A stretch of 55,392 nucleotides of DNA from Alphaproteobacteria bacterium (GTDB taxonomy: Bacteria > Pseudomonadota > Alphaproteobacteria > Rs-D84). Below are positions 1 through 55,392 of this stretch, piece by piece. The notes beneath the pieces were generated by a model that was not told the origin of the DNA, searched no databases, and saw only the letters and a list, made by a program, of their open reading frames with translations. The position numbers and the translations under genes were made by a program. Within the stretch, counting starts at the first letter, position 1. Each line of letters opens with the position of its first letter. The stretch spans positions 1 to 55,392 of the forward strand of contig JAFWZK010000045.1 of assembly GCA_017522445.1 (NCBI GenBank), read 5' to 3'.

Positions 1-298
1 CTGCGGCCGAGCAAGAATCGACTCTCATAGAAGCAAGTCTTGCGACGACGAATTCCCAGACATTAGACTTTTCTGCTTTTTCGACACTAGAAGCATCGAT
101 ACCACAGGCATTAAGTGGGACTTTACAGACGTGGAACATAGTTTCCGGTCTTGTGATACACATATCAAAAGAACCGTCAGGGTCATTAGGGTCAATATTG
201 TCTTTACAGGCCTTATGGAAACAATTCGAGATATTCCCGACACAATCCTGTCTGGCTTTATCTTCAGCTATTATCTCGGCATTCTTTATCTGGGGGGG
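1..298 (-). pseudogene. Fragment of a Cys-rich secreted-family paralog. It lacks the N-terminal two fifths, and its frame runs off the left edge.
   Basis: The minus frame (codons 2-4, 5-7 ...) reads KNAEIIAEDKARQDCVGNISNCFHKACKDNIDPNDPDGSFDMCITRPETMFHVCKVPLNACGIDASSVEKAEKSNVWEFVVARLASMRVDSCSAA. This is colinear with roughly residues 355-430 of the 24436..27105 protein (SCLTNISNCIQKACKDD...AAMRVDACTQE). No signal peptide or convincing start lies between it and the stop of the upstream gene at 316. Confidence 0.45.
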
Positions 299-315
299 GC
301 GGGTGGGCGGGCGAG

Positions 316-1344
316 TTAAAGGTCGGATACGCTGGTGATTATGCGAATGCCGGAAGATTCCCATTCGGGTTGCAGTTTTTCCAAATCCATTATGTTCGTG
401 GCCGCCAAATATAATACCGGGGTCAGATTTTCTGATTCTGATATCGACTTTAACCGCTTAATCGGTGATGGACGAACCGCCCCTGATGCAAACCAGTTGT
501 CGGTGTCGGTAACCCAGAACCTGGGGTCCGAATGTGTGGTAATTACATAGGTCGGTGTTATTACCAATTCTTGGCGTGTTGTAAAATCTGTGCCAGTGGT
601 CGTTAAATGGTTTATAATTTCTGAATTGTCAACCGTTGTATCAAAATCCGGTGCAGGGATGTCAAATGCCAGCGGTGTTTCATCCGTGGTTTCCGGGGCG
701 TCAAAGTTTATTTCTGTAAATGTTGGCGTGTCGGTAAATGCCGGTATATCGTCTGGAATGTCCAGGTCAAAATCCAATGGAATTGGCAACGAGTCTGATT
801 CTGTGTCAGAAATCTCGGGCTGGGGGGCGGCTGGTGGTATTGTTGATTTTTTATCTATGGAATTAAAAATGGATGTTTGCGATGTACCAACTTTGTGGCG
901 GGCACGAATAAATGCAACACGCAATTCATCGGGCAGGTCAGGTGGTAATTCGGCCGGTGTATTTTCTGCATCAGGCCCCAGTGATGGGGTTTCTGATTTC
1001 GTGGGTGTTTCCGTGGTGACGGGGGAATCAGCGGACTGGGGCAAAGATTTCAGAAATGTTGGGATTTTTATTTGTGGAAACCGAATTGTTATCAGCGGCT
1101 TTTTCGTGCGTATAATCAAAGTGGTACTGGCAATATAAAGGGGCAATGCCGCCAACATTAAAATACCAAATACAAATCCCGCAAAGCCATGTAGTTCTGC
1201 ACGCAGCAGGTGATGCCACTGGTGCAGAGAAAATAAATCAAAGTTAAACATGAAATACAAAATTGCCCACATAACACACACATAGCAAACCGTCCAGATG
1301 ATTGCGTGCTTATAAGACTTTAATGTTTCAATTATCTGCTTCAT
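316..1344 (-). CDS. Hypothetical membrane protein with two N-terminal TM helices, a Pro/Thr/Asp-rich linker and a globular C-terminal domain
   Basis: The ORF was trimmed to ATG 1344 (MKQIIETLKSYKHAIIWTVCYVCVMWAILYF...), because the longer track ORF overlaps the divergent gene start. Hydrophobic segments and a PxxP/TETP-rich linker are seen. No family was recognised. Confidence 0.6.
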   Translation of the reverse strand: MKQIIETLKSYKHAIIWTVCYVCVMWAILYFMFNFDLFSLHQWHHLLRAELHGFAGFVFGILMLAALPLYIASTTLIIRTKKPLITIRFPQIKIPTFLKSLPQSADSPVTTETPTKSETPSLGPDAENTPAELPPDLPDELRVAFIRARHKVGTSQTSIFNSIDKKSTIPPAAPQPEISDTESDSLPIPLDFDLDIPDDIPAFTDTPTFTEINFDAPETTDETPLAFDIPAPDFDTTVDNSEIINHLTTTGTDFTTRQELVITPTYVITTHSDPRFWVTDTDNWFASGAVRPSPIKRLKSISESENLTPVLYLAATNIMDLEKLQPEWESSGIRIITSVSDL

Positions 1345-1477
1345 TGTAATTAGTATAGACAATATATACAATTTGTCAATAAAAAACGGTGAAAAAAATC
1401 TGGGAAAAGTACTTTGTTTATGTTGCGTTGTGTGATATAATATGACAAATGATGATATAGAAAGGGAGAGCTTTAAT

Positions 1478-3544
1478 ATGTTCAAAATGTCAAAAATATT
1501 CTGCTTTGGCACGGTTTCTGTTGGGGTGTGTATGATGGTTTGTGCGGCGGTTGCCGCCACGGGGCGTGCAAATTATGATAATGTGCGTGCGTCAACTGTG
1601 GGTGCAACAACGGCGGCACGTATGCCCAGTATGCCGGCCCTGTCCGTTGGAATTGTTGGAAATATTTCAACAAATGTGCCGGATAATGGTGGTGTGCCAG
1701 AACCTGTAAAGCCAAATCCAGAACCAGAGCCAGAACCAGAGCCGGAACCAGAACCGGAATGTCCAGATGGTGGGGTCAAGAACTCGTCCTATGGTGTCGA
1801 GAACTGTATGACGGATGTTTTGAACTGTGTTAATAATGGTGCGTTGCCAAATGGTCTGAACGATATGTTTAACGAAGACCTGCGAAATGCGATTGTTAAT
1901 GGTATGGGACTGTGTGCTGTTCAGGTGGACAAATGCGTGTCCGATGTCAGACGGGATTGCAAAAATGTCTATCGTTCGGCCGCCGATGTTTGGATTGACT
2001 TTAATTCCAGACGTGTGCAACCGGAATATTACAGTTTTGTTCTGCGTAAAACGGGGCTGACCCCAAATCAGGCCGAAAATACATGTCGTTTGTTGGATAA
2101 AAACACATTTGGGCCTTCGTTTGCGGCGGTGGCAAATGATGGAAAAACAACCGCAGAATATAATCAGCAGGTTGGTGCATATAATTCACAACAGGGAAAT
2201 GTTTTGGTGAAAACCAATCCCCAGGGTGTGCGGGTTAATGATGGAAACCCCGGTGTCGATGGCCAGCGTGGACACTATGCCCGCTGGGATGCGACAACGG
2301 CAACGTGTCTGATACGTGTTGCGGCATATAACAAAGATAATCAGATTACAAACAGCTGGTTGTTTGGTGCACTGGGTGATGAACGTCCCGCCGAAGTGTG
2401 GCAGGCCGCCGGTGAAACATTCAGCTGTAACAAAGATTTATTCGGATTTTCACTGATGAAGGATACCAGTACGGTTGCCGCCGTTGGTGTGGGTGGTGGT
2501 ACACTGGTTGGGGCCGGTGTTGGTGCCATCGCAGGACATGGAAAACGCGATTTTGATTGTACGCGCGACAGTCATTTGAAACAGTTGACCAAAGCTCTGA
2601 ATCAGGAGCACAAGATTGGTGTCTTGAATCAGTATCTGGATGCAGAACACAAGTTGTCAACCACAGGTGGTCAGATTACAACGGCACAGTGTGAAGGTAT
2701 TTTGAATCTGTATAACGTGTACACAGAATATGATGTCGCAGTGAAAGAATGCGAAGGTATGGAATACGATATCGAAAATGTGTCAGGCAAAATCAAGGTT
2801 ACTGTGCGCGATGGTGTGGCATTGGATGTGCCTGTGAAAAATGGCGCTGCGGACGACGAGGAAGTAAAACGTCTGTTGGCGCAAAATGGCGTTGATGACA
2901 GTAAGATTGCGGCCATCGCAGAAGAAGTGCATAATAAGGTTGCAAAACAATTGGCCGCGGTAAGCGAAGGTAAGTGCAAGTTCCAGCCGCTGAATCTGGC
3001 AAAGAAGTTGGGAACAGGTATTTATTGTTCTTCCCAGTCGGGATGTCTAGAGCCACAGGATGTTCGTCGCGATATTGATACGTTGCGCGATATATTTAAG
3101 GAAGTGTCTATCTTGAACGGTGAAAAGTCCACTATGGGCGAGAGTGTCGGTATTGGTGCCGCCATTGGTGCGGGGACGGGTGGTTTGGCGACTGCGATTA
3201 CGGCGTTTGTTGAACGTAATAATATCAACTGTCGTGTTGGTGATGGACTGGCCCAGGTTGGTTTTAACAAGGCCTATTCAATTGGCAATCTAAAGGATTT
3301 CTATGTCAAATGGAATCTGCGTTTGCCGGACGTTATTGCACCGACGGCAACGATAAATGACTGTGCGTCATGGCGGAATACATGTGCGACGTTTACAGAT
3401 TTGGAACAGTGCAAGGCCGCCCAGTTTAATTACAAACCTGCGGGTGCCACAACCACGGCTTTGGTGCATGGGGCGTGTTCTGTGTCGGGCAGTGCGTGCA
3501 TAGAAAATCATGCGGTGGCAAAATCCTTTGGCGCGTGCGAGTAA
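1478..3544 (+). CDS. Secreted Cys-rich protein with a (PE)7 tract and two glycine-zipper segments
   Basis: RBS aagggagag lies 7 nt before ATG 1478 (MFKMSKIFCFGTVSVGVCMMVCAAVAA, signal-like). It contains PEPEPEPEPEPEPE, paired Cys motifs (NCMTDVLNCVNNG, CAVQVDKCVSDVRRDC), and AAVGVGGGTLVGAGVGAIAG and GIGAAIGAGTGGLATAI. A terminator follows. Confidence 0.75.
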   Translation: MFKMSKIFCFGTVSVGVCMMVCAAVAATGRANYDNVRASTVGATTAARMPSMPALSVGIVGNISTNVPDNGGVPEPVKPNPEPEPEPEPEPEPECPDGGVKNSSYGVENCMTDVLNCVNNGALPNGLNDMFNEDLRNAIVNGMGLCAVQVDKCVSDVRRDCKNVYRSAADVWIDFNSRRVQPEYYSFVLRKTGLTPNQAENTCRLLDKNTFGPSFAAVANDGKTTAEYNQQVGAYNSQQGNVLVKTNPQGVRVNDGNPGVDGQRGHYARWDATTATCLIRVAAYNKDNQITNSWLFGALGDERPAEVWQAAGETFSCNKDLFGFSLMKDTSTVAAVGVGGGTLVGAGVGAIAGHGKRDFDCTRDSHLKQLTKALNQEHKIGVLNQYLDAEHKLSTTGGQITTAQCEGILNLYNVYTEYDVAVKECEGMEYDIENVSGKIKVTVRDGVALDVPVKNGAADDEEVKRLLAQNGVDDSKIAAIAEEVHNKVAKQLAAVSEGKCKFQPLNLAKKLGTGIYCSSQSGCLEPQDVRRDIDTLRDIFKEVSILNGEKSTMGESVGIGAAIGAGTGGLATAITAFVERNNINCRVGDGLAQVGFNKAYSIGNLKDFYVKWNLRLPDVIAPTATINDCASWRNTCATFTDLEQCKAAQFNYKPAGATTTALVHGACSVSGSACIENHAVAKSFGACE

Positions 3545-3547
3545 TTA

Positions 3548-3573
3548 AATCCCCCGTTTGGGGGATTTTTTTT
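3548..3573 (+). terminator. Rho-independent terminator
   Basis: Hairpin atccccc-gttt-gggggat followed by a T-run, directly after the stop at 3544. Confidence 0.8.
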
Positions 3574-3713
3574 GTGTGGTTTCTATTTACTGGATTGCCA
3601 CGGGATGACATGAGGGGGGTGGGGATTTTTTTGTTTTAGACCTTGCCAATTATGTGGGTGCATGATAAAATATAATGGATATTATATTCGACCCAAAAAA
3701 AAGGGAAAGGGGA

Positions 3714-6700
3714 ATGAAGCGTTTATTTTCAGTTCTGTTTGTTGTTTGTGCGGTTTGTATATTCCCAAAATTATCATTGGCGGCGGGGGATGGTGTGTCT
3801 TGTGAAAATTTTTGTATGATCTGTGGGGATGATTGCGTAGAAGCATTAGAAGAAAAGTGTGGCTGTCCTTCTGGTCAGAAACCTTCTTATTGTAAGTTGA
3901 CTAACGAACCATCGAGAGATTGTGATCAATATAATGGTTGGTCTGCTATAGGTGTTACATGTGGTGAATGTGTATCCTCTGGCGGTAATACCCCCAGCAC
4001 CTCCACTACATGTACGGTGCGGTTTTGTCCCAATGATGATATTTGTCCAAGTAATTTTATAGTGGATTTTGGCAGTAGTTCTCATAAGTCTGGTGACTCT
4101 TTAGATACCCCTTCTTATACTCAATTTAAAGAATTAGGAGGATCTATTCAGCCCAACAAGTTCCTGAAGGGGTGGTCCAGAGGTATAGGTGAAGATGCAA
4201 ATAATATCCTTGATCCAGGTACAGAAGTTACAATTTTATGTAATAATAATGAAGATGTGTATTATTATTCTTCATGGGGTGTTTGTGGTTCTGGAACATA
4301 TGCTAGCCAGGGTAGCTGTGAGTCATGTGAAAAGAAGTACAAGTGTCCCAATGGTGTGCAAGAGGAGTGCGATAATGGTTATTATCAGAATGAGGAGGGA
4401 AAGTCTACGTGTAAAGCGTGCCTTCCGGGGGAATATTCCGGGAGTAACATTAATGGCTTCTTATTTTGCTCGTCGATTCCGGGTGGGTCCTATTGTACAC
4501 ATTCTAATTCTGATGGTGGTTGTTATGCTATTACAGGCTGTACCGCTGGCTCGTATTGTACGGGTGGTAAGCAATTTCCGTGCGCTGCCGGCTCGTATTC
4601 AAAAGCCAATGCGGCATCGTGTACGCTGTGCAACCCCGGGGAGTATCAAGGTGAAACGGGGAAAACGTTGTGTGCCCTTTGTTCAGGGGGCAGCTATTCA
4701 AGTAGTTCCGGGGCGACAACGTGTACGGAGTGCACTGGTGGGGTTGCCTCCGATTGTTCACTAGAAGATTCTAGTAAAGGGTGTAAGAAATGTACACCGT
4801 GTTCCGCGGGGTATTATTGTGTTGGGGGAGCTTCTGCACCAGTTGGAACTGGCCATTATGCCACAGGGTGCGGGACAAATCACACTAGTGATTGTGTTGG
4901 TGAAGATGCGAACTGTGAGGGCTGTACGGGGGAAACGATATGTCTCGCTGGCTCGTATTGTACGGGTGGTAGGAAATTTGGTGTGTCAACTGGCTATTAT
5001 GGCATAGATTGTAATAGTGAAGGCAATGGTTGTACGTGGCAGGAGATATGTCCCGTTGGCTCGTATTGTACGGGTGGTAAGAAATTTACGTGCGTTGACG
5101 GGACGATTTCAGATAGTACCGGGGCGACAACGTGTAAGTCGTGTCCCCCGGGCTCATATTGTAAGGATGGTGTGATAAAGACGTGCGAAGCCGGGACCTA
5201 TTCAACTGGCGGGGCGGCAACGTGTACGCCGTGTCCCGAGGGCTCGTATTCAGGTTCCGGGGCGTCATCGTGTACGCTGTGCGAACCTGCGAAGTATCAA
5301 GATAAAACAAAGCAAATTTCATGTCATGATGTGCCAAAAGGCCATTATGCCACAGGGTGTAGGGAAGGTGCGCTCGATGATGATAAAAACTGTGTCGGTG
5401 CAAATTGCAGGGGATGTAAGTGGCATAGTATATGTCCAGATGCAAGTGTAGGCGAGCGTTATTATTGCAGCAGTGGACAAAAGCTTAGCTGTGCTGCGAC
5501 TAATCAGCTGACGGAGTGTGTTGACGATAACAAAGGTTGTACGGTATGTAAAGCTTGCGACGATGGGAAAATAGTTGATGGTAATGGGACTTTGTGCGAT
5601 GATTGCCCCGCGGGGTATTATTGTAAGGGTGGTGTGAAATATGCGTGCTTAGCATCTGAGGGCGAGTATCAAGCTGACGAGGGGCGAACATCCTGTGAAT
5701 TAATCCCGAATGGTTCGCGTTGCAGTGGAAAAAAACAAGATGGTGCCTGTCCCGGTACTGAGTATTGTACGGACTATAAATATACCAACAAGGATATATA
5801 TGTGGATAAATCGGAGTGTCAAACTGTGCCAGCGGGCTCTTATGCCACATATTGTAGCAGTCCTGGCACGGGCTGTAAGGGGTATGCCGAATGTCCCGCG
5901 ATAGATAATGAAGGCAAAGGGTATTATTGTATGAGTGGGAAGAGAAATGTATGCAATGCCGGAAGTTATCTGAGTGACTGTAAAAGTGGTAGCACAGGTT
6001 GTCAGGAGTGTAAGTCGTGTCCCGATGGTACAACATTTGCGGCCACCGTCGTGGTTGGAGTGGGGAACTGTGGATTACAAACATGCCTAGATTATTACAA
6101 TAAAGCAAAAGAAGGGACTGGTGTTTGGGAGGAGTGGTATGATAACTGGAGTCAGTGTTCGTCGGATGGTAGTTCGTTGGCTGGTTGTTATATGGCCCCT
6201 ACTAAGGGTATCAATGGTGCACCCGTAGATACTGGTGCAGGTACGAAACCGAAATGTTGCTCAGAAGGAGGTACGCTTGAAAAATGTTCTTATGACAATG
6301 GCATGGAGTCATGCATTGCCACATGCACTGGGTGTACGGGTGGTAATGCACAAGGCGGTGGTTGTACTGCAGATCAAATGAAACTTACTGATAAACATAC
6401 CTGTCCAGGTGTACAAGAGGTTAACAAGCCGTCAACCTGCGCTGCGACCATAGCATGTACATGTCGGTATAATGATAATCTGGACCTTTGTAACAATTAT
6501 CTGAATAACGCGACAAATGGAGATAAGGTGTGTTATAAGAATGAAGACGGGAAAGATCGTACGAATTATTGTGAAACATTTTGTTATAAGGAGTGTGATG
6601 ATAGCCCTTGTACCCAACAGTGTGGTAATATCACAGTGAAGACGGGCGTGAAAGGTTGTACAGATAAAGAAGATAAATATCCTGGGCGACAATTTAAAAA

Positions 6701-8342
6701 TAATCCAGAATGTAAGTATTATGACAATGGGGTCCCAGGCACTGCACCATATTGTTCGGTCGATATTACGTGTAAAGAAAATTACCACAAGCCGAGGACA
6801 ACTGGATGCACACCCTGTTTAGAAGGTTATCATACCAAGGATGATAATACGGAAGAAGAATGTACGCCGAATGTGTATAAAGTGACACTGAATCGAGCCG
6901 GAGGTGAAAACGGAACAACCGAATTTTTTTATGAGTATAAGACCAAAGATGATTGTTATTACTATTCTAACTATAACTCTACAAACGGGATTGTGTCCGG
7001 TTGTCTTGACGTGGTTGATGGAAAGCAAACAGTTCAGAAGCCCACGCGTAAGGGTTATACTTTTGCCGGGTATTATACCGAAGCAGATGGCAAGGGGACA
7101 CAATATGTAGATAACGCTGGAAAAATAAGCGAAGCTATTTATACAACATTATATGATAAGACACTGTATGCCAAATGGACACCGAATGTGTATAAAGTGA
7201 CACTGAATCCAACCCCAGGTTCCGGCGGAACAAGCAACTATTTTTATCAGTATGAGACCAAAGGTAAGTGTTATTACTATACAAGCGAGGATTTGTCCAC
7301 TTGTATTGAGGGGACTGGTGGAGTGCAAATAAATAAGCCCACGCGTACGGGTTATACTTTTGACGGGTATTATACCGAAGCAGATGGCAAGGGGACACAA
7401 TATGTAGATAAAGATGGAACAACAATAGGTAGTATTTATAAAACAATAGGTGATAAGACACTGTTTGCCAAATGGACACCAAATGTGTTCACGGTGAATT
7501 TTAATAGAAATGATGGTGCAACAGGTGCCGCAGCCCCAGAATCAAAAACCTGTACGTATGATCAGGCATGTACTGCCGCAACGCAGGGGACCATGCGGAA
7601 AACAAATCATGTGTTCAAGGGGTGGGATAGGGATAAGGAAAAAGATGGAGACGGCGAATTTGGAGCGGAAGGAGATATTACAAATATCATTTCCGAGGGC
7701 GAAATCACACTGTATGCGATATGGAAGGAATGTGACGCTTGTGTACAGAGCACAGGATCAAAATGTGAGCTGAAAGTTGAAGATAACGAGTGTACATATG
7801 AGAGCGGCTGTATCGATGGATATACTGTCGTTGAAAGAACCAAGGATACCAATAAACCAGAATGTACGGCGAATGAGTATTCCGCTATATACTTCTGTGG
7901 CGAGGGTGGTGGTACACCAGATCCAGAATCAGATCCTGTAAGATTTAATGATCCATATACAGTAGATATAAGTCATCGCGAATGTTCAAAACCCGGGTCT
8001 TTGTTCCTGGGGTGGGAGGGGAAAAATAACGAAGATACGATTTTTGCGCCGTATAACGTGGAAACAGAGTTTACCTGGGCGGAGGTCGGGGATATCGAGT
8101 TTACCGCAAAGTGGGATGCCTGTCCCAAGGGGTATTATTGTGGGGATGGTAGAGTGGAACAGAAAGAATGCCCCGTTGGTTCCACAACCGGCGGTGGGGC
8201 CGATGAAATAATAGATTGTTATCTGTTGGGGGGACAATCAAAAATTTGTTCCAAGATTGGCAATGAAGAACCAAAATGCTTTACTTTGCCCGCTGGTGTG
8301 AAAGTGAATTATTCAGGTGATTGGCGGCCGTCGGCAGAATAG
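3714..8342 (+). CDS. Giant (1542 aa) secreted Cys-rich repeat protein. It has ~30 ephrin-receptor-like/GCC2_GCC3-type CxxC..G.Y modules plus about 4 Listeria-Bacteroides (Flg_new) repeats.
   Basis: RBS aagggaaagggga precedes ATG 3714. The signal peptide is MKRLFSVLFVVCAVCIFPKLSLAAG. There are dozens of modules such as CTPCPEGSYSGSGASSCTLCEPAKYQ and GSYCTGGKKFTC. The C-terminal part has YKVTLN....KPTRKGYTFAGYYTEADGKGTQYVD...TLYAKW repeated with a 315-bp period. Confidence 0.85.
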   Translation: MKRLFSVLFVVCAVCIFPKLSLAAGDGVSCENFCMICGDDCVEALEEKCGCPSGQKPSYCKLTNEPSRDCDQYNGWSAIGVTCGECVSSGGNTPSTSTTCTVRFCPNDDICPSNFIVDFGSSSHKSGDSLDTPSYTQFKELGGSIQPNKFLKGWSRGIGEDANNILDPGTEVTILCNNNEDVYYYSSWGVCGSGTYASQGSCESCEKKYKCPNGVQEECDNGYYQNEEGKSTCKACLPGEYSGSNINGFLFCSSIPGGSYCTHSNSDGGCYAITGCTAGSYCTGGKQFPCAAGSYSKANAASCTLCNPGEYQGETGKTLCALCSGGSYSSSSGATTCTECTGGVASDCSLEDSSKGCKKCTPCSAGYYCVGGASAPVGTGHYATGCGTNHTSDCVGEDANCEGCTGETICLAGSYCTGGRKFGVSTGYYGIDCNSEGNGCTWQEICPVGSYCTGGKKFTCVDGTISDSTGATTCKSCPPGSYCKDGVIKTCEAGTYSTGGAATCTPCPEGSYSGSGASSCTLCEPAKYQDKTKQISCHDVPKGHYATGCREGALDDDKNCVGANCRGCKWHSICPDASVGERYYCSSGQKLSCAATNQLTECVDDNKGCTVCKACDDGKIVDGNGTLCDDCPAGYYCKGGVKYACLASEGEYQADEGRTSCELIPNGSRCSGKKQDGACPGTEYCTDYKYTNKDIYVDKSECQTVPAGSYATYCSSPGTGCKGYAECPAIDNEGKGYYCMSGKRNVCNAGSYLSDCKSGSTGCQECKSCPDGTTFAATVVVGVGNCGLQTCLDYYNKAKEGTGVWEEWYDNWSQCSSDGSSLAGCYMAPTKGINGAPVDTGAGTKPKCCSEGGTLEKCSYDNGMESCIATCTGCTGGNAQGGGCTADQMKLTDKHTCPGVQEVNKPSTCAATIACTCRYNDNLDLCNNYLNNATNGDKVCYKNEDGKDRTNYCETFCYKECDDSPCTQQCGNITVKTGVKGCTDKEDKYPGRQFKNNPECKYYDNGVPGTAPYCSVDITCKENYHKPRTTGCTPCLEGYHTKDDNTEEECTPNVYKVTLNRAGGENGTTEFFYEYKTKDDCYYYSNYNSTNGIVSGCLDVVDGKQTVQKPTRKGYTFAGYYTEADGKGTQYVDNAGKISEAIYTTLYDKTLYAKWTPNVYKVTLNPTPGSGGTSNYFYQYETKGKCYYYTSEDLSTCIEGTGGVQINKPTRTGYTFDGYYTEADGKGTQYVDKDGTTIGSIYKTIGDKTLFAKWTPNVFTVNFNRNDGATGAAAPESKTCTYDQACTAATQGTMRKTNHVFKGWDRDKEKDGDGEFGAEGDITNIISEGEITLYAIWKECDACVQSTGSKCELKVEDNECTYESGCIDGYTVVERTKDTNKPECTANEYSAIYFCGEGGGTPDPESDPVRFNDPYTVDISHRECSKPGSLFLGWEGKNNEDTIFAPYNVETEFTWAEVGDIEFTAKWDACPKGYYCGDGRVEQKECPVGSTTGGGADEIIDCYLLGGQSKICSKIGNEEPKCFTLPAGVKVNYSGDWRPSAE

Positions 8343-9000
8343 TGGATTGCCGCCGCCGGTATGACGGGGGGGGATAATAAGGCATACACCTGGGTCCCGT
8401 GGTCAAGCCACGGGATGACAATTTTTTTATGTTTGTTGTTTTCGTGTTTGGTGTCGAGGTAAGAAAAAGGCATACACCTGGGTCCCGTGGTTCACACTTC
8501 GTTAAAACTTCGTGCGACAAGGCAAGCCACGGGATGACATGGGTGGGGGAAACACAATGGATACCGGCCGTCGCCGGTATGACGGAGTGGGTGAGTGGCC
8601 TGCGTGGGTATGAGGACAGAGGGCCAAGGCAGATTAATAGACTGGATTGCCACGGCTTCGCCTCGCAATGACAAATGGTGTTTTTGTTTCCAGTGCAAGG
8701 GGTATCAGGAACACAATGGATACCGGCCGCCGCCGGTATGACGAGGTTCTGGATAAAAATTATGTTTCACAAAGTGTGTTAAGTGTTTTGTCATTCCGTG
8801 GCTTGACCACGGAACCCAGGTAATGCATCATTGTTTTATCAGATTTGAACAAAAATATTATTATGTGTATATTATGGCCAGTTCCAACCACGGGATGACA
8901 TGTTTTTATATTTGTTGTTTTCGTGTTTGGTGTTGAAGTAAGAAAAAAGGCATACACCTGGGTCCCGTGGTCCAGCCACGGGATGACATGAGAGGTGGGG
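8342..9000. repeat. Cluster of REP/RPE-like palindromic elements filling the convergent intergenic region
   Basis: Type 1 hairpins CCCGTGG-n5-CCACGGG with flanks ACACCTGGGT...GATGACA occur at about 8381-8420, 8471-8538 (a ~37-nt insert in the loop), 8789-8820 (inverted) and 8950-8989. Type 2 hairpins TACCGGCC-n-GCCGGTA occur at about 8345-8366, 8558-8582 and 8716-8742. An ~80-bp direct repeat lies at 8408-8490 and 8888-8970. A half element lies at 3591-3620. Confidence 0.85.
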
Positions 9001-11325
9001 TTATTTGGATGGTGGGGTATAGGGACGTTTTAACTTCTCGTACGAGGCGTTAATGTCGGCGGATTTTTCCTGGTTTTCTTCGCCCGAGTTTACCAACTGA
9101 TTACCAACAAGCGTCGCAACCGAACCAATGCCAGCCGCCATAGCGCCAGTCTTTAATTTCTGGGCGGTGTCAGACTGACGTGATGCCCAGGCGGCAGCAT
9201 CCTCACCGCTGGGGTCCATAATCGCACGGGCCAATGATGTGTATGTCCCAGTCGTAATGCCGTCCGATATGTCGTCGTATAAACCTGATGTCGCAGAATC
9301 CAATATGGGTTCAGATTCTATGCCTGGGCGTATGTCCAGTGCCGCTTTGCGGGCCTTGAGATTGTTGGCCAGATTGACGTATTCACCATATAAACCAATC
9401 AATTCATTGCCGCCAGGTAATTCGTTGTCGGTTGTGCCACCAGATACACTGCCACCACCGTAATCGCAACTGAATGTCGACAGGTATGTACGCATCGCAA
9501 GTTCTGCATCAGCGTCGGCGTTCTTTTCAGCCATGGCAGATGCCATTTGCATGCCACCAATACCAACCGACGCCATGCCCGCGGCACCCAGGGCCTTGTT
9601 CTCGGTGGAGTTTTCGCGTTCATGCATTTTGTCCGCGTTTTCAGACAGTCTGGCAATCTTTTCTTGCGAGTCCTTTTCGCTTAATACACTTTTGGCAACA
9701 CATTTTGTGCCGTCAGCGTCAGGTTCATAGCCGGTCTTGCAGGCGTTGATTATGCATACCAGTTTGTTGTTAACCGTTTCGTATGTGGCATCAGTTGCAT
9801 TATTGTCGGTCGAAGTGCAGGGGGTACGTTTCAGACCGGTGCATTTGTTGCCTTGGGCGTCCAGTTTGTATTCGTCGTTGATGCATTCGGTGATTTTGCA
9901 GTAGGGTTTACCGTCACGACAATCCATTGTGCCGGATTTTGCATTTTTGGGCAGGTATTTTTCATCGCATGAGCGACCTTCTTGTGGCCAGCCCTCGCAC
10001 TTGCCATCAATAACATCGTAACCACATTTGCATGATATGGCAACGCATTCGCCTGTGTCGTCCGTGATGCCGGTTTCGGTTGCGTTCTCGTGTGATTGAT
10101 TCTGGGCCGCAGTACATTTTTTTCCTTTCTTGATACACGATTCACCGTCAACGGCAGGGGTATAGCCGTCTTGACATTTTTTGACCTCGCAAATTTCAAG
10201 TTCGCCGTCACATGTTCTGTACAGTTCGGTGGCATGCTTGATTGTTTTGCTGCATTCATTTGCAGACATTTTTATACAATTGTTACCATCTTTTTTATAG
10301 CCACATGCACATGTTTTTGCCATACAAACCAGGTCGTTGCCTGACATCTTGTATGTGCCATCGGTAATTAATTCGTCTGAGCACGATTTGCCAACCTGGT
10401 CGACGCATGTATTGTTTTCCAGTTTGTATCGTGGGGTTATGCATGCGGTTGGTATACATTGGCCACCCTGGCCGTTGGGGTTGGATTTAAAATCAGCCGC
10501 TGTGGCATTTATGTCAGTTAACTTTTTCCCTGTGCAATAGCTGGCCTCGGTGGTTGCCTCAGCTATTTCTGCTGGGGAATCCTGCAGGTATATTGTTCCA
10601 ATGTCTGGGGCTGCATTGGTTTCATAGTTCTGGTATCCCAGCATTTGGATGGTAATCGTGGCGTTGGCCGGTATATTATGTAATTCGAATGTTCCATCAT
10701 CCCTGGTATCGCGGCATGCGTCCCAGGTTTCTTTTCCAGTTTGACATACAGTGGCACCAACTGCAGGCAAGTTATCAGGATCCATTACCGTTCCGCGGAT
10801 TGTTTTCAACACGGTATCTGCATCGCCGGCAGAGGCGGAAGCTGATGCGTCTGCTGAATCTGTTTCTGGTTGTTGTGAATCGCCGGCAGAAGCGGAAGCT
10901 GATGCGTCTGCTGAATCTGTTTCTGGTTGTTGTGCATCGCCGGCAGAGGCGGAAGCTGATGCGTCTGCTGAATCTGTTTCTGGTTGTTGTGATTCCTGGA
11001 CGACGGCAGTGGAATTTGAAATCGCATCGAAATTTCCGTCGCAGTAATTCTTGACGTCTTGGTCCATCTGAGCTCGGTCAATTCCTGGTTTGGTTTCGTT
11101 ATTGCAGTAAAAAGTGGTGTACATGGTTCCATCTTCTAGTTCGCATTCGATACCACCCCCCCATTTGTTGCAATAGCGTTCAATTAATATGTCGCTGAAA
11201 TCTGATTTTTTTTTCATTTGTTCCATTCGCGCATCTATGTCATTCTTCGCCAAAGCGGGTGTGGCGAAAAGTGGGAAAATGCAAAAAAATCTTATTATTT
11301 TTTTCATGTTGTTGTTAGACGTCAT
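9001..11325 (-). CDS. Secreted modular protein: 19-aa tandem repeats, a CarboxypepD_reg-like beta-sandwich, six Cys modules (C-x3-C-x2-GY-x5-G-x-C) and a glycine-zipper C-terminal region
   Basis: Signal peptide MKKIIRFFCIFPLFATPALA. QQPETDSADASASASAGDx occurs 3 times. IRGTVMDPDNLPAVGATV...DGTFELHNIP...ITIQMLGYQNYE is present. Modules repeat in the form CEVKKCQDGYTPAVDGESC. ALGAAGMASVGIGGMQMASAMA and TGAMAAGIGSVATLVG are present. Confidence 0.8.
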   Translation of the reverse strand: MTSNNNMKKIIRFFCIFPLFATPALAKNDIDARMEQMKKKSDFSDILIERYCNKWGGGIECELEDGTMYTTFYCNNETKPGIDRAQMDQDVKNYCDGNFDAISNSTAVVQESQQPETDSADASASASAGDAQQPETDSADASASASAGDSQQPETDSADASASASAGDADTVLKTIRGTVMDPDNLPAVGATVCQTGKETWDACRDTRDDGTFELHNIPANATITIQMLGYQNYETNAAPDIGTIYLQDSPAEIAEATTEASYCTGKKLTDINATAADFKSNPNGQGGQCIPTACITPRYKLENNTCVDQVGKSCSDELITDGTYKMSGNDLVCMAKTCACGYKKDGNNCIKMSANECSKTIKHATELYRTCDGELEICEVKKCQDGYTPAVDGESCIKKGKKCTAAQNQSHENATETGITDDTGECVAISCKCGYDVIDGKCEGWPQEGRSCDEKYLPKNAKSGTMDCRDGKPYCKITECINDEYKLDAQGNKCTGLKRTPCTSTDNNATDATYETVNNKLVCIINACKTGYEPDADGTKCVAKSVLSEKDSQEKIARLSENADKMHERENSTENKALGAAGMASVGIGGMQMASAMAEKNADADAELAMRTYLSTFSCDYGGGSVSGGTTDNELPGGNELIGLYGEYVNLANNLKARKAALDIRPGIESEPILDSATSGLYDDISDGITTGTYTSLARAIMDPSGEDAAAWASRQSDTAQKLKTGAMAAGIGSVATLVGNQLVNSGEENQEKSADINASYEKLKRPYTPPSK

Positions 11326-11327
11326 TT

Positions 11328-12932
11328 TTAATCACCGGTTGTTTCACGCTTGGGTATTTCCCGTAGCTTTGTTATTTCAGGTGGACGAACCGTTGTGTTT
11401 GGTGCATTTTGTGCCTTGATTTTATCGCCGGTTTTTTTCAAAAATTCCTGGCGGTTTTCTTCGGCCTGTTCCTGTTTTTGCTTTTTGTTTAATTTCGGTG
11501 TTTTCGTTTTAGATGATTTGGCGTCAGATGATTTGGTGTCAGACGATTTGGCGTCAGATGATTTGGCATCAGACGATTTGGCATCAGACGATTTGGCGTC
11601 AGACGATTTAGCGTCAGATGATTTAGCGTCGGACGATTTAGTGTCAGATGATTTGTTAACGGCCGCATTGGGATTAGAGCCGGGATATAATTCACTGTGT
11701 TCGTCCTGGGCATCTTTTAATGCAGTATCTGCACGATGACGATCAATGGCACGATCAATCGCACCCGAGGTCAACGCACCAACACCCATGCCAACCCCAG
11801 AACCCAACATCGCAGCTGATGCAGATTTCTGTTCGCGGGTTAAACGCAGTGCGTTTTCGCGGAATGTCGTTATGTCTATGCCAAACCAATTTGGTTCACA
11901 GTTGAATGTAGAACCAGCATATGCCTTTTTAGATGCATAGAGTGTTTTGTCGTCGCCTGCATAAAAATTGACAGTGTAAACACAGTCCAGCGTGCGTTCG
12001 TCAAACATCGCACCAATCCGTTCACAGGTTTCACGCATCAGGTCACGTAATTCGTAAAGCCGCTGTTCGTCACGGGCAACCTGTTTTTCGGCATCGATAC
12101 GCAGGGTGCCAAATACGTCCATAACACGCGATGCCAGACCACTGTCCATTTCGGTGCATGATTTGGCAATCTTGTCACATTTTTTTATCGCCTGGTCACC
12201 CGCAGATTTGCCCAGACATTTGTCAAAAAATGTGCCACATTCCGTGATAATGCAATTGTTATATTGATTGCCACAGTCAATTATTTTGTTATAGCCAGAT
12301 ATTTTTGCGTTCATGTCCCGGTCTGCACGAATCTGTTCGGTGAATAATTTGTATTCCTGGCCGGTGCATGATAAATCGCGACGACATTCGTCCAACTTGG
12401 TTCCGAACATGGTTTCTGTGTCGCCCGCACACTTGGTAAAATCGGTTCCACATTTTTCCGCCATACAGGCACGCAGATTCGCATCACATGCGTTTTTCCC
12501 ACCAGATTTGGCCGCCTGATTTTGTGCATTTACCGCATCCGCAGCATCCAGTGCCGCACGCTGGGCACGAATTTGCTGGGCCAGTGTGTCAGACCCCGCG
12601 GATGTGTTGGTGGTTGTGCCCAAAATTTCGTCAAAGGTTGATGATTTGTCTTCTATGATAATCTGGGTATCTGTGTCGGATGTATCAACCTGGGGGGGAA
12701 CAGAAATGACCGTGTCTGTGTTTGACTGAACTGTTTCAATTGTTTCTGTTGTTTCTGGTTCCGTTGTCTGTGGGGCGGTCGTCTGCAGTGCCATTGTCGG
12801 TACGCGTGAAGCTGCAGATGTCTTGCGCTGGGTGCGGGAAACAACCGCGGCATCGGTCGAACCGGTTATCCAGAAAAGCCCGCAAATCGCAGTGATAATG
12901 TATGTCGATAAGATTCTTGTCTGTGTATTCAT
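11328..12932 (-). CDS. Secreted Cys-rich protein with a glycine zipper and a (KSSDx)~10 C-terminal repeat
   Basis: The N-terminus MNTQTRILSTYIITAICGLFWITGSTDAA is signal-like. It contains ACDANLRACMAEKCGTDFTKCAGD, SAAMLGSGVGMGVGALTSGA, and KSSDTKSSDAKSSDA... Its stop lies 2 nt before the next gene's start. Confidence 0.8.
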   Translation of the reverse strand: MNTQTRILSTYIITAICGLFWITGSTDAAVVSRTQRKTSAASRVPTMALQTTAPQTTEPETTETIETVQSNTDTVISVPPQVDTSDTDTQIIIEDKSSTFDEILGTTTNTSAGSDTLAQQIRAQRAALDAADAVNAQNQAAKSGGKNACDANLRACMAEKCGTDFTKCAGDTETMFGTKLDECRRDLSCTGQEYKLFTEQIRADRDMNAKISGYNKIIDCGNQYNNCIITECGTFFDKCLGKSAGDQAIKKCDKIAKSCTEMDSGLASRVMDVFGTLRIDAEKQVARDEQRLYELRDLMRETCERIGAMFDERTLDCVYTVNFYAGDDKTLYASKKAYAGSTFNCEPNWFGIDITTFRENALRLTREQKSASAAMLGSGVGMGVGALTSGAIDRAIDRHRADTALKDAQDEHSELYPGSNPNAAVNKSSDTKSSDAKSSDAKSSDAKSSDAKSSDAKSSDAKSSDTKSSDAKSSKTKTPKLNKKQKQEQAEENRQEFLKKTGDKIKAQNAPNTTVRPPEITKLREIPKRETTGD

Positions 12933-12959
12933 TCCTTGTGCCTTGTCCTGCGATAGTCG

Positions 12960-13823
12960 TTAGTTAATGGTTTGGCAGGCAACCTGGTAAAATTGGCAAA
13001 GCTGGACTGCCATAGAGCGTTCCGATTCGTTCCCGTCACCACAGCCGTTGCGCATGTTGTTTCTGCATACTGTTTCAACACATGCGTCGCGGGCGGCATT
13101 GTTGCTGCAACCATTTTTTATGTTTGTTAACTTTTTTTCACGTGCGGCGGTGTATGTTTCAACCGTCTGTGCCAACATTCTTTCTGCGTTCTTAATCGCG
13201 TTGTCGCGTTCGGATATTAAATCTGCACGTACAGATGAAATGTGATTGTCGCAACCAGCTGATTCAACCGCACAGCCCGAGAAAAAATTGTCAAAATCTG
13301 AATCAGATTCGCAATTGCGATAGTCTGACATGCAGCGTGCGTCTGATATCATGCATAACTGAATCGTTGACATGCATGTCGTTTTGGTCTGTTCGCGGGA
13401 TGATGATTCAAGTGTACGATTCAACTGGGCAGATACACCCGCCGCACGACATGATTGTTCAATCAGACTGTCGTATGTTTCTGATACGTCATCAGGGGTG
13501 CATCCTGATACCTTTTTTATACACTGGTTCGTTGCCCAGGCATAACGCTGGCCCGGGTCAGATGGTGCGGATTTTAATTCCTTGTCCGATATGTTGTATT
13601 TTGTGGATGAACCAACCGATACAGAACGCATCGCGTTCCGTGGCGGCGTTCCTGCACCAGATGTGCCACAGTACTGACAACGGGCAGATGCGTTCGACGA
13701 GGCGTTTATCGCACATACAGAATCCAAACAACGCGTCAGATTCGCACGTGAACATGAAACAGCCGCATGCACACCACCAGAAATCATCAGGGCAGGTATT
13801 AAAAATAAAATGTATGCTTTCAT
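12960..13823 (-). CDS. Small secreted Cys-rich protein (short member of the same family)
   Basis: Signal peptide MKAYILFLIPALMISGGVHAA. It contains CSRANLTRCLDSVCAINASSNASARCQYCG and many paired Cys through to the C-terminus. Confidence 0.75.
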   Translation of the reverse strand: MKAYILFLIPALMISGGVHAAVSCSRANLTRCLDSVCAINASSNASARCQYCGTSGAGTPPRNAMRSVSVGSSTKYNISDKELKSAPSDPGQRYAWATNQCIKKVSGCTPDDVSETYDSLIEQSCRAAGVSAQLNRTLESSSREQTKTTCMSTIQLCMISDARCMSDYRNCESDSDFDNFFSGCAVESAGCDNHISSVRADLISERDNAIKNAERMLAQTVETYTAAREKKLTNIKNGCSNNAARDACVETVCRNNMRNGCGDGNESERSMAVQLCQFYQVACQTIN

Positions 13824-13954
13824 ATTCTCTCGCTTAGGGGCATTATATCAAAAACACTTTTTTATGTAAATGAAAAATTAAATAAACAACTTGACAAAAC
13901 ATTATTGTTTGTCTATATTTAGTGTGCGATAGTAAAAAAACAAAAGGATTTTAA

Positions 13955-14683
13955 ATGGCAAGAACAAGAAATTGGTGGGTTATACATACTGCAGCCGGTG
14001 TGGCGGCGGTACTGTTGACCGTGTTTGGGGTTGCACAGTGCAGCCAGAAAAACAATGAACAATTTGAAAAAAAATCATTGAACAATACGCTGAATGAATA
14101 TAAGCAAGTGTTGGATTCTGCCACGGTGCATATCAAGCGGGTTAATGATGCAAATAAACGTTTGGGTGATGATAATCGGGCCAAGGCAGATACAATCAAG
14201 ATGCAACGCGATTCAATCATCGTGCTGAATGATTCGCTGGATGTGGTAAATGCAAAATTGAAAGATTGTCGCAATTCTGGGAAAAAAGCGGCACCAGTTA
14301 AGCCAAAACCACAACCAAAGCCACAACCAAAACCACAACCAAAGCCACAGCCAAAGCCACAGCCAAAGCCACAGCCAAAAGATACTGTGTGTGTGGTTGT
14401 GTTGCCGGAAAAAAAGCTGCCTGAATACTGCCCGCCACACAATGCAAAGAATGTGGTGGTGTTGGACTCGGCAAAAAATAACGGTAATGTTGTTGTTGAA
14501 AAGAATGCCTGTGGTAATACAGAGGTTACATTGAAAAACGGCGCAGTTAATAATGGTAATATCGTTGTCGGTGATAATAATAATGTTGTTATCAATCGAC
14601 AAGATTCTGTTATTAGATTTATAAAAACGCGTGAAATTATTATTGAATGCGAATTCCAGACAACACGTCGCGTTTATAAATAA
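13955..14683 (+). CDS. Membrane-anchored coiled-coil protein with a (KPQP)n repeat
   Basis: RBS aaagga. N-terminal TM segment WWVIHTAAGVAAVLLTVFGVA, a heptad-like region, and KPKPQPKPQPKPQPKPQPKPQPKPQPK. Confidence 0.7.
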   Translation: MARTRNWWVIHTAAGVAAVLLTVFGVAQCSQKNNEQFEKKSLNNTLNEYKQVLDSATVHIKRVNDANKRLGDDNRAKADTIKMQRDSIIVLNDSLDVVNAKLKDCRNSGKKAAPVKPKPQPKPQPKPQPKPQPKPQPKPQPKDTVCVVVLPEKKLPEYCPPHNAKNVVVLDSAKNNGNVVVEKNACGNTEVTLKNGAVNNGNIVVGDNNNVVINRQDSVIRFIKTREIIIECEFQTTRRVYK

Positions 14684-14709
14684 TAAATGTGGATTGATGA
14701 TAAAAATAT

Positions 14710-14735
14710 GGCCTGCAATCGCAGGCCTGTTTTTT
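14710..14735 (+). terminator. Rho-independent terminator
   Basis: Hairpin ggcctgc-aatc-gcaggcc followed by a T-run. Confidence 0.75.
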
Positions 14736-14803
14736 ATACTTTTTTTGGCTGGACATAGAAAATGTTTTTGTGCTAGGATTTGTTTAGACAGAGAGAATAT
14801 TCG

Positions 14804-17800
14804 ATGAAGTTTATCAGATTATTAATTGTTTCATTGTTTTTTTCACCTTTGGTTGCGTCTGCGGCAGGTAATGACTTTATGCTGGCGGCACAGCTGTTGG
14901 CGGCGGCGAAAAGTGCCGATATCCAACAGGTTCAAGCGTTGGTTAATAATGGGGCGGATGTTAACTTTGTTGATTCAACAGGCGTGTCGATTGTGTGTAC
15001 GGCACTGATGAATAATGATGTGCGGGCGGCACAAATACTGCAAATGTATGGGGCCGATGCATCACAATGTGACCGGCAGATTAAACAGTATAAACAAAGA
15101 AATAAACCCAGGGTCGATACAGGTGGATTGTTCAGTGGACTGTCGTCCGCCCAGGGTATGACATTAGCGGCGGCGGGGGCCGCCGTTGTCGCAGGTGGAT
15201 TGTTCCTGTTGACAGATGTGCTGGATCCGGGAAATGATAACCAACCACCTTCTTCGGGTGGGGACAGGCCAAATAATAACCCAGGTGGTGACGGAAGTGG
15301 CAGTGGTGATTCAAACGAGGCCTTTGCAAAGTTGCCGTATGGACCGGCATGTGATTCAAAAACAGGAATATGCAATGATGTTGACGAGTGGAGCCCGTCT
15401 GCAGATAATGTGCGAAAGTGGGATTTCGATTATATGAAGCCCTTTAACTATTTGCTGATGACGTATGCATATAATGCGTTTGCACGTGGTTATTTGGGAC
15501 TGGGGGCGATTCGTATTTCAACAGATAAAACACCTTTCGATTTGGCCAGCTTGCCATGGGTTGGTGATGTGCCTGGTGGTGGAAAACCCGCTGCTGTGGC
15601 CATGGTCACGCAAAATGGTGTTAATCCAACAGGCAGTTTGGTTGATGGATATCTGACATGGGTTGATGAAACGCAGATAAAAAATATTCAATCTATTTGT
15701 ACACAATATGGTTCCGCGTCAGTCAATTGTCAGGACGCTATGGCAAATGCAATAAAAATATCTCGCAAATTTATAAACAGAACAAATATGACCGACCTGA
15801 ATGATACAACCGAAGAAACAGGGTTTGACTTTTCTGGACATGGAACTGTTTTTGGAAATGCCAGCGATGCAGAAACACTGGATGGTAAAATAATCGCAGG
15901 GTGGGAATATGGTGGTCGTGCAACCGGTGATGCATACGGGTTTGTGCCAAATGGAACATTGGCTGTTTATCGTACGGGTGGCGGTTTGGCAAAAAATCAA
16001 ACGGTTGGTACTGTGACAAATGCGTCAGATGCCAAAACCTGGACCAATGATGATACAATAACTGTAAGTGGAACAGAATATAAAATTACATTGGCAACAG
16101 GCGGAACATTTACGGCGGTTAATGTCGCAGACGATTCGGATGTTCTGTATGGTACCAATAATGGAAACGTGTTAAGATTTGAATTAAATGATACCCTGTA
16201 CGAGGCATACTTTGCCGGTGAGGTTAATTCTTTGAAACAAATTGATGTTATGAATTATTCCGCTATGTTGGGGGCCGCACAGAAAAATGTTGTTAGTGTA
16301 ATTGCCAATATAGCACAAAACCCGGCATCAATGGATGTGTCCTATGTCGATTTAGATGGAATCGCAAATTTGGTAAGTGTCGCCCCGCAAGATGCCGGAA
16401 AGAAAAATGCTTTTGCAGGGGTGATAAATCACTACTATAATTTGGATACGTCAGATGATGCGTCTGTTGATAAACCTGGTGCCGTTGCAAATAATTTGTT
16501 TGAATGGATTGGAAATAATCAGAATCAAATAATTGTAAACTCGACTGGTGCGTTTGAAGTTGGTCTGGGGGCAGGGATGTCCACCGCTACGCTGGATGCA
16601 ACGTTTGAAAACTTTGCACCTGTGTTGTATCCGAATTTGGAACATTTGTTTGTATCGGTCGTGGCGGTTCAGACAGAAAAAGGAACATCGGGAATCGATT
16701 CTGTGTCTGGCTATACGGGACCTGATTCGGCAACGGGTAAAATAAAATTGTCACAATGGCAAACAGGACTGAACGATAATGGTACACCAGATGACCAAAC
16801 AGATGATTATTATGAACATTTGTATTCGGCACGTAAATGTGGCTCGGCAGGTTTGGCGATTAATGGTGTTGACCCATGGTGTTTTGCCGCACCAGGCATA
16901 AATGCAGAAAATGCTGTGGCTGCAATGGCGGGCGGAATCGCAAGTGTTCAGTCGGCATTTTCATATCTGAGCAACCAGGACGTATTTTCATTGCTGGCAC
17001 TGACCGCAGATGGTGCATATCTGGGAACAAATCCTGGGACAGGACGTTCGTGGGCCAGTGAATCAGAATTGGTTGCATATCTGAAGGAAAGGTATAATCT
17101 GCCGGGTGATTATTCTTCTGACCTGATGACTGATGCACAGTATTTAAGTGCATTTAAAGAAGTCTTTGGCTATGGGTTGATAAATATAGAACGGGCAACG
17201 CGACCAGGTACAACAATTTACTTTTTTAATGGTGATAGTATAGTGTCTGGGGATGGTAATGCGTATTGGCGTGCAGCCGCAAATACTGTGTTCAGATCAT
17301 CGTCTGTGTTAAACCTGGGGGGGGCGACAATTTCTGTGCCGTTCTTTGATGTGTTGACCAGTGCAGATGCTGATATCGTTTTGCCACGTGTTTGGGAAAA
17401 TACAATTCAGATGGGGAATAATGACAGGCATGCATTATATATGGGGGATATGCTGGGGGAATTGGCAACCAAAAAAGATGTCCTGAAACGTACCCAGATG
17501 GGCAGGATGGGAATCGAAATGGCCTTTGCACAGCGTGCATATGATGATAATAAAAATGGCCTGGACAGTTTTAAGTTAGATTTTGATGCGGGAAAGTGGG
17601 ATTTTGCAGCGTCATATCAACACCACCTGACAGACGGTGTTTCACGGTTTGATGGAACCGCCCATCCAATTTTGGGATTGGTTTCAAATGCCGTTGTGTC
17701 AGATGTTGTTTATCACCAGGGTAACTGGGCGTTTGGTGGTCGTGTGTTTTCTGGTGCAATTACAGACGAAGGATTGTTGGAAAACGATCCGACCATTTCT

Positions 17801-18439
17801 GCACAGTATCTGCCAGCAACGCTGGGGTTGATGAGAGGGGGACAGTCACACATCGAATGGGATAATCAAAAGGTTTCTTTTGCGGTTGCACTTGGTGCCG
17901 CAAATGAAACAGATACTTTGCTGGGGGCACAGACTGGCGGGTTGTTTAATCTTGGTAATGGTGATACTGTATATGTGGATTCGACTGTGCAATATCGTGT
18001 TTGTGATTCTGTAAATCTGATGGCACGGGCAACATTCGCACGAACAAATGCACACGCACCTGGGCAGTTTATAGTCGGGGTGTCGGATATTGAATCAAAT
18101 GCATTTGCATTCGGTGCAAATATTGGAAATTTAGAGTTCGCACTGGCACAGCCATTGGCAATAACAGATGGGGCTTTGCAATATGCACGGGCGGACTTTG
18201 ATGTTGTGAAACTGGGGGACAGTAAATACGATATTGTGTTGCGTGACGCAGGAATTGAAGATATTGATTTGCATGCAGACAAGCGAGAATTGCGTTTTTC
18301 TGGAACATATCGTCATAATATCGGTGCCTTTACAGATGCGGCGTTTGGATTTGTTTATCGGATAAATCCAAATAATACAGATGACTTTGGTAACGAGTCT
18401 GTATTCATGTTAAAATTAACACACACATTGGGAATCTAG
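14804..18439 (+). CDS. Large secreted protein with N-terminal ankyrin repeats and a C-terminal region showing outer-membrane beta-barrel-like alternation (autotransporter-like)
   Basis: ATG 14804 gives MKFIRLLIVSLFFSPLVASAAG. The ankyrin signature is ALVNNGADVNFVDSTGVSIVCTALMNNDVRAAQILQMYGADAS. A Gly/Asn/Pro linker follows. The last ~300 aa alternate hydrophobic and polar residues and end ...AAFGFVYRINPNNTDDFGNESVFMLKLTHTLGI. Confidence 0.7.
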   Translation: MKFIRLLIVSLFFSPLVASAAGNDFMLAAQLLAAAKSADIQQVQALVNNGADVNFVDSTGVSIVCTALMNNDVRAAQILQMYGADASQCDRQIKQYKQRNKPRVDTGGLFSGLSSAQGMTLAAAGAAVVAGGLFLLTDVLDPGNDNQPPSSGGDRPNNNPGGDGSGSGDSNEAFAKLPYGPACDSKTGICNDVDEWSPSADNVRKWDFDYMKPFNYLLMTYAYNAFARGYLGLGAIRISTDKTPFDLASLPWVGDVPGGGKPAAVAMVTQNGVNPTGSLVDGYLTWVDETQIKNIQSICTQYGSASVNCQDAMANAIKISRKFINRTNMTDLNDTTEETGFDFSGHGTVFGNASDAETLDGKIIAGWEYGGRATGDAYGFVPNGTLAVYRTGGGLAKNQTVGTVTNASDAKTWTNDDTITVSGTEYKITLATGGTFTAVNVADDSDVLYGTNNGNVLRFELNDTLYEAYFAGEVNSLKQIDVMNYSAMLGAAQKNVVSVIANIAQNPASMDVSYVDLDGIANLVSVAPQDAGKKNAFAGVINHYYNLDTSDDASVDKPGAVANNLFEWIGNNQNQIIVNSTGAFEVGLGAGMSTATLDATFENFAPVLYPNLEHLFVSVVAVQTEKGTSGIDSVSGYTGPDSATGKIKLSQWQTGLNDNGTPDDQTDDYYEHLYSARKCGSAGLAINGVDPWCFAAPGINAENAVAAMAGGIASVQSAFSYLSNQDVFSLLALTADGAYLGTNPGTGRSWASESELVAYLKERYNLPGDYSSDLMTDAQYLSAFKEVFGYGLINIERATRPGTTIYFFNGDSIVSGDGNAYWRAAANTVFRSSSVLNLGGATISVPFFDVLTSADADIVLPRVWENTIQMGNNDRHALYMGDMLGELATKKDVLKRTQMGRMGIEMAFAQRAYDDNKNGLDSFKLDFDAGKWDFAASYQHHLTDGVSRFDGTAHPILGLVSNAVVSDVVYHQGNWAFGGRVFSGAITDEGLLENDPTISAQYLPATLGLMRGGQSHIEWDNQKVSFAVALGAANETDTLLGAQTGGLFNLGNGDTVYVDSTVQYRVCDSVNLMARATFARTNAHAPGQFIVGVSDIESNAFAFGANIGNLEFALAQPLAITDGALQYARADFDVVKLGDSKYDIVLRDAGIEDIDLHADKRELRFSGTYRHNIGAFTDAAFGFVYRINPNNTDDFGNESVFMLKLTHTLGI

Positions 18440-18443
18440 GGTT

Positions 18444-18475
18444 AAAAAATCCCGCCAAACAGGCGGGAGTATTAT
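18444..18475. terminator. Bidirectional terminator between convergent genes
   Basis: Hairpin tcccgcc-aaaca-ggcggga flanked by an A-run and T-rich sequence. Confidence 0.7.
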
Positions 18476-19209
18476 TCTGAATCTGAAAAATATTTCTTTC
18501 TTTGTTCCGCAGATGTTTGGTACATAGATTCAAATACCCGTTCGGCATCAGTCAGGGTCGCAGGTGCACCATCCTGGGGTGCATTCGTATCTGCACCATT
18601 TAATATGATTATGCGAGAGGGTTGCATCTTGGTGCCACATTCAATATAGTATTGTGATGAATCAAAGTATTTGCCATAACATTTCCCAGTGTCTATTGCA
18701 GCATAACCCATATCCGCCAATTCTGTACATTTCGGTTGATTATTTATGTTTGTTTCAATTTCGCCGTTTTCCAAAAATTCGTCTGGATTAGATAAAATCC
18801 CCGGACACCATATCGGAACATAGGTTTTATCTACGTATGCCATGGATCCGTCAGATGATGTAATGCGACGACCAAAACAGTCGCCATCCATCGATAATTT
18901 GTCTGTGTCAAAATCACTGCGAATATTCTTTTTAGCGGCGATGTCTGCCCGTTCCATCGGGACAGAATCTGTACCCGTTGCATTTTGAAGGGCATCCGCA
19001 CAAATCAACTTTAACCCCCAGCAATTACCCGATACGTCCCATGTTTCCGAATTGCCAATGTCAATAAAATAACCGTTGGTCATATTTTTATAGCATGTGG
19101 ATGGATTCAGACGACATACCGTTGGACGTAACCACCATGGTGTGGATGCACCGTGTGATGCGGTCACAACACAGATTGTAAAAATTGAAAGATATAATGC
19201 TTTTTTCAT
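18472..19209 (-). CDS. Secreted hypothetical protein containing Cys
   Basis: Signal peptide MKKALYLSIFTICVVTASHGA with 10+ Cys. No family was recognised. Confidence 0.65.
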   Translation of the reverse strand: MKKALYLSIFTICVVTASHGASTPWWLRPTVCRLNPSTCYKNMTNGYFIDIGNSETWDVSGNCWGLKLICADALQNATGTDSVPMERADIAAKKNIRSDFDTDKLSMDGDCFGRRITSSDGSMAYVDKTYVPIWCPGILSNPDEFLENGEIETNINNQPKCTELADMGYAAIDTGKCYGKYFDSSQYYIECGTKMQPSRIIILNGADTNAPQDGAPATLTDAERVFESMYQTSAEQRKKYFSDSE

Positions 19210-19270
19210 TTTGATTCTTAATCTTATAATTTTGTCTTTATTTTATCAGATTTGTTGGCCCATCGCAAGA

Positions 19271-21727
19271 TTATTCAGTTGTTTCATGAACAGAGCTGGC
19301 AGCGGTGTCTGTTTGTGTGTTTGCCGAGTCTTTGTTTGCACAATAGCCCCATTTTGTGTTTGCACCAGTTTCATCATAGAACCGTTTGTTTAATTCGTGA
19401 CCCGTGATGTCGTGCAGGTTGTCTGGGTATTCACAGTTTTCAACAACGCAATCGTTGGTTTTGTCGTCTGTCCATTCATAGTCAACCCACACGCCGTCCC
19501 AACGGGAACATTCTGCAGATAATGATGTGGCCATGTCTGTGTGCAATTTGTCCATTACCATGTTTATATCCTGCATTACGCGGACGGTTAATTCTTTGGT
19601 TGATTCAGATGGGCGAACACATACCTGTTTAGCATAACGAATCATTTGTTGATACAAACTGCCTGCATAGTCAGAGCCACATTCGTTATCTTCAAGCCTG
19701 GAAAGTGGACATTTTTTTGCACTGTTTTGGTCCTTGGTTGGAGGTTTTGTGCCACCCTCACATTTACAGCCCTCTGGACATGGCAGGCATTTATTGTTGC
19801 CAGTCAGACTTGTTATGTAAAAATCCACGTTGCATGAGATATAACGGCGGTTGTTACCACATGAATAGCCAGCGGCTGTTGTGGTGCCTTGCACGATGTC
19901 ACCCTGATAGAACGAGTTCGTACTGTTCTGCGTAAGTGCATTACAACGCTCGTTTTCAGCGTATTTCTGTTCGCCAGGAGCATAAACACGGCATGCATAT
20001 GGATAACTGTGCAGGGAATCATTGCTGGGCGGAGAACATAAATCGGTTGTAAAATCAACCAGGGCCGCAGTACAGTCGTTGGATATTTGCAGTGATGTGA
20101 TATTCTTCATCGCAACCAGTAATTCTGTCAGACCCGATGGGCCACCACCGTACAAATTACTGCAGGCATCCAATTTTTCACGACACATTTCTTCGGATAA
20201 TTCCAACCGAGAACCCAATAACATTTGGTCTTTGACGTTGCTGAAGTCCTTTAATGAATTGGTTTGCGTGTCATAACAATTGTTGACAACGTCCAAACAT
20301 TCGTTCCGGACGGTGCGAATGCGTTCCTGTTGACCCTGGTATATTTCAGTGATGGCCTGGCGTAAAAATTCATCCCATACCGCATCGGCAATGTCACGGC
20401 AGGTGTCCAGACCACGTTCAGCAAAAATACGCTTGCGATTCAATTCGGCCACCAATAAGCGATTGGTTTGATTTGTTAAAACATCACCACTTAAAGATAT
20501 CTGAGATGTTAATTGATAAAAGTTCGGACTGTATATCGGCTGGCCAGTTGATATGTTTAAATACAGACCGGTTATGTCCAGACAGTGTATGTAATCCGCC
20601 CCACATGCAGCATCCGCAGTAATGTCACGACGTACCTGGGCGATACAATCGTTAATCGCACTGGAATTGTGCGAGTCATAGTTTTTCAAACGTGCATGGT
20701 TCATTTCACGTTCCGTTGCACGAATGTTATTATTTGTCTCGGCCAATTTTTTGTCCAGGGCATTTATTACCAGTGAACAATCATTTTCTATGTACATGCC
20801 ATATGCAGATACAACCATTGTCTGGGTCGTCTCGGATGGACATCTGTCCGCAACCAATGCAGAACATTGGGCGTGAACCGCATTGTATAACTGTTCGCCA
20901 ACCAGGTTTGATAAATTGACACCGCCAGTTAAATCTGTTGTTGCCCAAATAGAGTTTATGTCCCCTGCAATATCCAATGTGCCCTGGGTGGATAATGACT
21001 GCTTTTTCGTGCCAGATAAAACATCGCGTATGCCAGATAACTGGGATGATGCAGCCGATGTGTCGTTGGTGACAGATTGTGCCAATTCACCCGATGATGC
21101 CGACAGCATTGCGTTAACCTCGCTCGCGGTTTTGTCTATGACGGACAGGTTCAGATTTATAAAGTCCTGGATTTGGTCAGATGCCTGGGCCAAGGCACGT
21201 TCGCGTGATTGAACCAAAGGCAGCTTGGATGAGCATATGCACCGGCGATATGTGTCGTTGGCGGTGCTGCAAAACTGGTCCATGCATGTAAAGTATGCGT
21301 CACGACATGTGTTATAACCCGTGCCAAATGTTACAGAATCGTATGTGTTTAATGTAATTGTGCCACGTGATGTGGTGGCAGACCGGGCAGATGTGGTCGA
21401 TGAGTTTGGGCGAGTCTGATGAACAAGCGCCGCCGTTCGTGCCGTGGGGGTGGCAGACCGGGCAGAACGTGAAGCCGTTGTTGTGCGTGATGTTTGGAAA
21501 TTGCGGTTGGATACCGTGCCAGTTCGTGCAACCGTGTTGCGCTGGGGCGTGGTGCGTGCAGTAGTGCCACGGGTCTCGGAAACAGTAGAGGATGGTGACG
21601 CTGCCGCACGGGAAATGGTTGAACGCTCGGACGTGGTGCGGGTGGGCGAATTTGTACTGCGAACAGCTGCGTTGGCAACACCAACGCCCATTACCATTGT
21701 CAGGGTAAGATAAAATAACCGTTTCAT
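19271..21727 (-). CDS. Cys-rich secreted family member (818 aa) with an S/T/R-rich N-region
   Basis: RBS aagaaagg. Signal peptide MKRLFYLTLTMVMGVGVANAA, then a long STR-rich tract, then the family N-module CRDAYFTCMDQFCSTANDTYRRCICSS. Confidence 0.8.
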   Translation of the reverse strand: MKRLFYLTLTMVMGVGVANAAVRSTNSPTRTTSERSTISRAAASPSSTVSETRGTTARTTPQRNTVARTGTVSNRNFQTSRTTTASRSARSATPTARTAALVHQTRPNSSTTSARSATTSRGTITLNTYDSVTFGTGYNTCRDAYFTCMDQFCSTANDTYRRCICSSKLPLVQSRERALAQASDQIQDFINLNLSVIDKTASEVNAMLSASSGELAQSVTNDTSAASSQLSGIRDVLSGTKKQSLSTQGTLDIAGDINSIWATTDLTGGVNLSNLVGEQLYNAVHAQCSALVADRCPSETTQTMVVSAYGMYIENDCSLVINALDKKLAETNNNIRATEREMNHARLKNYDSHNSSAINDCIAQVRRDITADAACGADYIHCLDITGLYLNISTGQPIYSPNFYQLTSQISLSGDVLTNQTNRLLVAELNRKRIFAERGLDTCRDIADAVWDEFLRQAITEIYQGQQERIRTVRNECLDVVNNCYDTQTNSLKDFSNVKDQMLLGSRLELSEEMCREKLDACSNLYGGGPSGLTELLVAMKNITSLQISNDCTAALVDFTTDLCSPPSNDSLHSYPYACRVYAPGEQKYAENERCNALTQNSTNSFYQGDIVQGTTTAAGYSCGNNRRYISCNVDFYITSLTGNNKCLPCPEGCKCEGGTKPPTKDQNSAKKCPLSRLEDNECGSDYAGSLYQQMIRYAKQVCVRPSESTKELTVRVMQDINMVMDKLHTDMATSLSAECSRWDGVWVDYEWTDDKTNDCVVENCEYPDNLHDITGHELNKRFYDETGANTKWGYCANKDSANTQTDTAASSVHETTE

Positions 21728-21800
21728 TCCTTTCTTGATAATGCTTTTATTCTATCAAAAAAAGTTTTGGCAGACAAGAAAAATGAATGTGTTTGTCCAG

Positions 21801-21830
21801 AAAAAATCCCGCCGTTTGGCGGAGATTTTT
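21801..21830 (-). terminator. Terminator of infA
   Basis: On the minus strand, hairpin ctccgcc-aaac-ggcggga followed by T6. Confidence 0.7.
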
Positions 21831-22074
21831 ATTTTGTCGTTTCAGTTGTTGGACGGGTGCGTTCCACAAATGTAATGCGACCCTTGTCCAAATCGTATGG
21901 GGTCATTTCAACGCGGACGCGTTCGCCAACGTTCACCCAAATGCGTGCTTTGCGCATTTTGCCGCAGACCGTTGCCAAAATCTCATGACCGTTTTCCAAT
22001 TTTACACGGAACATGGTGTTGGGCAACTTGTCTTCGACTGTGCCACTGAAAACAATAACGTCGTCTTTTGCCAT
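21829..22074 (-). CDS. infA: Translation initiation factor IF-1
   Basis: [69 protein letters not shown] is the canonical IF-1 S1-fold sequence. The track ORF was trimmed to ATG 22074. Confidence 0.95.
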
Positions 22075-22206
22075 ATAGTAATTCCTTGGGCTTTTACCGG
22101 GTGAAATGATACAGTGTATGATGAAAAAATGCAAGTTGTTTTTATCTGCTTGCACGGGGGGCATTTGTTTGATAAAATATGAATAATTGTATTAGGGTGG
22201 AGTCTG

Positions 22207-24414
22207 ATGATTTTTAAAATTTTGATGTCTTTGTTGTTTTTATCCCCAGTTGCGGCGTTCAGTGCCGAACGTACGGCAAATGCACGTGTCGGTGTGCAAA
22301 GGGTTTCTTTGGCCGGCGTCAGGGGGGCGAATTTGGAAAAAAAGATTCAGCAACAGGTACAGACGGCCAACGAACAACAAACTGAAAGCACAGAAAAACA
22401 AAACGAATCAGATAATCTGAAGGTTGTGCCTGATGTGCCTGATGTGCCTGATGTGCCAGAAAGCAATGATTCAATCACAGATTCAGAATATCCTGTCGCA
22501 GACCAAAAGTCGACAGAGATAGTCGAGACCGAGAAAAAAGATTGCAGAACTGCATATCGTGCATGTATGGATGAATTTTGTCTGCTGGATGAATCCGAAG
22601 GGTACAGATGTGCATGCTCGGCCAATATAAATCAATCTAAGAGTTTGATTCAGGAAATTCAAAAAATCCAAGACGAGGCAGATAAATTATATACAGAAGG
22701 GGTTGAACGTGAACAGTTGGGGGCCAAGGCACGTCTGGTCTTTGGCGAGAGTGAAGCCGCAAAAAAAAGTTCGCGTGCGTCGGGACTTAGCTTTTCTGAA
22801 TGGCTGAACAGCGGTGCAGACGATTCGGAAAGTCTGGATGCAGATGAAAATATTGGCGATAATTTGTATGCAATGGCCGCTGAATATTGTGCGGCAGAGC
22901 TGGAATCGTGTGGTTCCAAGGCAGAAATGGAAGAAATGTTGTATTCGCGTCAGATTGTGGCAGATTGCAAGGCATTTAGTACGTATCTGGGTGAGCAAAA
23001 AATAAACGCACAGGCAAATAAACGTACCGCCGAGGCCGCCGTTCGGCAGGCCAGATTGGCAATGCTGGAAACTACGAATAAATATAATCGTGGGGAATGT
23101 TTGCTGGCCTATCGGTCATGTATTGCAGACAAAGGTGGTTGTGGGGCGAACTTTGAAAACTGTCTGGATGCAGACCTGTTGGGACGCCGTGCGAACGCAT
23201 GTGAAAATGTTCTGGACCAGTGTATGGCGGTCAAGGATTATGTTCTGCAAGATTGGGCAGCCGAGGCAGAGGCGATATTGGTTGATGCCGCAAAGTATGC
23301 CGATAAATATCGTCGTCAGACGTGTTTGGCCCAGATTCAGGTTTGCCTGGAGGATGGATGTTCAACAACAACCAATTCGGCATGTTTGACAGATGTTAAT
23401 GTCGCGGCGGGCGTTTGTCCGATTATTGATGAATGTAATGATATTATCCCGGGATTAAAGGCCGTTGTAAATGATAAATTGGGCTATTTGCGTACACAAT
23501 TCTGTCAAAATGATGTTGATGCATGTCTGCGTGATAAATGTGGTGAAAACTTTACTGCACCAGAATGTGTTGGTAAAAAAGTACCTGAAATCATTGCAAT
23601 GTGTCCACAGGATATGTTCCCATCGTGTAAAAATGAAACCCAGTTCGATATAATCGTGTCGGCGGCGGTTCTGCAGATGGATTACCAGATGATGCAGGGG
23701 TGTGTGAACTATTTCGGGGAACAGCTGGGGCGTGTGTGTGGAACAGATATGGCATGCCTGCCGTCGGATGATGTGGTTGTTGGTTTGACAGAAATTCCAG
23801 CAGATGAAGCTGCTATGGCTGAACTGCGTGTTCGGGTGCGTAATAATTCCAAGGCGGCGGTTGACGAATTCTTTAAACAGTTCGAACAGGATGTTACCGT
23901 TGCCGCATGTGCAGATGCGGAAAAACCGGCGGGACGTAACAGTCTGGGGGTTAACGTATTTAATACAGCCAAGTTGATTGCAGAAATTGGTGCAGAAAAT
24001 CGTGCGATGCGTGAATTGGAATCCAGGATTGCCGAACTGTCACGTCAGCAGGATTTAGAAGAAGCAGAAAAGAATTGCTATGCGACATATCAGGTTGAAA
24101 CACCGGAAAAGTCTGATAAAAATTACAGCTATATACGCAGTGTGTCGTTCGAGCCAAGTTTGCGTAATTGTCATGTATGCCGTATGCAACAGGTTTGTGA
24201 AACCGGCGGTGAATCAAAGGCATCGTCTGCATTAAAGGCCGCCGCTGGTGGTTTGTCTGCAGGTGCCGCCGCAGGAACCATGATAACACCTGGGTGGGGA
24301 ACTGCAATTGGTGGTATTGTTGGTGCCGTAGGTGCCGGTGTTGGTGGTGCTTTGGCCGGTGGTAAAGAAGACTTTTGTCAGGAAATCGAAAGCTGTGAAG
24401 ATATAAATATGTAA
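22207..24414 (+). CDS. Cys-rich secreted family member (735 aa) with a glycine-zipper C-terminus
   Basis: RBS ggtggag. Signal peptide MIFKILMSLLFLSPVAAFSA. It contains a VPDVPDVPDVP repeat, CRTAYRACMDEFCLLDESEGYRCACS, and the C-terminus GWGTAIGGIVGAVGAGVGGALAGG...CQEIESCEDINM. Confidence 0.85.
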   Translation: MIFKILMSLLFLSPVAAFSAERTANARVGVQRVSLAGVRGANLEKKIQQQVQTANEQQTESTEKQNESDNLKVVPDVPDVPDVPESNDSITDSEYPVADQKSTEIVETEKKDCRTAYRACMDEFCLLDESEGYRCACSANINQSKSLIQEIQKIQDEADKLYTEGVEREQLGAKARLVFGESEAAKKSSRASGLSFSEWLNSGADDSESLDADENIGDNLYAMAAEYCAAELESCGSKAEMEEMLYSRQIVADCKAFSTYLGEQKINAQANKRTAEAAVRQARLAMLETTNKYNRGECLLAYRSCIADKGGCGANFENCLDADLLGRRANACENVLDQCMAVKDYVLQDWAAEAEAILVDAAKYADKYRRQTCLAQIQVCLEDGCSTTTNSACLTDVNVAAGVCPIIDECNDIIPGLKAVVNDKLGYLRTQFCQNDVDACLRDKCGENFTAPECVGKKVPEIIAMCPQDMFPSCKNETQFDIIVSAAVLQMDYQMMQGCVNYFGEQLGRVCGTDMACLPSDDVVVGLTEIPADEAAMAELRVRVRNNSKAAVDEFFKQFEQDVTVAACADAEKPAGRNSLGVNVFNTAKLIAEIGAENRAMRELESRIAELSRQQDLEEAEKNCYATYQVETPEKSDKNYSYIRSVSFEPSLRNCHVCRMQQVCETGGESKASSALKAAAGGLSAGAAAGTMITPGWGTAIGGIVGAVGAGVGGALAGGKEDFCQEIESCEDINM

Positions 24415-24435
24415 TTAGTATGATGGAGAGAGAAT

Positions 24436-27105
24436 ATGCTGAAAATAAGCTTGGTTGCATTGTTTAGTGTGGCGGGACTGATGTCGGTCATGGTGGATAA
24501 CTGTGCATTGGCCGCGGTTGCAAAAAATAGCAAGCAGTCCGCAATTCAAAAAGGTACAACTGTGCGTACCAAGACGGCACCCAAGGGCCTGTATAATCAG
24601 GATTGTTATGATGCCTATTATGGATGTATGGATCAGTTCTGTATTTCAGATAATGAAAGCGGTGGCAGCTGTGCGTGCAGTGATTTGCATGCAGGGTATG
24701 AAAAAAGATTTGCTGAAATCCAAGATATCCTGGCCGAGGCAGACCGTATTGCAACCGAAGAAGTGGAAAAAGTGCAGGCCGGTGCACAGGCGGATATCAT
24801 TTTTACAGGAACACGTCAATATGATGAAGATGGAAACCTGGTCGATGTTGACGATATTTCTGAAAAATCTGACAAGGAAAAGAAACGTGCAGAGCTGTTG
24901 GCACTGTGGGATACCAACCTGGGTGAAGACGATGTGTCTGATTTCTCGACCCTGACGGGGGCGGCACTTTACCAGTCGGCCGAAGAACTGTGTTTAGAGC
25001 AGGTGCCAGAGAATTGTGAAAAAGATATTTCTTTGTTGCGTAATATGTATTCACGGCAAATTACATCAGACTGCAAGGGGTTTGAAAACAGTTTGAATAA
25101 TAAAAAGGCCGAGGCCGATGCTGCACTGGCACAGGCAAATGCAGATGTGCGGGCCGCATTGAAAGAAAGCTTTGATGCCGCCAATAAATACGACCTGGGA
25201 CAGTGTATGGTCGAATTCAAGAAATGTATGCAAACATCAGATGCATGTGGTGATAATTGGGAAAATTGTGTGTCAACAATTGCGTCTGAAAATATGCAGA
25301 ATAACAAGGCAATCAGTACAGCCGGTACAACAGTCGCAACTGTTGATACCTATGATATTACTGCGTCCACTTTGGAGATGTTAAGTGCAAAACGCACCAT
25401 TTGTGAAAGTGTCTTGGGGCAGTGTATGGCTGTGCGTGATATGGTTTGGCCCGCTTTCCTGCGCGAGGCCGCACCCACAATCAAGGTTGCAGAATCTGCC
25501 GCAGAATCGAAATTCCGCCAGTCGTGCTTGACCAATATTTCAAATTGTATACAAAAGGCATGTAAAGATGATATTGCCGGCAAGGGCGTAGATTCTATGG
25601 ATGCGTGTCTGTCGCGACCAGATATGGCACGCAGTTTCTGCAAGGTTGAAATTGATCCGTGTGAAAGAATGGAACCAATGATTTGGGGCTATGTTGTTGA
25701 TAAACTGGCCGCAATGCGTGTAGATGCATGTACGCAAGAGGTCAAGGATTGCTTTACCGCCGATACGCGCTGTGGGGAAAATTTCCAGAACTGTATTGGT
25801 ATGGATTACAATTATATCCATGATATTTGTCCGATTGACAGTTTGGTTGTTTGCAAGGCGAACAATCCGAAGTTTTCAATGGATGATTTGGATTCTATGT
25901 TGATGGGACTGTATCTGAATATTGATAATGCCGCATTGGACCAGTGTCAGGAATTGGTTGATAGAAAAATGGCCGAGGTTTGTGGTAGTACCACCGACTG
26001 TAATAAATTTGCCGCCGATGATGCAATGGGAACGGGTTCGTTACAGTATCAAAAAGATGGTGGTGTTCATCGTTTAACTGGTATGATTTCATTTGGCAAG
26101 GTCAAAGTTGGTATGAATATGGAAGATGCCGGTTTGATTGATATCCAAGATTATGTGAATTTCTTGTCTGAATCCCAGGCTGTTCCGGCACCGTATGTGT
26201 CTGTTGCAGATTCTATTTTGTATGAATTGGAAAATATTCAGGGGACAATTAATCGCGTTGTGACAATGATTGAACAAGATCCGCAAATTCAGTTCTGTGT
26301 CAGTGGTCGTGATTTGGGACAGATTACAGGTAAAAAGGAAAAAACATCCGCGCGTTTTCCAAATTTGCTGAACCAGGTTAAAATGCAGATTGCGGTTGCG
26401 GCGCTGCGCCAGGCCCAAGATAATTATAACAAAAAGTATAATGAATATTTGGCCAAAGCGATGGATGGAGCGTCGGTTGATTTGGCGAATTTGATGTGTA
26501 ATAAATTGCCGGCCTCAAATGGCACAGCCCAAGGAATTTCTGCGGCTGAATTGGATACTTCGTTGTTGCCGGCGGGCGCAATTGTTATGGAATTTGGTGG
26601 CGTTTCAAATGCATCGTTGGCGGCGGGTGGCTCGCATTCATCAACAACATTAGGCAAGGCATCTATGTCAACCGCATCTGGTGCCGCCGCAGGTGGTTCG
26701 GATGGCGGTGTGGCGGGATCAATTGGTGCATCGGCGGCAACGATAGCAGGCAGTGTTGGTGCCACAGTTGCGGCAAGTAAGTTTGCAAGTTTGGGAGGCG
26801 AGATCGCACAGAGTGTGGCTGGGAGTATTTCAACATTTAATCCGGCGGGTATTATTGCGGATGCGGCGGTCAAGGCTGTGGTTGCATTAGCGTCTGATAA
26901 ATATAGTTCGGAATTTGATGGTGGAACACGTGAAATGTGGTCTGTGTTTAATCGTGATACTCGTGTTTGTCATGTGTGTACATCAACAATTACCAAAGAT
27001 TGCAAAACCAAAGGTTCTCGTGGATTTTTGGGATTGTGGGATTCGCGTGGTGTCGAATGTGAATCGGGAACACCAATAGAAAAGTGTGAAGATATTCAAA
27101 TGTAA
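24436..27105 (+). CDS. Cys-rich secreted family member (889 aa); tandem paralog of the 22207 gene
   Basis: It starts 21 nt after the previous stop, with RBS ggagagag. It contains CYDAYYGCMDQFCISDNESGGSCACS. Its middle region is colinear with the 22207 protein (MYSRQITSDCKGF.., CESVLGQCMAVRDMV). It has a Gly/Ala/Ser-rich hydrophobic region and ends ECESGTPIEKCEDIQM. Confidence 0.85.
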   Translation: MLKISLVALFSVAGLMSVMVDNCALAAVAKNSKQSAIQKGTTVRTKTAPKGLYNQDCYDAYYGCMDQFCISDNESGGSCACSDLHAGYEKRFAEIQDILAEADRIATEEVEKVQAGAQADIIFTGTRQYDEDGNLVDVDDISEKSDKEKKRAELLALWDTNLGEDDVSDFSTLTGAALYQSAEELCLEQVPENCEKDISLLRNMYSRQITSDCKGFENSLNNKKAEADAALAQANADVRAALKESFDAANKYDLGQCMVEFKKCMQTSDACGDNWENCVSTIASENMQNNKAISTAGTTVATVDTYDITASTLEMLSAKRTICESVLGQCMAVRDMVWPAFLREAAPTIKVAESAAESKFRQSCLTNISNCIQKACKDDIAGKGVDSMDACLSRPDMARSFCKVEIDPCERMEPMIWGYVVDKLAAMRVDACTQEVKDCFTADTRCGENFQNCIGMDYNYIHDICPIDSLVVCKANNPKFSMDDLDSMLMGLYLNIDNAALDQCQELVDRKMAEVCGSTTDCNKFAADDAMGTGSLQYQKDGGVHRLTGMISFGKVKVGMNMEDAGLIDIQDYVNFLSESQAVPAPYVSVADSILYELENIQGTINRVVTMIEQDPQIQFCVSGRDLGQITGKKEKTSARFPNLLNQVKMQIAVAALRQAQDNYNKKYNEYLAKAMDGASVDLANLMCNKLPASNGTAQGISAAELDTSLLPAGAIVMEFGGVSNASLAAGGSHSSTTLGKASMSTASGAAAGGSDGGVAGSIGASAATIAGSVGATVAASKFASLGGEIAQSVAGSISTFNPAGIIADAAVKAVVALASDKYSSEFDGGTREMWSVFNRDTRVCHVCTSTITKDCKTKGSRGFLGLWDSRGVECESGTPIEKCEDIQM

Positions 27106-27112
27106 TATAAAA

Positions 27113-27140
27113 ACGGGGCAAATTGCCCCGTCTTGTTTTA
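27113..27140 (+). terminator. Rho-independent terminator
   Basis: Hairpin cggggca-aat-tgccccg followed by T-rich sequence. Confidence 0.75.
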
Positions 27141-27219
27141 TGTAAAAAATCCTGGACAAATTGTGTTGTGTGTATGATATAATTTGCTTGCAATTAACAT
27201 TAACCAAAGGGGGTTTATT

Positions 27220-27606
27220 ATGAAAAAAATTTTAACGTCTGTCGTTGTGGCTGTATTGGCCATTGGAACTGCGGCTGCCGATTTCCAGGGACCAGATTCT
27301 GCCGCACCGGTTGCAACAAATGCCAAGGGTGGTTTTGTCAGCGGGGCAGAAACAATCGTTACAGTTAAACAGGTAAATGAAATGCGTGACGATGTCCCTG
27401 TTATTATCAAAGGGCATATTGTTCAACGTATGGGGGGCGAAAAGTATCTGTTCGAAGATGCAACAGGTTCAATCACAGTTGAAATAGATGATGAAGATTG
27501 GCGTGGCCAAACCGTTCGACCAGAAGATACGGTAAAGCTGTATGGCGAGGTCGACCGTGGCATCTTTAAAACAGAAATAGATATAGACTATGTTGAAAAA
27601 ATGTAA
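27220..27606 (+). CDS. Periplasmic bacterial OB-fold (BOF/YgiW-family) protein
   Basis: Signal peptide MKKILTSVVVAVLAIGTAAA, then GGFVSGAETIVTVKQVNEMRDDVPVIIKGHIVQRMGGEKYLFEDATGSITVEIDDEDWRGQTV..VKLYGEVD, matching the YgiW pattern. Confidence 0.8.
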   Translation: MKKILTSVVVAVLAIGTAAADFQGPDSAAPVATNAKGGFVSGAETIVTVKQVNEMRDDVPVIIKGHIVQRMGGEKYLFEDATGSITVEIDDEDWRGQTVRPEDTVKLYGEVDRGIFKTEIDIDYVEKM

Positions 27607-27612
27607 ATGACA

Positions 27613-27636
27613 ATCCCCCAAATGGGGGATTTTTTC
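27613..27636 (+). terminator. Rho-independent terminator
   Basis: Hairpin atccccc-aaat-gggggat followed by T5. Confidence 0.8.
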
Positions 27637-27679
27637 TGGGTTGTAAATATTCACAATTCTGTTTAATATATATTGCGTT

Positions 27680-28330
27680 ATGAAACTGGAATCAAATGGT
27701 ATCTTGATAAATATTCGGCCATTTAATGAACGTGATGCAATTGCACGTGTATTCTCGCACGATTATGGCATTATTAGCGGAATGATGCGGGGGGCAATTG
27801 TCGCAAAGAAAAACAGACCCTTGGTTGGTCAGGTCGGAAGTATGGTGTGGAATGCACGACTGGATTCACAGTTGGGAATATTTCATTGGGAGGCAGAAAA
27901 AAATCTGGCTGTGCCAATTATGGCATTTCAGCAAAGATTGGCATGTATGAATGCCGCATTCGATTTGCTGAATACTTTGTTGCCAGAACGCGAAGAATAT
28001 ATGACTTTGTTTGATGAAACGATGATTTTGTTAAATGCACTGGGGCAGGGTGATGCAAAGGCGTATTTAACGTGGGAATTAAATCTGTTGCGTGATTTGG
28101 GCTATGCGTTGGACTGTACAAAGTGTTCGGGATGTGGAACCAGATATGGTTTAACGCATTTGTCGCCGCGGACAGGACGCGCGGTTTGTGCAGACTGTGC
28201 ACGACCATATATAAATAAGTTATATTCTTTGCCCGTAAATCTGAATGTAACACTGCGTTTCCTGGAAAGTATATGTATGCAACAGGGGACACAAATACCA
28301 AATATGCGGCGTATGTTAAAGATTGTTTAA
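27680..28330 (+). CDS. recO: DNA repair protein RecO
   Basis: The N-terminal OB-like region is GILINIRPFNERDAIARVFSHDYGIISGMMRGA. A helical middle region follows. The C-terminal zinc motif is CTKCSGCG...AVCADCA. Length is 216 aa. Confidence 0.8.
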   Translation: MKLESNGILINIRPFNERDAIARVFSHDYGIISGMMRGAIVAKKNRPLVGQVGSMVWNARLDSQLGIFHWEAEKNLAVPIMAFQQRLACMNAAFDLLNTLLPEREEYMTLFDETMILLNALGQGDAKAYLTWELNLLRDLGYALDCTKCSGCGTRYGLTHLSPRTGRAVCADCARPYINKLYSLPVNLNVTLRFLESICMQQGTQIPNMRRMLKIV

Positions 28331-28407
28331 AATTAATATATTTATTCCTTGCACTTTTGTTAAAATTTGCTATGGTTGACCTGTTCAACATAAGTAAGGA
28401 GAAAATC

Positions 28408-29232
28408 ATGACTTGGACAATATTGGTACTGGTATTGGGTATCGCGTTGTACATGTTTGGCGGTATGCTGCTGAAACGTGGCGACAAAAAGCCAGCCATG
28501 GGCATTATCATGGTAAACAAAGCAATCAAAATTATCGCAATTATTATGGTCGCAGGCAGTGTATGTCGTCTGTTTGTGCCGTACTATTTGACCAGCGTTA
28601 ATCCTATGATTCTGCAGGATATGGCAAATGGTATGCAGGAAATGCAGAACGCAGAAAAGAACAAGGCGATTCGTCAGTACGTTCGTGAACGTGCGTTCGA
28701 AATGTCTGAACATGCACCAATCTTGGGTAACCGTGAAGCCAAAAAGACAATCTATGTTTGGACCGCTGCATCGTGTGGCTATTGCCGTCGTGTGCACGGT
28801 GAACTGGATCGCGTAATGAAATCACGTGATGACGTTCGTGTTGTTATTAAAAACTTCTCGATTCACGGTGTAATGTCTGATGGACCTGCACGTGCAATGA
28901 TTGCAGCAAATATGCAGGATAAAGATAAAGCAGCAAAATTTGTTGATATCGTTATGACAAAAGAATATCGCCCATCTGAAAATATCGAAGATCAGGAAAA
29001 ATTGGCGGCGGCTATTGAAAAGAACTTGATGAAATTCGCAAAAGAAGCCGGTCTGGATACAAAACAGCTGAAAGAAGATATGGACAGTGCAATCGTCGCA
29101 CAGGAATTGGCAAATGTTCGTGATTTGGCAAATCAATTCGAAATCACAGGTACACCATTCTTGATTATCGGCGAACAGGCATATCCAGGTGCCATCCCAG
29201 CTGATCAAATCAATGCAGCATTGGATAAATAA
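28408..29232 (+). CDS. Membrane-anchored DsbA-family thiol:disulfide oxidoreductase
   Basis: RBS aaggag precedes ATG 28408. An N-terminal TM helix is present. The thioredoxin active site is WTAASCGYCRRVH (CxxC). The C-terminus FEITGTPFLIIGEQAYPGAIPADQINAAL is typical of DsbA/Com1-like proteins. Confidence 0.85.
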   Translation: MTWTILVLVLGIALYMFGGMLLKRGDKKPAMGIIMVNKAIKIIAIIMVAGSVCRLFVPYYLTSVNPMILQDMANGMQEMQNAEKNKAIRQYVRERAFEMSEHAPILGNREAKKTIYVWTAASCGYCRRVHGELDRVMKSRDDVRVVIKNFSIHGVMSDGPARAMIAANMQDKDKAAKFVDIVMTKEYRPSENIEDQEKLAAAIEKNLMKFAKEAGLDTKQLKEDMDSAIVAQELANVRDLANQFEITGTPFLIIGEQAYPGAIPADQINAALDK

Positions 29233-29250
29233 AAATTGATTGCGATTATA

Positions 29251-29276
29251 AATCCCCCAAACGGGGGATTTTTTTA
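29251..29276 (+). terminator. Rho-independent terminator
   Basis: Hairpin atccccc-aaac-gggggat followed by T7. Confidence 0.8.
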
Positions 29277-29311
29277 ATCACTAATCCTTATGTTTCCAGC
29301 AGTGGGGTATA

Positions 29312-29428
29312 CTAGTATATCGGGTAATCGCGTGGAAATGATGAACTAGGACGGGCCAGTTCGGATTTTACACCGCAGCCAGATAAAATAATCATGCAAC
29401 CTAAAATTAAAAATATTATTTTCTTCAT
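29312..29428 (-). CDS. 38-aa lipoprotein (YifL/LptM-like small lipoprotein)
   Basis: MKKIIFLILGCMIILSGCGVKSELARPSSSFPRDYPIY has the lipobox LSGC. It is below the ORF-track length cutoff and was found by reading the minus strand. Confidence 0.5.
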   Translation of the reverse strand: MKKIIFLILGCMIILSGCGVKSELARPSSSFPRDYPIY

Positions 29429-29561
29429 GTGAATATTATAGGCATAAATAATGCAGTATGTCAATTTTTTGTATACAAATGATTTTGCACTCTTTTTCTG
29501 ATGGGGATGTGTATAAAGGGTTTTGTAATCAATAAAAATACCACCCGTTTGGGTGGTGGAT

Positions 29562-30485
29562 TTATTTGTCGGTCAGTCCCGTCATGCGTGCATATTTTCG
29601 CCAGATATCAAACGTAAAGAACGATTTTATTGAATAGTCCCATGGCTTTAATTTGCCGGCATAATGCAACATAACTGGATGCTTCAAATCGTTGTACTGT
29701 TTGATTGTCATGTTTTTCAGCATGCTATAGGCGGCAACAACAATCAGGTTGTATTTACGTGATAATGGTAATATGCGTCCATGACAAACGTGATTTATCA
29801 TGTCCTGGTCAGGATATTTGGTCAGATTATTTCGGGCCCAATCAATCATTTTTGGGTATATATTTTCTGTGCGAATCTGTTTCAGATTCATGACCATAAA
29901 GCCACTGTTGATATAGCCGGGCTTGTCAAAACAGCCGGCAATTAATTTGTCGCCAAAGTCAATTTCATTGACGGCACGCAGGTCTGATAAAAATACAGTG
30001 TCAACATCTGCATATATAATTTGGTCAATGTTGGGCAGCAGTGCCGGTAACATGCATCGCCAATAAATTGCATCAGACCATGTGCCCAGTTGTGCGTCCG
30101 CATAGTCTGAATTTGGTTTCAGAAAATGTACCTTGGATTGTGGGCTGACCTGGGCGATGGTCTGGGACAGTGTTTGCCGCTGACCAGGGGTGATGTCTGT
30201 GACGCAATAGATGTCATAGCTGCAGGTTGGAGAATTATGCAATAATGATAGAATTGTGGTTGTTGCCTGTAAAATTAAATTCTGGTTAAAACAAAATGCA
30301 ACGTTTATACGTGGGGCATACGGTTCGTGATTTATCGTTTCTGCAAAACGTGGAAATGTCGCCCACGAGCAAAATGAATTACGTTTGGTCCGATCACGTA
30401 TCAGGATGTCGGTCAAGTGCAAGAACATGCGTTTTGTGCGAAAGTATGGTTTGGCCAATACCTCGGTAAATGTGTTAGATTTCAT
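29562..30485 (-). CDS. Glycosyltransferase family 8 (LPS/glycogenin-type)
   Basis: NVAFCFNQN.., DxD motif IIYADVDTVF, INSGFMVMNL, PDQDMINHV and MLHYAGKLKPW. The exact start is uncertain. Confidence 0.8.
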   Translation of the reverse strand: MKSNTFTEVLAKPYFRTKRMFLHLTDILIRDRTKRNSFCSWATFPRFAETINHEPYAPRINVAFCFNQNLILQATTTILSLLHNSPTCSYDIYCVTDITPGQRQTLSQTIAQVSPQSKVHFLKPNSDYADAQLGTWSDAIYWRCMLPALLPNIDQIIYADVDTVFLSDLRAVNEIDFGDKLIAGCFDKPGYINSGFMVMNLKQIRTENIYPKMIDWARNNLTKYPDQDMINHVCHGRILPLSRKYNLIVVAAYSMLKNMTIKQYNDLKHPVMLHYAGKLKPWDYSIKSFFTFDIWRKYARMTGLTDK

Positions 30486-30547
30486 AGGTTCCCCCTTTGG
30501 GTCTGTGTTGTGATTATAGTCTGTATAATTTTGTGGGTAAAGAAAAA

Positions 30548-30585
30548 ACCACCCAAAGGTGGTTTTGATTTTTGGCAGGGCCAGC
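30548..30585. repeat. Terminator hairpin plus TGGCAG motif; degenerate copy of the tRNA-Glu 3'-end/terminator unit
   Basis: aaaaaaccaccc-aaa-ggtggttttgatttttggcaggg. It has the same organisation as the region immediately 3' of tRNA-Glu. Confidence 0.6.
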
Positions 30586-30663
30586 TATGCAATTTGCGAA
30601 ATGATACTATCAGTGATTTATTGTGGTTTGGCAAAGAAGTTAAGGTGTTTTTAACGAAATACT

Positions 30664-31215
30664 TTATTTCTTGTTCTTAAATTTTGCAAAACAGTTTATG
30701 TCGCGAAAACGATTTTCGTATGCCGTCCATCTTTCCTGCTTTAGCACGCCCTCTAATTCATAGCCCAGATTTTTTGCAACATTTACAGAACCTATATTAC
30801 GTGTGTCATTATGGATTACTATCTTGTTGATTCCGGATTTAAATAATTCTTTTTCTAACAAACTAACTGCTTCCATCATATAACCTTTGCCGCGATAATC
30901 GTTTGCTAACCAATATCCTAATTCGGCTCTTTTGTGCTTTGTATCAAAAGTATGTGCGGCGCAATTGCCGATAATTTCATCATTTAATACGATAAAGTAT
31001 TCATACCCTTTGCCAGATTCCCATCTTTCGTCAGATTGAACCAAGAAATTAAGTGCGTCTTGTGGGGATTTTATGTCATTTACCCATAACAGCCACGGCA
31101 ACAGGTATTCTTTGTTCCTAATTTCTACGTCATACAGCAGTTTTGCATTCTGCATGCATGGTTCCAGATGTACCAGTTTTATTCTTTTGCCTTTTATTGT
31201 TATTCTCATATCCAT
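30664..31215 (-). CDS. GNAT N-acetyltransferase (RimJ/RimL-like)
   Basis: ELGYWLANDYRGKGYMMEAVSLLEKELF..INKIVIHNDTRNIGSVNVAKNLGYELEG. The start ATG 31215 is preceded by gggga. Confidence 0.8.
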   Translation of the reverse strand: MDMRITIKGKRIKLVHLEPCMQNAKLLYDVEIRNKEYLLPWLLWVNDIKSPQDALNFLVQSDERWESGKGYEYFIVLNDEIIGNCAAHTFDTKHKRAELGYWLANDYRGKGYMMEAVSLLEKELFKSGINKIVIHNDTRNIGSVNVAKNLGYELEGVLKQERWTAYENRFRDINCFAKFKNKK

Positions 31216-31314
31216 TTTCCCCACAACTATTATGTATAATTTTATCATATATGCACTTTATGAGCAAGTTAGAGTTCGTAAACCGGCAAAACGATGTCTA
31301 TTTTTGATGCCAGA

Positions 31315-31387
31315 TTTACGAACTGATGAAAGTATTGAAAAGCAAACAAAAAAACCGCAAAAATGCGGTTTTGATTTTTGGCAGGGG
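31315..31387. repeat. 69-bp direct repeat, copy 1 (terminator hairpin plus TGGCAG)
   Basis: tttacgaactgatgaaagtattgaaaagcaaacaaaaaaaccgcaaaaatgcggttttgatttttggcag is nearly identical to 32113-32181. Confidence 0.85.
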
Positions 31388-31469
31388 TCACTCAAGCAAT
31401 TCACGAGTTGATTTTATTCGTGAATTGTTGCAGTTTGGGAGAGATGTTAAAGAATTTTTTTGATGTCCA

Positions 31470-31994
31470 TTATAACTTCTTTGACATATAGATTGCGGCT
31501 TCATCGTCGTTTTTCAAGTCGGCATACGGGTCAAGGTTTTTTCCATTCCACCATAAACCTGTTCCGTCTGGAATAAAACCTCGCTTGATGTACAATCTTT
31601 GTGCAGAACCGTAATCTCGATTCAAACCAACGCCCAAATAAACAGTATCTGAATATCTCCGTGCTATATCTTCTGCCACTTGCATTAAAACATTGCCGAT
31701 ACCGCGCCTTCTGTATTTTGCCAACACGCCAAAATCAACCAATTCAGGCAATCCTTTGCCACCAAAAGAGCCACCCATTGAATTTGGATACACATTGAAA
31801 TACCCAGCGACATTACCCTTGTATTCCGCAACCAATGATACGCATTTTCCGTCGGCAACATCTTTTAATCGGCGTGTATATTTTTCAACTTTTTGGTCTG
31901 TCCAGCCTTGCAAATGTTCTTCATGGGTAATTATCTCCGGGTCTGTTTCGACCATATCTCTGATAACGATATCATTTACATTGTAATAAATCAT
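31470..31994 (-). CDS. GNAT N-acetyltransferase
   Basis: VDFGVLAKYRRRGIGNVLMQVAEDIARRY...AQRLYIKRGF is the acetyl-CoA binding R/Q-x-x-G-x-G/A motif. ATG 31994 has an upstream agagg. Confidence 0.8.
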   Translation of the reverse strand: MIYYNVNDIVIRDMVETDPEIITHEEHLQGWTDQKVEKYTRRLKDVADGKCVSLVAEYKGNVAGYFNVYPNSMGGSFGGKGLPELVDFGVLAKYRRRGIGNVLMQVAEDIARRYSDTVYLGVGLNRDYGSAQRLYIKRGFIPDGTGLWWNGKNLDPYADLKNDDEAAIYMSKKL

Positions 31995-32112
31995 TTTTGT
32001 GCCTCTATTATAGAATCTGTGCAAATGATATATCAATATACAAAAATTATCAATAAGAACACCTGAAAAAGTTCGTAAATATGTAAAACGGTGTATGTTT
32101 TCAATACCTAAC

Positions 32113-32188
32113 TTTCGAACCGTTGAAAGTATTGAAAAGCAAACAAAAAAACCGCAAAAATGCGGTTTTGATTATTGGCAGCCCCAAC
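32113..32188. repeat. 69-bp direct repeat, copy 2, ending in a 13-nt copy of the tRNA-Glu 3' end
   Basis: tttcgaaccgttgaaagtattgaaaagcaaacaaaaaaaccgcaaaaatgcggttttgattattggcagccccaac. Confidence 0.85.
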
Positions 32189-32384
32189 TCGCCCCCTCGA
32201 TACACAATAATAAAAATCAAAAAAATCTCATACGGTCGATTTTTTAAGATTTTTCTAATTGTGTATTCTCGTATTCGCCATGCGTGCCTGTGGGCGATGC
32301 CCACGAAAACTGCGTTTTCATATGGTGCATGCGCACCAATAACGGCACTCTGGCGCATCCGGTTGGGTCCGCTTTAACAAAAAT

Positions 32385-32432
32385 AAAAACCACCCAAAGG
32401 TGGTTTTGATTTTTGGCAGCCCCAACCGGATT
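32385..32432. repeat. Terminator hairpin plus a 19-nt exact copy of the tRNA-Glu 3' end (att-like remnant)
   Basis: aaaaccaccc-aaa-ggtggttttgattt followed by tggcagccccaaccggatt, identical to 32595-32613 of the intact tRNA. Confidence 0.8.
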
Positions 32433-32594
32433 GTCTGATTCCCATGTTCGTTTTCACTCCATGGGCCCCTTTCGCTACGTATGGTTCAAACTTCGTTTGC
32501 ACTTGTTTTCACCAACTGACGCCCCGAACCTGCGGTTCTCATCTCGGTGGGAACAGGCAAAATTAAAACCGACCACAAAGGTCGGTTGTAATTT

Positions 32595-32670
32595 TGGCAG
32601 CCCCAACCGGATTCGAACCGGTGTTCTCGCCTTGAAAGGGCGGTGTCCTGGGCCTCTAGACGATGGGGCC
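32595..32670 (-). tRNA. tRNA-Glu (anticodon UUC), CCA encoded
   Basis: The minus strand reads GGCCCCATCGTCTAGAGGCCCAGGACACCGCCCTTTCAAGGCGAGAACACCGGTTCGAATCCGGTTGGGGCTGCCA. The cloverleaf folds (acceptor GGCCCCA/TGGGGCT, T arm ACCGG-TTCGAAT-CCGGT, anticodon loop CTTTCAA). It is close to E. coli tRNA-Glu. A terminator hairpin lies at 32563-32590. Confidence 0.93.
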
Positions 32671-32748
32671 AAAACTGCCAGGTTCATAACTGAACGCCGG
32701 CAAATTATACATGGTGTTTGCCGGCTTGTCAAGTGTTTATAAATGATT

Positions 32749-33201
32749 TTATTCCGATACCGTTTCTGGCGCAGGTGCATCTGATGGGGCAGGTGCCGTA
32801 TCTTCGCCCGGCAGAGTTTCAACCTGGGTAAAGATGATTTCTTTGCCGTCTGTGCCAATCAATGTTAATTTGCCATCCGATAATTCATAGGTTTCAACAG
32901 TTGGCATAAACTGAAAGTATTCTTGTTCAATTTCCATTGTTTCTGGTTCGCCCATCATCATCGTGCTGGCAAAGCCGTCAAAGTGAATCTGGTCGCCGTC
33001 AACCGTATAGCCACCATTGTACAGGTTTACAACACGTCCGTATACACGCATCTCGGTCGGGTCAAATGATAATGTAATGTCAACCCCAGGTTGGGCAGAT
33101 ACAAAGTTTGCACCCTTTAACAGTTCTGGGTTCGGGGTGTCGTTGCCACAGGCCCCCAACGCCAATGCACATGCCGCAGCAGTCAATAATCTGAATTTCA
33201 T
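32749..33201 (-). CDS. META-domain (HslJ-like) lipoprotein
   Basis: Lipobox LALGAC. It contains MRVYGRVVNLYNGGYTVDGDQIHFDGFASTMMMG and a second half YELSDGKLTLIGTDGKEIIF, the META domain pattern. Confidence 0.65.
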   Translation of the reverse strand: MKFRLLTAAACALALGACGNDTPNPELLKGANFVSAQPGVDITLSFDPTEMRVYGRVVNLYNGGYTVDGDQIHFDGFASTMMMGEPETMEIEQEYFQFMPTVETYELSDGKLTLIGTDGKEIIFTQVETLPGEDTAPAPSDAPAPETVSE

Positions 33202-33294
33202 GTTAGTTCTCCTTTTTTTGTTCTGCGCATATTATAAAGCATATTTCCAGATAATAAACAAGAAAAAACACCGTCATGATGACGGTGTAAATAC

Positions 33295-33371
33295 TGGCGG
33301 GATTGACGGGGCTCGAACCCGCGACCTTCTGCGTGACAGGCAGACGCTCTAACCAGCTGAGCTACAACCCC
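33295..33371 (-). tRNA. tRNA-Asp (anticodon GUC), CCA encoded
   Basis: The minus strand reads GGGGTTGTAGCTCAGCTGGTTAGAGCGTCTGCCTGTCACGCAGAAGGTCGCGGGTTCGAGCCCCGTCAATCCCGCCA. The cloverleaf is complete, with anticodon loop CTGTCAC. Confidence 0.95.
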
Positions 33372-33520
33372 TAAAGCGTTATGCATCTTATACCTTTGCA
33401 TGAATAAATGCAAGTGTTTTTTTCACGTTTTTGAAAATTTTTTTCTGTTTTGTCGTTTTTATCAGATTGCCTTTTGTGGTGACTGCGATATAATTCGCAG
33501 GCGAAATAAAAGGAGTCGTT

Positions 33521-34759
33521 ATGAAAATTAAACCATTTGCAGGTGTCAGACCACCAAAAGAACTGGCCGCACAGGTCGCGTCCAGACCGTATGATGTGCT
33601 GAACTCGGTCGAGGCAAAGCAAGAAGCAGGTGAAAAATCACTGCTGCATATTATTAAGCCAGAAATTGACTTTGACCCAATCGCAGATGAACACAGTCAG
33701 CCAGTGTACGATAAAGCCGTAGAAAATTTTAAGCTGTGGCAGGAACGTGGATGGCTGGTCCAGGATGATGCGGAAATGTACTATGTCTATGCTCAGACAA
33801 TGGATGGACGTACGCAATATGGATTGGTCGCAGCGGCAAATGTTGATGACTATATGACCGGCAAAATTAAAAAGCACGAATTAACACGCAAAGATAAAGA
33901 AGAAGATCGCATGATTCATGTGCGTATCCAAAATGCAAATATTGAACCGGTGTTCTTTGCGTACCCTGATGTAGACGAAATGAACAAAATCGTTGAAAAT
34001 ATTGTAAAAAATCAAGAACCAGAATATGACTTTGTTGCAGAAGATGGGTTCGGACATACGTTCTGGGCGATTCGTGATGCGGCGGTAAATGCACGTATTA
34101 CTGAAATATTCGAACAGATTCCTGCACTGTATGTCGCAGATGGGCATCATCGTACGGCGGCGGCGGCACTGGTCGGGGCAGAAAAGCGGGCGGCAAATCC
34201 AAATCATACGGGAAATGAAGAGTATAACTTTTTCTTGGCTGTTATCTTCCCGGAAAGTCAGCTGAAAATTATCGACTATAACCGTGTGGTCAAAGATTTG
34301 AACGGACTGACACCAGATGAATTCTTGGGTAAATTAAGCGAATCGTTTGATGTGGTGGAAATGGGAACAGAAATCTATAAGCCAAATGCACTGCATAATT
34401 TTGGTATGTACCTGGATGGACGGTGGTATTCGCTGACCGCCAAGCAGGGCACATATGATGATAACGACCCAATTGGTGTGCTGGATGTGACGGTGTTGTC
34501 CAACCTGGTGTTCGATAAGATTCTGAACCTGGGGGATTTGCGTACGTCAAAACGTATCGACTTTGTTGGCGGTATTCGTGGACTGGGCGAGCTGCAAAAG
34601 CGGGTCGACAGTGGTGAAATGGTTGCGGCATTTGCGTTGTATCCTGTTACCATGCGGCAGATTATCGATATTGCAGATACCGGTAATATAATGCCACCCA
34701 AGACAACATGGTTCGAACCAAAACTGCGCAGCGGGTTGGTTATCCATAAACTGTCATAA
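33521..34759 (+). CDS. DUF1015 family protein
   Basis: MKIKPFAGVRPPKELAAQVASRPYDVLNS..., ADGHHRTAAA and IMPPKTTWFEPKLRSGL are characteristic of DUF1015. Confidence 0.8.
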   Translation: MKIKPFAGVRPPKELAAQVASRPYDVLNSVEAKQEAGEKSLLHIIKPEIDFDPIADEHSQPVYDKAVENFKLWQERGWLVQDDAEMYYVYAQTMDGRTQYGLVAAANVDDYMTGKIKKHELTRKDKEEDRMIHVRIQNANIEPVFFAYPDVDEMNKIVENIVKNQEPEYDFVAEDGFGHTFWAIRDAAVNARITEIFEQIPALYVADGHHRTAAAALVGAEKRAANPNHTGNEEYNFFLAVIFPESQLKIIDYNRVVKDLNGLTPDEFLGKLSESFDVVEMGTEIYKPNALHNFGMYLDGRWYSLTAKQGTYDDNDPIGVLDVTVLSNLVFDKILNLGDLRTSKRIDFVGGIRGLGELQKRVDSGEMVAAFALYPVTMRQIIDIADTGNIMPPKTTWFEPKLRSGLVIHKLS

Positions 34760-34788
34760 AACATGGGGCAATCGCCCCATGTTTTAAT
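34758..34788. terminator. Bidirectional terminator
   Basis: Hairpin aacatggggc-aatc-gccccatgtt between convergent genes. Confidence 0.8.
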
Positions 34789-35866
34789 CTATATTCACAG
34801 GAATAATTGTTTGTCGCTTGGTCGTGTCCAGGGCATGATACTGGAAAGGAACCGTGGCAAAGTCTATATCTGCCATGTTTAATTCTCGAATTGTGCGATT
34901 GTACATGGTGTGATAATAAATCTTTTTGTTTTGCAGGTCGGTTGCAATCGTCCACTGGGTTGCCGCAGGCATGTCGTTGGGGGCCGTGCCAACCGCAAAT
35001 TGGACACCCAATGGAACGTTGACGTTGTCCAATATCTGAAATGACTGTTGTACGCCATCGTATGCGTTGTCTGGCTGAAGCGAAAAGGTTTGCAAAAATG
35101 CCGCACGTACAAATCGTGATGGTGGGGTAAAATCGCCCGGTAATCCACGAAAGCCCGAACCTGCACCAAACGCACGCAGTGTTATTGGACCAAATTGGGT
35201 CGGGCCAGCACCGCCAGGATGCAAATTCACATAGTTGTTCAAATTTGTCAGATGCCATGGAAAACCAGGTGAATTGGTTAATACGCCAATTTCATTTTCA
35301 TAAAAGTTTGGAATGCCATTTACAATTTCCAATACAACCTGACGGCCTGATGGTTCTGTTATTCGCCAGTGCACGGTCGATGCAGATGGGTCTACGTTGA
35401 TGATGCGTACGTTGTTGATGGATTCTTTGACCTGGTCAATGGTGGAAAAGTTAGACAGTATCCATGATACAACCTGGAAATCGGCCAATGATATGTCTTT
35501 GTCTGCTTCGTTGTATGGCTCGTATTTGCCATAGTTCGGGAAATAAAACAGGGCTGCAGATAAACCCACTTCGTTCGTGCCATCAATTACAAACTCGGGT
35601 TGCTGGACCGCCAAACCTGCATACCCGTACAAGGCCGAGAATGTGACACCGCCCATTGTCCCATCGGGCAGTAATGATTGCATCGTGTGACCGCGTGGCA
35701 CGATTGTATATAAATTATTGTTTTCAGAACCAGACCAATCCATTGTGCGGGCGACAATTGTTGCGTTGTCTTTGGTTTTGATTGTTATTCCTGTGCAGGC
35801 AATTGCAGCAGGTGACAGTAAAAACATGGCTGCGGCGGTGGCTAGTATTGTTTTGCGTGTGTTCAT
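34784..35866 (-). CDS. Secreted Ntn hydrolase, choloylglycine hydrolase / linear amide C-N hydrolase family
   Basis: The signal peptide ends ...SPAAIA, followed by the nucleophile Cys (CTGITIKTKDNATIVARTMDW). Length is 360 aa. Confidence 0.8.
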   Translation of the reverse strand: MNTRKTILATAAAMFLLSPAAIACTGITIKTKDNATIVARTMDWSGSENNNLYTIVPRGHTMQSLLPDGTMGGVTFSALYGYAGLAVQQPEFVIDGTNEVGLSAALFYFPNYGKYEPYNEADKDISLADFQVVSWILSNFSTIDQVKESINNVRIINVDPSASTVHWRITEPSGRQVVLEIVNGIPNFYENEIGVLTNSPGFPWHLTNLNNYVNLHPGGAGPTQFGPITLRAFGAGSGFRGLPGDFTPPSRFVRAAFLQTFSLQPDNAYDGVQQSFQILDNVNVPLGVQFAVGTAPNDMPAATQWTIATDLQNKKIYYHTMYNRTIRELNMADIDFATVPFQYHALDTTKRQTIIPVNID

Positions 35867-35962
35867 GTAATTGTACCTCCTGATATGAACAAATTATTTA
35901 TCTCCTGTAGTGGTTGGGCAATAGGAACCATTGCCATACAGAATCATTGACAGGGGGAAAGA

Positions 35963-36565
35963 TTAATATAACCGGTCGTTTAACACAGGATGCCATATGG
36001 ACATTATTGCGGTGTGGTCGGCGTAAATGTTCAGAAAGTCAATCAATTCGTATACCAAATTGACCTGAGACGGCAACCATTTGTATCGTGGATTGTGTAA
36101 AATATGTTTTTCAAAAAAGTCAGATACAGTGCAGTCGAGTGGATCTTCGTGGGTGATAAAGCGCTGTTCGAAATTGGCACTGTGCCAGTCACAGACCATT
36201 TCAATCAGGATAACATCAGGGATGGTCGTTGTGTCGGAATAGTATTCCAGATGATGGGGCTGGGTGTGGTGGTGCTCGGCATGTTTGTCATGATACAGTT
36301 CCAGTTGGGGCGGGGTTAATTTACAATCTGGGTGGTATTTCGCATAGTTGATATATGCATAGCCCATGCAGATTGGACCGGACATCTTGTCATTGTCATG
36401 TTCGGGAAAATGATAGCCCAACAATCCTGCAAAATAATTCAGGCACTGGATATGTGCGCTGGTACGCAGGTGATGAAAATTCAGGATGGTATCTGCAGAA
36501 ATCGCCATGGCGGGTATTATATCATAAATGTCAAAAGTTTTTAATTGATTTTTGAAAAATGCCAT
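35963..36565 (-). CDS. HD-superfamily-like hypothetical protein (His-rich)
   Basis: HHLRTSAHIQ...FPEHDNDKMS...HDKHAEHHHTQPHH has an H..HD..D arrangement. The start is uncertain (36565 or 36508). The longer track ORF would overlap the tRNA-Gln fragment. Confidence 0.5.
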   Translation of the reverse strand: MAFFKNQLKTFDIYDIIPAMAISADTILNFHHLRTSAHIQCLNYFAGLLGYHFPEHDNDKMSGPICMGYAYINYAKYHPDCKLTPPQLELYHDKHAEHHHTQPHHLEYYSDTTTIPDVILIEMVCDWHSANFEQRFITHEDPLDCTVSDFFEKHILHNPRYKWLPSQVNLVYELIDFLNIYADHTAIMSIWHPVLNDRLY

Positions 36566-36573
36566 TATATAAT
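36545..36573 (+). promoter_or_regulatory. Sigma70-type promoter of the truncated tRNA-Gln
   Basis: TTGATT (36545-50), 17-nt spacer, TATAAT (36568-73), 11 nt before the tRNA 5' end. Confidence 0.6.
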
Positions 36574-36584
36574 GCGTGTCGCAT

Positions 36585-36624
36585 TGGGGCATAGTTTAAT
36601 GGTAGAACTCCGGACTCTGACTCC
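36585..36624 (+). pseudogene. 5' portion (positions 1-41) of tRNA-Gln(CUG); the 3' part is missing
   Basis: TGGGGCATAGTTTAATGGTAGAACTCCGGACTCTGACTCC gives the acceptor 5' strand, a complete D arm, anticodon stem CCGGA, loop CTCTGAC, then TCC. After 36624 the sequence (acatatgc...) no longer matches any tRNA. Confidence 0.75.
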
Positions 36625-36872
36625 ACATATGCTACACAACAAAAAATCCCAGATTTCCGCATAATACAGCCTGAATTTCGGGCAAAAATGGCCGTTTAAC
36701 ATTTGTGCATATCACTGCATACAGGCTGGTTTAAGCTGGTCCGTATATAGTTTCAGTTTTACATATTTTTTACACAGGAATTTTGGGGTATCTTTTCAGA
36801 AAAATCTGTAGGGATTCGATATTTGCTTTTCGCATACATTTTACACATTTTTTACATACTGTGCAATGGAAA

Positions 36873-37850
36873 TTATTTTTTGGGTTTGCTGGATTTGACT
36901 GTTTCCCATAGGGCAAGTTTTTGTTTACTGATTTCGTATCCACGGACAATATTTCCCAGAAAGTTTTCCAATTCCATCAGCAGTTCAGCATGGTGTTTCT
37001 TGCGCCGGAAGAATGTAAATTTTTCTATACGTGTGGGGCGCAGGAATCTGTCTGATGTGTTTATTTTTGCATATTCTGGGAACAGTGTGTTTATTCGTTC
37101 TATCTCTATTGTGTATCGTCTGATGCCCAGAAAGAAGTCGTATGGGTTGTCGGGTGGGTAAAAGTAAACCTTGGATGAGAATACTCTTTCAATTGCTTGT
37201 TGACCATGATCGTGGACAATTGCGGCCGACAGAATAATGTCGTCACATATTGGTCCCTTGTCCAAATACAGGTCTTTGATTGTTTGTGTTGGTATTCCCT
37301 TAAGGTGTGCCTTGATATTGTATTTCTTAAGTAGATCTTTGGTATCCCTTAGCATAAAAAGACGACCGTGAAAGCAACCACGATTTGGCAACAGATAGCG
37401 CATATCGTAATAGTCTTTCATTATTCGCAGGAAATTGTTTGTTTTTTTGTTGAAGATTGGCAGAACTTTTGCACAGACCACACGCAGCTTTTTATTCTTT
37501 TGCATCCGTGTGTATAGTTCTTTTATCGCTTTTTTGTCTATGATGATATCTGCATCGCAGAATAGCAGGTACCCATTAAGCTTTCTGTTGGTTCCTATTT
37601 TTTGTTCCGCAATCAGCTTGCCAGGCTTGGATTTGATAATGCTAAGGTTTAGTTCCTTGCAAAGTTTTATGTTGTCTTTTGCTTGGATGACTTTTTTTGT
37701 GTTGTCAGTCGTTCCATTAAGGCACACAATTGTTTCAATCTTAATTTTGGGGTCTAGTTCCCTTGTCGCCTGATTTATTGCGTGCAAGGTGGCGATAATT
37801 GTAGATTCTTCATTTTTTACTGGAATACCGATGGTTATCGCTGGTATCAT
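36873..37850 (-). CDS. Glycosyltransferase family 2
   Basis: ITIGIPVKNEESTIIATLHAI.., and DxD in LLFCDADIIIDKKAI. Confidence 0.75.
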   Translation of the reverse strand: MIPAITIGIPVKNEESTIIATLHAINQATRELDPKIKIETIVCLNGTTDNTKKVIQAKDNIKLCKELNLSIIKSKPGKLIAEQKIGTNRKLNGYLLFCDADIIIDKKAIKELYTRMQKNKKLRVVCAKVLPIFNKKTNNFLRIMKDYYDMRYLLPNRGCFHGRLFMLRDTKDLLKKYNIKAHLKGIPTQTIKDLYLDKGPICDDIILSAAIVHDHGQQAIERVFSSKVYFYPPDNPYDFFLGIRRYTIEIERINTLFPEYAKINTSDRFLRPTRIEKFTFFRRKKHHAELLMELENFLGNIVRGYEISKQKLALWETVKSSKPKK

Positions 37851-37878
37851 TCTTTTGCCTGGGGTTAAAGGATGTATT

Positions 37879-38499
37879 ATGATTATAGACGATATAATGG
37901 AATATGCAAGTCATTATGATTTGTTGATTTTTGATATCAATGGTGTTTTGGATAATAACCACAATGCAAAGGTGGAGGTCTTGTCCGCTGCTTTCCCACA
38001 GCTCTCTGATCTAGAGATTTCTAAGGTCAATGTAGCGATGGAACGTGCGTATGAAAAAAGCAAATCCAGTTCGACTGCATCGCATATCGCAGATGCTTTG
38101 TTAGACAATGGCATTTCAATAGAATCTGCAAAAGCAGAGGAATTGTCGGCTGCCTATTACGATCTTAATCGTGTAAATCCTGAAATTATTGAAATGTTGA
38201 ATTCGTTGGCCCAAACGAAAAGGGTTTGTCTGTATACGTCGCTGTCTAAGGCAAAGGTGGATTACATCACCAGCAAGGGGACCCTGTCGGATGATGTTTT
38301 GGTTTTCTCTCGTGATGTTCAGTTGGAATCTAAACCATCAATTCGTAATCTTGAAGCGATACTTGAGCAAACTGGGGTGTCGGCTGATCGGGCGGTCTTG
38401 TTTGGGGATAATGTTGCAGTTGATATTATGCCGGCTAATTTGTTGGGTATTAAGGCCGTTTTGGTTACCAACTATGTAGATTCTTTCATCAGGTTGTGA
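37879..38499 (+). CDS. HAD-superfamily hydrolase-like protein (motif I variant D-x-N)
   Basis: DLLIFDINGVLDNN is motif I with the second Asp replaced by Asn. SLSKA is present, and motif IV is VLFGDNVAVDIMPANLLGIKAVLV. ATG 37879 has RBS aaagga. Confidence 0.65.
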   Translation: MIIDDIMEYASHYDLLIFDINGVLDNNHNAKVEVLSAAFPQLSDLEISKVNVAMERAYEKSKSSSTASHIADALLDNGISIESAKAEELSAAYYDLNRVNPEIIEMLNSLAQTKRVCLYTSLSKAKVDYITSKGTLSDDVLVFSRDVQLESKPSIRNLEAILEQTGVSADRAVLFGDNVAVDIMPANLLGIKAVLVTNYVDSFIRL

Positions 38500-39296
38500 A
38501 TAAACCTTGATACTGAGGCAATGTTGCCTCTGATGTAGTATGCCGGCACTTTGTCGGCTATTTTTTTGATGTCTGTCAGTCGTTGGTTCATGATGCCGTT
38601 TGTGTCCAGACTGTTTCTTGTTTCGGTGAAATCGTTGAATAAGAAATTTAGGCCACGGATATCTCGGCTGGATTCTTCGTATAGGTGCCAGAATAATTTT
38701 AGTGTGTCGTATTTATGTGCGGTTATCTCTGGTTCGTTTGTGATAATGGGAAACAGAATAAGCGATATTTTTGCTGCTTTTTTGGTTGTCCGGTGGTGAA
38801 TACTGGCCTTATCAGTTTTTAGGTTGTCCTTGGATATCGGGCAACCGGCAACAATTGTATGTTTTTTGCCATCTATGATAAATTTTTCATCGGCCAGAAA
38901 TTGGTATTTTGGTGAATTTTGCAGAGCAATAGCAAGACTTGTTTTGCCGAGTCCGGACATTCCTCCAATTAGCAAGATGCCCTTTGTGCCATATCCTATT
39001 GCTGCGCCGTGTATTTGATATAGTCTGCTTTCTTGTCTTTTTTGTTCCAGCAGTGTCCCAATGATCACAATTGTTGACCTGATATCTTGTTCTGAGCCGG
39101 TAATAGTGATGTTGTTATCAATCCATTTGAATTTTTTGCCGGTGGCAATAATCAGTTCCGGTTTGCTTTTTGTTTCAGTAATGCTTACTGCTGGTATGTA
39201 TTCGGCCCAGAAATAGTAATCGTGCCATTGTTCAAACAGCTCGTTTGGTAACTCACATATGATTGATTGTTTAAGAGACTGGATTTTTATTTGCAT
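38472..39296 (-). CDS. HPr-kinase-related P-loop protein
   Basis: GILLIGGMSGLGKTSLAIAL resembles the HprK C-terminal P-loop (G-x-S-G-x-GKS/T). The start ATG 39296 overlaps the upstream gene by 10 nt. Confidence 0.5.
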   Translation of the reverse strand: MQIKIQSLKQSIICELPNELFEQWHDYYFWAEYIPAVSITETKSKPELIIATGKKFKWIDNNITITGSEQDIRSTIVIIGTLLEQKRQESRLYQIHGAAIGYGTKGILLIGGMSGLGKTSLAIALQNSPKYQFLADEKFIIDGKKHTIVAGCPISKDNLKTDKASIHHRTTKKAAKISLILFPIITNEPEITAHKYDTLKLFWHLYEESSRDIRGLNFLFNDFTETRNSLDTNGIMNQRLTDIKKIADKVPAYYIRGNIASVSRFIHNLMKEST

Positions 39297-40363
39297 GATA
39301 TTTCTTTGTAAAATGCCAACAGTTTGTTTGTCTGGTTCTCTATGTTCCATTGGCTGGTTGCATCGTTTTGTGCCTTTTTTGCCAATTTATTTCTTAATTC
39401 ATCGTTGTTTATCAGTAATGATATTGCTTGGGCCAATGAACTTGGGTCAGACGGTGGAACCAGTATAGTGTTATCCATATGTTTGGCAAAGTCCACCATA
39501 CCAGCGCAATCTGCTGTGATTATTGCGCAGCCGCAGATTGCTGCCTCAAGCATTGTTGTCAGAACTCCCTCTTTGGCACTAGATGGGCAGGCAAATATCT
39601 TGGCTCTGTTGTAAATCTCTACTAGTTTCTCTGTTTCTAGGTTTTTTAGATGCGTAACGTGATTATGTTTTGCCAGTTCTTCTTCCAGTGGTCCGGCCCC
39701 AACAACAACTAATTTCAGGTTCAGTTGTTTCGTGGCTTGTAATAGCTCTATAATTCCTTTGTGTGGGTATAATCGTCCGACAAATAATACGTCAATATCT
39801 CTGTTTTGGTTGGTGTTCCTAAATATGCTTGTGTCTATGCCGTTGTGGATAACTGATATTTCTTTCCGGATAGACTTTACGTTTTGTTGCCATCCATCTT
39901 TTACGCTTTCGGATACTGCCAGTAATCCGGATGCGTTGTATAGTGCAAGTTCCATAAGATGGTCAAATTTTGTTGGTGTTCCATGCAGATGGATTACTGT
40001 TTTGTATCTGCTAGGGACAAATAATGCATCTGTTTTGTTGTGTATTACGACTAAATCGTATTGTTCGGTGTTGTCTTTATAAAAGTGTTCTGCTGCATAT
40101 CGTCCAAATTGTAATGATTCCAGGTCGATATCTATCCAGGTGTCGCCGGTCTTGTGAATTTGTTCAAGTGGCAATTCAACAAGCTTTATCTTTGGATTGT
40201 TTTCTAGGAATTCGTCAAATATCTTGGAATGGTGGCCAGTGTCTGCTGTTAGAATTGTTACATTATGGCCTTGTCTTAGGATTTCCGAACACTGATTCAG
40301 GGCAACTACCTCGGCACCGCCGATGTAATGCCCTAAACGATAATAGTGAATCAGTATGTTCAT
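39287..40363 (-). CDS. Glycosyltransferase family 4 (GT-B)
   Basis: IGGAEVVALNQ at the N-terminus. The C-terminal region has EGVLTTMLEAAICGCAIITAD (E-x7-E region). Confidence 0.8.
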   Translation of the reverse strand: MNILIHYYRLGHYIGGAEVVALNQCSEILRQGHNVTILTADTGHHSKIFDEFLENNPKIKLVELPLEQIHKTGDTWIDIDLESLQFGRYAAEHFYKDNTEQYDLVVIHNKTDALFVPSRYKTVIHLHGTPTKFDHLMELALYNASGLLAVSESVKDGWQQNVKSIRKEISVIHNGIDTSIFRNTNQNRDIDVLFVGRLYPHKGIIELLQATKQLNLKLVVVGAGPLEEELAKHNHVTHLKNLETEKLVEIYNRAKIFACPSSAKEGVLTTMLEAAICGCAIITADCAGMVDFAKHMDNTILVPPSDPSSLAQAISLLINNDELRNKLAKKAQNDATSQWNIENQTNKLLAFYKEISCK

Positions 40364-40365
40364 GC

Positions 40366-40836
40366 TTATGCGATCTTTCTTACTGCTGGCATAACGTGTT
40401 TTTCGAAATATTCACGCTGGTCTGGGAATCCAATTACTTTTTCATCAACCAGTGCCTCGGAATCCAACCATACAACCTTTACATTGTCTTCACGGACTTC
40501 GCAGAATTCTAGAACTGTATCGCTTGGGACTTTTGCTACGAAGAAAATGTGGGCTTCATTGTATGCACCACGCTTTTCTACTCTGTGTTCCGCTACTTTG
40601 AATCTGTATGGTTCTGCCATTTGTTCTGCTAATTCAACCATGAATTCAGATGATTTACCCAATTCTTCATTTAATTCACGTCTTAATGCTGCCTCTGCAG
40701 TTGTTTCGCCATCATCAAAACGGCCACCGATTGTTCCATATGCACCTGGTGCGTATTCCAAAATAGCAATTTGTTTTTTGCCGTCCTGAATGCGAACAGG
40801 GATGATGTATGCTGCATAGCTTACTTCTTTAATCAT
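40366..40836 (-). CDS. Nudix hydrolase
   Basis: The Nudix box is GGRFDDGETTAEAALRRELNEELG. Confidence 0.85.
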   Translation of the reverse strand: MIKEVSYAAYIIPVRIQDGKKQIAILEYAPGAYGTIGGRFDDGETTAEAALRRELNEELGKSSEFMVELAEQMAEPYRFKVAEHRVEKRGAYNEAHIFFVAKVPSDTVLEFCEVREDNVKVVWLDSEALVDEKVIGFPDQREYFEKHVMPAVRKIA

Positions 40837-41330
40837 TTTTTTCTCCTTGTGTTGTATAGCATTTCCATATCTGTTATTGCCTTTTTAGACTTTAGCACAG
40901 ACTCAAAGGAATATAAAGCCTTTTCATATTCTTCGTTGTCATCTGGTGCATGTATCAGATTACCTGGGGCATATTTATCCCATGGCGAGCAATATTTGTT
41001 TCTAATGTGTCTTTTGATTGTTGGTCCCTTTGCCAGCGCATCATATCCCTCAACAACGACCAGGAGATGTTCTAGGCCTTGGCGGTCTTTTCCTAGTTGG
41101 TAGTCTAGGGTCATGTCTTTCCAATCTGTGGTCATTTCGCTTTTGAAATTTGGGTCCAGGACAGGTTGGTATCCTATTAGCATATCGTAAGTCATTACAA
41201 ACTTGGCAGTTGCCAATACCGATAGGTCGTTGGCTTTGAGTTGTTTGTAGAATTCTATTTTAGCGAGCAAGGTCCTAAGGCTCAACTGTAGAGCATCAGG
41301 TTTTAATAAAAAAAGTGTCTTTTCTGACAT
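40833..41330 (-). CDS. Nucleoside-diphosphate-kinase-like protein (divergent)
   Basis: EKTLFLLKPDAL corresponds to the NDK N-terminus ERTFSIIKPDAV. LLVVVEGYDALAK corresponds to IVVSVLEGENAV. NLIHAPDDNEEYEKALYSF corresponds to N-x-x-HGSDS..E.A.REI..FF, and the catalytic-position His is retained. Confidence 0.55.
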   Translation of the reverse strand: MSEKTLFLLKPDALQLSLRTLLAKIEFYKQLKANDLSVLATAKFVMTYDMLIGYQPVLDPNFKSEMTTDWKDMTLDYQLGKDRQGLEHLLVVVEGYDALAKGPTIKRHIRNKYCSPWDKYAPGNLIHAPDDNEEYEKALYSFESVLKSKKAITDMEMLYNTRRKK

Positions 41331-41443
41331 TTGCGTTTCTTTTTAGAATAGCAACAATTTTTTATTTGTCAATTTTTTTGTATAAATAATTGCAAGTGGG
41401 AATTTTTCTTATTAAAATTGTATTACTAGCTAGGGGTAAAATA

Positions 41444-42538
41444 ATGAAGGTTGCGATTTTTTGTGATTATTTACATTCGTTTGGTGGTACTGAATACTAT
41501 AATGCCACTTTGGCGATGGAGTTGAAAAAGCGTGGCATTGATGTTCGGGTGTTTATCTGTGAAAAAACTCAGAACTCTTACTGGATTGATAGGTTGGCTG
41601 ATTGTGGAATAAAGACATATGAACCGGCACGAAATCGTATAGACAGGGACGATCGTAGTGTAGATTATGAATTTGTAGATTCTTTTATTGATGAGTTTGT
41701 TTCGTGGTCGCCAGATGTTATACACGCCAGTCCTGCAGCCAATTTACTAAAAGCTTTCTTGGCTCATAAAAAAGCACCAAAGGTTCCAATTGTTGCTACT
41801 GAGCATACCACACCATGTGCTGATTCTGCATTTTGGTATCCGGATGATTTCAAGAAACTGCTATCTAATGTAAGTTGTTTTGTTGCTACGTGCAGGACAT
41901 CTGCTAAGGGTATAAAGGATTTTCATGGCTATTCTGGGCCTGTCAAAATTGTTCCGCATTTTATTCGCCCCCCAGTTCATAAGAAAGCGACCAGAATACC
42001 TTATTCAGTTGGTTGTATAGCAAGAATGTCGCCAGAAAAGGGGATTGGTGTTTTGCTTGTTGCCTGGAAGATGGTAGTTGCGGCGATTCCGGCAGCAAAA
42101 CTATATTTATATGGTGATGGCCGTGTAAAGTCCTATTTTGAACGTCTGGCATTTTCTTTAGGCTTGCAAAATAGTGTTGTTTTTGCTGGCACATACGACC
42201 CTCGGGATGGTGCTGGTGCTATTGCTGGTAGACACGATATTTTTGTGCAGCCGTCATTGTTTGAGAGTATTCCGACATCTCTTATTGAGCTTGGTATGCT
42301 TGGAAAGCCTATTGTGGCCACAAACGTTGGCGGTATAAGAGAGTTGGTACGTCGAGACACGGGTATCTTGGTTCAGAGTGGTTCGACTGATAAACTTGCC
42401 AGGGCTATAGTGAAGCTATTGTCATCTAAGGAGTTGCAGAAAGCTTTTGCGGCCAATATTCAGAAATCTGTTGGTAATAGGTATGATCTGGATAAAGCGG
42501 TTAATACAATCATTGGTGTGTATAGGTCTGTTATATGA
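41444..42538 (+). CDS. Glycosyltransferase family 4 (GT-B)
   Basis: MKVAIFCDYLHSFGGTEYY.. and the C-terminal FVQPSLFESIPTSLIELGMLGKPIVATNVGGIRELV. Confidence 0.8.
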   Translation: MKVAIFCDYLHSFGGTEYYNATLAMELKKRGIDVRVFICEKTQNSYWIDRLADCGIKTYEPARNRIDRDDRSVDYEFVDSFIDEFVSWSPDVIHASPAANLLKAFLAHKKAPKVPIVATEHTTPCADSAFWYPDDFKKLLSNVSCFVATCRTSAKGIKDFHGYSGPVKIVPHFIRPPVHKKATRIPYSVGCIARMSPEKGIGVLLVAWKMVVAAIPAAKLYLYGDGRVKSYFERLAFSLGLQNSVVFAGTYDPRDGAGAIAGRHDIFVQPSLFESIPTSLIELGMLGKPIVATNVGGIRELVRRDTGILVQSGSTDKLARAIVKLLSSKELQKAFAANIQKSVGNRYDLDKAVNTIIGVYRSVI

Positions 42539-43710
42539 AAAGCGTAATTTATGCATCAGACGGTTATAGAAAATTTTTCAACAGGTCTGTTGAAAAAGTT
42601 CATTTTTTGGATGAACTAAATGTTCATAGTTTGTCCGATTGCACCATTGTAATCGATCCGGACCATAAGTTTGGTGTTTTTGATTCTGCCGGTATGTTTG
42701 TTCCCAGCTCTGGGCAAAAGCGGAATAAGGTTATTCAAACGCCTCCTGTCTTTATGACTGCTAATGATTATTTGGATGTTGAGGCAGTATATTTAGGAAC
42801 TCTGGAGGATCATTTTGGACATTTCCTGTTAGAGCACACAACCAGGTTATATGCTTTACTAAGGCAACGTTATCAGGGAAAGAAATATATTCTTGTCAAC
42901 AATCGTAATTTACCTGGTGTATCTGGCTTTGTCTATCAGTTGTTTGCGTTGTTGGGGATTGATCGGAATGATGTTATTGTTGTGTCATCATCGGTTGGCA
43001 TTCGCAAATTGTATGTCCCAGAGGTGGCATTTGAGATACCAAATACTTCGTCCAAGGCTTTTGGAAAGATATTTGATGCTGCTGCCAGCGCAATCACATC
43101 TGATATTAGGCATGACAAGGTGTATGTTTCTAGGTTGAAATTAGGAGACAGGGCCACATATGGCGAAGAACAGATTCAGCAAATATTTGCCTCTAATGGT
43201 TTTGCTGTTATTTATCCGGAGTGCTTGTCCTTTGACGAACAGGTTGCGTATATGCGACATTGTAAGTGTTTGGCTGGTATAGCTGGTTCTGCGTTGCATT
43301 TGTCTTTGTTTATGCCGTCTGGGGGTACGGTTGTTCAGATAAAAAGGAATAAACCATATCGGGATAATAGCGATACTCAGTATCTATTGTGTGCAACAAA
43401 GGGCTGTGACTTTGTCCTGGTTGATTGTGCTTTGGAGAGGCTGCCAACTCATCATTGGTCGGAATTTCCGCAAATCGTTGGACCAACCAAGTACTTGAAG
43501 CAATTTTGTGCGGATTGTGGTTTTGTTATTTCTGGGGCAGATATGGTTCCTGGTACTCAATATAAAAAAGCATATCGTGCTGCCTTTCGTTCTAAGGGTG
43601 GGTTTGTTAGATATCAACTTAAGCGGATGCTGGTGTATGTAGTTCCAAGGTTGATCCCATGTGCTACGAAAAAGACTTCGGTGCGTAGATGGCTAAACAA
43701 GCACATATAA
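42535..43710 (+). CDS. DUF563/GT61-like glycosyltransferase
   Basis: EDHFGHFLLEHTTRLYAL and GIAGSALHLSLFMPSGGTVVQI resemble the DUF563 pattern. It overlaps the upstream stop by 4 nt. Confidence 0.5.
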   Translation: MKSVIYASDGYRKFFNRSVEKVHFLDELNVHSLSDCTIVIDPDHKFGVFDSAGMFVPSSGQKRNKVIQTPPVFMTANDYLDVEAVYLGTLEDHFGHFLLEHTTRLYALLRQRYQGKKYILVNNRNLPGVSGFVYQLFALLGIDRNDVIVVSSSVGIRKLYVPEVAFEIPNTSSKAFGKIFDAAASAITSDIRHDKVYVSRLKLGDRATYGEEQIQQIFASNGFAVIYPECLSFDEQVAYMRHCKCLAGIAGSALHLSLFMPSGGTVVQIKRNKPYRDNSDTQYLLCATKGCDFVLVDCALERLPTHHWSEFPQIVGPTKYLKQFCADCGFVISGADMVPGTQYKKAYRAAFRSKGGFVRYQLKRMLVYVVPRLIPCATKKTSVRRWLNKHI

Positions 43711-43769
43711 TTTTTTTGTGTCTATAAAATAAAATGTTTTTATTTTTTACTTCGATTTTACTTTGTTTA

Positions 43770-43797
43770 TTGCCTTTTTTGTGTATTTGTGTATAAT
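43770..43797 (+). promoter_or_regulatory. Sigma70-type promoter of leader RNA A and the Hsp70-like operon
   Basis: TTGCCT (43770-75), 16-nt spacer, TATAAT (43792-97). Confidence 0.6.
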
Positions 43798-43803
43798 GAG
43801 ATT

Positions 43804-44036
43804 TGAATCCATAGGGATATGGGTTCGGGGGCTTTTGCACGCCCATGTCATTCGGTGTAAGACGGCAGCATCGCTATTCCGATATCGTTCCTGTGGTTTT
43901 GCATCGTCATTTATCCCTGACTGTATTACAGTCGGGGGGCTGTCCGCCATACAATAGGGGATATCCTGAAAGCGGATGGGATCACTAATGACATGATTTG
44001 CAAACTCCCCGACCGCCTGCATTCCTGCGGCGGTTG
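43804..44036 (+). ncRNA. Structured leader/ncRNA element, copy A (unknown class)
   Basis: It shares six ordered conserved blocks with copy B: TTGAATCCA, TGGGTTCGGG, ATTCGGTG, ATCCCTGA, GTCGGGG and CCCCGACCGCC. Hairpins are GAATCCA/TGGGTTC, GGGC/GCCC and CCCTGACTG/CAGTCGGGG, plus a terminal hairpin CCGCC..GCGGCGG. An RBS and ATG follow at 44059. Confidence 0.5.
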
Positions 44037-44058
44037 ATCTATTGAAAGGAGTCAATGC

Positions 44059-44313
44059 ATGCGTATCACTATCTATCATACTGGACCTGTCGATTTTATA
44101 AGTAGGGTTTTAATTATTTTCGGAGCACCAGTTCTTGGTTTTATTTCTGGTGGTTACATTGGTTCTTGTATAGCAGAGATGTTTGGTTTTGTGGGTGGCA
44201 ACGCAGAGGCGGTGTTTTGCGTGCTGCTTATAGTTCTTTTTATCGCCCTCTATATTTATCTTGGGGTAAAACTTAAATTATGGCTTGAAAAATTTTTTCA
44301 AGAAAATTTGTAA
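44059..44313 (+). CDS. Small 2-TM membrane protein
   Basis: RBS aaaggag. Two hydrophobic helices: VLIIFGAPVLGFISGGYIGSCI and AVFCVLLIVLFIALYIYLGV. Confidence 0.65.
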   Translation: MRITIYHTGPVDFISRVLIIFGAPVLGFISGGYIGSCIAEMFGFVGGNAEAVFCVLLIVLFIALYIYLGVKLKLWLEKFFQENL

Positions 44314-44331
44314 TCAGATGGAGAATGGTCA

Positions 44332-44877
44332 ATGAGTGAGCAAAACTTGGATTTTATCTTGGAATTGTATAATGCACCTAAGTTGTTTAAGAAGCTTTTG
44401 GGGCATTTGTCCCCTGATGAACAGAAACGTTACATGGGGCAAATCAATTGGTTTGTAAAAAAATGTAACGATTTTATCACTAAGTCTGGCTATTCGTTTA
44501 TTGTACCAGAGGGTGTTTATGATGTTGGGATTGCAGCAACGCCATTGAATTTGTCTGATTTTGATAAAGATGAGGAGCTCTTAATTGATCAGGTTATTGA
44601 GCCAATCGTTATGTTTCAGGGCAAGGTTGTAAAGTCTGGTGTTGTTTTGTTGAAATCTGCAAAGGAACCAGAGCCGGTTGTTGAGGTTGTTGAACCTCAG
44701 GTTACGGTTTCTGCCGATATTCAGGAGGAGAATGTAGTAGATACAGAAGCGGTGGTTGTTGACCCAAGTATTGAATTTGTTGAAATTGATTTTTCTAATG
44801 CAGAGGTTGTTACCTTGGATGATGTGTTAGCAGAAACAAAAAATAATGAAAATAATGAACCAAAAGGCGATGCATAA
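44332..44877 (+). CDS. GrpE-like nucleotide-exchange-factor candidate with an acidic tail
   Basis: SGYSFIVPEGVYDVGIAATPLNLSDFDKDEELLIDQVIEPIVMFQGKVVKSGVVLLKS is colinear with the GrpE C-terminal beta-domain pattern (G-V-x-x-I..G..FDP..H.A......V..V.q.GY...gr.iR.A.V.V.K). RBS ggaga. The stop overlaps the Hsp70 start (TAATG). Confidence 0.45.
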   Translation: MSEQNLDFILELYNAPKLFKKLLGHLSPDEQKRYMGQINWFVKKCNDFITKSGYSFIVPEGVYDVGIAATPLNLSDFDKDEELLIDQVIEPIVMFQGKVVKSGVVLLKSAKEPEPVVEVVEPQVTVSADIQEENVVDTEAVVVDPSIEFVEIDFSNAEVVTLDDVLAETKNNENNEPKGDA

Positions 44878-47369
44878 TGACAAACTTTATAGGTATTGAT
44901 TTAGGGACTACTAATAGTGCTATTTCATCATATGATGGTGAAAATGTAAAAATCTGGAAGAGTTCTGATGGGTATGATGTTACGCCGTCTGCTATTTTTG
45001 TGGACAAAAGAGGAAATAAATATGTTGGTAAGAAAGCATACAACCAGATGGCGAATGATCCGGAAAATGTGGCGGTTCGTTTTAAGCGCATGATGGGTAC
45101 AAGCACTATGGTTAGTGTCCCAAATTTTGGCAGAGAGTGGTCACCAGAGGAATGCTCTGCGGAGATCTTGAAAACTATGTTCAATTATTTACCTGATGAA
45201 ATCAAGAATGATCCGGAGTTGGGAACTGTCATAACTGTTCCTGCGGCATTTGACCAAAAGGCCAAAGATGCTACACTGGCTGCCGCTAATATGGCAGGTA
45301 TTGGAAAAGTTGCTCTTATGCAGGAGCCGGTTGCAGCGGTTATGAGTATCATGAAGACTCGTCCGGAGGATGGTATATTCCTTGTTTATGACTTGGGTGG
45401 TGGCACCTTAGATGTTGCTGTCGCAGAAAGCACAAATGGGCGAGTAAGTTTGATGAGCCATGGTGGGATTTCAGTTTGCGGCGGTCGTGATTTTGACCGT
45501 GTGTTAATTGAGAAGGTTGTCTATCCTTGGATGCAAAGTCGCTTTAAATTACCTGATGAATTTTGGACCTTGGATAAGTATAAATCTATTGTTGGAATTA
45601 TAAATCATGCTACTGAAGAAGCAAAAATTGCTTTATCTGATAGAGAAAGTGCTACCATTTCGGTTTCTGAATCACAGTTGCGTATTCAGGATGAGGCAGG
45701 AGAGGATTTGTACTTGGATGTGGAAATTACACGTGAAATTTACAACCCTTTGATTGAGGAACAAATTCAGGATACAATTAAGGCTGTTCTTGACACGTTA
45801 AATGCCGCTGGTCTTAAAACAGAGGATGTTGTTCGTATAGTTTTTGTTGGGGGGCCAACAAATTATAAACCATTGCGTGATAAGGTTTCATCTCAGTTGG
45901 GTATTCCTGCGAATACCGAGGTCAATCCTATGACAGCCGTTTCAGAGGGGGCGAGTATTTATGCTGAATCCATAGATTGGTCTTCCCAGGCGCATGCGAA
46001 AAAGAATACTCGTGGTTCTATCGAGTCTAAGGGGGCGGTAAATGTAAAATTTGACTATATTGCTCGCACTCCGGATTCTAAGACTAAGCTTGTTGTTACC
46101 CTTGATTCTGGTGGTAGGCAGGGATATGAATTCCAGATTGACTCGCTAGATACTGGTTGGTCTTCTGGCAAAATTGCATTAGGCGACAAAACTCCAGTTG
46201 ATGTCCTTTTATCTAAAAATGGTGAAAATACGTTTAAGGTTTTTGTCTTTAATGATTTGGGTGAAATTGTTCCACTGGAAACAAATAAAATCGTTATTGT
46301 TAAAACAGCAGCGACAATTGATTCTATCCCAGCATCTCATACTGTGTTTGTTGGTGTGTTGGATAAATTAGGTGGAACGCCTGTGCCAGAAATTTTGGTT
46401 AAGGCTGGTGATATGTTGCCAAAACGTGGAACCATTAGGTTAAAGGCAGCAGAAACACTAAAGGCTGGCGATATGGCCTCTCTAAACTTTAATTTGTGGG
46501 AGGGTGATATTGTAACTCCGATTGACGATAATCGCCCAATTGGCTGTTTCAAGATTTCTGGGACCGACTTTGATGATGGTGTCATTCCTGCTGGGGCGGA
46601 TATTGATTGTATATATGAAATGTCGGACGATGGTAACATAAAACTAGAAGTATCTATTCCATGTATTCGTGGTTCCTTTGATTCTACGAACAATTTCTAT
46701 TCTAGACAGGAAGGACAAAAAGACTATACCGATGCAGCTGAGGGAATTATAGCGGATGCGGAATCTACCCGTAGTCGTGCGGATGATATGGCTGAGAAAA
46801 TTGACGACCCCGATTTAGATTCTGCGATTACAAAGTTGAATAATGCTGCCTCGTTGTCTTCCGATGAAAGGGATCCAGAAAAAGCAAGAGCTGCTGAAGA
46901 ACAGGTCTTGCAGGCAAAAAAGGAATTGGCAAAAGTTCGCAAAAAACATTTGAAGACGATCCGCCAAATAGAGTTGGACAAGATGCTGGAGGTTTTTGAA
47001 CCTCTGCGTAAGGTGGCAAGTACCACTGATATAAGCACTATTGATAATCTTGTTGCCAGCGCAAAGCGTACGATCGAACGTGAAAACAATGAATTTGAGG
47101 GCTATATCAAGGAAATTCGCTTTAAGATATTCGCAATTTTGTGGAAGCAAGATTGGTTCGTTGTTGCTCGTTTCAAGAATTTGGCCACACGTCGTCAAAC
47201 TGTAACCGACAAAGCTAAGTTCAATAGCTTGATTGCCGCCGGTAATAATGCGATGGAACATGACAATATTGACCGATTGAGACAAATTGTTGGTGAGTTG
47301 GAAATGATCTGTATTGGCGGCAGTGCCGGCTTTGAAGATATGAATATTACAAATATCGTAAGAGGATAG
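44877..47369 (+). CDS. Hsp70 (DnaK)-superfamily ATPase, 830 aa, non-canonical
   Basis: Phosphate-1 motif IGIDLGTTNSAISSYDG. ITVPAAFDQKAKDATLAAANMAGI..LMQEPVAAV is present. Phosphate-2 motif FLVYDLGGGTLDVAVAE and GGRDFD are present. Adenosine motif VFVGGPTNYKPLRDKV. The SBD-beta-like region is IPAGADIDCIYEMSDDGNIKLEVS, followed by a long helical C-terminus. Confidence 0.9.
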   Translation: MTNFIGIDLGTTNSAISSYDGENVKIWKSSDGYDVTPSAIFVDKRGNKYVGKKAYNQMANDPENVAVRFKRMMGTSTMVSVPNFGREWSPEECSAEILKTMFNYLPDEIKNDPELGTVITVPAAFDQKAKDATLAAANMAGIGKVALMQEPVAAVMSIMKTRPEDGIFLVYDLGGGTLDVAVAESTNGRVSLMSHGGISVCGGRDFDRVLIEKVVYPWMQSRFKLPDEFWTLDKYKSIVGIINHATEEAKIALSDRESATISVSESQLRIQDEAGEDLYLDVEITREIYNPLIEEQIQDTIKAVLDTLNAAGLKTEDVVRIVFVGGPTNYKPLRDKVSSQLGIPANTEVNPMTAVSEGASIYAESIDWSSQAHAKKNTRGSIESKGAVNVKFDYIARTPDSKTKLVVTLDSGGRQGYEFQIDSLDTGWSSGKIALGDKTPVDVLLSKNGENTFKVFVFNDLGEIVPLETNKIVIVKTAATIDSIPASHTVFVGVLDKLGGTPVPEILVKAGDMLPKRGTIRLKAAETLKAGDMASLNFNLWEGDIVTPIDDNRPIGCFKISGTDFDDGVIPAGADIDCIYEMSDDGNIKLEVSIPCIRGSFDSTNNFYSRQEGQKDYTDAAEGIIADAESTRSRADDMAEKIDDPDLDSAITKLNNAASLSSDERDPEKARAAEEQVLQAKKELAKVRKKHLKTIRQIELDKMLEVFEPLRKVASTTDISTIDNLVASAKRTIERENNEFEGYIKEIRFKIFAILWKQDWFVVARFKNLATRRQTVTDKAKFNSLIAAGNNAMEHDNIDRLRQIVGELEMICIGGSAGFEDMNITNIVRG

Positions 47370-47372
47370 GAT

Positions 47373-48788
47373 ATGATGGACCCTTGGTTACCAAAAGACT
47401 ATAAAATTGCAAAGGATGTTGAGATCAGAAATCTTGTCTTTGCAAATGATACTTGGCAAATTTATAAGACGAATAACAACAAAAATTTGTTGGTTAGTCG
47501 TCAGCCGTTAGTGGACAAGTGGGTTGATCAAGGGTTATTAAATCCTGAGGTCTTCTTCAAGTGTGATTTTGGTGGTGACAACTTTAGTTGTTTGTTGTCT
47601 TCGGAGCGGTTCCTATTAGCACCACTAAGCTATAAGTTCTTTGAGGTGGATAAGGTTTCGGCCTTAGCTTTTGCAAAGAGTCTTAGGGAAACTAGAAATA
47701 TCCTGAAGGATGTTCCGTTGGATGATGCTATTTATGTTGAACAGTATGCACGGTTGTTGCCTGTTGCTGAGTTGTCTGGTGGGCATGTTGATGATAGCCT
47801 ACTTTTAGGAACATGGTTAACCGGTGGGGTTGCTGTTCCGACTACTTCGATTAGAAGATTGAAAAGCCTGACTGCTAATTTCTCAAAGCAGGATCTGGAA
47901 GATATTATTGATGCCTCTGGTATAGAACAAAAGGTGCTGGATGGTCAGGTTGATTCAGAGGCGGCATTTTTAGATGACTTTGGCACAAGAAAACATAGTG
48001 CTGTTAAACCAACTAAGTTTTCTCTGCCTGGGGCCACGTATCTGGAAAATTTCTTTCATGAAAACGTTATTGATATAGTCCAAAATGCGGAACGGTATGA
48101 GAGTCTGGGAATTGGTTTCCCATCGCCAATTATTCTTTATGGTAAACCAGGTACTGGTAAAACTTACGCCGTTGAAAAGTTGGCTGAATTTTTAGATTGG
48201 CCAGTTTATAGCATAAATTCAAGTAGTATCGGCAGTCCATATATTCATCAAACAGGACAGAAAATTGCTGAGGTGTTCAATAAGGCGTTTGATACATCGC
48301 CATCTATTGTAATAATTGATGAAATGGAGGCATACCTTTCCAAGCGAGAGGGTGCGCAAGATTTTAAGGTCGAGGAAGTTGGCGAGTTCTTGCGCTTGAT
48401 ACCAGAGGCACCAAAGAATAAGGTGTTGGTTGTTGGTATGACTAACTTGTTGGAAAATATCGATCCTGCGATCCTTAGAACTGGTCGTTTTGACCATAAG
48501 ATTGAGGTAAGGATGCCAACAGCTGAGGACATTAAATCGATGCTTGATACGGCCCTTGCGAAATTGCCTAAGGAAGACGGTTTGGTATTGGATAAGGTGA
48601 TTGAAGCATTGACTGATAGACCACGTTCTGATGTTGCTTTTGTTGTTAAGGAGGCCGCACGATTAACCGCTTTTCGTGGTAAAGACAAAATTTCCCAAAT
48701 TGAAATTGATGATGCTCTTCAAGCTAGGGCATTGAAATCAACTGAAGACAAACCTAAAAGACGTATAGGATTTAACAATGATAATTAA
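47373..48788 (+). CDS. Classic-clade AAA+ ATPase with a ~240-aa unknown N-domain
   Basis: Walker A is ILYGKPGTGKTYAV. Walker B is SIVIIDEMEAY. The second region of homology/arginine finger is GMTNLLENIDPAILRTGRFDHKIEVRMP. It starts 3 nt after the Hsp70 stop. Confidence 0.9.
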   Translation: MMDPWLPKDYKIAKDVEIRNLVFANDTWQIYKTNNNKNLLVSRQPLVDKWVDQGLLNPEVFFKCDFGGDNFSCLLSSERFLLAPLSYKFFEVDKVSALAFAKSLRETRNILKDVPLDDAIYVEQYARLLPVAELSGGHVDDSLLLGTWLTGGVAVPTTSIRRLKSLTANFSKQDLEDIIDASGIEQKVLDGQVDSEAAFLDDFGTRKHSAVKPTKFSLPGATYLENFFHENVIDIVQNAERYESLGIGFPSPIILYGKPGTGKTYAVEKLAEFLDWPVYSINSSSIGSPYIHQTGQKIAEVFNKAFDTSPSIVIIDEMEAYLSKREGAQDFKVEEVGEFLRLIPEAPKNKVLVVGMTNLLENIDPAILRTGRFDHKIEVRMPTAEDIKSMLDTALAKLPKEDGLVLDKVIEALTDRPRSDVAFVVKEAARLTAFRGKDKISQIEIDDALQARALKSTEDKPKRRIGFNNDN

Positions 48789-50571
48789 AGAAAATCCCTT
48801 TTATATACTTGGTGCTAGTCTGCGAGACAATCGCCAAAAGATAATGTCCCTTGCGGAAGAAAAGAGCCTTGAAGTTGATGAGGCTGTTTGTTCTGAGGCC
48901 CGTATGGTACTTACAAATCCAAGAAGACGATTGGTGGCCGAGTTGTCCTGGTTCCCTGGAGTTAGTCTAAAGGAAACGTCAGTCATATTGAGTAAGTTGA
49001 AGTTTGGAGTTCTTGAGACAGAATTGCTCGATAAATTACCGCCTTTGGTTAGGTTTAACTTGTCTTTGGAGTTGTTGCTGCATGGAAAAAAGAAATTGAG
49101 TGATGCTGCTCTTGAAAAGAGTTTATTCGAACTAGCTAAATCATATGATGATATTAACGCTGATAGCTTGTTAAAAGTTATAAATGAAGAACGTAGCATT
49201 TCAGGATTCTCTGAGGTGTCAGATGTTGCTATTTTGGCCGAGGAAATTGAAAATATCAGGATCCAGGCTGTCCATTCATTACAAGATTTATTATCTGGTC
49301 GTTCTTTGACATCTCTAAACCATATTATGTTGGGTGTTCTGGCACGAGAGAAAAAGGATGGTTCTTCTTTGGAATTGGTTCAGGATTATATTGACAGCAT
49401 ATATGCGATGTCAGTTCAAAAGGATATGGAGACTTTAGATGAAGGGATAAAGTCCTCTATTGAGAATGTAAAAAAAGTGGCCGCAAGGAAAAATGTATCA
49501 AAATCTTACTTAGAGCAGGTAATTGATGAATTCCTCTCAAAGTTGGAGGATTACGATAACATTATGCAGCCTATGCAGGTAAGCATGCAAAATCGTGGCT
49601 TAGAACATACAGCAAGTAGAGAGATGGCTAGCCAGGTGCGCTTGTTGGCAATTCATTTGAGTACCAAGCACAAGGCATTTGATTTATCAGAACGAATTGT
49701 AAAAAAGGCAAAGGAGTTGTTTGCGGAGGTTAATACTTCTGCTGAACATTTTGCTGAGGACCTGTCAGCAATTACTCAGTTAAGGGAGTCTAAGGCAAAA
49801 CGGGAGAAGGAAATAACTTGCACAATTGAAAAGCGATCATTATTTTTCCCAAAAACTGTATCTATCAACCCCAAAAAAATTCAGTATGGTGAGACTGAAT
49901 ATCAATTGAATGAGATTACACATATTCGTTATGGTTTGACAGAACGATATGTTAATGGTTTTCATCAGGGAACTGATACCATGGTGGCATTTGGTGATTC
50001 TGAAGGTGAAACAGTCATAACTTGGATGGATAAGTATGATTTTAGGAAGTTTACAGATGCTCTATGGAAAGCGGTTGGTCCGGATTTGATTATGATTATG
50101 GTTGCACAACTTGCTCAGGGTAAGGATATTTACGGAACCATTTACAATGATGGTATTAAGTTGACCAAATCCAAGTTTTTTAGCTCAGAGACTAAATTCT
50201 TCAAGTGGCATGAGGTTGGTTGGGCTGAGATGAATGGAGCTATTCATTTTATGGCATTCAAAGAGAATGATTTTGTTAAAAGTTTTTCTTTCCAGGAAAT
50301 TAACAATGCTCACGTTATTTCTGTGATGATGCGAATATTCAAAGAACATCCTGCACGCACTATTAGTGAGGCATTTGGAATGTCTAAGGCCGATGCTAAA
50401 AAGGAACGTCAGGTTAGCTTCTCAGAGGATACGCCGGAGGATTCTGATGATTCAACTTCTGGAAATTCATCCTCAACCAATTCTGTGAATGATGAGAGTT
50501 CCGATGGGTGGCTTGGTCTATTCCTATTTATTTTCATTGCAATAATTATTGCAATACTTGGAGGTGCATAA
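48778..50571 (+). CDS. J-domain-like (HPD-less) tail-anchored protein
   Basis: The N-terminus ENPFYILGASLRDNRQKIMSLAEEK....ARMVLTNPRRRLVAELSWF is colinear with J-domain helices I-III (DYYEILGV....IKKAY..LA..YHPD....AYEVL.DP.KR..YD), but HPD is replaced by LEVDE. It has an acidic S/D-rich segment and then the C-terminal TM helix WLGLFLFIFIAIIIAILGG. It overlaps the AAA+ gene by 11 nt. Confidence 0.55.
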   Translation: MIIKENPFYILGASLRDNRQKIMSLAEEKSLEVDEAVCSEARMVLTNPRRRLVAELSWFPGVSLKETSVILSKLKFGVLETELLDKLPPLVRFNLSLELLLHGKKKLSDAALEKSLFELAKSYDDINADSLLKVINEERSISGFSEVSDVAILAEEIENIRIQAVHSLQDLLSGRSLTSLNHIMLGVLAREKKDGSSLELVQDYIDSIYAMSVQKDMETLDEGIKSSIENVKKVAARKNVSKSYLEQVIDEFLSKLEDYDNIMQPMQVSMQNRGLEHTASREMASQVRLLAIHLSTKHKAFDLSERIVKKAKELFAEVNTSAEHFAEDLSAITQLRESKAKREKEITCTIEKRSLFFPKTVSINPKKIQYGETEYQLNEITHIRYGLTERYVNGFHQGTDTMVAFGDSEGETVITWMDKYDFRKFTDALWKAVGPDLIMIMVAQLAQGKDIYGTIYNDGIKLTKSKFFSSETKFFKWHEVGWAEMNGAIHFMAFKENDFVKSFSFQEINNAHVISVMMRIFKEHPARTISEAFGMSKADAKKERQVSFSEDTPEDSDDSTSGNSSSTNSVNDESSDGWLGLFLFIFIAIIIAILGGA

Positions 50572-50572
50572 A

Positions 50573-50860
50573 ATGAATAAAAATTCTTGGTACATTGTTT
50601 GTTGTATTATGTTGGGTTTGGCTATTCTACCGGTCATGCCCTATGGATACTATATGCTATTACGTGTTGTTATCTGTGGTGTTTGCCTGTGGCAGATAAT
50701 TACATTATACAATAACAAGGGAACGCTGCCGGTTGGATTATGCCTGATTGCTCTGCTGTATAATCCTATATTCTCTGTTGGCTTAACACGTGGAGTATGG
50801 ACAATACTAAACATTGCCACGTTGATTTACTTTATATCAAATATGAAAGCAACTAAATAA
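50573..50860 (+). CDS. Small 3-TM membrane protein
   Basis: RBS ggaggtg. MNKNSWYIVCCIMLGLAILPVMPYGYYMLLRVVICGVCLW...LLYNPIFSVGLTRGVWTILNIATLIYF. Confidence 0.65.
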   Translation: MNKNSWYIVCCIMLGLAILPVMPYGYYMLLRVVICGVCLWQIITLYNNKGTLPVGLCLIALLYNPIFSVGLTRGVWTILNIATLIYFISNMKATK

Positions 50861-50872
50861 AGGATTTGTGAT

Positions 50873-51196
50873 ATGAAGGCTTTTTTTGCTGGTGTTGTAA
50901 TGGTAGCATTATTTGTTCTAGGTATAGTTCAATTTGGTGCATTGGTTAGTTTCTTTCACAATTGGTTTGACGGTTATATGTTTTTATCAGTTGTATTTGC
51001 ATCGTTTATTACGGGAATACCTCTTTTGGCCACAATCCTTGGTATACTTGGAGCTGTTAATGCTTGGGGCATGAATGTTTTTCTAGCTATACTGTTGTTT
51101 TGTCCGTTGCTGATAATTTATATCCCGATGATTTTAGGAATTCCTGTGGCTATTATCTTTGACAAGATTAAAAATTTGGGTAAGAATGTACAGTAA
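50873..51196 (+). CDS. Small polytopic membrane protein
   Basis: Four hydrophobic segments (AGVVMVALFVLGIVQFGALV, FLSVVFASFITGIPLLATILGILGAV, and so on). Confidence 0.6.
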   Translation: MKAFFAGVVMVALFVLGIVQFGALVSFFHNWFDGYMFLSVVFASFITGIPLLATILGILGAVNAWGMNVFLAILLFCPLLIIYIPMILGIPVAIIFDKIKNLGKNVQ

Positions 51197-51231
51197 GTTT
51201 GTTAGTTGTAATAAATTCTGTACTTGCAAAA

Positions 51232-51807
51232 ATGGGGTTTATAATGAAAGGGTTTCTTGGTTTCTTCATAGGTTCTTTGGCTGCGATTGTTCTATACCAC
51301 ATATCTCCAACCCTTTGTTTGGTTGTTTTACTTCCTATTGCTATTTACTATGCATTTTCTAGCAATAAGGAAAAAGCCCCTAAAAAAAGTGAGAAAAAGA
51401 TTGAAAATGAACGTTCGATTATCGAGAGTATGAAGAGTGCCATCTCTACACACCCATCATATGTTGATTTGTCTGTAGAGGAAAAAAGGGATTGTTTGTT
51501 AAACTTGCAGGCAGAGGCAGAGGGGATTTTAATTGCAAGCAAAAGGCAAAAAGATAATTTTGATAAAATGCCAGATGGCATAGCTAAAAGAATCGAGTCA
51601 CAAGTTATTGAAAAGTTTGCAACAACTGTTAAGGAAGCAGAGTTGCGTTCTATCGCAATTGGGGAAATGTTGGATGAGTTGAACATAGGAAAGGAAATCT
51701 CACAATCGGTCAACCAAAAGGATTCTGGAATTGAAAAAGTTAGCATCGGTGAGGTTACTACAGTTGCGGAAAACAAATCCTCTTGGATCGATGACGATGA
51801 TGATTAA
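51232..51807 (+). CDS. N-terminally membrane-anchored coiled-coil protein with an acidic tail
   Basis: FLGFFIGSLAAIVLYHISPTLCLVVLLPIAIYYAF, then a charged helical region ending WIDDDDD. The start is ambiguous (51199 TTG, 51232 or 51244 ATG). Confidence 0.55.
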   Translation: MGFIMKGFLGFFIGSLAAIVLYHISPTLCLVVLLPIAIYYAFSSNKEKAPKKSEKKIENERSIIESMKSAISTHPSYVDLSVEEKRDCLLNLQAEAEGILIASKRQKDNFDKMPDGIAKRIESQVIEKFATTVKEAELRSIAIGEMLDELNIGKEISQSVNQKDSGIEKVSIGEVTTVAENKSSWIDDDDD

Positions 51808-51952
51808 GAAATACTTCTGTTGATTTTTTGTTCGTTTTGTGATATAATGCCTGGCATCAGCGGACGGTTTTAAGCCGTCTTTTTTATTCTGCCCTGGCTC
51901 TGTGCTGGGGCTTTTTCTATGCGAGGTTTATATGTCTGGAAGGAGAGCTGGC

Positions 51953-52813
51953 ATGCAGCGTGCCAAAAACACTAAAAACGATGAATTCTATACCCAGTAT
52001 CAAGATATCGCTGCCGAATGTGACCATTACCTGGATCAGTTTAGGAATAAGGTCATATACTGTAATTGTGATACTGAGTGCAGCAATTTTGTGCGTTACT
52101 TTTTGAATCTAAAATCCCAGGGGATTATTCGTGATGTCATCTGGTCTGGTGGTCTGGGTGGCATTGACTTTCGAAGTCCGGAATCAGTTGCTATGTTGCA
52201 GCAGGCGGATGTGGTTGTTACCAATCCGCCTTTTTCTTTGTTCCGGCAATATGTGGCCCAGTTGATTGAATCAGGCAAGCAGTTCCTGATCCTGGGCAAT
52301 CAAAACGCTATTTCGTATAAGGATTTTTTTCCTTTGTTTAAGTCTGGTCAGGTTCGGTTGGGATACAAATCCTTTGGGCCGTTGTTGTTTGATGTTCCGG
52401 TGGTTGAACCAGACAAGACCTATAAGGTGGTTGATGGTGTGCCAAGGGCGGTGGTTGCGGTATGCTGGTTCACGAACCTGCAAACACCCGACAAAAATGG
52501 TCTGGTATTGTCCAAGCGGTATTTCGGTAATGAGTCTTGCTATCCAAAATACGACAACATCGATGCAATAAATGTTGGCCGTATCAAGGATATTCCGATG
52601 GACTATGATGGGTTGATTGGTGTGCCTATTACATTCATGGGTTGTTATAACCCTGCACAGTTTGTTTTAATGGGGCTGGACGAAGAATTGACCGACAATC
52701 GGGACCGTTGCACCATAAATGGTCAACGCCTGTATGCACGCATTTTTATACGCAAGAAATCGGCATCAGTTGTTGCCAATGACAATGATAACTTGACAGT
52801 CTTTGCTGCTTGA
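51953..52813 (+). CDS. N6-adenine DNA methyltransferase, EcoRI-methylase-like family
   Basis: Strong RBS aaggagag precedes ATG 51953. The N-terminus is KNTKNDEFYTQYQDI. The catalytic motif is DVVVTNPPFSLFRQYV, followed by KQFLILGNQNAISYKDFFPL. Confidence 0.8.
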   Translation: MQRAKNTKNDEFYTQYQDIAAECDHYLDQFRNKVIYCNCDTECSNFVRYFLNLKSQGIIRDVIWSGGLGGIDFRSPESVAMLQQADVVVTNPPFSLFRQYVAQLIESGKQFLILGNQNAISYKDFFPLFKSGQVRLGYKSFGPLLFDVPVVEPDKTYKVVDGVPRAVVAVCWFTNLQTPDKNGLVLSKRYFGNESCYPKYDNIDAINVGRIKDIPMDYDGLIGVPITFMGCYNPAQFVLMGLDEELTDNRDRCTINGQRLYARIFIRKKSASVVANDNDNLTVFAA

Positions 52814-52827
52814 TTCATAATCTTGCT

Positions 52828-53910
52828 ATGAAGAAATTCCTGCTGATTTTATCCGTCTTGGTCTGCATATTCTGTGGCCATAGTTCGGTTGTTCATGCAG
52901 CCAGCTATCACTCTGCTTTTGAGGTTGTCTTTGATAGCGAGAAGAAAGTTCCCGAATTCAAGTCCGTTGCAATTAAAAACCTGACCAAGTCTGAAACTAT
53001 GGTTCATGACCGGCATGAGTTCTTGGGTGTGCGCAAGCTGATTGATATTCTGGGTGAAGTAAAAGATGAAAGTCGCAAAGTTCGTTTCAAGACCAACTAT
53101 ATGCGTATTTCTGACAATGATGTTGTTTCGGTGGTTGATAAAGCGACCTGGTATTATTTCATCAATAAAAAGTCCAAGAAGCCGATTTATGCCCTGTATT
53201 ATCCGACCAATGATGTGACCGAGATAATGACCGAAGGTGATTTGTTGGTCATTGGCAAAGTCAGCGATACCGAGATTTATGTTATCTTGCTGGCCAAAGA
53301 TTCTGACAAACGTGCTGAATTCTTGAAACGGTTTGATGGTGGTCTTGCTGCAACTGGCAGCAAAAAAAAAGTAGATGACGACAAGCCATCGTTCTGGTCT
53401 AGGTTGTGGAATAAATCCTATGAAGTTGAGGAAACACAGCCGGTTGAGACACCGGTTGAATTGCAAGAGATTAAGGCAAAGGACTGGATTCGTATCTATT
53501 TTACCCCTGGTCCTGATTGTGAAAATAACATTGTAGCCGAGATTAACAAAGCCAAGAAAATTGACATCGCCGTTTATTCTATTACCAACAGAAAAATCGT
53601 TGATGCCATTTTGGCTGCAAAAAAACGTGGGGCAAAAGTGCGTGTCATTACTGACCGTCTGATGTCATCAAATAAGTATTCGCTAGATGAGGAATTGGCT
53701 GCTGCCGGTATTCCGGTTGTGATTCATAAAAAGCATAAAATAATGCACAACAAATACGCCATATTTGATAGCAAAACGATTGTGACTGGTTCCTATAACT
53801 GGACCAAGGCCGCAACCCAGTCCAATAGTGAAAACTGTCTGTTCTTTGAGCAGCCGAACAAAGAATACAGCATTCACTTTGAGGAACTGTGGGATTTATA
53901 CACTCAATAG
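52828..53910 (+). CDS. Signal-peptide-bearing phospholipase-D-family (Nuc-like) nuclease with an unknown ~200-aa N-domain
   Basis: Signal peptide MKKFLLILSVLVCIFCGHSSVVHA. The C-terminal PLD domain has the HKD motif HNKYAIFDSKTIVTGSYNWTKAATQSNSEN. Only one HKD copy is present, so dimerisation is expected as in Nuc/BfiI. Confidence 0.8.
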   Translation: MKKFLLILSVLVCIFCGHSSVVHAASYHSAFEVVFDSEKKVPEFKSVAIKNLTKSETMVHDRHEFLGVRKLIDILGEVKDESRKVRFKTNYMRISDNDVVSVVDKATWYYFINKKSKKPIYALYYPTNDVTEIMTEGDLLVIGKVSDTEIYVILLAKDSDKRAEFLKRFDGGLAATGSKKKVDDDKPSFWSRLWNKSYEVEETQPVETPVELQEIKAKDWIRIYFTPGPDCENNIVAEINKAKKIDIAVYSITNRKIVDAILAAKKRGAKVRVITDRLMSSNKYSLDEELAAAGIPVVIHKKHKIMHNKYAIFDSKTIVTGSYNWTKAATQSNSENCLFFEQPNKEYSIHFEELWDLYTQ

Positions 53911-53933
53911 TGTATCTTAATAATAACCGGCAT

Positions 53934-53962
53934 TTGAAATCAGCCAATTTTTATGATAGAAT
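53934..53962 (+). promoter_or_regulatory. Sigma70-type promoter of RNA element B
   Basis: TTGAAA (53934-39), 17-nt spacer, extended -10 TGaTAGAAT (53954-62). Confidence 0.6.
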
Positions 53963-53968
53963 GGGATT

Positions 53969-54179
53969 GAATCCAAGATCTTGGGTTCGGGACTTTCCTA
54001 GTCCACTAAATTCGGTGCGAAAGCATCGTTAATTGATGTTATCGGTGTTTTTGCGCCGTTATCATCCCTGATTTTGGTCGGGGTGCTGTTGGTTATATAA
54101 AACGGATTTCCGGAAGACCGCAGAATCAGTAATTTAGTGATTAGGAACACCCCGACCGCCTTTTTCTTGGGCGGTTTTT
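53969..54179 (+). ncRNA. Structured leader/ncRNA element, copy B, ending in a strong intrinsic terminator
   Basis: It has the same ordered blocks as copy A: TTGAATCCA 53967, TGGGTTCGGG 53982, ATTCGGTG 54010, ATCCCTGA 54064, GTCGGGG 54077 and CCCCGACCGCC 54150. The terminator is ccgcc-tttttcttg-ggcgg plus T5. Confidence 0.5.
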
Positions 54180-54200
54180 ATATAAAATAGGAGAGATTTT

Positions 54201-54305
54201 ATGAAAAAAGTGTTATGTATTCTGCCAGTTCTGGCTTTGACAGCTTGTGACAAACCAACAACATCTATTGGAGGCCAATGGTGTAATCTCCACCCGTGGC
54301 ATTAA
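54201..54305 (+). pseudogene. Truncated small lipoprotein ORF
   Basis: RBS aggagag. MKKVLCILPVLALTACDKPTTS has the lipobox LTAC. From about 54265 the frame reads into foreign GC-rich DNA and stops at 54305. Confidence 0.5.
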
Positions 54306-55392
54306 GGCGGACGCATTTCGATACGGTGAGCTGGTCTTTGATGTCAACTCCGCCTACTTCTACAATCATGGCGGCTATGACTTCGCAAAACAATTTTACA
54401 CCGACGCTTACAAAGCCGCAATCAAAATCGTAGGCGGAGAGCAGTATATTTTGTCGGCGGTCATGCATGCCGACGAGCGCAACCGGGCCATGTCCGAGGC
54501 GCTGGGGGAGGACGTGTACCACTACCACCTCCATGTGGTCTATATCCCGGTGGTGGAGAAGGAGATACGATGGACAAAGCGGTGCAAGGACAAATCCCTG
54601 GTGGGCAAGGTCAAAGAAACCGTTATGCAGGTCAGCATGAGCAAAAAGTGGGCGTCCCAGCCCGCAGTAGACGAGGCCACCGGGGAGCCATTACGAACAG
54701 CAAAGGGCAAGCCTGTTCTGAGAAAGTCGTACAGCGTCTTGCAGGATGATTTCTTTCAGCAGATGCGCTCCGCTGGCTACACGGACTTGGAGCGTGGAGA
54801 GCGTGGCAGTTCCGAGGAACATCTGACGGTCACGCAGTTCAAGGTGAAGTGTGAACAGGAGCGGTTGGCACAGCTTCAGGAGGCGGCTGTGCTGGCCCAG
54901 GCCGAGGTTGACCGAAAGAACAGGGAGGCGGCAGCTGCCGAGAAGAAAGCGGCCCAAGCCAAGGCCAAACTAAACGATGTGGCCCCCATGCTGAAAGGCA
55001 TGGAGAAGCTGGCGGAGGAATTTTCCAGCGACCCGGAACAGGTCTTGCCAGAAGCGGGACCGCTGGAATCGGCCAGAGCCTACCGGGAGAAAAAGGCCAA
55101 GCCCTTATGGGCGAAGATCGTCAAGGTGCTGCGGTCTGTCTATCGGGCCTACTACGACCTCAAATCCAAATTTGAGCGGCTGCAAGCGGACTATGGCCGG
55201 GAGGTCAGCAAAAACAGCACCTTATCAGAAAGAATTTACGAGGTCTGCGCCGAGAGGGACAGTCTAAAGGGAAAGGTCAGAGACTATGAGCGGGTCAGGC
55301 GGGCCATTGGCCCGGAACAGGCGGACAGAATATTAGAGGCCGCTTACCAGCAGGAACAGGCTGAAAAGGAACGGAAACGGGCCGCAAGGCAA
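54271..55392 (+). mobile_element. 5'-truncated MobV/Pre-family relaxase (plasmid recombination enzyme) gene fragment; it runs off the right edge
   Basis: Frame 1 is open from 54241 to the window end. It reads ...GIKADAFRYGELVFDVNSAYF...ILSAVMHADERNRAMSEALGEDVYHYHLHVVYIPVVEKE...HLTVTQFKVKCEQERLAQLQ and then a coiled coil. The H-x-D-E...H-x-H motif III is present, but the N-terminal ~90 aa carrying motif I are absent. GC content is visibly much higher than the flanking DNA. Confidence 0.75.

Follow-up and report, generated by a model that had tools for sequence, protein, structure and literature searches.

The window (55,392 nucleotides of contig JAFWZK010000045.1, from an alphaproteobacterium of the Rs-D84 lineage) contains two members of one family of leader RNAs, copy A at approximately positions 43803-44045 and copy B at approximately 53967-54188, and we consider this leader to be probably a cis-acting, riboswitch-like conditional attenuator of transcription. 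The family of folded leaders, about 230 bases long, has apparently not been described before. It numbers more than 200 copies, 131 from genome and viral loci and 75 from metagenome loci, and its hosts are nearly all gut Alphaproteobacteria of the Candidatus Enterousia / Rs-D84 lineage, in which genomes are extremely reduced (<1 Mb; approximately 0.75-1 Mb). Stretches of the window are 83-94% identical to Enterousia-type genome bins. Leader length ranges from 190 to 270 nt, with about 230 nt being typical and about 240 nt found in copy A; we estimate at least 10 loci per genome and tens of repeats per lineage.

The original prediction had reported a second copy in the window, and the two do align with 76% column identity and with their invariant blocks in order. 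Each of the block patterns GAATCC..GGGTTCGGG and GTCGGGG..CCCCGAC is found at exactly two places in the window, against an expectation of zero (100 shuffles). The metagenome search that had been proposed produced the 75 loci counted above, while a BLAST search of plasmid and phage collections with copy A gave no match. Matches to viral contigs in the pattern scan were mostly due to chance, with nhmmer keeping only L001, L002 and L018 as family members; three genome matches in GC-rich taxa (Isoptericola, Leptolyngbya and Acidimicrobiales) were also chance matches and were removed by GC content.

Transcription of each leader would begin at its own sigma-70-type promoter and end at a hairpin of the intrinsic-terminator type. 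The predicted promoter of copy A is present on the plus strand, as are all of the features described here, at 43770-43797: the -35 element TTGCCT (43770-43775) is separated by a 16-nt spacer from the -10 element TATAAT (43792-43797), and the predicted transcription start is at approximately 43803-43805. The copy B promoter (53934-53962) has TTGAAA, a 17-nt spacer and a TG-extended TAGAAT. In 144 of 190 family copies a TAnnnT hexamer begins 12 or 13 nt upstream of the G of GAAUCC, and TTG is found at a 16-18 nt spacing in 104 of the 190; in the general layout of the family some 7 nt separate the end of the sigma-70-like promoter from the first helix. The proposal of a discrete structured leader with a promoter of its own is supported, and the -10 hexamer stands at a fixed distance from helix H1.

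Several lines of evidence show that the element is a structured, non-coding RNA. The folding energies of copies A and B lie well below those of dinucleotide shuffles (z = -4.7 and -5.8, respectively). Covariation among additional homologues had been named as a test of the proposed structure, and in an alignment of 102 non-redundant sequences 95.2% of cells pair, with compensatory changes at 36 of the 56 pairs (785 cells). The covariation score was 0.466, compared with 0.212 in shuffles (none of 500 reached 0.466) and with 0.07-0.10 when the partners were slid. An unsupervised mutual-information scan recovered the same helices, including a pseudoknot and a long-range helix, and single-sequence minimum-free-energy folds of copies A and B also give these helices. 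The alignment contains 663 G-U cells and only 45 A-C cells, which identifies the RNA as a product of the plus strand. The open reading frames predicted across copy A had been dismissed as coding sequences, correctly so, given that there are stops in all three frames and that indels within the family are not multiples of three. It is highly improbable, then, that we are dealing with a small protein gene or with a DNA-level repeat such as a miniature transposable element, a REP sequence, an integron attC site or an invertible promoter. The tens of repeats per lineage, the inverted repeats inside the element (X-up/X' and X'/X-down, described below) and the occurrence in integron cassettes of its relatives of the sRNA-Xcc1 family would suit a DNA repeat, but such a repeat does not account for pairing that is so strongly strand-specific, for compensatory changes in helices up to 250 nt apart or for an orientation that is fixed relative to the promoter and the ORF, nor does it agree with the negative result from the plasmid and phage collections.

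The leader fold combines three helices with GNRA tetraloop caps, a hairpin-loop pseudoknot and a long-range helix, all with covariation support. H1 in copy A (43805-43826; 53969-53988 in copy B) is the 9-bp hairpin GAAUCCAUA-GGGA-UAUGGGUUC with a GNRA tetraloop, and compensatory changes are frequent at its pairs 8:24, 10:19 and 11:18 (alignment A2 columns). This is the GAATCCA/TGGGTTC hairpin of the original prediction, whose stem is real and covaries; the loops of 8 and 6 nt assigned to it were wrong, the hairpin having 9 bp and a GGGA loop in copy A and 8 bp and a GAUC loop in copy B. H2 (43829-43844; 53990-53993 with 54001-54004 in copy B) has the stem GGGC (43829-43832) / GCCC (43841-43844). 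Its compensatory change, with GGGC/GCCC in copy A and GGAC/GUCC in copy B, had been recognised from the two copies and is now backed by covariation: the stem (helix 3) is 93.5% paired in the alignment and undergoes G-C to A-U replacement at 34:46.

Two further elements were absent from the earlier description. The H2 loop UUGCA (43835-43839 in copy A) forms the 5' strand of a pseudoknot by pairing with a segment near the 3' end; in copy B the pseudoknot joins 53995-54000 to 54142-54147. The long-range helix is of 7-9 bp and connects CAUGUCAUU (43844-43852) with 43987-43995 in copy A and 54004-54012 with 54131-54139 in copy B. It supplies the top pairs in the mutual-information scan (58:283, 59:282, 60:281, 61:280 and 52-54:288-290) and is reproduced by the single-sequence minimum-free-energy fold. 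The middle of the leader is occupied by a variable hairpin domain, H3 (CGGUGUAAGAC...GUUUUGCAUCG, helices 8-9; 43854-43906 in copy A and 54014-54058 in copy B), that is shortened or missing in some family members, short variants such as L018 having no H3. The RNAalifold pairs 32:308 and 33:307, which would join GG to the CC of X-down, were rejected as they are invariant and clash with the H2 stem, in which G-C to A-U changes are seen.

At the heart of the leader lies a strand, X', that has two mutually exclusive partners. In copy A, X' (GUCGGGGG, 43931-43938) can pair with the upstream strand X-up (CCCUGAC, 43915-43921) to form hairpin H4, or with the downstream strand X-down (UCCCCGAC, 44006-44013) to form a helix that we call P1alt; the GAC of X-down is also the base of the terminal hairpin. 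The corresponding strands of copy B are at 54077-54084 (X'), 54066-54072 (X-up) and 54149-54156 (X-down). Both the CCCTGAC..GTCGGGG hairpin and the alternative pairing of GTCGGGG with CCCCGAC beside the terminal hairpin had been predicted, and covariation across the 102 non-redundant homologues supports each of them. In a sample of copies chosen only by their 5' domain, and hence unselected for the region under test, an X-up with a 7/7 complement to the copy's own X' lies within 40 nt upstream in 74 of 79 copies, compared with one of 79 for a control window, and P1alt is 99.1% paired with three compensatory pairs. Pair 214:304 covaries (AU 44, GU 37, UA 15, GC 3). P1alt is the sole helix scored in alignment A4, in which copy A is gapped differently. 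For the X' variants GCCGGGG, GUCGGGU, GUCGGGA and CGCGGGG, both partners carry compensating changes; the common variant GUUGGGG is accompanied in some copies by a G-to-A change in X-up and keeps a G-U pair with X-down. Compensation on both sides fits a real switch. The exclusive pairings of X', with X-down tied to the terminator stem, have the character of an expression platform: X-down overlaps the 5' side of that stem, from which P1alt would take 3-4 nt (GAC(C)). On the nascent copy B transcript the energies of the two states differ little (-75.7 and -77.5 kcal/mol), and in copy A the state with H4 is predicted to be the more stable by approximately 15-20 kcal/mol.

Between X' and X-down is the hairpin H5 (43940-43979 in copy A; 54086-54123 in copy B), whose internal loop, (C)AUACAAUA / GAAAG, is conserved and whose inner stem is capped by a GNRA loop in most family members. 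It has compensatory pairs at 217:270, 235:258, 236:257 and 237:256, and it aligns to hairpin 1 of sRNA-Xcc1. The 3' junction of copy A follows at 43980-44005 and consists of GAUCA, AAUGACAUG (43987-43995, the 3' strand of the long-range helix), UGCAA (43999-44003, the 3' strand of the pseudoknot) and a conserved AAC; pairs 39:300, 40:299, 42:298 and 36:272 support this region. A further hairpin drawn here, H6 (GAAUCA/UGAUUU), is uncertain: compensatory changes are absent from it, and the long-range helix draws on its loop.

The leader ends in a GC-rich hairpin, of 7-10 bp in 129 of 130 copies, with at least five T residues in the next 8 nt in 118 of 129. A same-strand ORF follows in 124 of 129 copies, the median distance from the hairpin to its start being 27 nt (interquartile range 24-29). 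Copy B conforms to this picture, its RNA (53967-54188) having a terminator at 54154-54176 followed by UUUUU that was called by the terminator scan. The features of an attenuator with an intrinsic terminator are thus seen in the family and in copy B and only partly in copy A, where the hairpin (44011-44035, GACCGCC...GGCGGUU) has the U-poor tail UGAUCUAUUG and was not called by the scan. A hairpin situated about 27 nt before the start codon leaves no room for a second promoter, so that the gene would be expressed only by transcription that reads through, and it is this arrangement that marks the leader as a conditional transcription attenuator.

The gene downstream of copy A begins at 44048-44061 with the ribosome-binding site GGAG (44048-44051) and an ATG (44059-44061) that opens an 84-amino-acid membrane ORF at the head of an Hsp70-like/AAA operon, in which PADLOC recognised no known defence system. 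The RNA had been described as the leader of this operon, which it does precede; the association is not specific, because the module fronts some 100 different genes. Copy B is followed by a lipoprotein ORF (54190-54305; GGAG at 54190, ATG at 54201) that is cut short in the window and intact in the near-identical locus L001. Most of the 105 distinct downstream proteins have no Pfam family; those that do comprise surface/outer-membrane repeats, methylases and nucleases, and glycosyltransferases. The genes fronted by the leader are a heterogeneous set, mostly without an assigned function, with surface, adhesin-like, outer-membrane, glycosyltransferase and restriction-modification/defence genes among them, and no coherent regulated set pointing to a ligand was found among the 105 proteins. 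The ribosome-binding-site windows after leaders are richer in G, with GGGG in 54% compared with 24% of ORFs in a noisy control set. X-down (CUCCCC) might mask such sites, but position 304 was not seen to covary with them.

We infer from these features that the leader is capable of termination and read-through and that it would operate as follows. In state 1, the putative default or OFF state, X' and X-up would form the local hairpin H4, lying within a four-way junction that the long-range helix and the H2-loop pseudoknot close; X-down would be free and the full terminator would form. In state 2, the putative ON state, X' would pair with X-down in P1alt, closing an sRNA-Xcc1-like three-way junction with P1alt, H5 and a third arm, H6, that lacks covariation support, and P1alt would deprive the terminator stem of 3-4 nt on its 5' side. 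An effector would presumably stabilise state 2. Our best guess is that this trigger is a small molecule or nucleotide messenger held in the conserved junction (AUACAAnA / GAAAG / GAAUCA / CGAAC), which would make the leader an ON riboswitch; the term riboswitch is a candidate label, as the downstream genes suggest no ligand. The removal by P1alt of only 3-4 of the 7-10 terminator pairs may, on its own, weaken termination only modestly, and copy A, with state 1 strongly favoured and no good U tract, may be leaky or work differently.

The nature of the trigger may be read in more than one way. It is possible, and we propose it tentatively, that a still undiscovered class of riboswitch has the Xcc1-type three-way junction as its aptamer and binds a small signal such as a nucleotide second messenger or stress alarmone, and that the 5' extension acquired in Enterousia has converted this junction into an ON switch with a high copy number. 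A rather doubtful alternative has the attenuator triggered by a protein or an RNA, with, for instance, an RNA-binding antiterminator or a specialised NusG paralogue that binds the leader, perhaps at X-up or the junction, to promote read-through into a regulon of surface and defence genes. The set of genes fronted by the leader is akin to the regulons of RfaH-, UpxY- and LoaP-type antiterminators; this resemblance, the want of a metabolic theme that would suggest a ligand and a default fold that favours termination all speak for a protein. Yet GNRA helices, a pseudoknot and a conserved unpaired junction are more typical of ligand-binding RNAs, no candidate partner protein was found, and the presence of the sRNA-Xcc1 core in unrelated hosts and phages argues against a protein confined to one lineage.

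It is unlikely that the functional product is instead the terminated RNA of approximately 215 nt, acting in trans as a multi-copy small RNA and lying upstream of genes merely through cassette organisation. The leaders do have their own promoter and terminator, sRNA-Xcc1 has been published as trans-acting and is multi-copy in Xylella, and X-down exposes CUCCCC, the complement of ribosome-binding sites of the GGGGAG type; the ribosome-binding-site regions of leader-associated genes are rich in G. Against this stand the essentially invariant orientation and spacing of the ORF (same-strand in 124 of 129, median 27 nt), the lack of space in those 27 nt for a separate ORF promoter and the position of bona fide Xcc1 RNAs, which are also directly upstream of same-strand genes (ant, symE and ORF6N). 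Roles in cis and in trans are not mutually exclusive. We think it quite improbable that the leader does no switching and is a constitutive module of the 5'-UTR, either a stable structure for mRNA protection or processing or an insulated, portable promoter plus leader that spreads to accessory genes, with the hairpin only a stabiliser. The great diversity of the apparently accessory genes that it fronts would be compatible with such a module, as would the missing U tract after the hairpin of copy A and the strong thermodynamic preference of that copy for state 1, but a U-rich tail has been kept in 118 of 129 copies, and compensatory evolution maintains both partners of X', which a static structure would not need.

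The conditional attenuator that we propose has a relative in sRNA-Xcc1 (RF02221). In the Rfam 15 scan that had been suggested, only two tRNAs in the window reached gathering score; permissive scans of both copies returned nothing consistent besides Xcc1, and Rfam riboswitch models matched neither copy. The earlier view that the RNA belongs to no recognised class therefore holds as far as families at gathering score are concerned and needs amendment for the 3' 85 nt, which are related to sRNA-Xcc1 at scores short of the threshold. With the gathering score at 53 bits, copy A reaches 29.7 bits and seven of 13 relatives reach 28-42 bits, and copy B gave no hit at E ≤10; a true Xcc1 member in phage Aaphi23 scores 86.1 bits. 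A covariance model had been called for, and the model R1, built from the 3' domain of the family, matches the Aaphi23 Xcc1 RNA over its full length at 32 bits (rough E ~1e-4), so that the relationship is confirmed in both directions.

Conversely, the 3' 85 nt of the family, from X' to X-down, align full-length to the Xcc1 model. The two share the closing helix GUCGGG../..CCCGAC, a first hairpin in which a short inner stem with a GNRA cap follows the internal loop AUACAAnA / GAA, and a CGAAC junction 5' of the 3' strand of the closing helix. P1 (P1alt) and hairpin 1 (H5) of the Xcc1-type three-way junction are present and covary, and the equivalent of hairpin 2 shows no compensatory change. True Xcc1 copies are found on mobile DNA and, like the leaders, are closely followed by a same-strand gene, namely ant in phage Aaphi23, symE in Xanthomonas cassettes and an ORF6N gene in APSE phages; the GAC of their closing helix overlaps the next hairpin, and they can be multi-copy. 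In Xylella there are seven homologues, five of them clustered. It is as a trans-acting small RNA that sRNA-Xcc1 is annotated. The leader family differs in adding a 5' domain of about 130 nt (H1, H2, H3 and X-up) that joins the Xcc1-like module through the long-range helix and the pseudoknot and supplies the competitor of the closing helix, in having its second hairpin replaced and in placing a canonical U-tract terminator after the module. The hosts differ too: integron cassettes and phages of Gamma- and Betaproteobacteria for sRNA-Xcc1, Rs-D84 gut Alphaproteobacteria for the leaders.

Parallels with other regulatory RNAs can be drawn. In the pbuE adenine ON switch, a terminating riboswitch, the closing helix of the aptamer competes with the terminator. 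The leader resembles switches of this type in its position at the 5' end, in its structure built around a three-way junction, in the overlap of the 3' strand of its closing helix with the 5' strand of an intrinsic terminator and in a three-strand 1:2 / 2:3 / 3:4 logic that it shares with classical attenuators. It departs from terminating riboswitches in overlapping the terminator by only 3-4 nt and in having the competitor of its closing helix on the upstream side, within a large and strongly covarying alternative fold. The c-di-GMP-I (GEMM) riboswitches have GNRA helices and occur in many copies per genome before surface, secreted and adhesion genes and in mobile elements. The leader family is likewise multi-copy before surface genes and has GNRA tetraloops, but its sequence and fold are unrelated and its copies have no Rfam hit. 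The put, EAR and LoaP/UpxY-type leaders are promoter-proximal, structured RNAs that overcome terminators in surface-polysaccharide and accessory operons; they are smaller and act on downstream terminators via RNA polymerase or NusG paralogues, whereas our leader family includes the terminator in the element and has a conserved internal strand exchange.

Almost no regulation is known in Rs-D84 bacteria, yet they appear to spend about 230 nt per locus on one elaborate leader. If this leader is a conditional attenuator, it is an orphan riboswitch-type RNA with a clear strand-exchange logic and it defines the main regulon for the remodelling of surface and immunity functions in uncultured gut symbionts or parasites. 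The sRNA-Xcc1 element of integrons, genomic islands and Stx/APSE-type phages may itself be a cis-regulatory element that precedes toxin and antirepressor genes. Should the riboswitch-class reading prove true, the widespread 'sRNA-Xcc1' of integron cassettes, genomic islands and temperate phages, which precedes symE toxins and antirepressors, would work in cis as a riboswitch and not in trans as a small RNA, and in genomes of less than 1 Mb its elaborated form would allow the coordinated release of surface-protein, glycosyltransferase and restriction/defence genes.

The RNA at about 43803-44045 (copy A) and its relative at about 53967-54188 (copy B), both on the plus strand, belong to a family of structured leaders in which one strand, GUCGGGG (X'), has two alternative pairing partners that are both maintained by evolution. 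The two copies share 76% column identity in a pairwise alignment, with invariant blocks in the same order, and the 55-kb window contains exactly two instances each of the block patterns GAATCC..GGGTTCGGG and GTCGGGG..CCCCGAC, for which shuffled sequences predict no occurrence; the second locus of ordered conserved blocks in the original prediction is thus real. Both copies fold far better than dinucleotide shuffles (z = -4.7 and -5.8), and the single-sequence minimum-free-energy fold of each recovers the long-range helix, hairpins H4 and H5 and the terminal hairpin. A sequence scan places promoter-like sites on the plus strand ahead of both, TTGCCT-16-TATAAT at 43770-43797 for copy A, as had been proposed, and TTGAAA-17-TG-TAGAAT at 53934-53962 for copy B. 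The doubt already cast on the open reading frames predicted across copy A was justified: stop codons lie in all frames and length differences within the family are not multiples of three, and this frame analysis excludes a coding sequence.

Relatives were gathered by pattern scans of public collections, which gave three in viral contigs, more than 118 matches among those listed in species-representative genomes and, with a pattern of the 5' domain only, 71 loci in metagenomes; nhmmer found 131 copies in the first locus set and 75 in the metagenome set. Among the matches listed, the named hosts are nearly all Candidatus Enterousia or gut Alphaproteobacteria genome bins from human, ruminant, horse and chicken, and the window has stretches 83-94% identical to Enterousia-type bins. 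Three family copies (L158, L188 and L211) lie on contigs labelled as Bacteroides fragilis or Muribaculaceae bins, labels that are likely to reflect mis-binning. The 55-kb window contains two leader copies and a single 347-kb contig no fewer than four; of about 118 loci, each 8 kb long, 12 contain a second copy, and among the genome matches listed copies lie on several contigs per bin. From these densities we infer, as an order of magnitude, about ten or more copies per genome; genomes of the order Rs-D84 lineage measure only ~0.75-1.0 Mb (PMC12306168).

The family fold was derived from an alignment (A2) of 102 copies mutually less than 90% identical, elements being called where RNAalifold and an unsupervised mutual-information scan agreed. 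From the 5' end it comprises H1, a hairpin of 8-9 bp with a GNRA loop at its apex; H2, whose stem is short and whose loop forms a pseudoknot with a segment about 250 nt further 3' (pair 39:300; CG 50, GC 28, AU 18, UA 4); a long-range helix of 7-9 bp directly inside the pseudoknot, where the highest-ranking mutual-information pairs lie; H3, a domain that varies and is missing from some members; H4, in which X' pairs with its upstream partner, X-up; H5, whose internal loop (UAUAcAAcA / GAAAG) is conserved and whose tip carries a GNRA loop; and lastly the terminal hairpin. Scored on A2, 95.2% of cells in the whole structure are paired and 36 of the 56 pairs show compensatory changes (785 cells), so that the placing of conserved blocks in compensated stems, first proposed from two copies, extends to the family. 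The covariation score of 0.466 compares with 0.212 in shuffles, none of 500 of which reached it, and with 0.07-0.10 when partners were slid; the covariation expected of additional homologues is therefore present. G-U cells outnumber A-C cells by 663 to 45, which identifies the structure as plus-strand RNA; this asymmetry and the long-range compensatory changes exclude a repeat acting at the level of DNA. An isolated pair, 36:272 (43833 and 43980 in copy A), also covaries strongly (UA 82, CG 13, UG 4); it joins the bases that follow the H2 stem and H5, respectively, probably as a junction or tertiary contact.

X' can pair with CCCUGAC upstream (X-up) or with CCCCGAC downstream (X-down), and in A2 the nucleotide just 3' of GGGG covaries with the one just 5' of CCCC (pair 214:304; AU 44, GU 37, UA 15, GC 3). 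Because the pattern used to collect A2 had fixed the X' and X-down strands, a second sample (A4) was gathered by the 5' domain alone, and only 15 of its 75 copies contain the old 3' pattern. In A4, 99.1% of X':X-down is paired and three of its pairs are compensatory, and in the sample taken by 5' domain a perfect 7-nt complement to the copy's own X' lies within 40 nt upstream in 74 of 79 copies, against 1 of 79 in a control window. The variants GCCGGGG, GUCGGGU, GUCGGGA and CGCGGGG are accompanied by matching changes in both partners; with the common variant GUUGGGG, X-up carries a G-to-A change in several copies and a G-U pair is kept with X-down. The alternative pairings suggested earlier are therefore compensated on both sides. 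Since the GAC(C) of X-down doubles as the base of the terminal hairpin, the three strands and the 3' side of the terminator form a classical 1:2 / 2:3 / 3:4 arrangement. The two states are predicted to be nearly equal in energy in the nascent transcript of copy B (-75.7 vs -77.5 kcal/mol), and in copy A the X-up state is predicted to be favoured by ~15-20 kcal/mol.

The flanks of the family suggest that it acts in cis. A TAnnnT hexamer begins 12-13 nt 5' of the G of GAAUCC in 144 of 190 copies, with TTG 16-18 nt further upstream in 104 of the 190, a fixed placement that puts the predicted transcript start at H1. At the other end, a GC-rich terminal hairpin of 7-10 bp is found in 129 of 130 copies, 118 of these 129 having at least five T within the next 8 nt, and a same-strand reading frame with a ribosome-binding site follows in 124 copies, its start a median of 27 nt past the hairpin (IQR 24-29). 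As 27 nt is too short for another promoter, the downstream gene would, on this anatomy, be expressed only by read-through of the hairpin. Copy B matches the family norm of hairpin and U tract; copy A has the hairpin with a U-poor tail and may for that reason be a leaky member. In five metagenome loci (L279, L318, L294, L320 and L316) CUCCCCC-loop-GGGGGAG hairpin repeats, rather than a reading frame, lie just past the terminator and may represent a repeated element in their own right. GGGG occurs in the ribosome-binding-site windows of 54% of leader-associated genes and of 24% of a noisy control set of reading frames.

The leader is promoter-proximal, its fold is strand-specific and supported by covariation, one of the two maintained partners of X' overlaps a terminator-type hairpin, and the distance to the downstream gene is fixed. 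Fold, switch partners, promoter and spacing together support the riboswitch-like leader originally proposed, and we consider it probable that the RNA is a conditional attenuator. Local H4 would form first during transcription; the long-range helix and pseudoknot would then close a four-way junction, leaving X-down free, so that the terminator forms and transcription stops by default. An effector favouring X':X-down would close a three-way junction like that of sRNA-Xcc1 (Rfam RF02221), taking 3-4 nt from the terminator stem and permitting read-through. The free CUCCCC of X-down is the complement of GGGGAG and could thereby also provide translational masking; downstream of family copies no covariation of position 304 with the ribosome-binding site was seen. 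That the effector is a small ligand held by conserved junction nucleotides, making the leader a riboswitch, is a tentative reading, and a protein or RNA factor, the main alternative, seems rather unlikely. A static, stabilising 5' UTR would leave unexplained the conserved U tracts and the double compensation around X'. The RNA may in addition work in trans as a small RNA in its own right; such a role would not account for the invariant orientation and the 27-nt spacing.

The original description of the RNA as being of unknown class needs qualification. It stands in that no Rfam 15 family matches the leader at the gathering score, the only matches in the window being two minus-strand tRNA genes (32598-32670 and 33298-33371); it fails in that, at a permissive threshold, the 3' 85 nt of copy A align full-length to sRNA-Xcc1 with 29.7 bits (gathering score 53). 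Seven of 13 relatives match that model at 28-42 bits, and copy B gave no match to it in the permissive scan. Reciprocally, a covariance model of the family's 3' domain alone finds the Xcc1 RNA of phage Aaphi23 (32 bits, rough E ~1e-4), which scores 86.1 bits with Rfam's own model. The shared closing helix (X':X-down), H5 with its AUACAAnA / GAA loop and CGAAC junction, taken with these matches, point to an Xcc1-type core in the leader family. The leader differs in carrying some 130 nt more on its 5' side; this domain locks into the core through the pseudoknot and the long-range helix, and it also provides the competitor strand X-up. Bona fide sRNA-Xcc1 occurs in 56 phage records, including Stx-converting (such as P13374, L329), Moraxella and Aaphi23 phages. 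In Aaphi23 (L328, 1498-1582) it lies between a Q-like antiterminator gene and the ant antirepressor gene, ending 39 nt 5' of same-strand ant, and its GAC overlaps a small hairpin, as in the Enterousia leaders. Xcc1 is also known upstream of symE in Xanthomonas integron cassettes and of an ORF6N gene in APSE phages, and five of the seven Xylella copies cluster in a genomic island. Although sRNA-Xcc1 was published as a trans-acting small RNA, its positions ahead of ant, symE and ORF6N suggest that it too is a 5' leader.

Most of the 105 distinct proteins encoded downstream have no Pfam family, and many have signal-peptide or lipobox-like N-termini. Recognised families include Listeria-Bacteroides repeat surface proteins (10 of the 105), outer-membrane beta-barrels, an opacity-type porin, a YadA anchor, a surface antigen and glycosyltransferases, together with several DNA methylases, Mrr and PLD nucleases and a UvrD helicase. 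The regulon is thus one of cell surface and defence rather than of a metabolic pathway, and so offers no clue to a ligand. The operon led by copy A encodes a membrane protein of 84 aa, a 181-aa protein, an 830-aa Hsp70-fold ATPase, a 471-aa IetA-like AAA ATPase and, without family, a protein of 597 aa; two small reading frames come next, then genes for an EcoRI-type methyltransferase and a nuclease of the PLD family, all within 44059-53910. This region looks like a defence island, and PADLOC recognised no complete system in it. Copy B heads a lipoprotein gene (ATG at 54201) that matches its intact homologue in another family locus (L001) only up to 'DKPTTSI' and runs into a 5'-truncated Mob_Pre relaxase frame (54298-55392, 57% GC) whose match to PF01076 begins at profile position 73; the join at ~54271-54298 reflects an insertion or else a chimeric assembly.

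Judged by Rfam 15 and the literature searched, the leader family is undescribed, and it falls into a known kind, that of structured attenuators or riboswitch-like leaders, its core being related to sRNA-Xcc1. Its importance lies in its high copy number in near-minimal genomes, in its regulon of surface and defence genes, and in the light that it throws on Xcc1.

Follow-up and report, generated by a model that had tools for sequence, protein, structure and literature searches.

A DNA window of 55,392 nucleotides from an Alphaproteobacteria bacterium (GCA_017522445.1 JAFWZK010000045.1:1-55392; "the window" is this whole stretch) carries a tightly packed run of eight same-strand genes (44059-51807), built around an Hsp70, a mini-GrpE-like protein, an AAA+ ATPase and a 597-aa protein that we call the adaptor. 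We see an even chance that this operon is a subtype of a large family of mobile Hsp70 machines at the inner membrane face and that it acts as an anti-phage or anti-mobile-element module. The operon encodes a second, self-contained Hsp70 machine and is a member of an undescribed cassette family; since this family is carried on mobile elements and defence islands in many bacterial phyla, its function is probably not a housekeeping one.

Organization of the operon and its surroundings

All eight open reading frames are recovered at the positions given in an earlier note on this DNA, which had described them as co-directional and close-packed. The gene junctions, too, are as that note had them: a TAATG overlap at 44877 between the genes for the 181-aa protein and the Hsp70, a 3-nt gap (47370-47372) between those for the Hsp70 and the AAA+ ATPase, an 11-nt overlap (48778-48788) between those for the AAA+ ATPase and the adaptor, and a 1-nt gap at 50572 between those for the adaptor and the DUF6804 protein. 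The features of the region are as follows.

43770..43797, + strand: promoter-like site (TTGCCT, 16-nt spacer, TATAAT, with TGTG before; scan, TGTG read in the sequence)
43800..44058, + strand: structured 5' leader RNA (folding, homologous copies)
44059..44313, + strand: 84-aa protein with two predicted membrane helices (ORF, hydropathy)
44332..44877, + strand: mini-GrpE-like putative nucleotide-exchange factor, 181 aa (Pfam GrpE matches in the family, synteny)
44877..47369, + strand: Hsp70, 830 aa (Pfam, NCBIfam, PDB phmmer, AlphaFold, Foldseek)
47373..48788, + strand: classic-clade AAA+ ATPase, 471 aa (PF00004, motif conservation)
48778..50571, + strand: tail-anchored adaptor, 597 aa (AlphaFold, Foldseek, hydropathy)
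50573..50860, + strand: DUF6804 membrane protein, 95 aa from the ATG (Pfam PF20619)
50873..51196, + strand: 107-aa protein with three predicted membrane helices (ORF, hydropathy)
51199..51807, + strand: 202-aa protein with N-terminal membrane segment(s) and a charged tail ending in DDDDD (ORF, hydropathy)
51862..51911, + strand: two terminator-like hairpins at the operon end (sequence scan)
51902..53910, + strand: EcoRI-type adenine methyltransferase and PLD-family nuclease, outside the core (Pfam, PADLOC)
53950..54203, + strand: second, diverged copy of the leader RNA (nhmmer, alignment)

The operon had been placed in a low-GC island. Low-GC DNA is indeed present, but the GC profile shows that it is not confined to the operon: the stretch extends over roughly 29-54 kb of the window (GC 0.37-0.46), with values of 0.41-0.51 upstream and 0.52 after 54 kb. 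Next to the operon lie the EcoRI-type methyltransferase (Pfam PF13651, E 3e-82; a PADLOC MTase_II match) and the nuclease (PLDc_2, E 2.5e-29; a weak PADLOC DrmC match). By hydropathy the nuclease begins with a hydrophobic, signal-peptide-like segment, so that the protein may be exported, which argues against a classical restriction enzyme. A related methyltransferase is found 3' of the system in locus L007 and a PLD-like fragment in the same position in L006, while L091 has a second methyltransferase/PLD pair.

An Hsp70 with an intact ATPase and a diverged C-terminal half

Residues 5-364 of the 830-aa protein match Pfam HSP70 (E 6e-56), and a phmmer search of PDB sequences finds DnaK nucleotide-binding domains (E 1e-47). 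As had been read from the motifs, the ATPase is intact: D8, K70, E150, D172, T177 and D179 are invariant across 38 homologues. The protein comprises a nucleotide-binding domain (NBD, residues 1-365), an inserted beta domain (~378-476), an SBD-beta-like segment (~490-610) and a helical lid (~621-811). The earlier reading of an SBD-beta-like segment followed by a long C-terminal helical extension is borne out by three methods. In the AlphaFold model (pLDDT 79) a beta region occupies residues 378-610 and helices residues 621-811; Foldseek matches the model to full-length DnaK (E 2e-34), aligning 630-790 columns with full-length DnaK or BiP versus ~368 with NBD-only entries; and hhalign places residues 481-590 colinear with DnaK SBD-beta, with a probability of only 9.6%. 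With its actin-fold NBD motifs and its beta sandwich followed by a helical lid, the protein belongs to the Hsp70 superfamily.

It departs from DnaK in several respects. The canonical interdomain linker is not present in this Hsp70, the hydrophobic linker of DnaK being replaced by the ~100-aa beta domain, and the lid spans ~200 aa. Where DnaK has R167, these proteins invariably have an alanine in the alignment. In DnaK, R167 is the partner of the HPD aspartate, and the alanine fits the loss of HPD in the adaptor. Scores fall far under the NCBIfam cut-offs for DnaK and HscA: the DnaK equivalog TIGR02350 gives 204 bits against a cut-off of 822.55, and NF001413 gives 203 bits against 648. The claim that this is not the housekeeping dnaK set is upheld by these scores, by a patchy distribution over phyla and by copies on plasmids and transposons.

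A mini-GrpE-like protein and a Cdc48-like AAA+ ATPase

The 181-aa protein consists of a conserved core (residues ~1-108) and an acidic tail (109-181) that is present in the closest relatives only. The window protein itself has no Pfam GrpE match. Within its family, 37 of 73 members match GrpE (Pfam PF01025) below threshold, with a best E of 0.002 and scores of 12-15 bits against a cut-off of 25.8. The matches are colinear with model positions ~54-161 of 165; in one example, residues 4-118 of a member align with positions 54-161. Neither a profile search of PDB sequences nor hhalign against E. coli GrpE returned anything. The long N-terminal paired helix that forms the GrpE dimer stalk is absent, members being ~125 aa long and their matches beginning at about position 54. 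Judged on these profile matches, the GrpE likeness of the family is weakly but consistently supported. The earlier note had placed the GrpE-like stretch in the C-terminal half, but it is residues ~1-108. In 83 of 85 loci a homologue is encoded directly before the Hsp70 gene, most often overlapping it by 4 nt, and the protein also occurs in a distant Sinorhizobium clade.

The AAA+ ATPase has a conserved N-domain (residues 1-235), a single ATPase module (236-456) and a conserved C-terminal IGF motif. PF00004 matches residues 253-380 (E 6e-29), and Walker A (GPPGxGKT), Walker B (IDEME), the pore loop (SPYIH), sensor 1 (MTN) and the Arg-finger region (RxGRFDH) are conserved in 72 homologues. By PF00004, Walker A/B, sensor 1 and the SRH Arg fingers it is a classic-clade AAA+ protein, and the nearest solved structures are VAT, Cdc48 and p97 (E 3e-48). 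This agrees with the original description, including its unassigned N-domain: we found no family assignment for residues 1-235.

The adaptor and its HPD-less N-domain

The 597-aa protein is built from a four-helix N-domain that lacks HPD (~1-76), a helical scaffold extending to ~346, two PH-like beta domains (348-523), a disordered acidic linker and a membrane helix (576-597). The single C-terminal membrane helix had been predicted before, and hydropathy places it at residues 579-597. The AlphaFold model has a pLDDT of 86.5, and Foldseek matches the tandem PH-like domains locally to Rtt106 with a probability of 1.0.

The protein had also been read as J-like at its N-terminus. Here the absence of HPD is clear and the helix pattern fits, the helices at residues 7-11, 19-29, 35-56 and 64-76 following the J-domain arrangement, but the J likeness is inconclusive. 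Hhalign against six E. coli J domains gives a probability of 19% over residues 4-23, covering helices I-II in the expected register. Foldseek aligns 87 columns locally with a Catovirus DnaJ at a probability of 0.96, but with an E of 0.66. Only one of 27 adaptor members matches Pfam DnaJ (E 0.19), and the adaptor profile finds no J-domain match among PDB sequences. In place of HPD the loop reads K-S-L-E-V-D, with K29 and S30 invariant and L31 and D34 nearly so; K/R-S-L-x-x-D is the conserved loop of the adaptor family, which comprises 2697 clusters at 50% identity. In L072 the J-like N-domain is fused to TPR repeats, as expected of an independent module.

Membrane partners vary around a constant core

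Hydropathy agrees with the membrane segments that had been noted in the small proteins: two in the 84-aa protein, three each in the DUF6804 and 107-aa proteins, and one or two N-terminal segments in the 202-aa protein, for which gene callers choose either 51199 as the start (202 aa) or a more downstream site (191 aa). The charged tail of the 202-aa protein had been read as coiled-coil in the earlier note. That the small proteins are part of the conserved system is, however, not supported. The 84-, 107- and 202-aa proteins have no homologue in the 85 related loci, and DUF6804 (Pfam PF20619, E 3e-17, 63 bits against a cut-off of 27) follows the adaptor gene in only four of them (L006, L007, L008 and L075). 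The four small membrane proteins are lineage-specific and lie outside the conserved core; the 84-aa protein is present in metagenome contigs of the same species.

Most relatives have an adaptor without a membrane anchor and encode instead one or two single-pass proteins with a conserved cytoplasmic N-terminal peptide, GFSGLSxLxSD. Beyond the membrane helix these partners carry a variable, presumably extracytoplasmic part, for example peptidoglycan-binding domains or Sel1-/TPR-like repeats. Membrane proteins with the GFSGL motif occur in 46 of the 85 loci, and a membrane helix in the adaptor and the presence of a GFSGL protein are mostly alternatives to each other (helix only in 7 cases, motif protein only in 39, both in 2, neither in 17). 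The window subtype has no GFSGL partners. Because these are missing and the small membrane proteins are not conserved, this subtype may work differently or be partly degenerate.

The cassette is widespread and travels with mobile elements and defence genes

Conservation was counted in 85 fetched related loci. The mini-GrpE gene is present in 83 of these, the AAA+ gene in 81 and the adaptor gene in 71, with missing core genes mostly on short or truncated contigs; the order of the core genes and their tight spacing are constant across dozens of unrelated genomes. The gene neighbourhood, whose conservation elsewhere the earlier note had proposed to check, is therefore kept. Relatives of the Hsp70 occur in at least 411 reference species among those scanned (more than 7800 Hsp70 matches were returned, probably including canonical Hsp70s), homologues of ~831 aa with 55-56% identity come from several phyla, and the family is patchily distributed over many bacterial phyla. 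Adaptor, mini-GrpE and Hsp70 stay together as a trio even where the AAA+ ATPase is missing.

The defence and mobile-element setting that had been suspected is supported by these loci. The cassette is found on Shewanella, Aeromonas and Vibrio plasmids, and as Tn7-like cargo it directly follows tnsABCDE on an IncP plasmid and on a Shewanella plasmid. One copy is embedded in a set of F-type transfer genes, with traU on one side and a run of genes including trbI and traC on the other; another is beside integrase, toxin-antitoxin, UvrD-type helicase and type I restriction-modification genes; and a Mob_Pre relaxase gene is found downstream in a same-species contig. Type I restriction-modification genes adjoin the cassette in L002 and L004, and in the distant Sinorhizobium clade the neighbours are Gabija-like genes and a gene for a type IIG enzyme. 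When the three closest genes upstream were tallied in 49 loci, raw counts are five loci with HsdR, three with HsdS, three with HsdM and one with McrBC. Many neighbours of the cassette are ordinary housekeeping genes.

In line with the earlier note, which did not recognise a described system, literature searches found no published description of the cassette and PADLOC called no defence system for the operon. Against PADLOC-DB v2 the Hsp70 and the adaptor gave weak matches only (E 8e-5 or worse), the 181-aa protein gave none, and the AAA+ ATPase showed generic AAA+ similarity only (IetA, TRIP13). No toxin, nuclease or protease domain is recognisable in any component by Pfam, PADLOC or NCBIfam. 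Current labels of the components are generic: 'Hsp70 family protein', 'ATP-binding protein' and 'hypothetical protein'.

The leader belongs to an independent RNA family

With z = -4.7, the 259-nt leader folds better than any of 200 shuffled sequences. The structured leader of the earlier note is real, but it is not supported as a general feature of the system: it is one copy of an RNA family of ~230-270 nt that stands before many unrelated genes. The element has a terminator-like hairpin at its end, after which come a ribosome-binding site and the ATG. An alignment of 29 copies yields 57 consensus pairs, compensatory double changes occur at 21 of these, and the -10 region is conserved among other copies. 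No Rfam family reached its gathering score, the sole match being sRNA-Xcc1 (29.7 bits against 53). The second copy in the window (53950..54203) was found by nhmmer with E 1.6e-11; after it come an ORF for a truncated lipoprotein of 34 aa (at 54201) and a sharp rise in GC. On this covariation the leader is a candidate attenuator or riboswitch, and it constitutes a separate lead beside the chaperone cassette.

Comparison with known systems

One close parallel is the DnaK-DnaJ-GrpE system with ClpB. Both have an Hsp70 with an intact ATPase, an SBD-beta and a lid; in the cassette a GrpE-like gene directly precedes that of the Hsp70, the J-like N-domain belongs to a third partner that co-evolves with them, and an AAA+ protein is the fourth player. 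In contrast to canonical GrpE the GrpE-like protein does without the long N-terminal helix; unlike canonical DnaJ the J-like domain has the loop K/R-S-L-x-x-D and no HPD; the AAA+ protein is a single-module, Cdc48/VAT-like ATPase, not a two-ring one like ClpB; and, unlike the canonical triad, the cassette is one mobile operon tied to the membrane.

The E. coli ybeQ-hscC cluster, with HscC and DjlB/DjlC, likewise has a specialised extra Hsp70. DjlB and DjlC resemble the adaptor, with its J-like N-domain, in their layout: a J-type domain at the N-terminus is followed by a long helical body, then an acidic linker and, at the C-terminus, a membrane anchor. The cluster encodes Sel1-repeat proteins, as do some cassette relatives. 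However, DjlC and the adaptor have no detectable sequence relationship (hhalign probability 0.05%), DjlB and DjlC keep an HPE motif whereas the adaptor lacks HPD, HscC (556 aa) is without the inserted domain and long lid of the cassette Hsp70, and the cluster, unlike the cassette, has neither a GrpE-like nor an AAA+ gene.

Hsp70-family proteins have been reported in predicted defence operons, as CnuD of type III CoCoNuT systems and as McrB-Hsp70 fusions (PMC11090510). These Hsp70s have degenerate Walker A-like motifs, are tied to the GTPase McrB, McrC and HEPN, and are predicted to bind RNA (PMC11090510). In the cassette, by comparison, the ATPase motifs are invariant and neither McrBC nor HEPN is a partner. 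As its ATPase is intact and neither the operon nor the core has a McrB or McrC gene, the cassette is not a member of this group. Kaur et al. 2020 found HSP70 and GrpE together, and DnaJ fused to another component, in predicted GTPase-centric conflict systems (PMC7159879), which centre on GTPases of the GAP1-N2 or DO type together with FNIII-repeat proteins and are found chiefly in Actinobacteria and Firmicutes (PMC7159879). The cassette lacks a GTPase and has instead a Cdc48-like AAA+ protein and a PH-domain adaptor.

IetAS, which pairs the AAA+ protein IetA with the protease IetS, is alike in its ATPase: the cassette module matches IetA (PADLOC 3e-27; NCBIfam IteA 1e-24), but the similarity is no better than that to Cdc48, PAN and FtsH. 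Membership in IetAS is rejected, NF042959 giving 87 bits against 510 and no IetS protease gene being present in the operon.

The mitochondrial import motor, composed of mtHsp70, Mge1, Pam18 with Pam16, and Tim44, pulls polypeptides at the membrane, and its Pam16 is a J-like subunit without HPD. The cassette is comparable by analogy only: a membrane-tethered Hsp70, a GrpE-type exchange factor and an HPD-less J-like subunit. Homology is limited to the Hsp70 and GrpE folds, and no translocase channel is evident in the cassette.

A proposed membrane-tethered machine and its alternatives

We propose that the adaptor would recruit the Hsp70 to the membrane and stimulate its ATPase cycle in a non-canonical way, and that the mini-GrpE would recycle it. 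The Hsp70 may capture cytoplasmic segments of membrane partners, in most systems the GFSGL peptides; in the window subtype the captured partners would be the small polytopic proteins or the adaptor itself. The AAA+ ATPase could then unfold or extract the captured protein, thereby switching a membrane effector or sensor. A working Hsp70 cycle is favoured by the invariant catalytic residues, the Foldseek alignment with full-length DnaK including its SBD, the GrpE-like signals in 37 of 73 members, the persistence of the adaptor, mini-GrpE and Hsp70 trio, the J-like N-domain that recurs as a module in L072, and the alanine at the R167 position. A membrane location is favoured by the membrane helix and PH-like domains of the adaptor, by the GFSGL proteins and by the way these and the adaptor helix replace each other. 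As the module appears to travel with restriction-modification and other defence genes, genomic context suggests a role in defence against phages or mobile elements, probably through altered membrane integrity (abortive infection). The further proposal that this is an undescribed class of immunity is tentative, and we rate it as somewhat under even: here a membrane-tethered Hsp70 cycle, with an exchange factor of its own and an HPD-less J-like adaptor, would be coupled to a Cdc48-like unfoldase, sense infection via envelope-spanning partners (GFSGLSxLxSD proteins or the small polytopic ones) and lead, through ATP-driven extraction or remodelling of membrane proteins, to abortive infection.

The main rival, which we regard as rather unlikely, is a mobile proteostasis module of the envelope or membrane, a portable set of Hsp70, nucleotide-exchange factor, co-chaperone and AAA+ disaggregase or extractase that would raise tolerance to heat, envelope or membrane-protein stress. 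All parts that can be recognised belong to chaperones or unfoldases, and no toxin domain turned up; the peptidoglycan-binding and Sel1-like partner domains point to the cell envelope; and carriage on plasmids, in Tn7-like elements and in transfer-gene regions fits any useful cargo, horizontally transferred heat-resistance loci being a parallel. DnaK and ClpB form an Hsp70/AAA+ partnership, which the pairing in the cassette resembles, but the AAA+ protein is Cdc48-like with a single module, not a disaggregase of the ClpB/Hsp104 type, and the Hsp70 lacks the canonical J-domain interface. Also at odds with proteostasis are the repeated adjacency to restriction-modification, Gabija, UvrD-type and toxin-antitoxin genes and the fast turnover of accessory proteins around a constant core, which is more typical of conflict systems.

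It seems improbable that the cassette is the mobile elements' own accessory, serving entry exclusion, establishment or the remodelling of envelope machinery in conjugation or transposition. The copy among the F-type transfer genes (traU / trbI, traC), the copies directly 3' of tnsE in two plasmids, the downstream Mob_Pre relaxase and the common peptidoglycan-binding partners speak for it; yet around most loci neither transfer nor transposition genes lie within 10 kb, many loci are chromosomal and beside housekeeping genes, and the type of element varies by locus, as expected of cargo and not of core machinery. We give hardly any credence to an ordinary DnaK/GrpE/DnaJ set, or to unrelated genes that lie side by side by chance. 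Although the nucleotide-binding domain clearly resembles that of Hsp70s, TIGR02350 scores 204 bits against the cut-off of 822, and the canonical interdomain linker, HPD and long GrpE helix are all missing. Moreover, Shewanella, Aeromonas and Vibrio have a canonical dnaK, and the same cassette is on plasmids of these genera. Chance is countered by a gene order kept in more than 70 loci from many phyla. Equivalog scores, missing features and conserved order together refute both.

Implications

Hsp70 is among the best-studied of molecular machines, yet the cassette family represents a bacterial form, common across phyla, that brings along an exchange factor and a Cdc48-like unfoldase of its own and in which HPD has been lost from the J-like partner and the matching arginine from the Hsp70. 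If the role in defence is true, the cassette would add a chaperone-driven mechanism to bacterial immunity and offer a simple model of cooperation between an Hsp70 and an AAA+ unfoldase at membranes. If it is proteostasis cargo, it would bear on stress tolerance spread by plasmids and Tn7-like transposons. The carriers include plasmids of clinical and wastewater isolates of Aeromonas and Shewanella. Either way, the conserved GFSGLSxLxSD peptide, the interface without HPD and the IGF motif at the C-terminus of the ATPase can be put to a direct test.

Architecture and boundaries of the operon

The eight open reading frames of the operon (44059-51807) and the junctions between them lie exactly where the earlier note had placed them when the frames are checked. 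The unit is bounded by a promoter-like site and by terminator-like hairpins.

Junctions and boundary signals of the operon
43770-43797: promoter-like site, TTGCCT, 16-nt spacer, TATAAT
44877: junction, TAATG overlap
directly before 47373: junction, 3-nt gap
48778-48788: junction, 11-nt overlap
ahead of the ATG at 50573: junction, 1-nt gap
51862-51911: two terminator-like hairpins, end of the unit

Hydropathy confirms that each of the four small proteins has membrane segments and that the 597-aa protein carries one helix at its C-terminus. The low-GC island described previously is there, with a GC content of 0.37-0.43 across the operon, but the stretch already starts near 29 kb and takes in a glycosyltransferase cluster too. 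This cluster (36873-43710) combines glycosyltransferase genes with NUDIX and HAD-hydrolase genes and immediately precedes the operon; the tRNA-Glu and tRNA-Asp genes of the window are found at 32595-33371. Ten large proteins of the window, compared with NCBIfam, gave a single repeat match and no family that was informative. On the other side, GC goes up to 0.52 just past a 34-aa truncated lipoprotein ORF (54201-55392), and in L091, a contig of the same species, genes for a Mob_Pre relaxase and for an EF-G-like GTPase come next after the corresponding point. Taken together, the GC jump, the truncated ORF and the two L091 genes suggest that a mobilisable element has inserted near 54201-55392.

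A complete Hsp70 with an inserted domain, and its mini-GrpE-like neighbour

Pfam and NCBIfam recognise only residues 1-364 of the 830-aa Hsp70 (44877-47369), with scores far under the DnaK and HscA cut-offs; this refutes a housekeeping DnaK operon and bears out the earlier view that the genes are not the usual dnaK-dnaJ-grpE arrangement. An alignment of the nucleotide-binding domain to DnaK has E 1e-47, and the catalytic positions are all invariant among 38 homologues, so the actin-fold ATPase motifs are indeed intact. In the AlphaFold model (pLDDT 79) the nucleotide-binding domain is followed by an extra beta domain (residues ~378-476), a second beta domain (~490-610) and ~190 helical residues. 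Foldseek aligns this model to full-length DnaK and BiP over 630-790 columns (E down to 2e-34), as against ~368 columns (1e-25) for entries that consist of the nucleotide-binding domain only, and hhalign finds DnaK SBD-beta colinear with residues 481-590. These results agree with the SBD-beta-like segment and the C-terminal extension recognised earlier, and because of them we conclude that the protein is a complete Hsp70 in which an inserted domain replaces the canonical linker. The position aligned with DnaK R167, the residue in contact with the aspartate of the J-domain HPD motif, is an invariant alanine in the family.

Immediately upstream of the Hsp70 gene, a homologue of the 181-aa protein (44332-44877) is encoded in 83 of the 85 loci that carry relatives of the cassette. 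When 73 members were scanned singly, the commonest Pfam family was GrpE (37/73, best E 0.002, all below threshold), and the aligned part of the GrpE model is its C-terminal two-thirds, in colinear order. The GrpE likeness claimed for this protein therefore has weak but consistent support from sub-threshold matches in the family. The window protein itself gives no match to Pfam GrpE; its conserved core spans residues ~1-108 and is followed by an acidic tail. A search of PDB sequences with the family profile returned nothing meaningful, nor did hhalign of this profile against E. coli GrpE, a single-sequence and hence weak template. As far as sequence goes, the protein is consistent, if weakly, with a mini-GrpE that does without the long stalk helix.

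A classic-clade AAA+ ATPase

The 471-aa AAA+ ATPase (47373-48788) is a single classic-clade module whose nearest solved structures are VAT, Cdc48 and p97. The family retains the Walker A and B motifs, the pore loop SPYIH, sensor 1 and the Arg-finger motif, and the 235-aa N-domain is conserved without a family assignment. This agrees with the intact Walker A/B and SRH and the unassigned N-domain described earlier. The pore loop reads S-P-Y-I-H, as against the usual aromatic-hydrophobic-Gly. The C-terminus (48750-48788 in the window) carries an I-G-F motif that at least 90% of the 72 sequences share and that recalls the docking motifs of other AAA+ proteins.

The 597-aa adaptor and its J-like N-domain

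No Pfam family matches the 597-aa adaptor (48778-50571). Its AlphaFold model is confident (pLDDT 86.5) and consists of helices up to residue 346, two beta-rich domains, each with a trailing helix (348-523), a disordered acidic linker and a terminal membrane helix, so that the single transmembrane helix at its end is agreed on by hydropathy and model. With the full model Foldseek found no global match, and nothing at E <= 0.001 in the PDB or among viral structures; strong local matches are to tandem PH domains (Rtt106, probability 1.0).

Residues 1-76 show the helix pattern of a J domain, with a conserved K/R-S-L-x-x-D loop at the HPD position. The HPD-less J-like domain proposed earlier thus agrees with the modelled helices and the missing HPD, but independent support is thin: hhalign against a six-sequence J-domain alignment gives 19% probability, over helices I-II and in the right register; a viral DnaJ is among the local Foldseek matches of the full model (probability 0.96, E 0.66); and one of 27 family members matches Pfam DnaJ (E 0.19). 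Profile searches of PDB sequences with the full family and with the N-domain yielded nothing meaningful, and hhalign of the adaptor profile against E. coli DnaJ and DjlC, both weak single-sequence templates, yielded nothing. The J-like module behaves as an independent domain, since one relative (L072, 13976-16303) has a second gene in which it is joined to TPR repeats. We regard the J-domain assignment as plausible but not established. Longer adaptor homologues of ~675 aa (e.g. L035 15679-17700) carry an N-terminal Cys-rich, zinc-ribbon-like extension.

Two apparent ways of tying the machine to the membrane

The four small membrane proteins of the window do have membrane segments, but the 84-, 107- and 202-aa products lack homologues in the other loci, and a DUF6804 gene comes after the adaptor gene in no loci but L075 and those of the nearest relatives. 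In their place, the majority of systems have genes for one or two single-pass proteins that share the conserved N-terminal motif GFSGLSxLxSD. The motif, in the form GF[SA]GLSxL[AVT]S[DE], lies ~10 residues from the protein start; a low-complexity linker and a membrane helix follow, and the regions past the helix differ completely (a peptidoglycan-binding domain, Sel1- or TPR-like repeats, and others).

Examples of GFSGL-motif proteins, which many other loci encode as well
L001 16439-17890: GFSGL-motif protein
L002 15632-16384 and 16427-17881: two GFSGL-motif proteins
L035 13936-15654: GFSGL-motif protein

As a candidate docking peptide, the motif could be bound by the Hsp70 or by the AAA+ ATPase. 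No GFSGL-motif protein is encoded in the window. Adaptors with a C-terminal membrane helix of their own, as here, are usually encoded without GFSGL proteins, and adaptors lacking the helix usually with them (helix only 7, motif protein only 39, both 2, neither 17). On these counts, the machine seems to be anchored at the membrane by either of two routes.

A widespread and mobile cassette family

The Hsp70 search gave more than 7800 matches, canonical Hsp70s probably among them; the best include ~831-aa homologues, 55-56% identical, in Gammaproteobacteria, Thermodesulfovibrionales and other groups. With one genome scanned for each species, relatives of the Hsp70 were confirmed in at least 411 species, and the adaptor family comprises 2697 clusters at 50% identity with E <= 0.001, or 1159 with E <= 1e-30. 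The order mini-GrpE, Hsp70, AAA+, adaptor is kept in 85 loci, so that the Hsp70, AAA+ and J-like genes do co-occur in other genomes. A distant clade on Sinorhizobium meliloti pSymA (L101, 5828-10514; Hsp70 32% identical) encodes an adaptor, a membrane protein, a mini-GrpE and an Hsp70 without the AAA+ ATPase, and its adaptor is 422 aa long, with neither PH domains nor membrane helix. Since this clade keeps adaptor, mini-GrpE and Hsp70, the Hsp70 trio is the deepest unit of the family.

Genomic contexts of cassette relatives
L001, Shewanella: integrase, toxin-antitoxin genes, UvrD-type helicase, type I restriction-modification
L002 and L004: type I restriction-modification
L089, Thiohalobacter: within a set of F-type transfer genes
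L090, Marinomonas: helicases and transposases
Aeromonas and Shewanella plasmids: cargo directly after tnsABCDE
Sinorhizobium pSymA: adjoins a type IIG restriction-modification enzyme and Gabija-like genes

On Aeromonas caviae pKAM471_1 (L099) and a Shewanella xiamenensis plasmid (L100), an 11-gene cassette is Tn7-like cargo immediately after tnsA-tnsE. Besides the core, this version contains genes for a peptidoglycan-binding protein, an RDD-family protein and five hypothetical proteins; the Hsp70 gene of the pKAM471_1 copy is split. Among the three nearest upstream genes in 49 loci we count HsdR in five, HsdS and HsdM in three each, WYL in three and McrBC in one, and many of the remaining upstream neighbours are housekeeping genes. 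Searching phage records by tblastn returned only DnaK-like nucleotide-binding domains and no cassette copy, and at the DNA level none of 5,426 E. coli genomes matched the operon in a megablast search.

In the window, an EcoRI-type methyltransferase and a PLD nuclease are encoded at 51902-53910. A related methyltransferase follows the cassette in L007 (16724-17533), a PLD-like fragment follows it in L006 (8227-8460), and the same-species contig L091 has a second methyltransferase-PLD nuclease pair (1-1486). The window nuclease begins with a hydrophobic, signal-peptide-like segment, as NucT-type periplasmic nucleases do, and for this reason we doubt that the two form a classical restriction-modification pair.

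The leader belongs to a separate RNA family

The 259-nt leader (about 43800-44058) folds with z = -4.7, none of 200 shuffles being as stable. The structured leader claimed earlier is therefore real as a fold, but it also precedes unrelated genes, and a leader specific to this operon is rejected.

Leader copies in the window and in L007, a locus with a related cassette
53950-54203 (window): diverged copy in front of the truncated lipoprotein ORF
L007 5914-6190, minus strand: copy in front of a lipoprotein gene

A metagenome pattern scan found at least 35 homologous copies (e.g. L139, L140, L142), and the genes downstream are unrelated, mostly encoding lipoproteins or signal-peptide/exported proteins. 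Copies are ~230-270 nt long, each with its own -10 box and with long-range helices; the consensus structure from 29 copies has 57 pairs, of which 21 show compensatory double changes. The leader ends in a terminator-like hairpin (GACCGCC...GGCGGTC) and a U run, then a ribosome-binding site and the ATG of a differing gene. Judging from the alignment, an upstream GTCGGGG could pair with CCCCGAC just 5' of the hairpin and compete with it, as a terminator/antiterminator alternative. In Rfam, the leader and ten other copies reach no family at the gathering score, and the leader resembles sRNA-Xcc1 weakly only. It seems to be an undescribed leader, of the attenuator or riboswitch-like kind, that belongs to this bacterial lineage.

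Possible mechanism and role

The analyses demonstrate the composition and conservation of the cassette, its intact ATPase sites and its membrane anchoring. In the mechanism that we propose, the adaptor would bring the Hsp70 to the membrane through an interface that is non-canonical, because HPD is gone from the adaptor and the counterpart of R167 from the Hsp70. The Hsp70 would be reset by the mini-GrpE and would hold cytoplasmic segments of the membrane partners; the Cdc48-like ATPase would then unfold or extract these segments and so switch a membrane sensor or effector. Such a machine would operate like a DnaK/DnaJ/GrpE cycle to which an AAA+ partner has been joined. Its likeness to E. coli HscC and the tail-anchored proteins DjlB and DjlC is one of layout only.

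Known systems do not account for the cassette. IetAS is ruled out, as the PADLOC IetA matches of the ATPase are generic AAA+ similarity; CoCoNuT, which differs, is ruled out as well, and GTPase-HSP70 systems are a different system of which the cassette is not a member. Neither the Hsp70 nor the mini-GrpE nor the adaptor has a model in PADLOC-DB v2, and full-text literature searches that covered Hsp70 together with AAA+, anti-phage and conflict systems, defence islands, GrpE, Tn7 cargo, PF00012/DefenseFinder and DUF6804 by itself turned up no published description, in keeping with the earlier impression that this is not a described system. In public annotation the components go under generic names only ('Hsp70 family protein', 'ATP-binding protein', 'hypothetical protein' and the like).

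As to role, the genomic context favours defence, and we give an even chance to the whole reading, in which a membrane-tied Hsp70/AAA+ machine defends against phages or mobile elements. That the cassette is instead a mobile envelope-proteostasis module seems to us rather unlikely; it stays a serious rival, as any toxin domain is absent. A role in the biology of the carrying elements ranks below the proteostasis module, and we consider it improbable. The finding itself is real, and the core interpretation of the earlier note stands, with corrections: the operon is a member of a large, uncharacterised, mobile family of Hsp70-centred cassettes, whose role is probably conflict-related.
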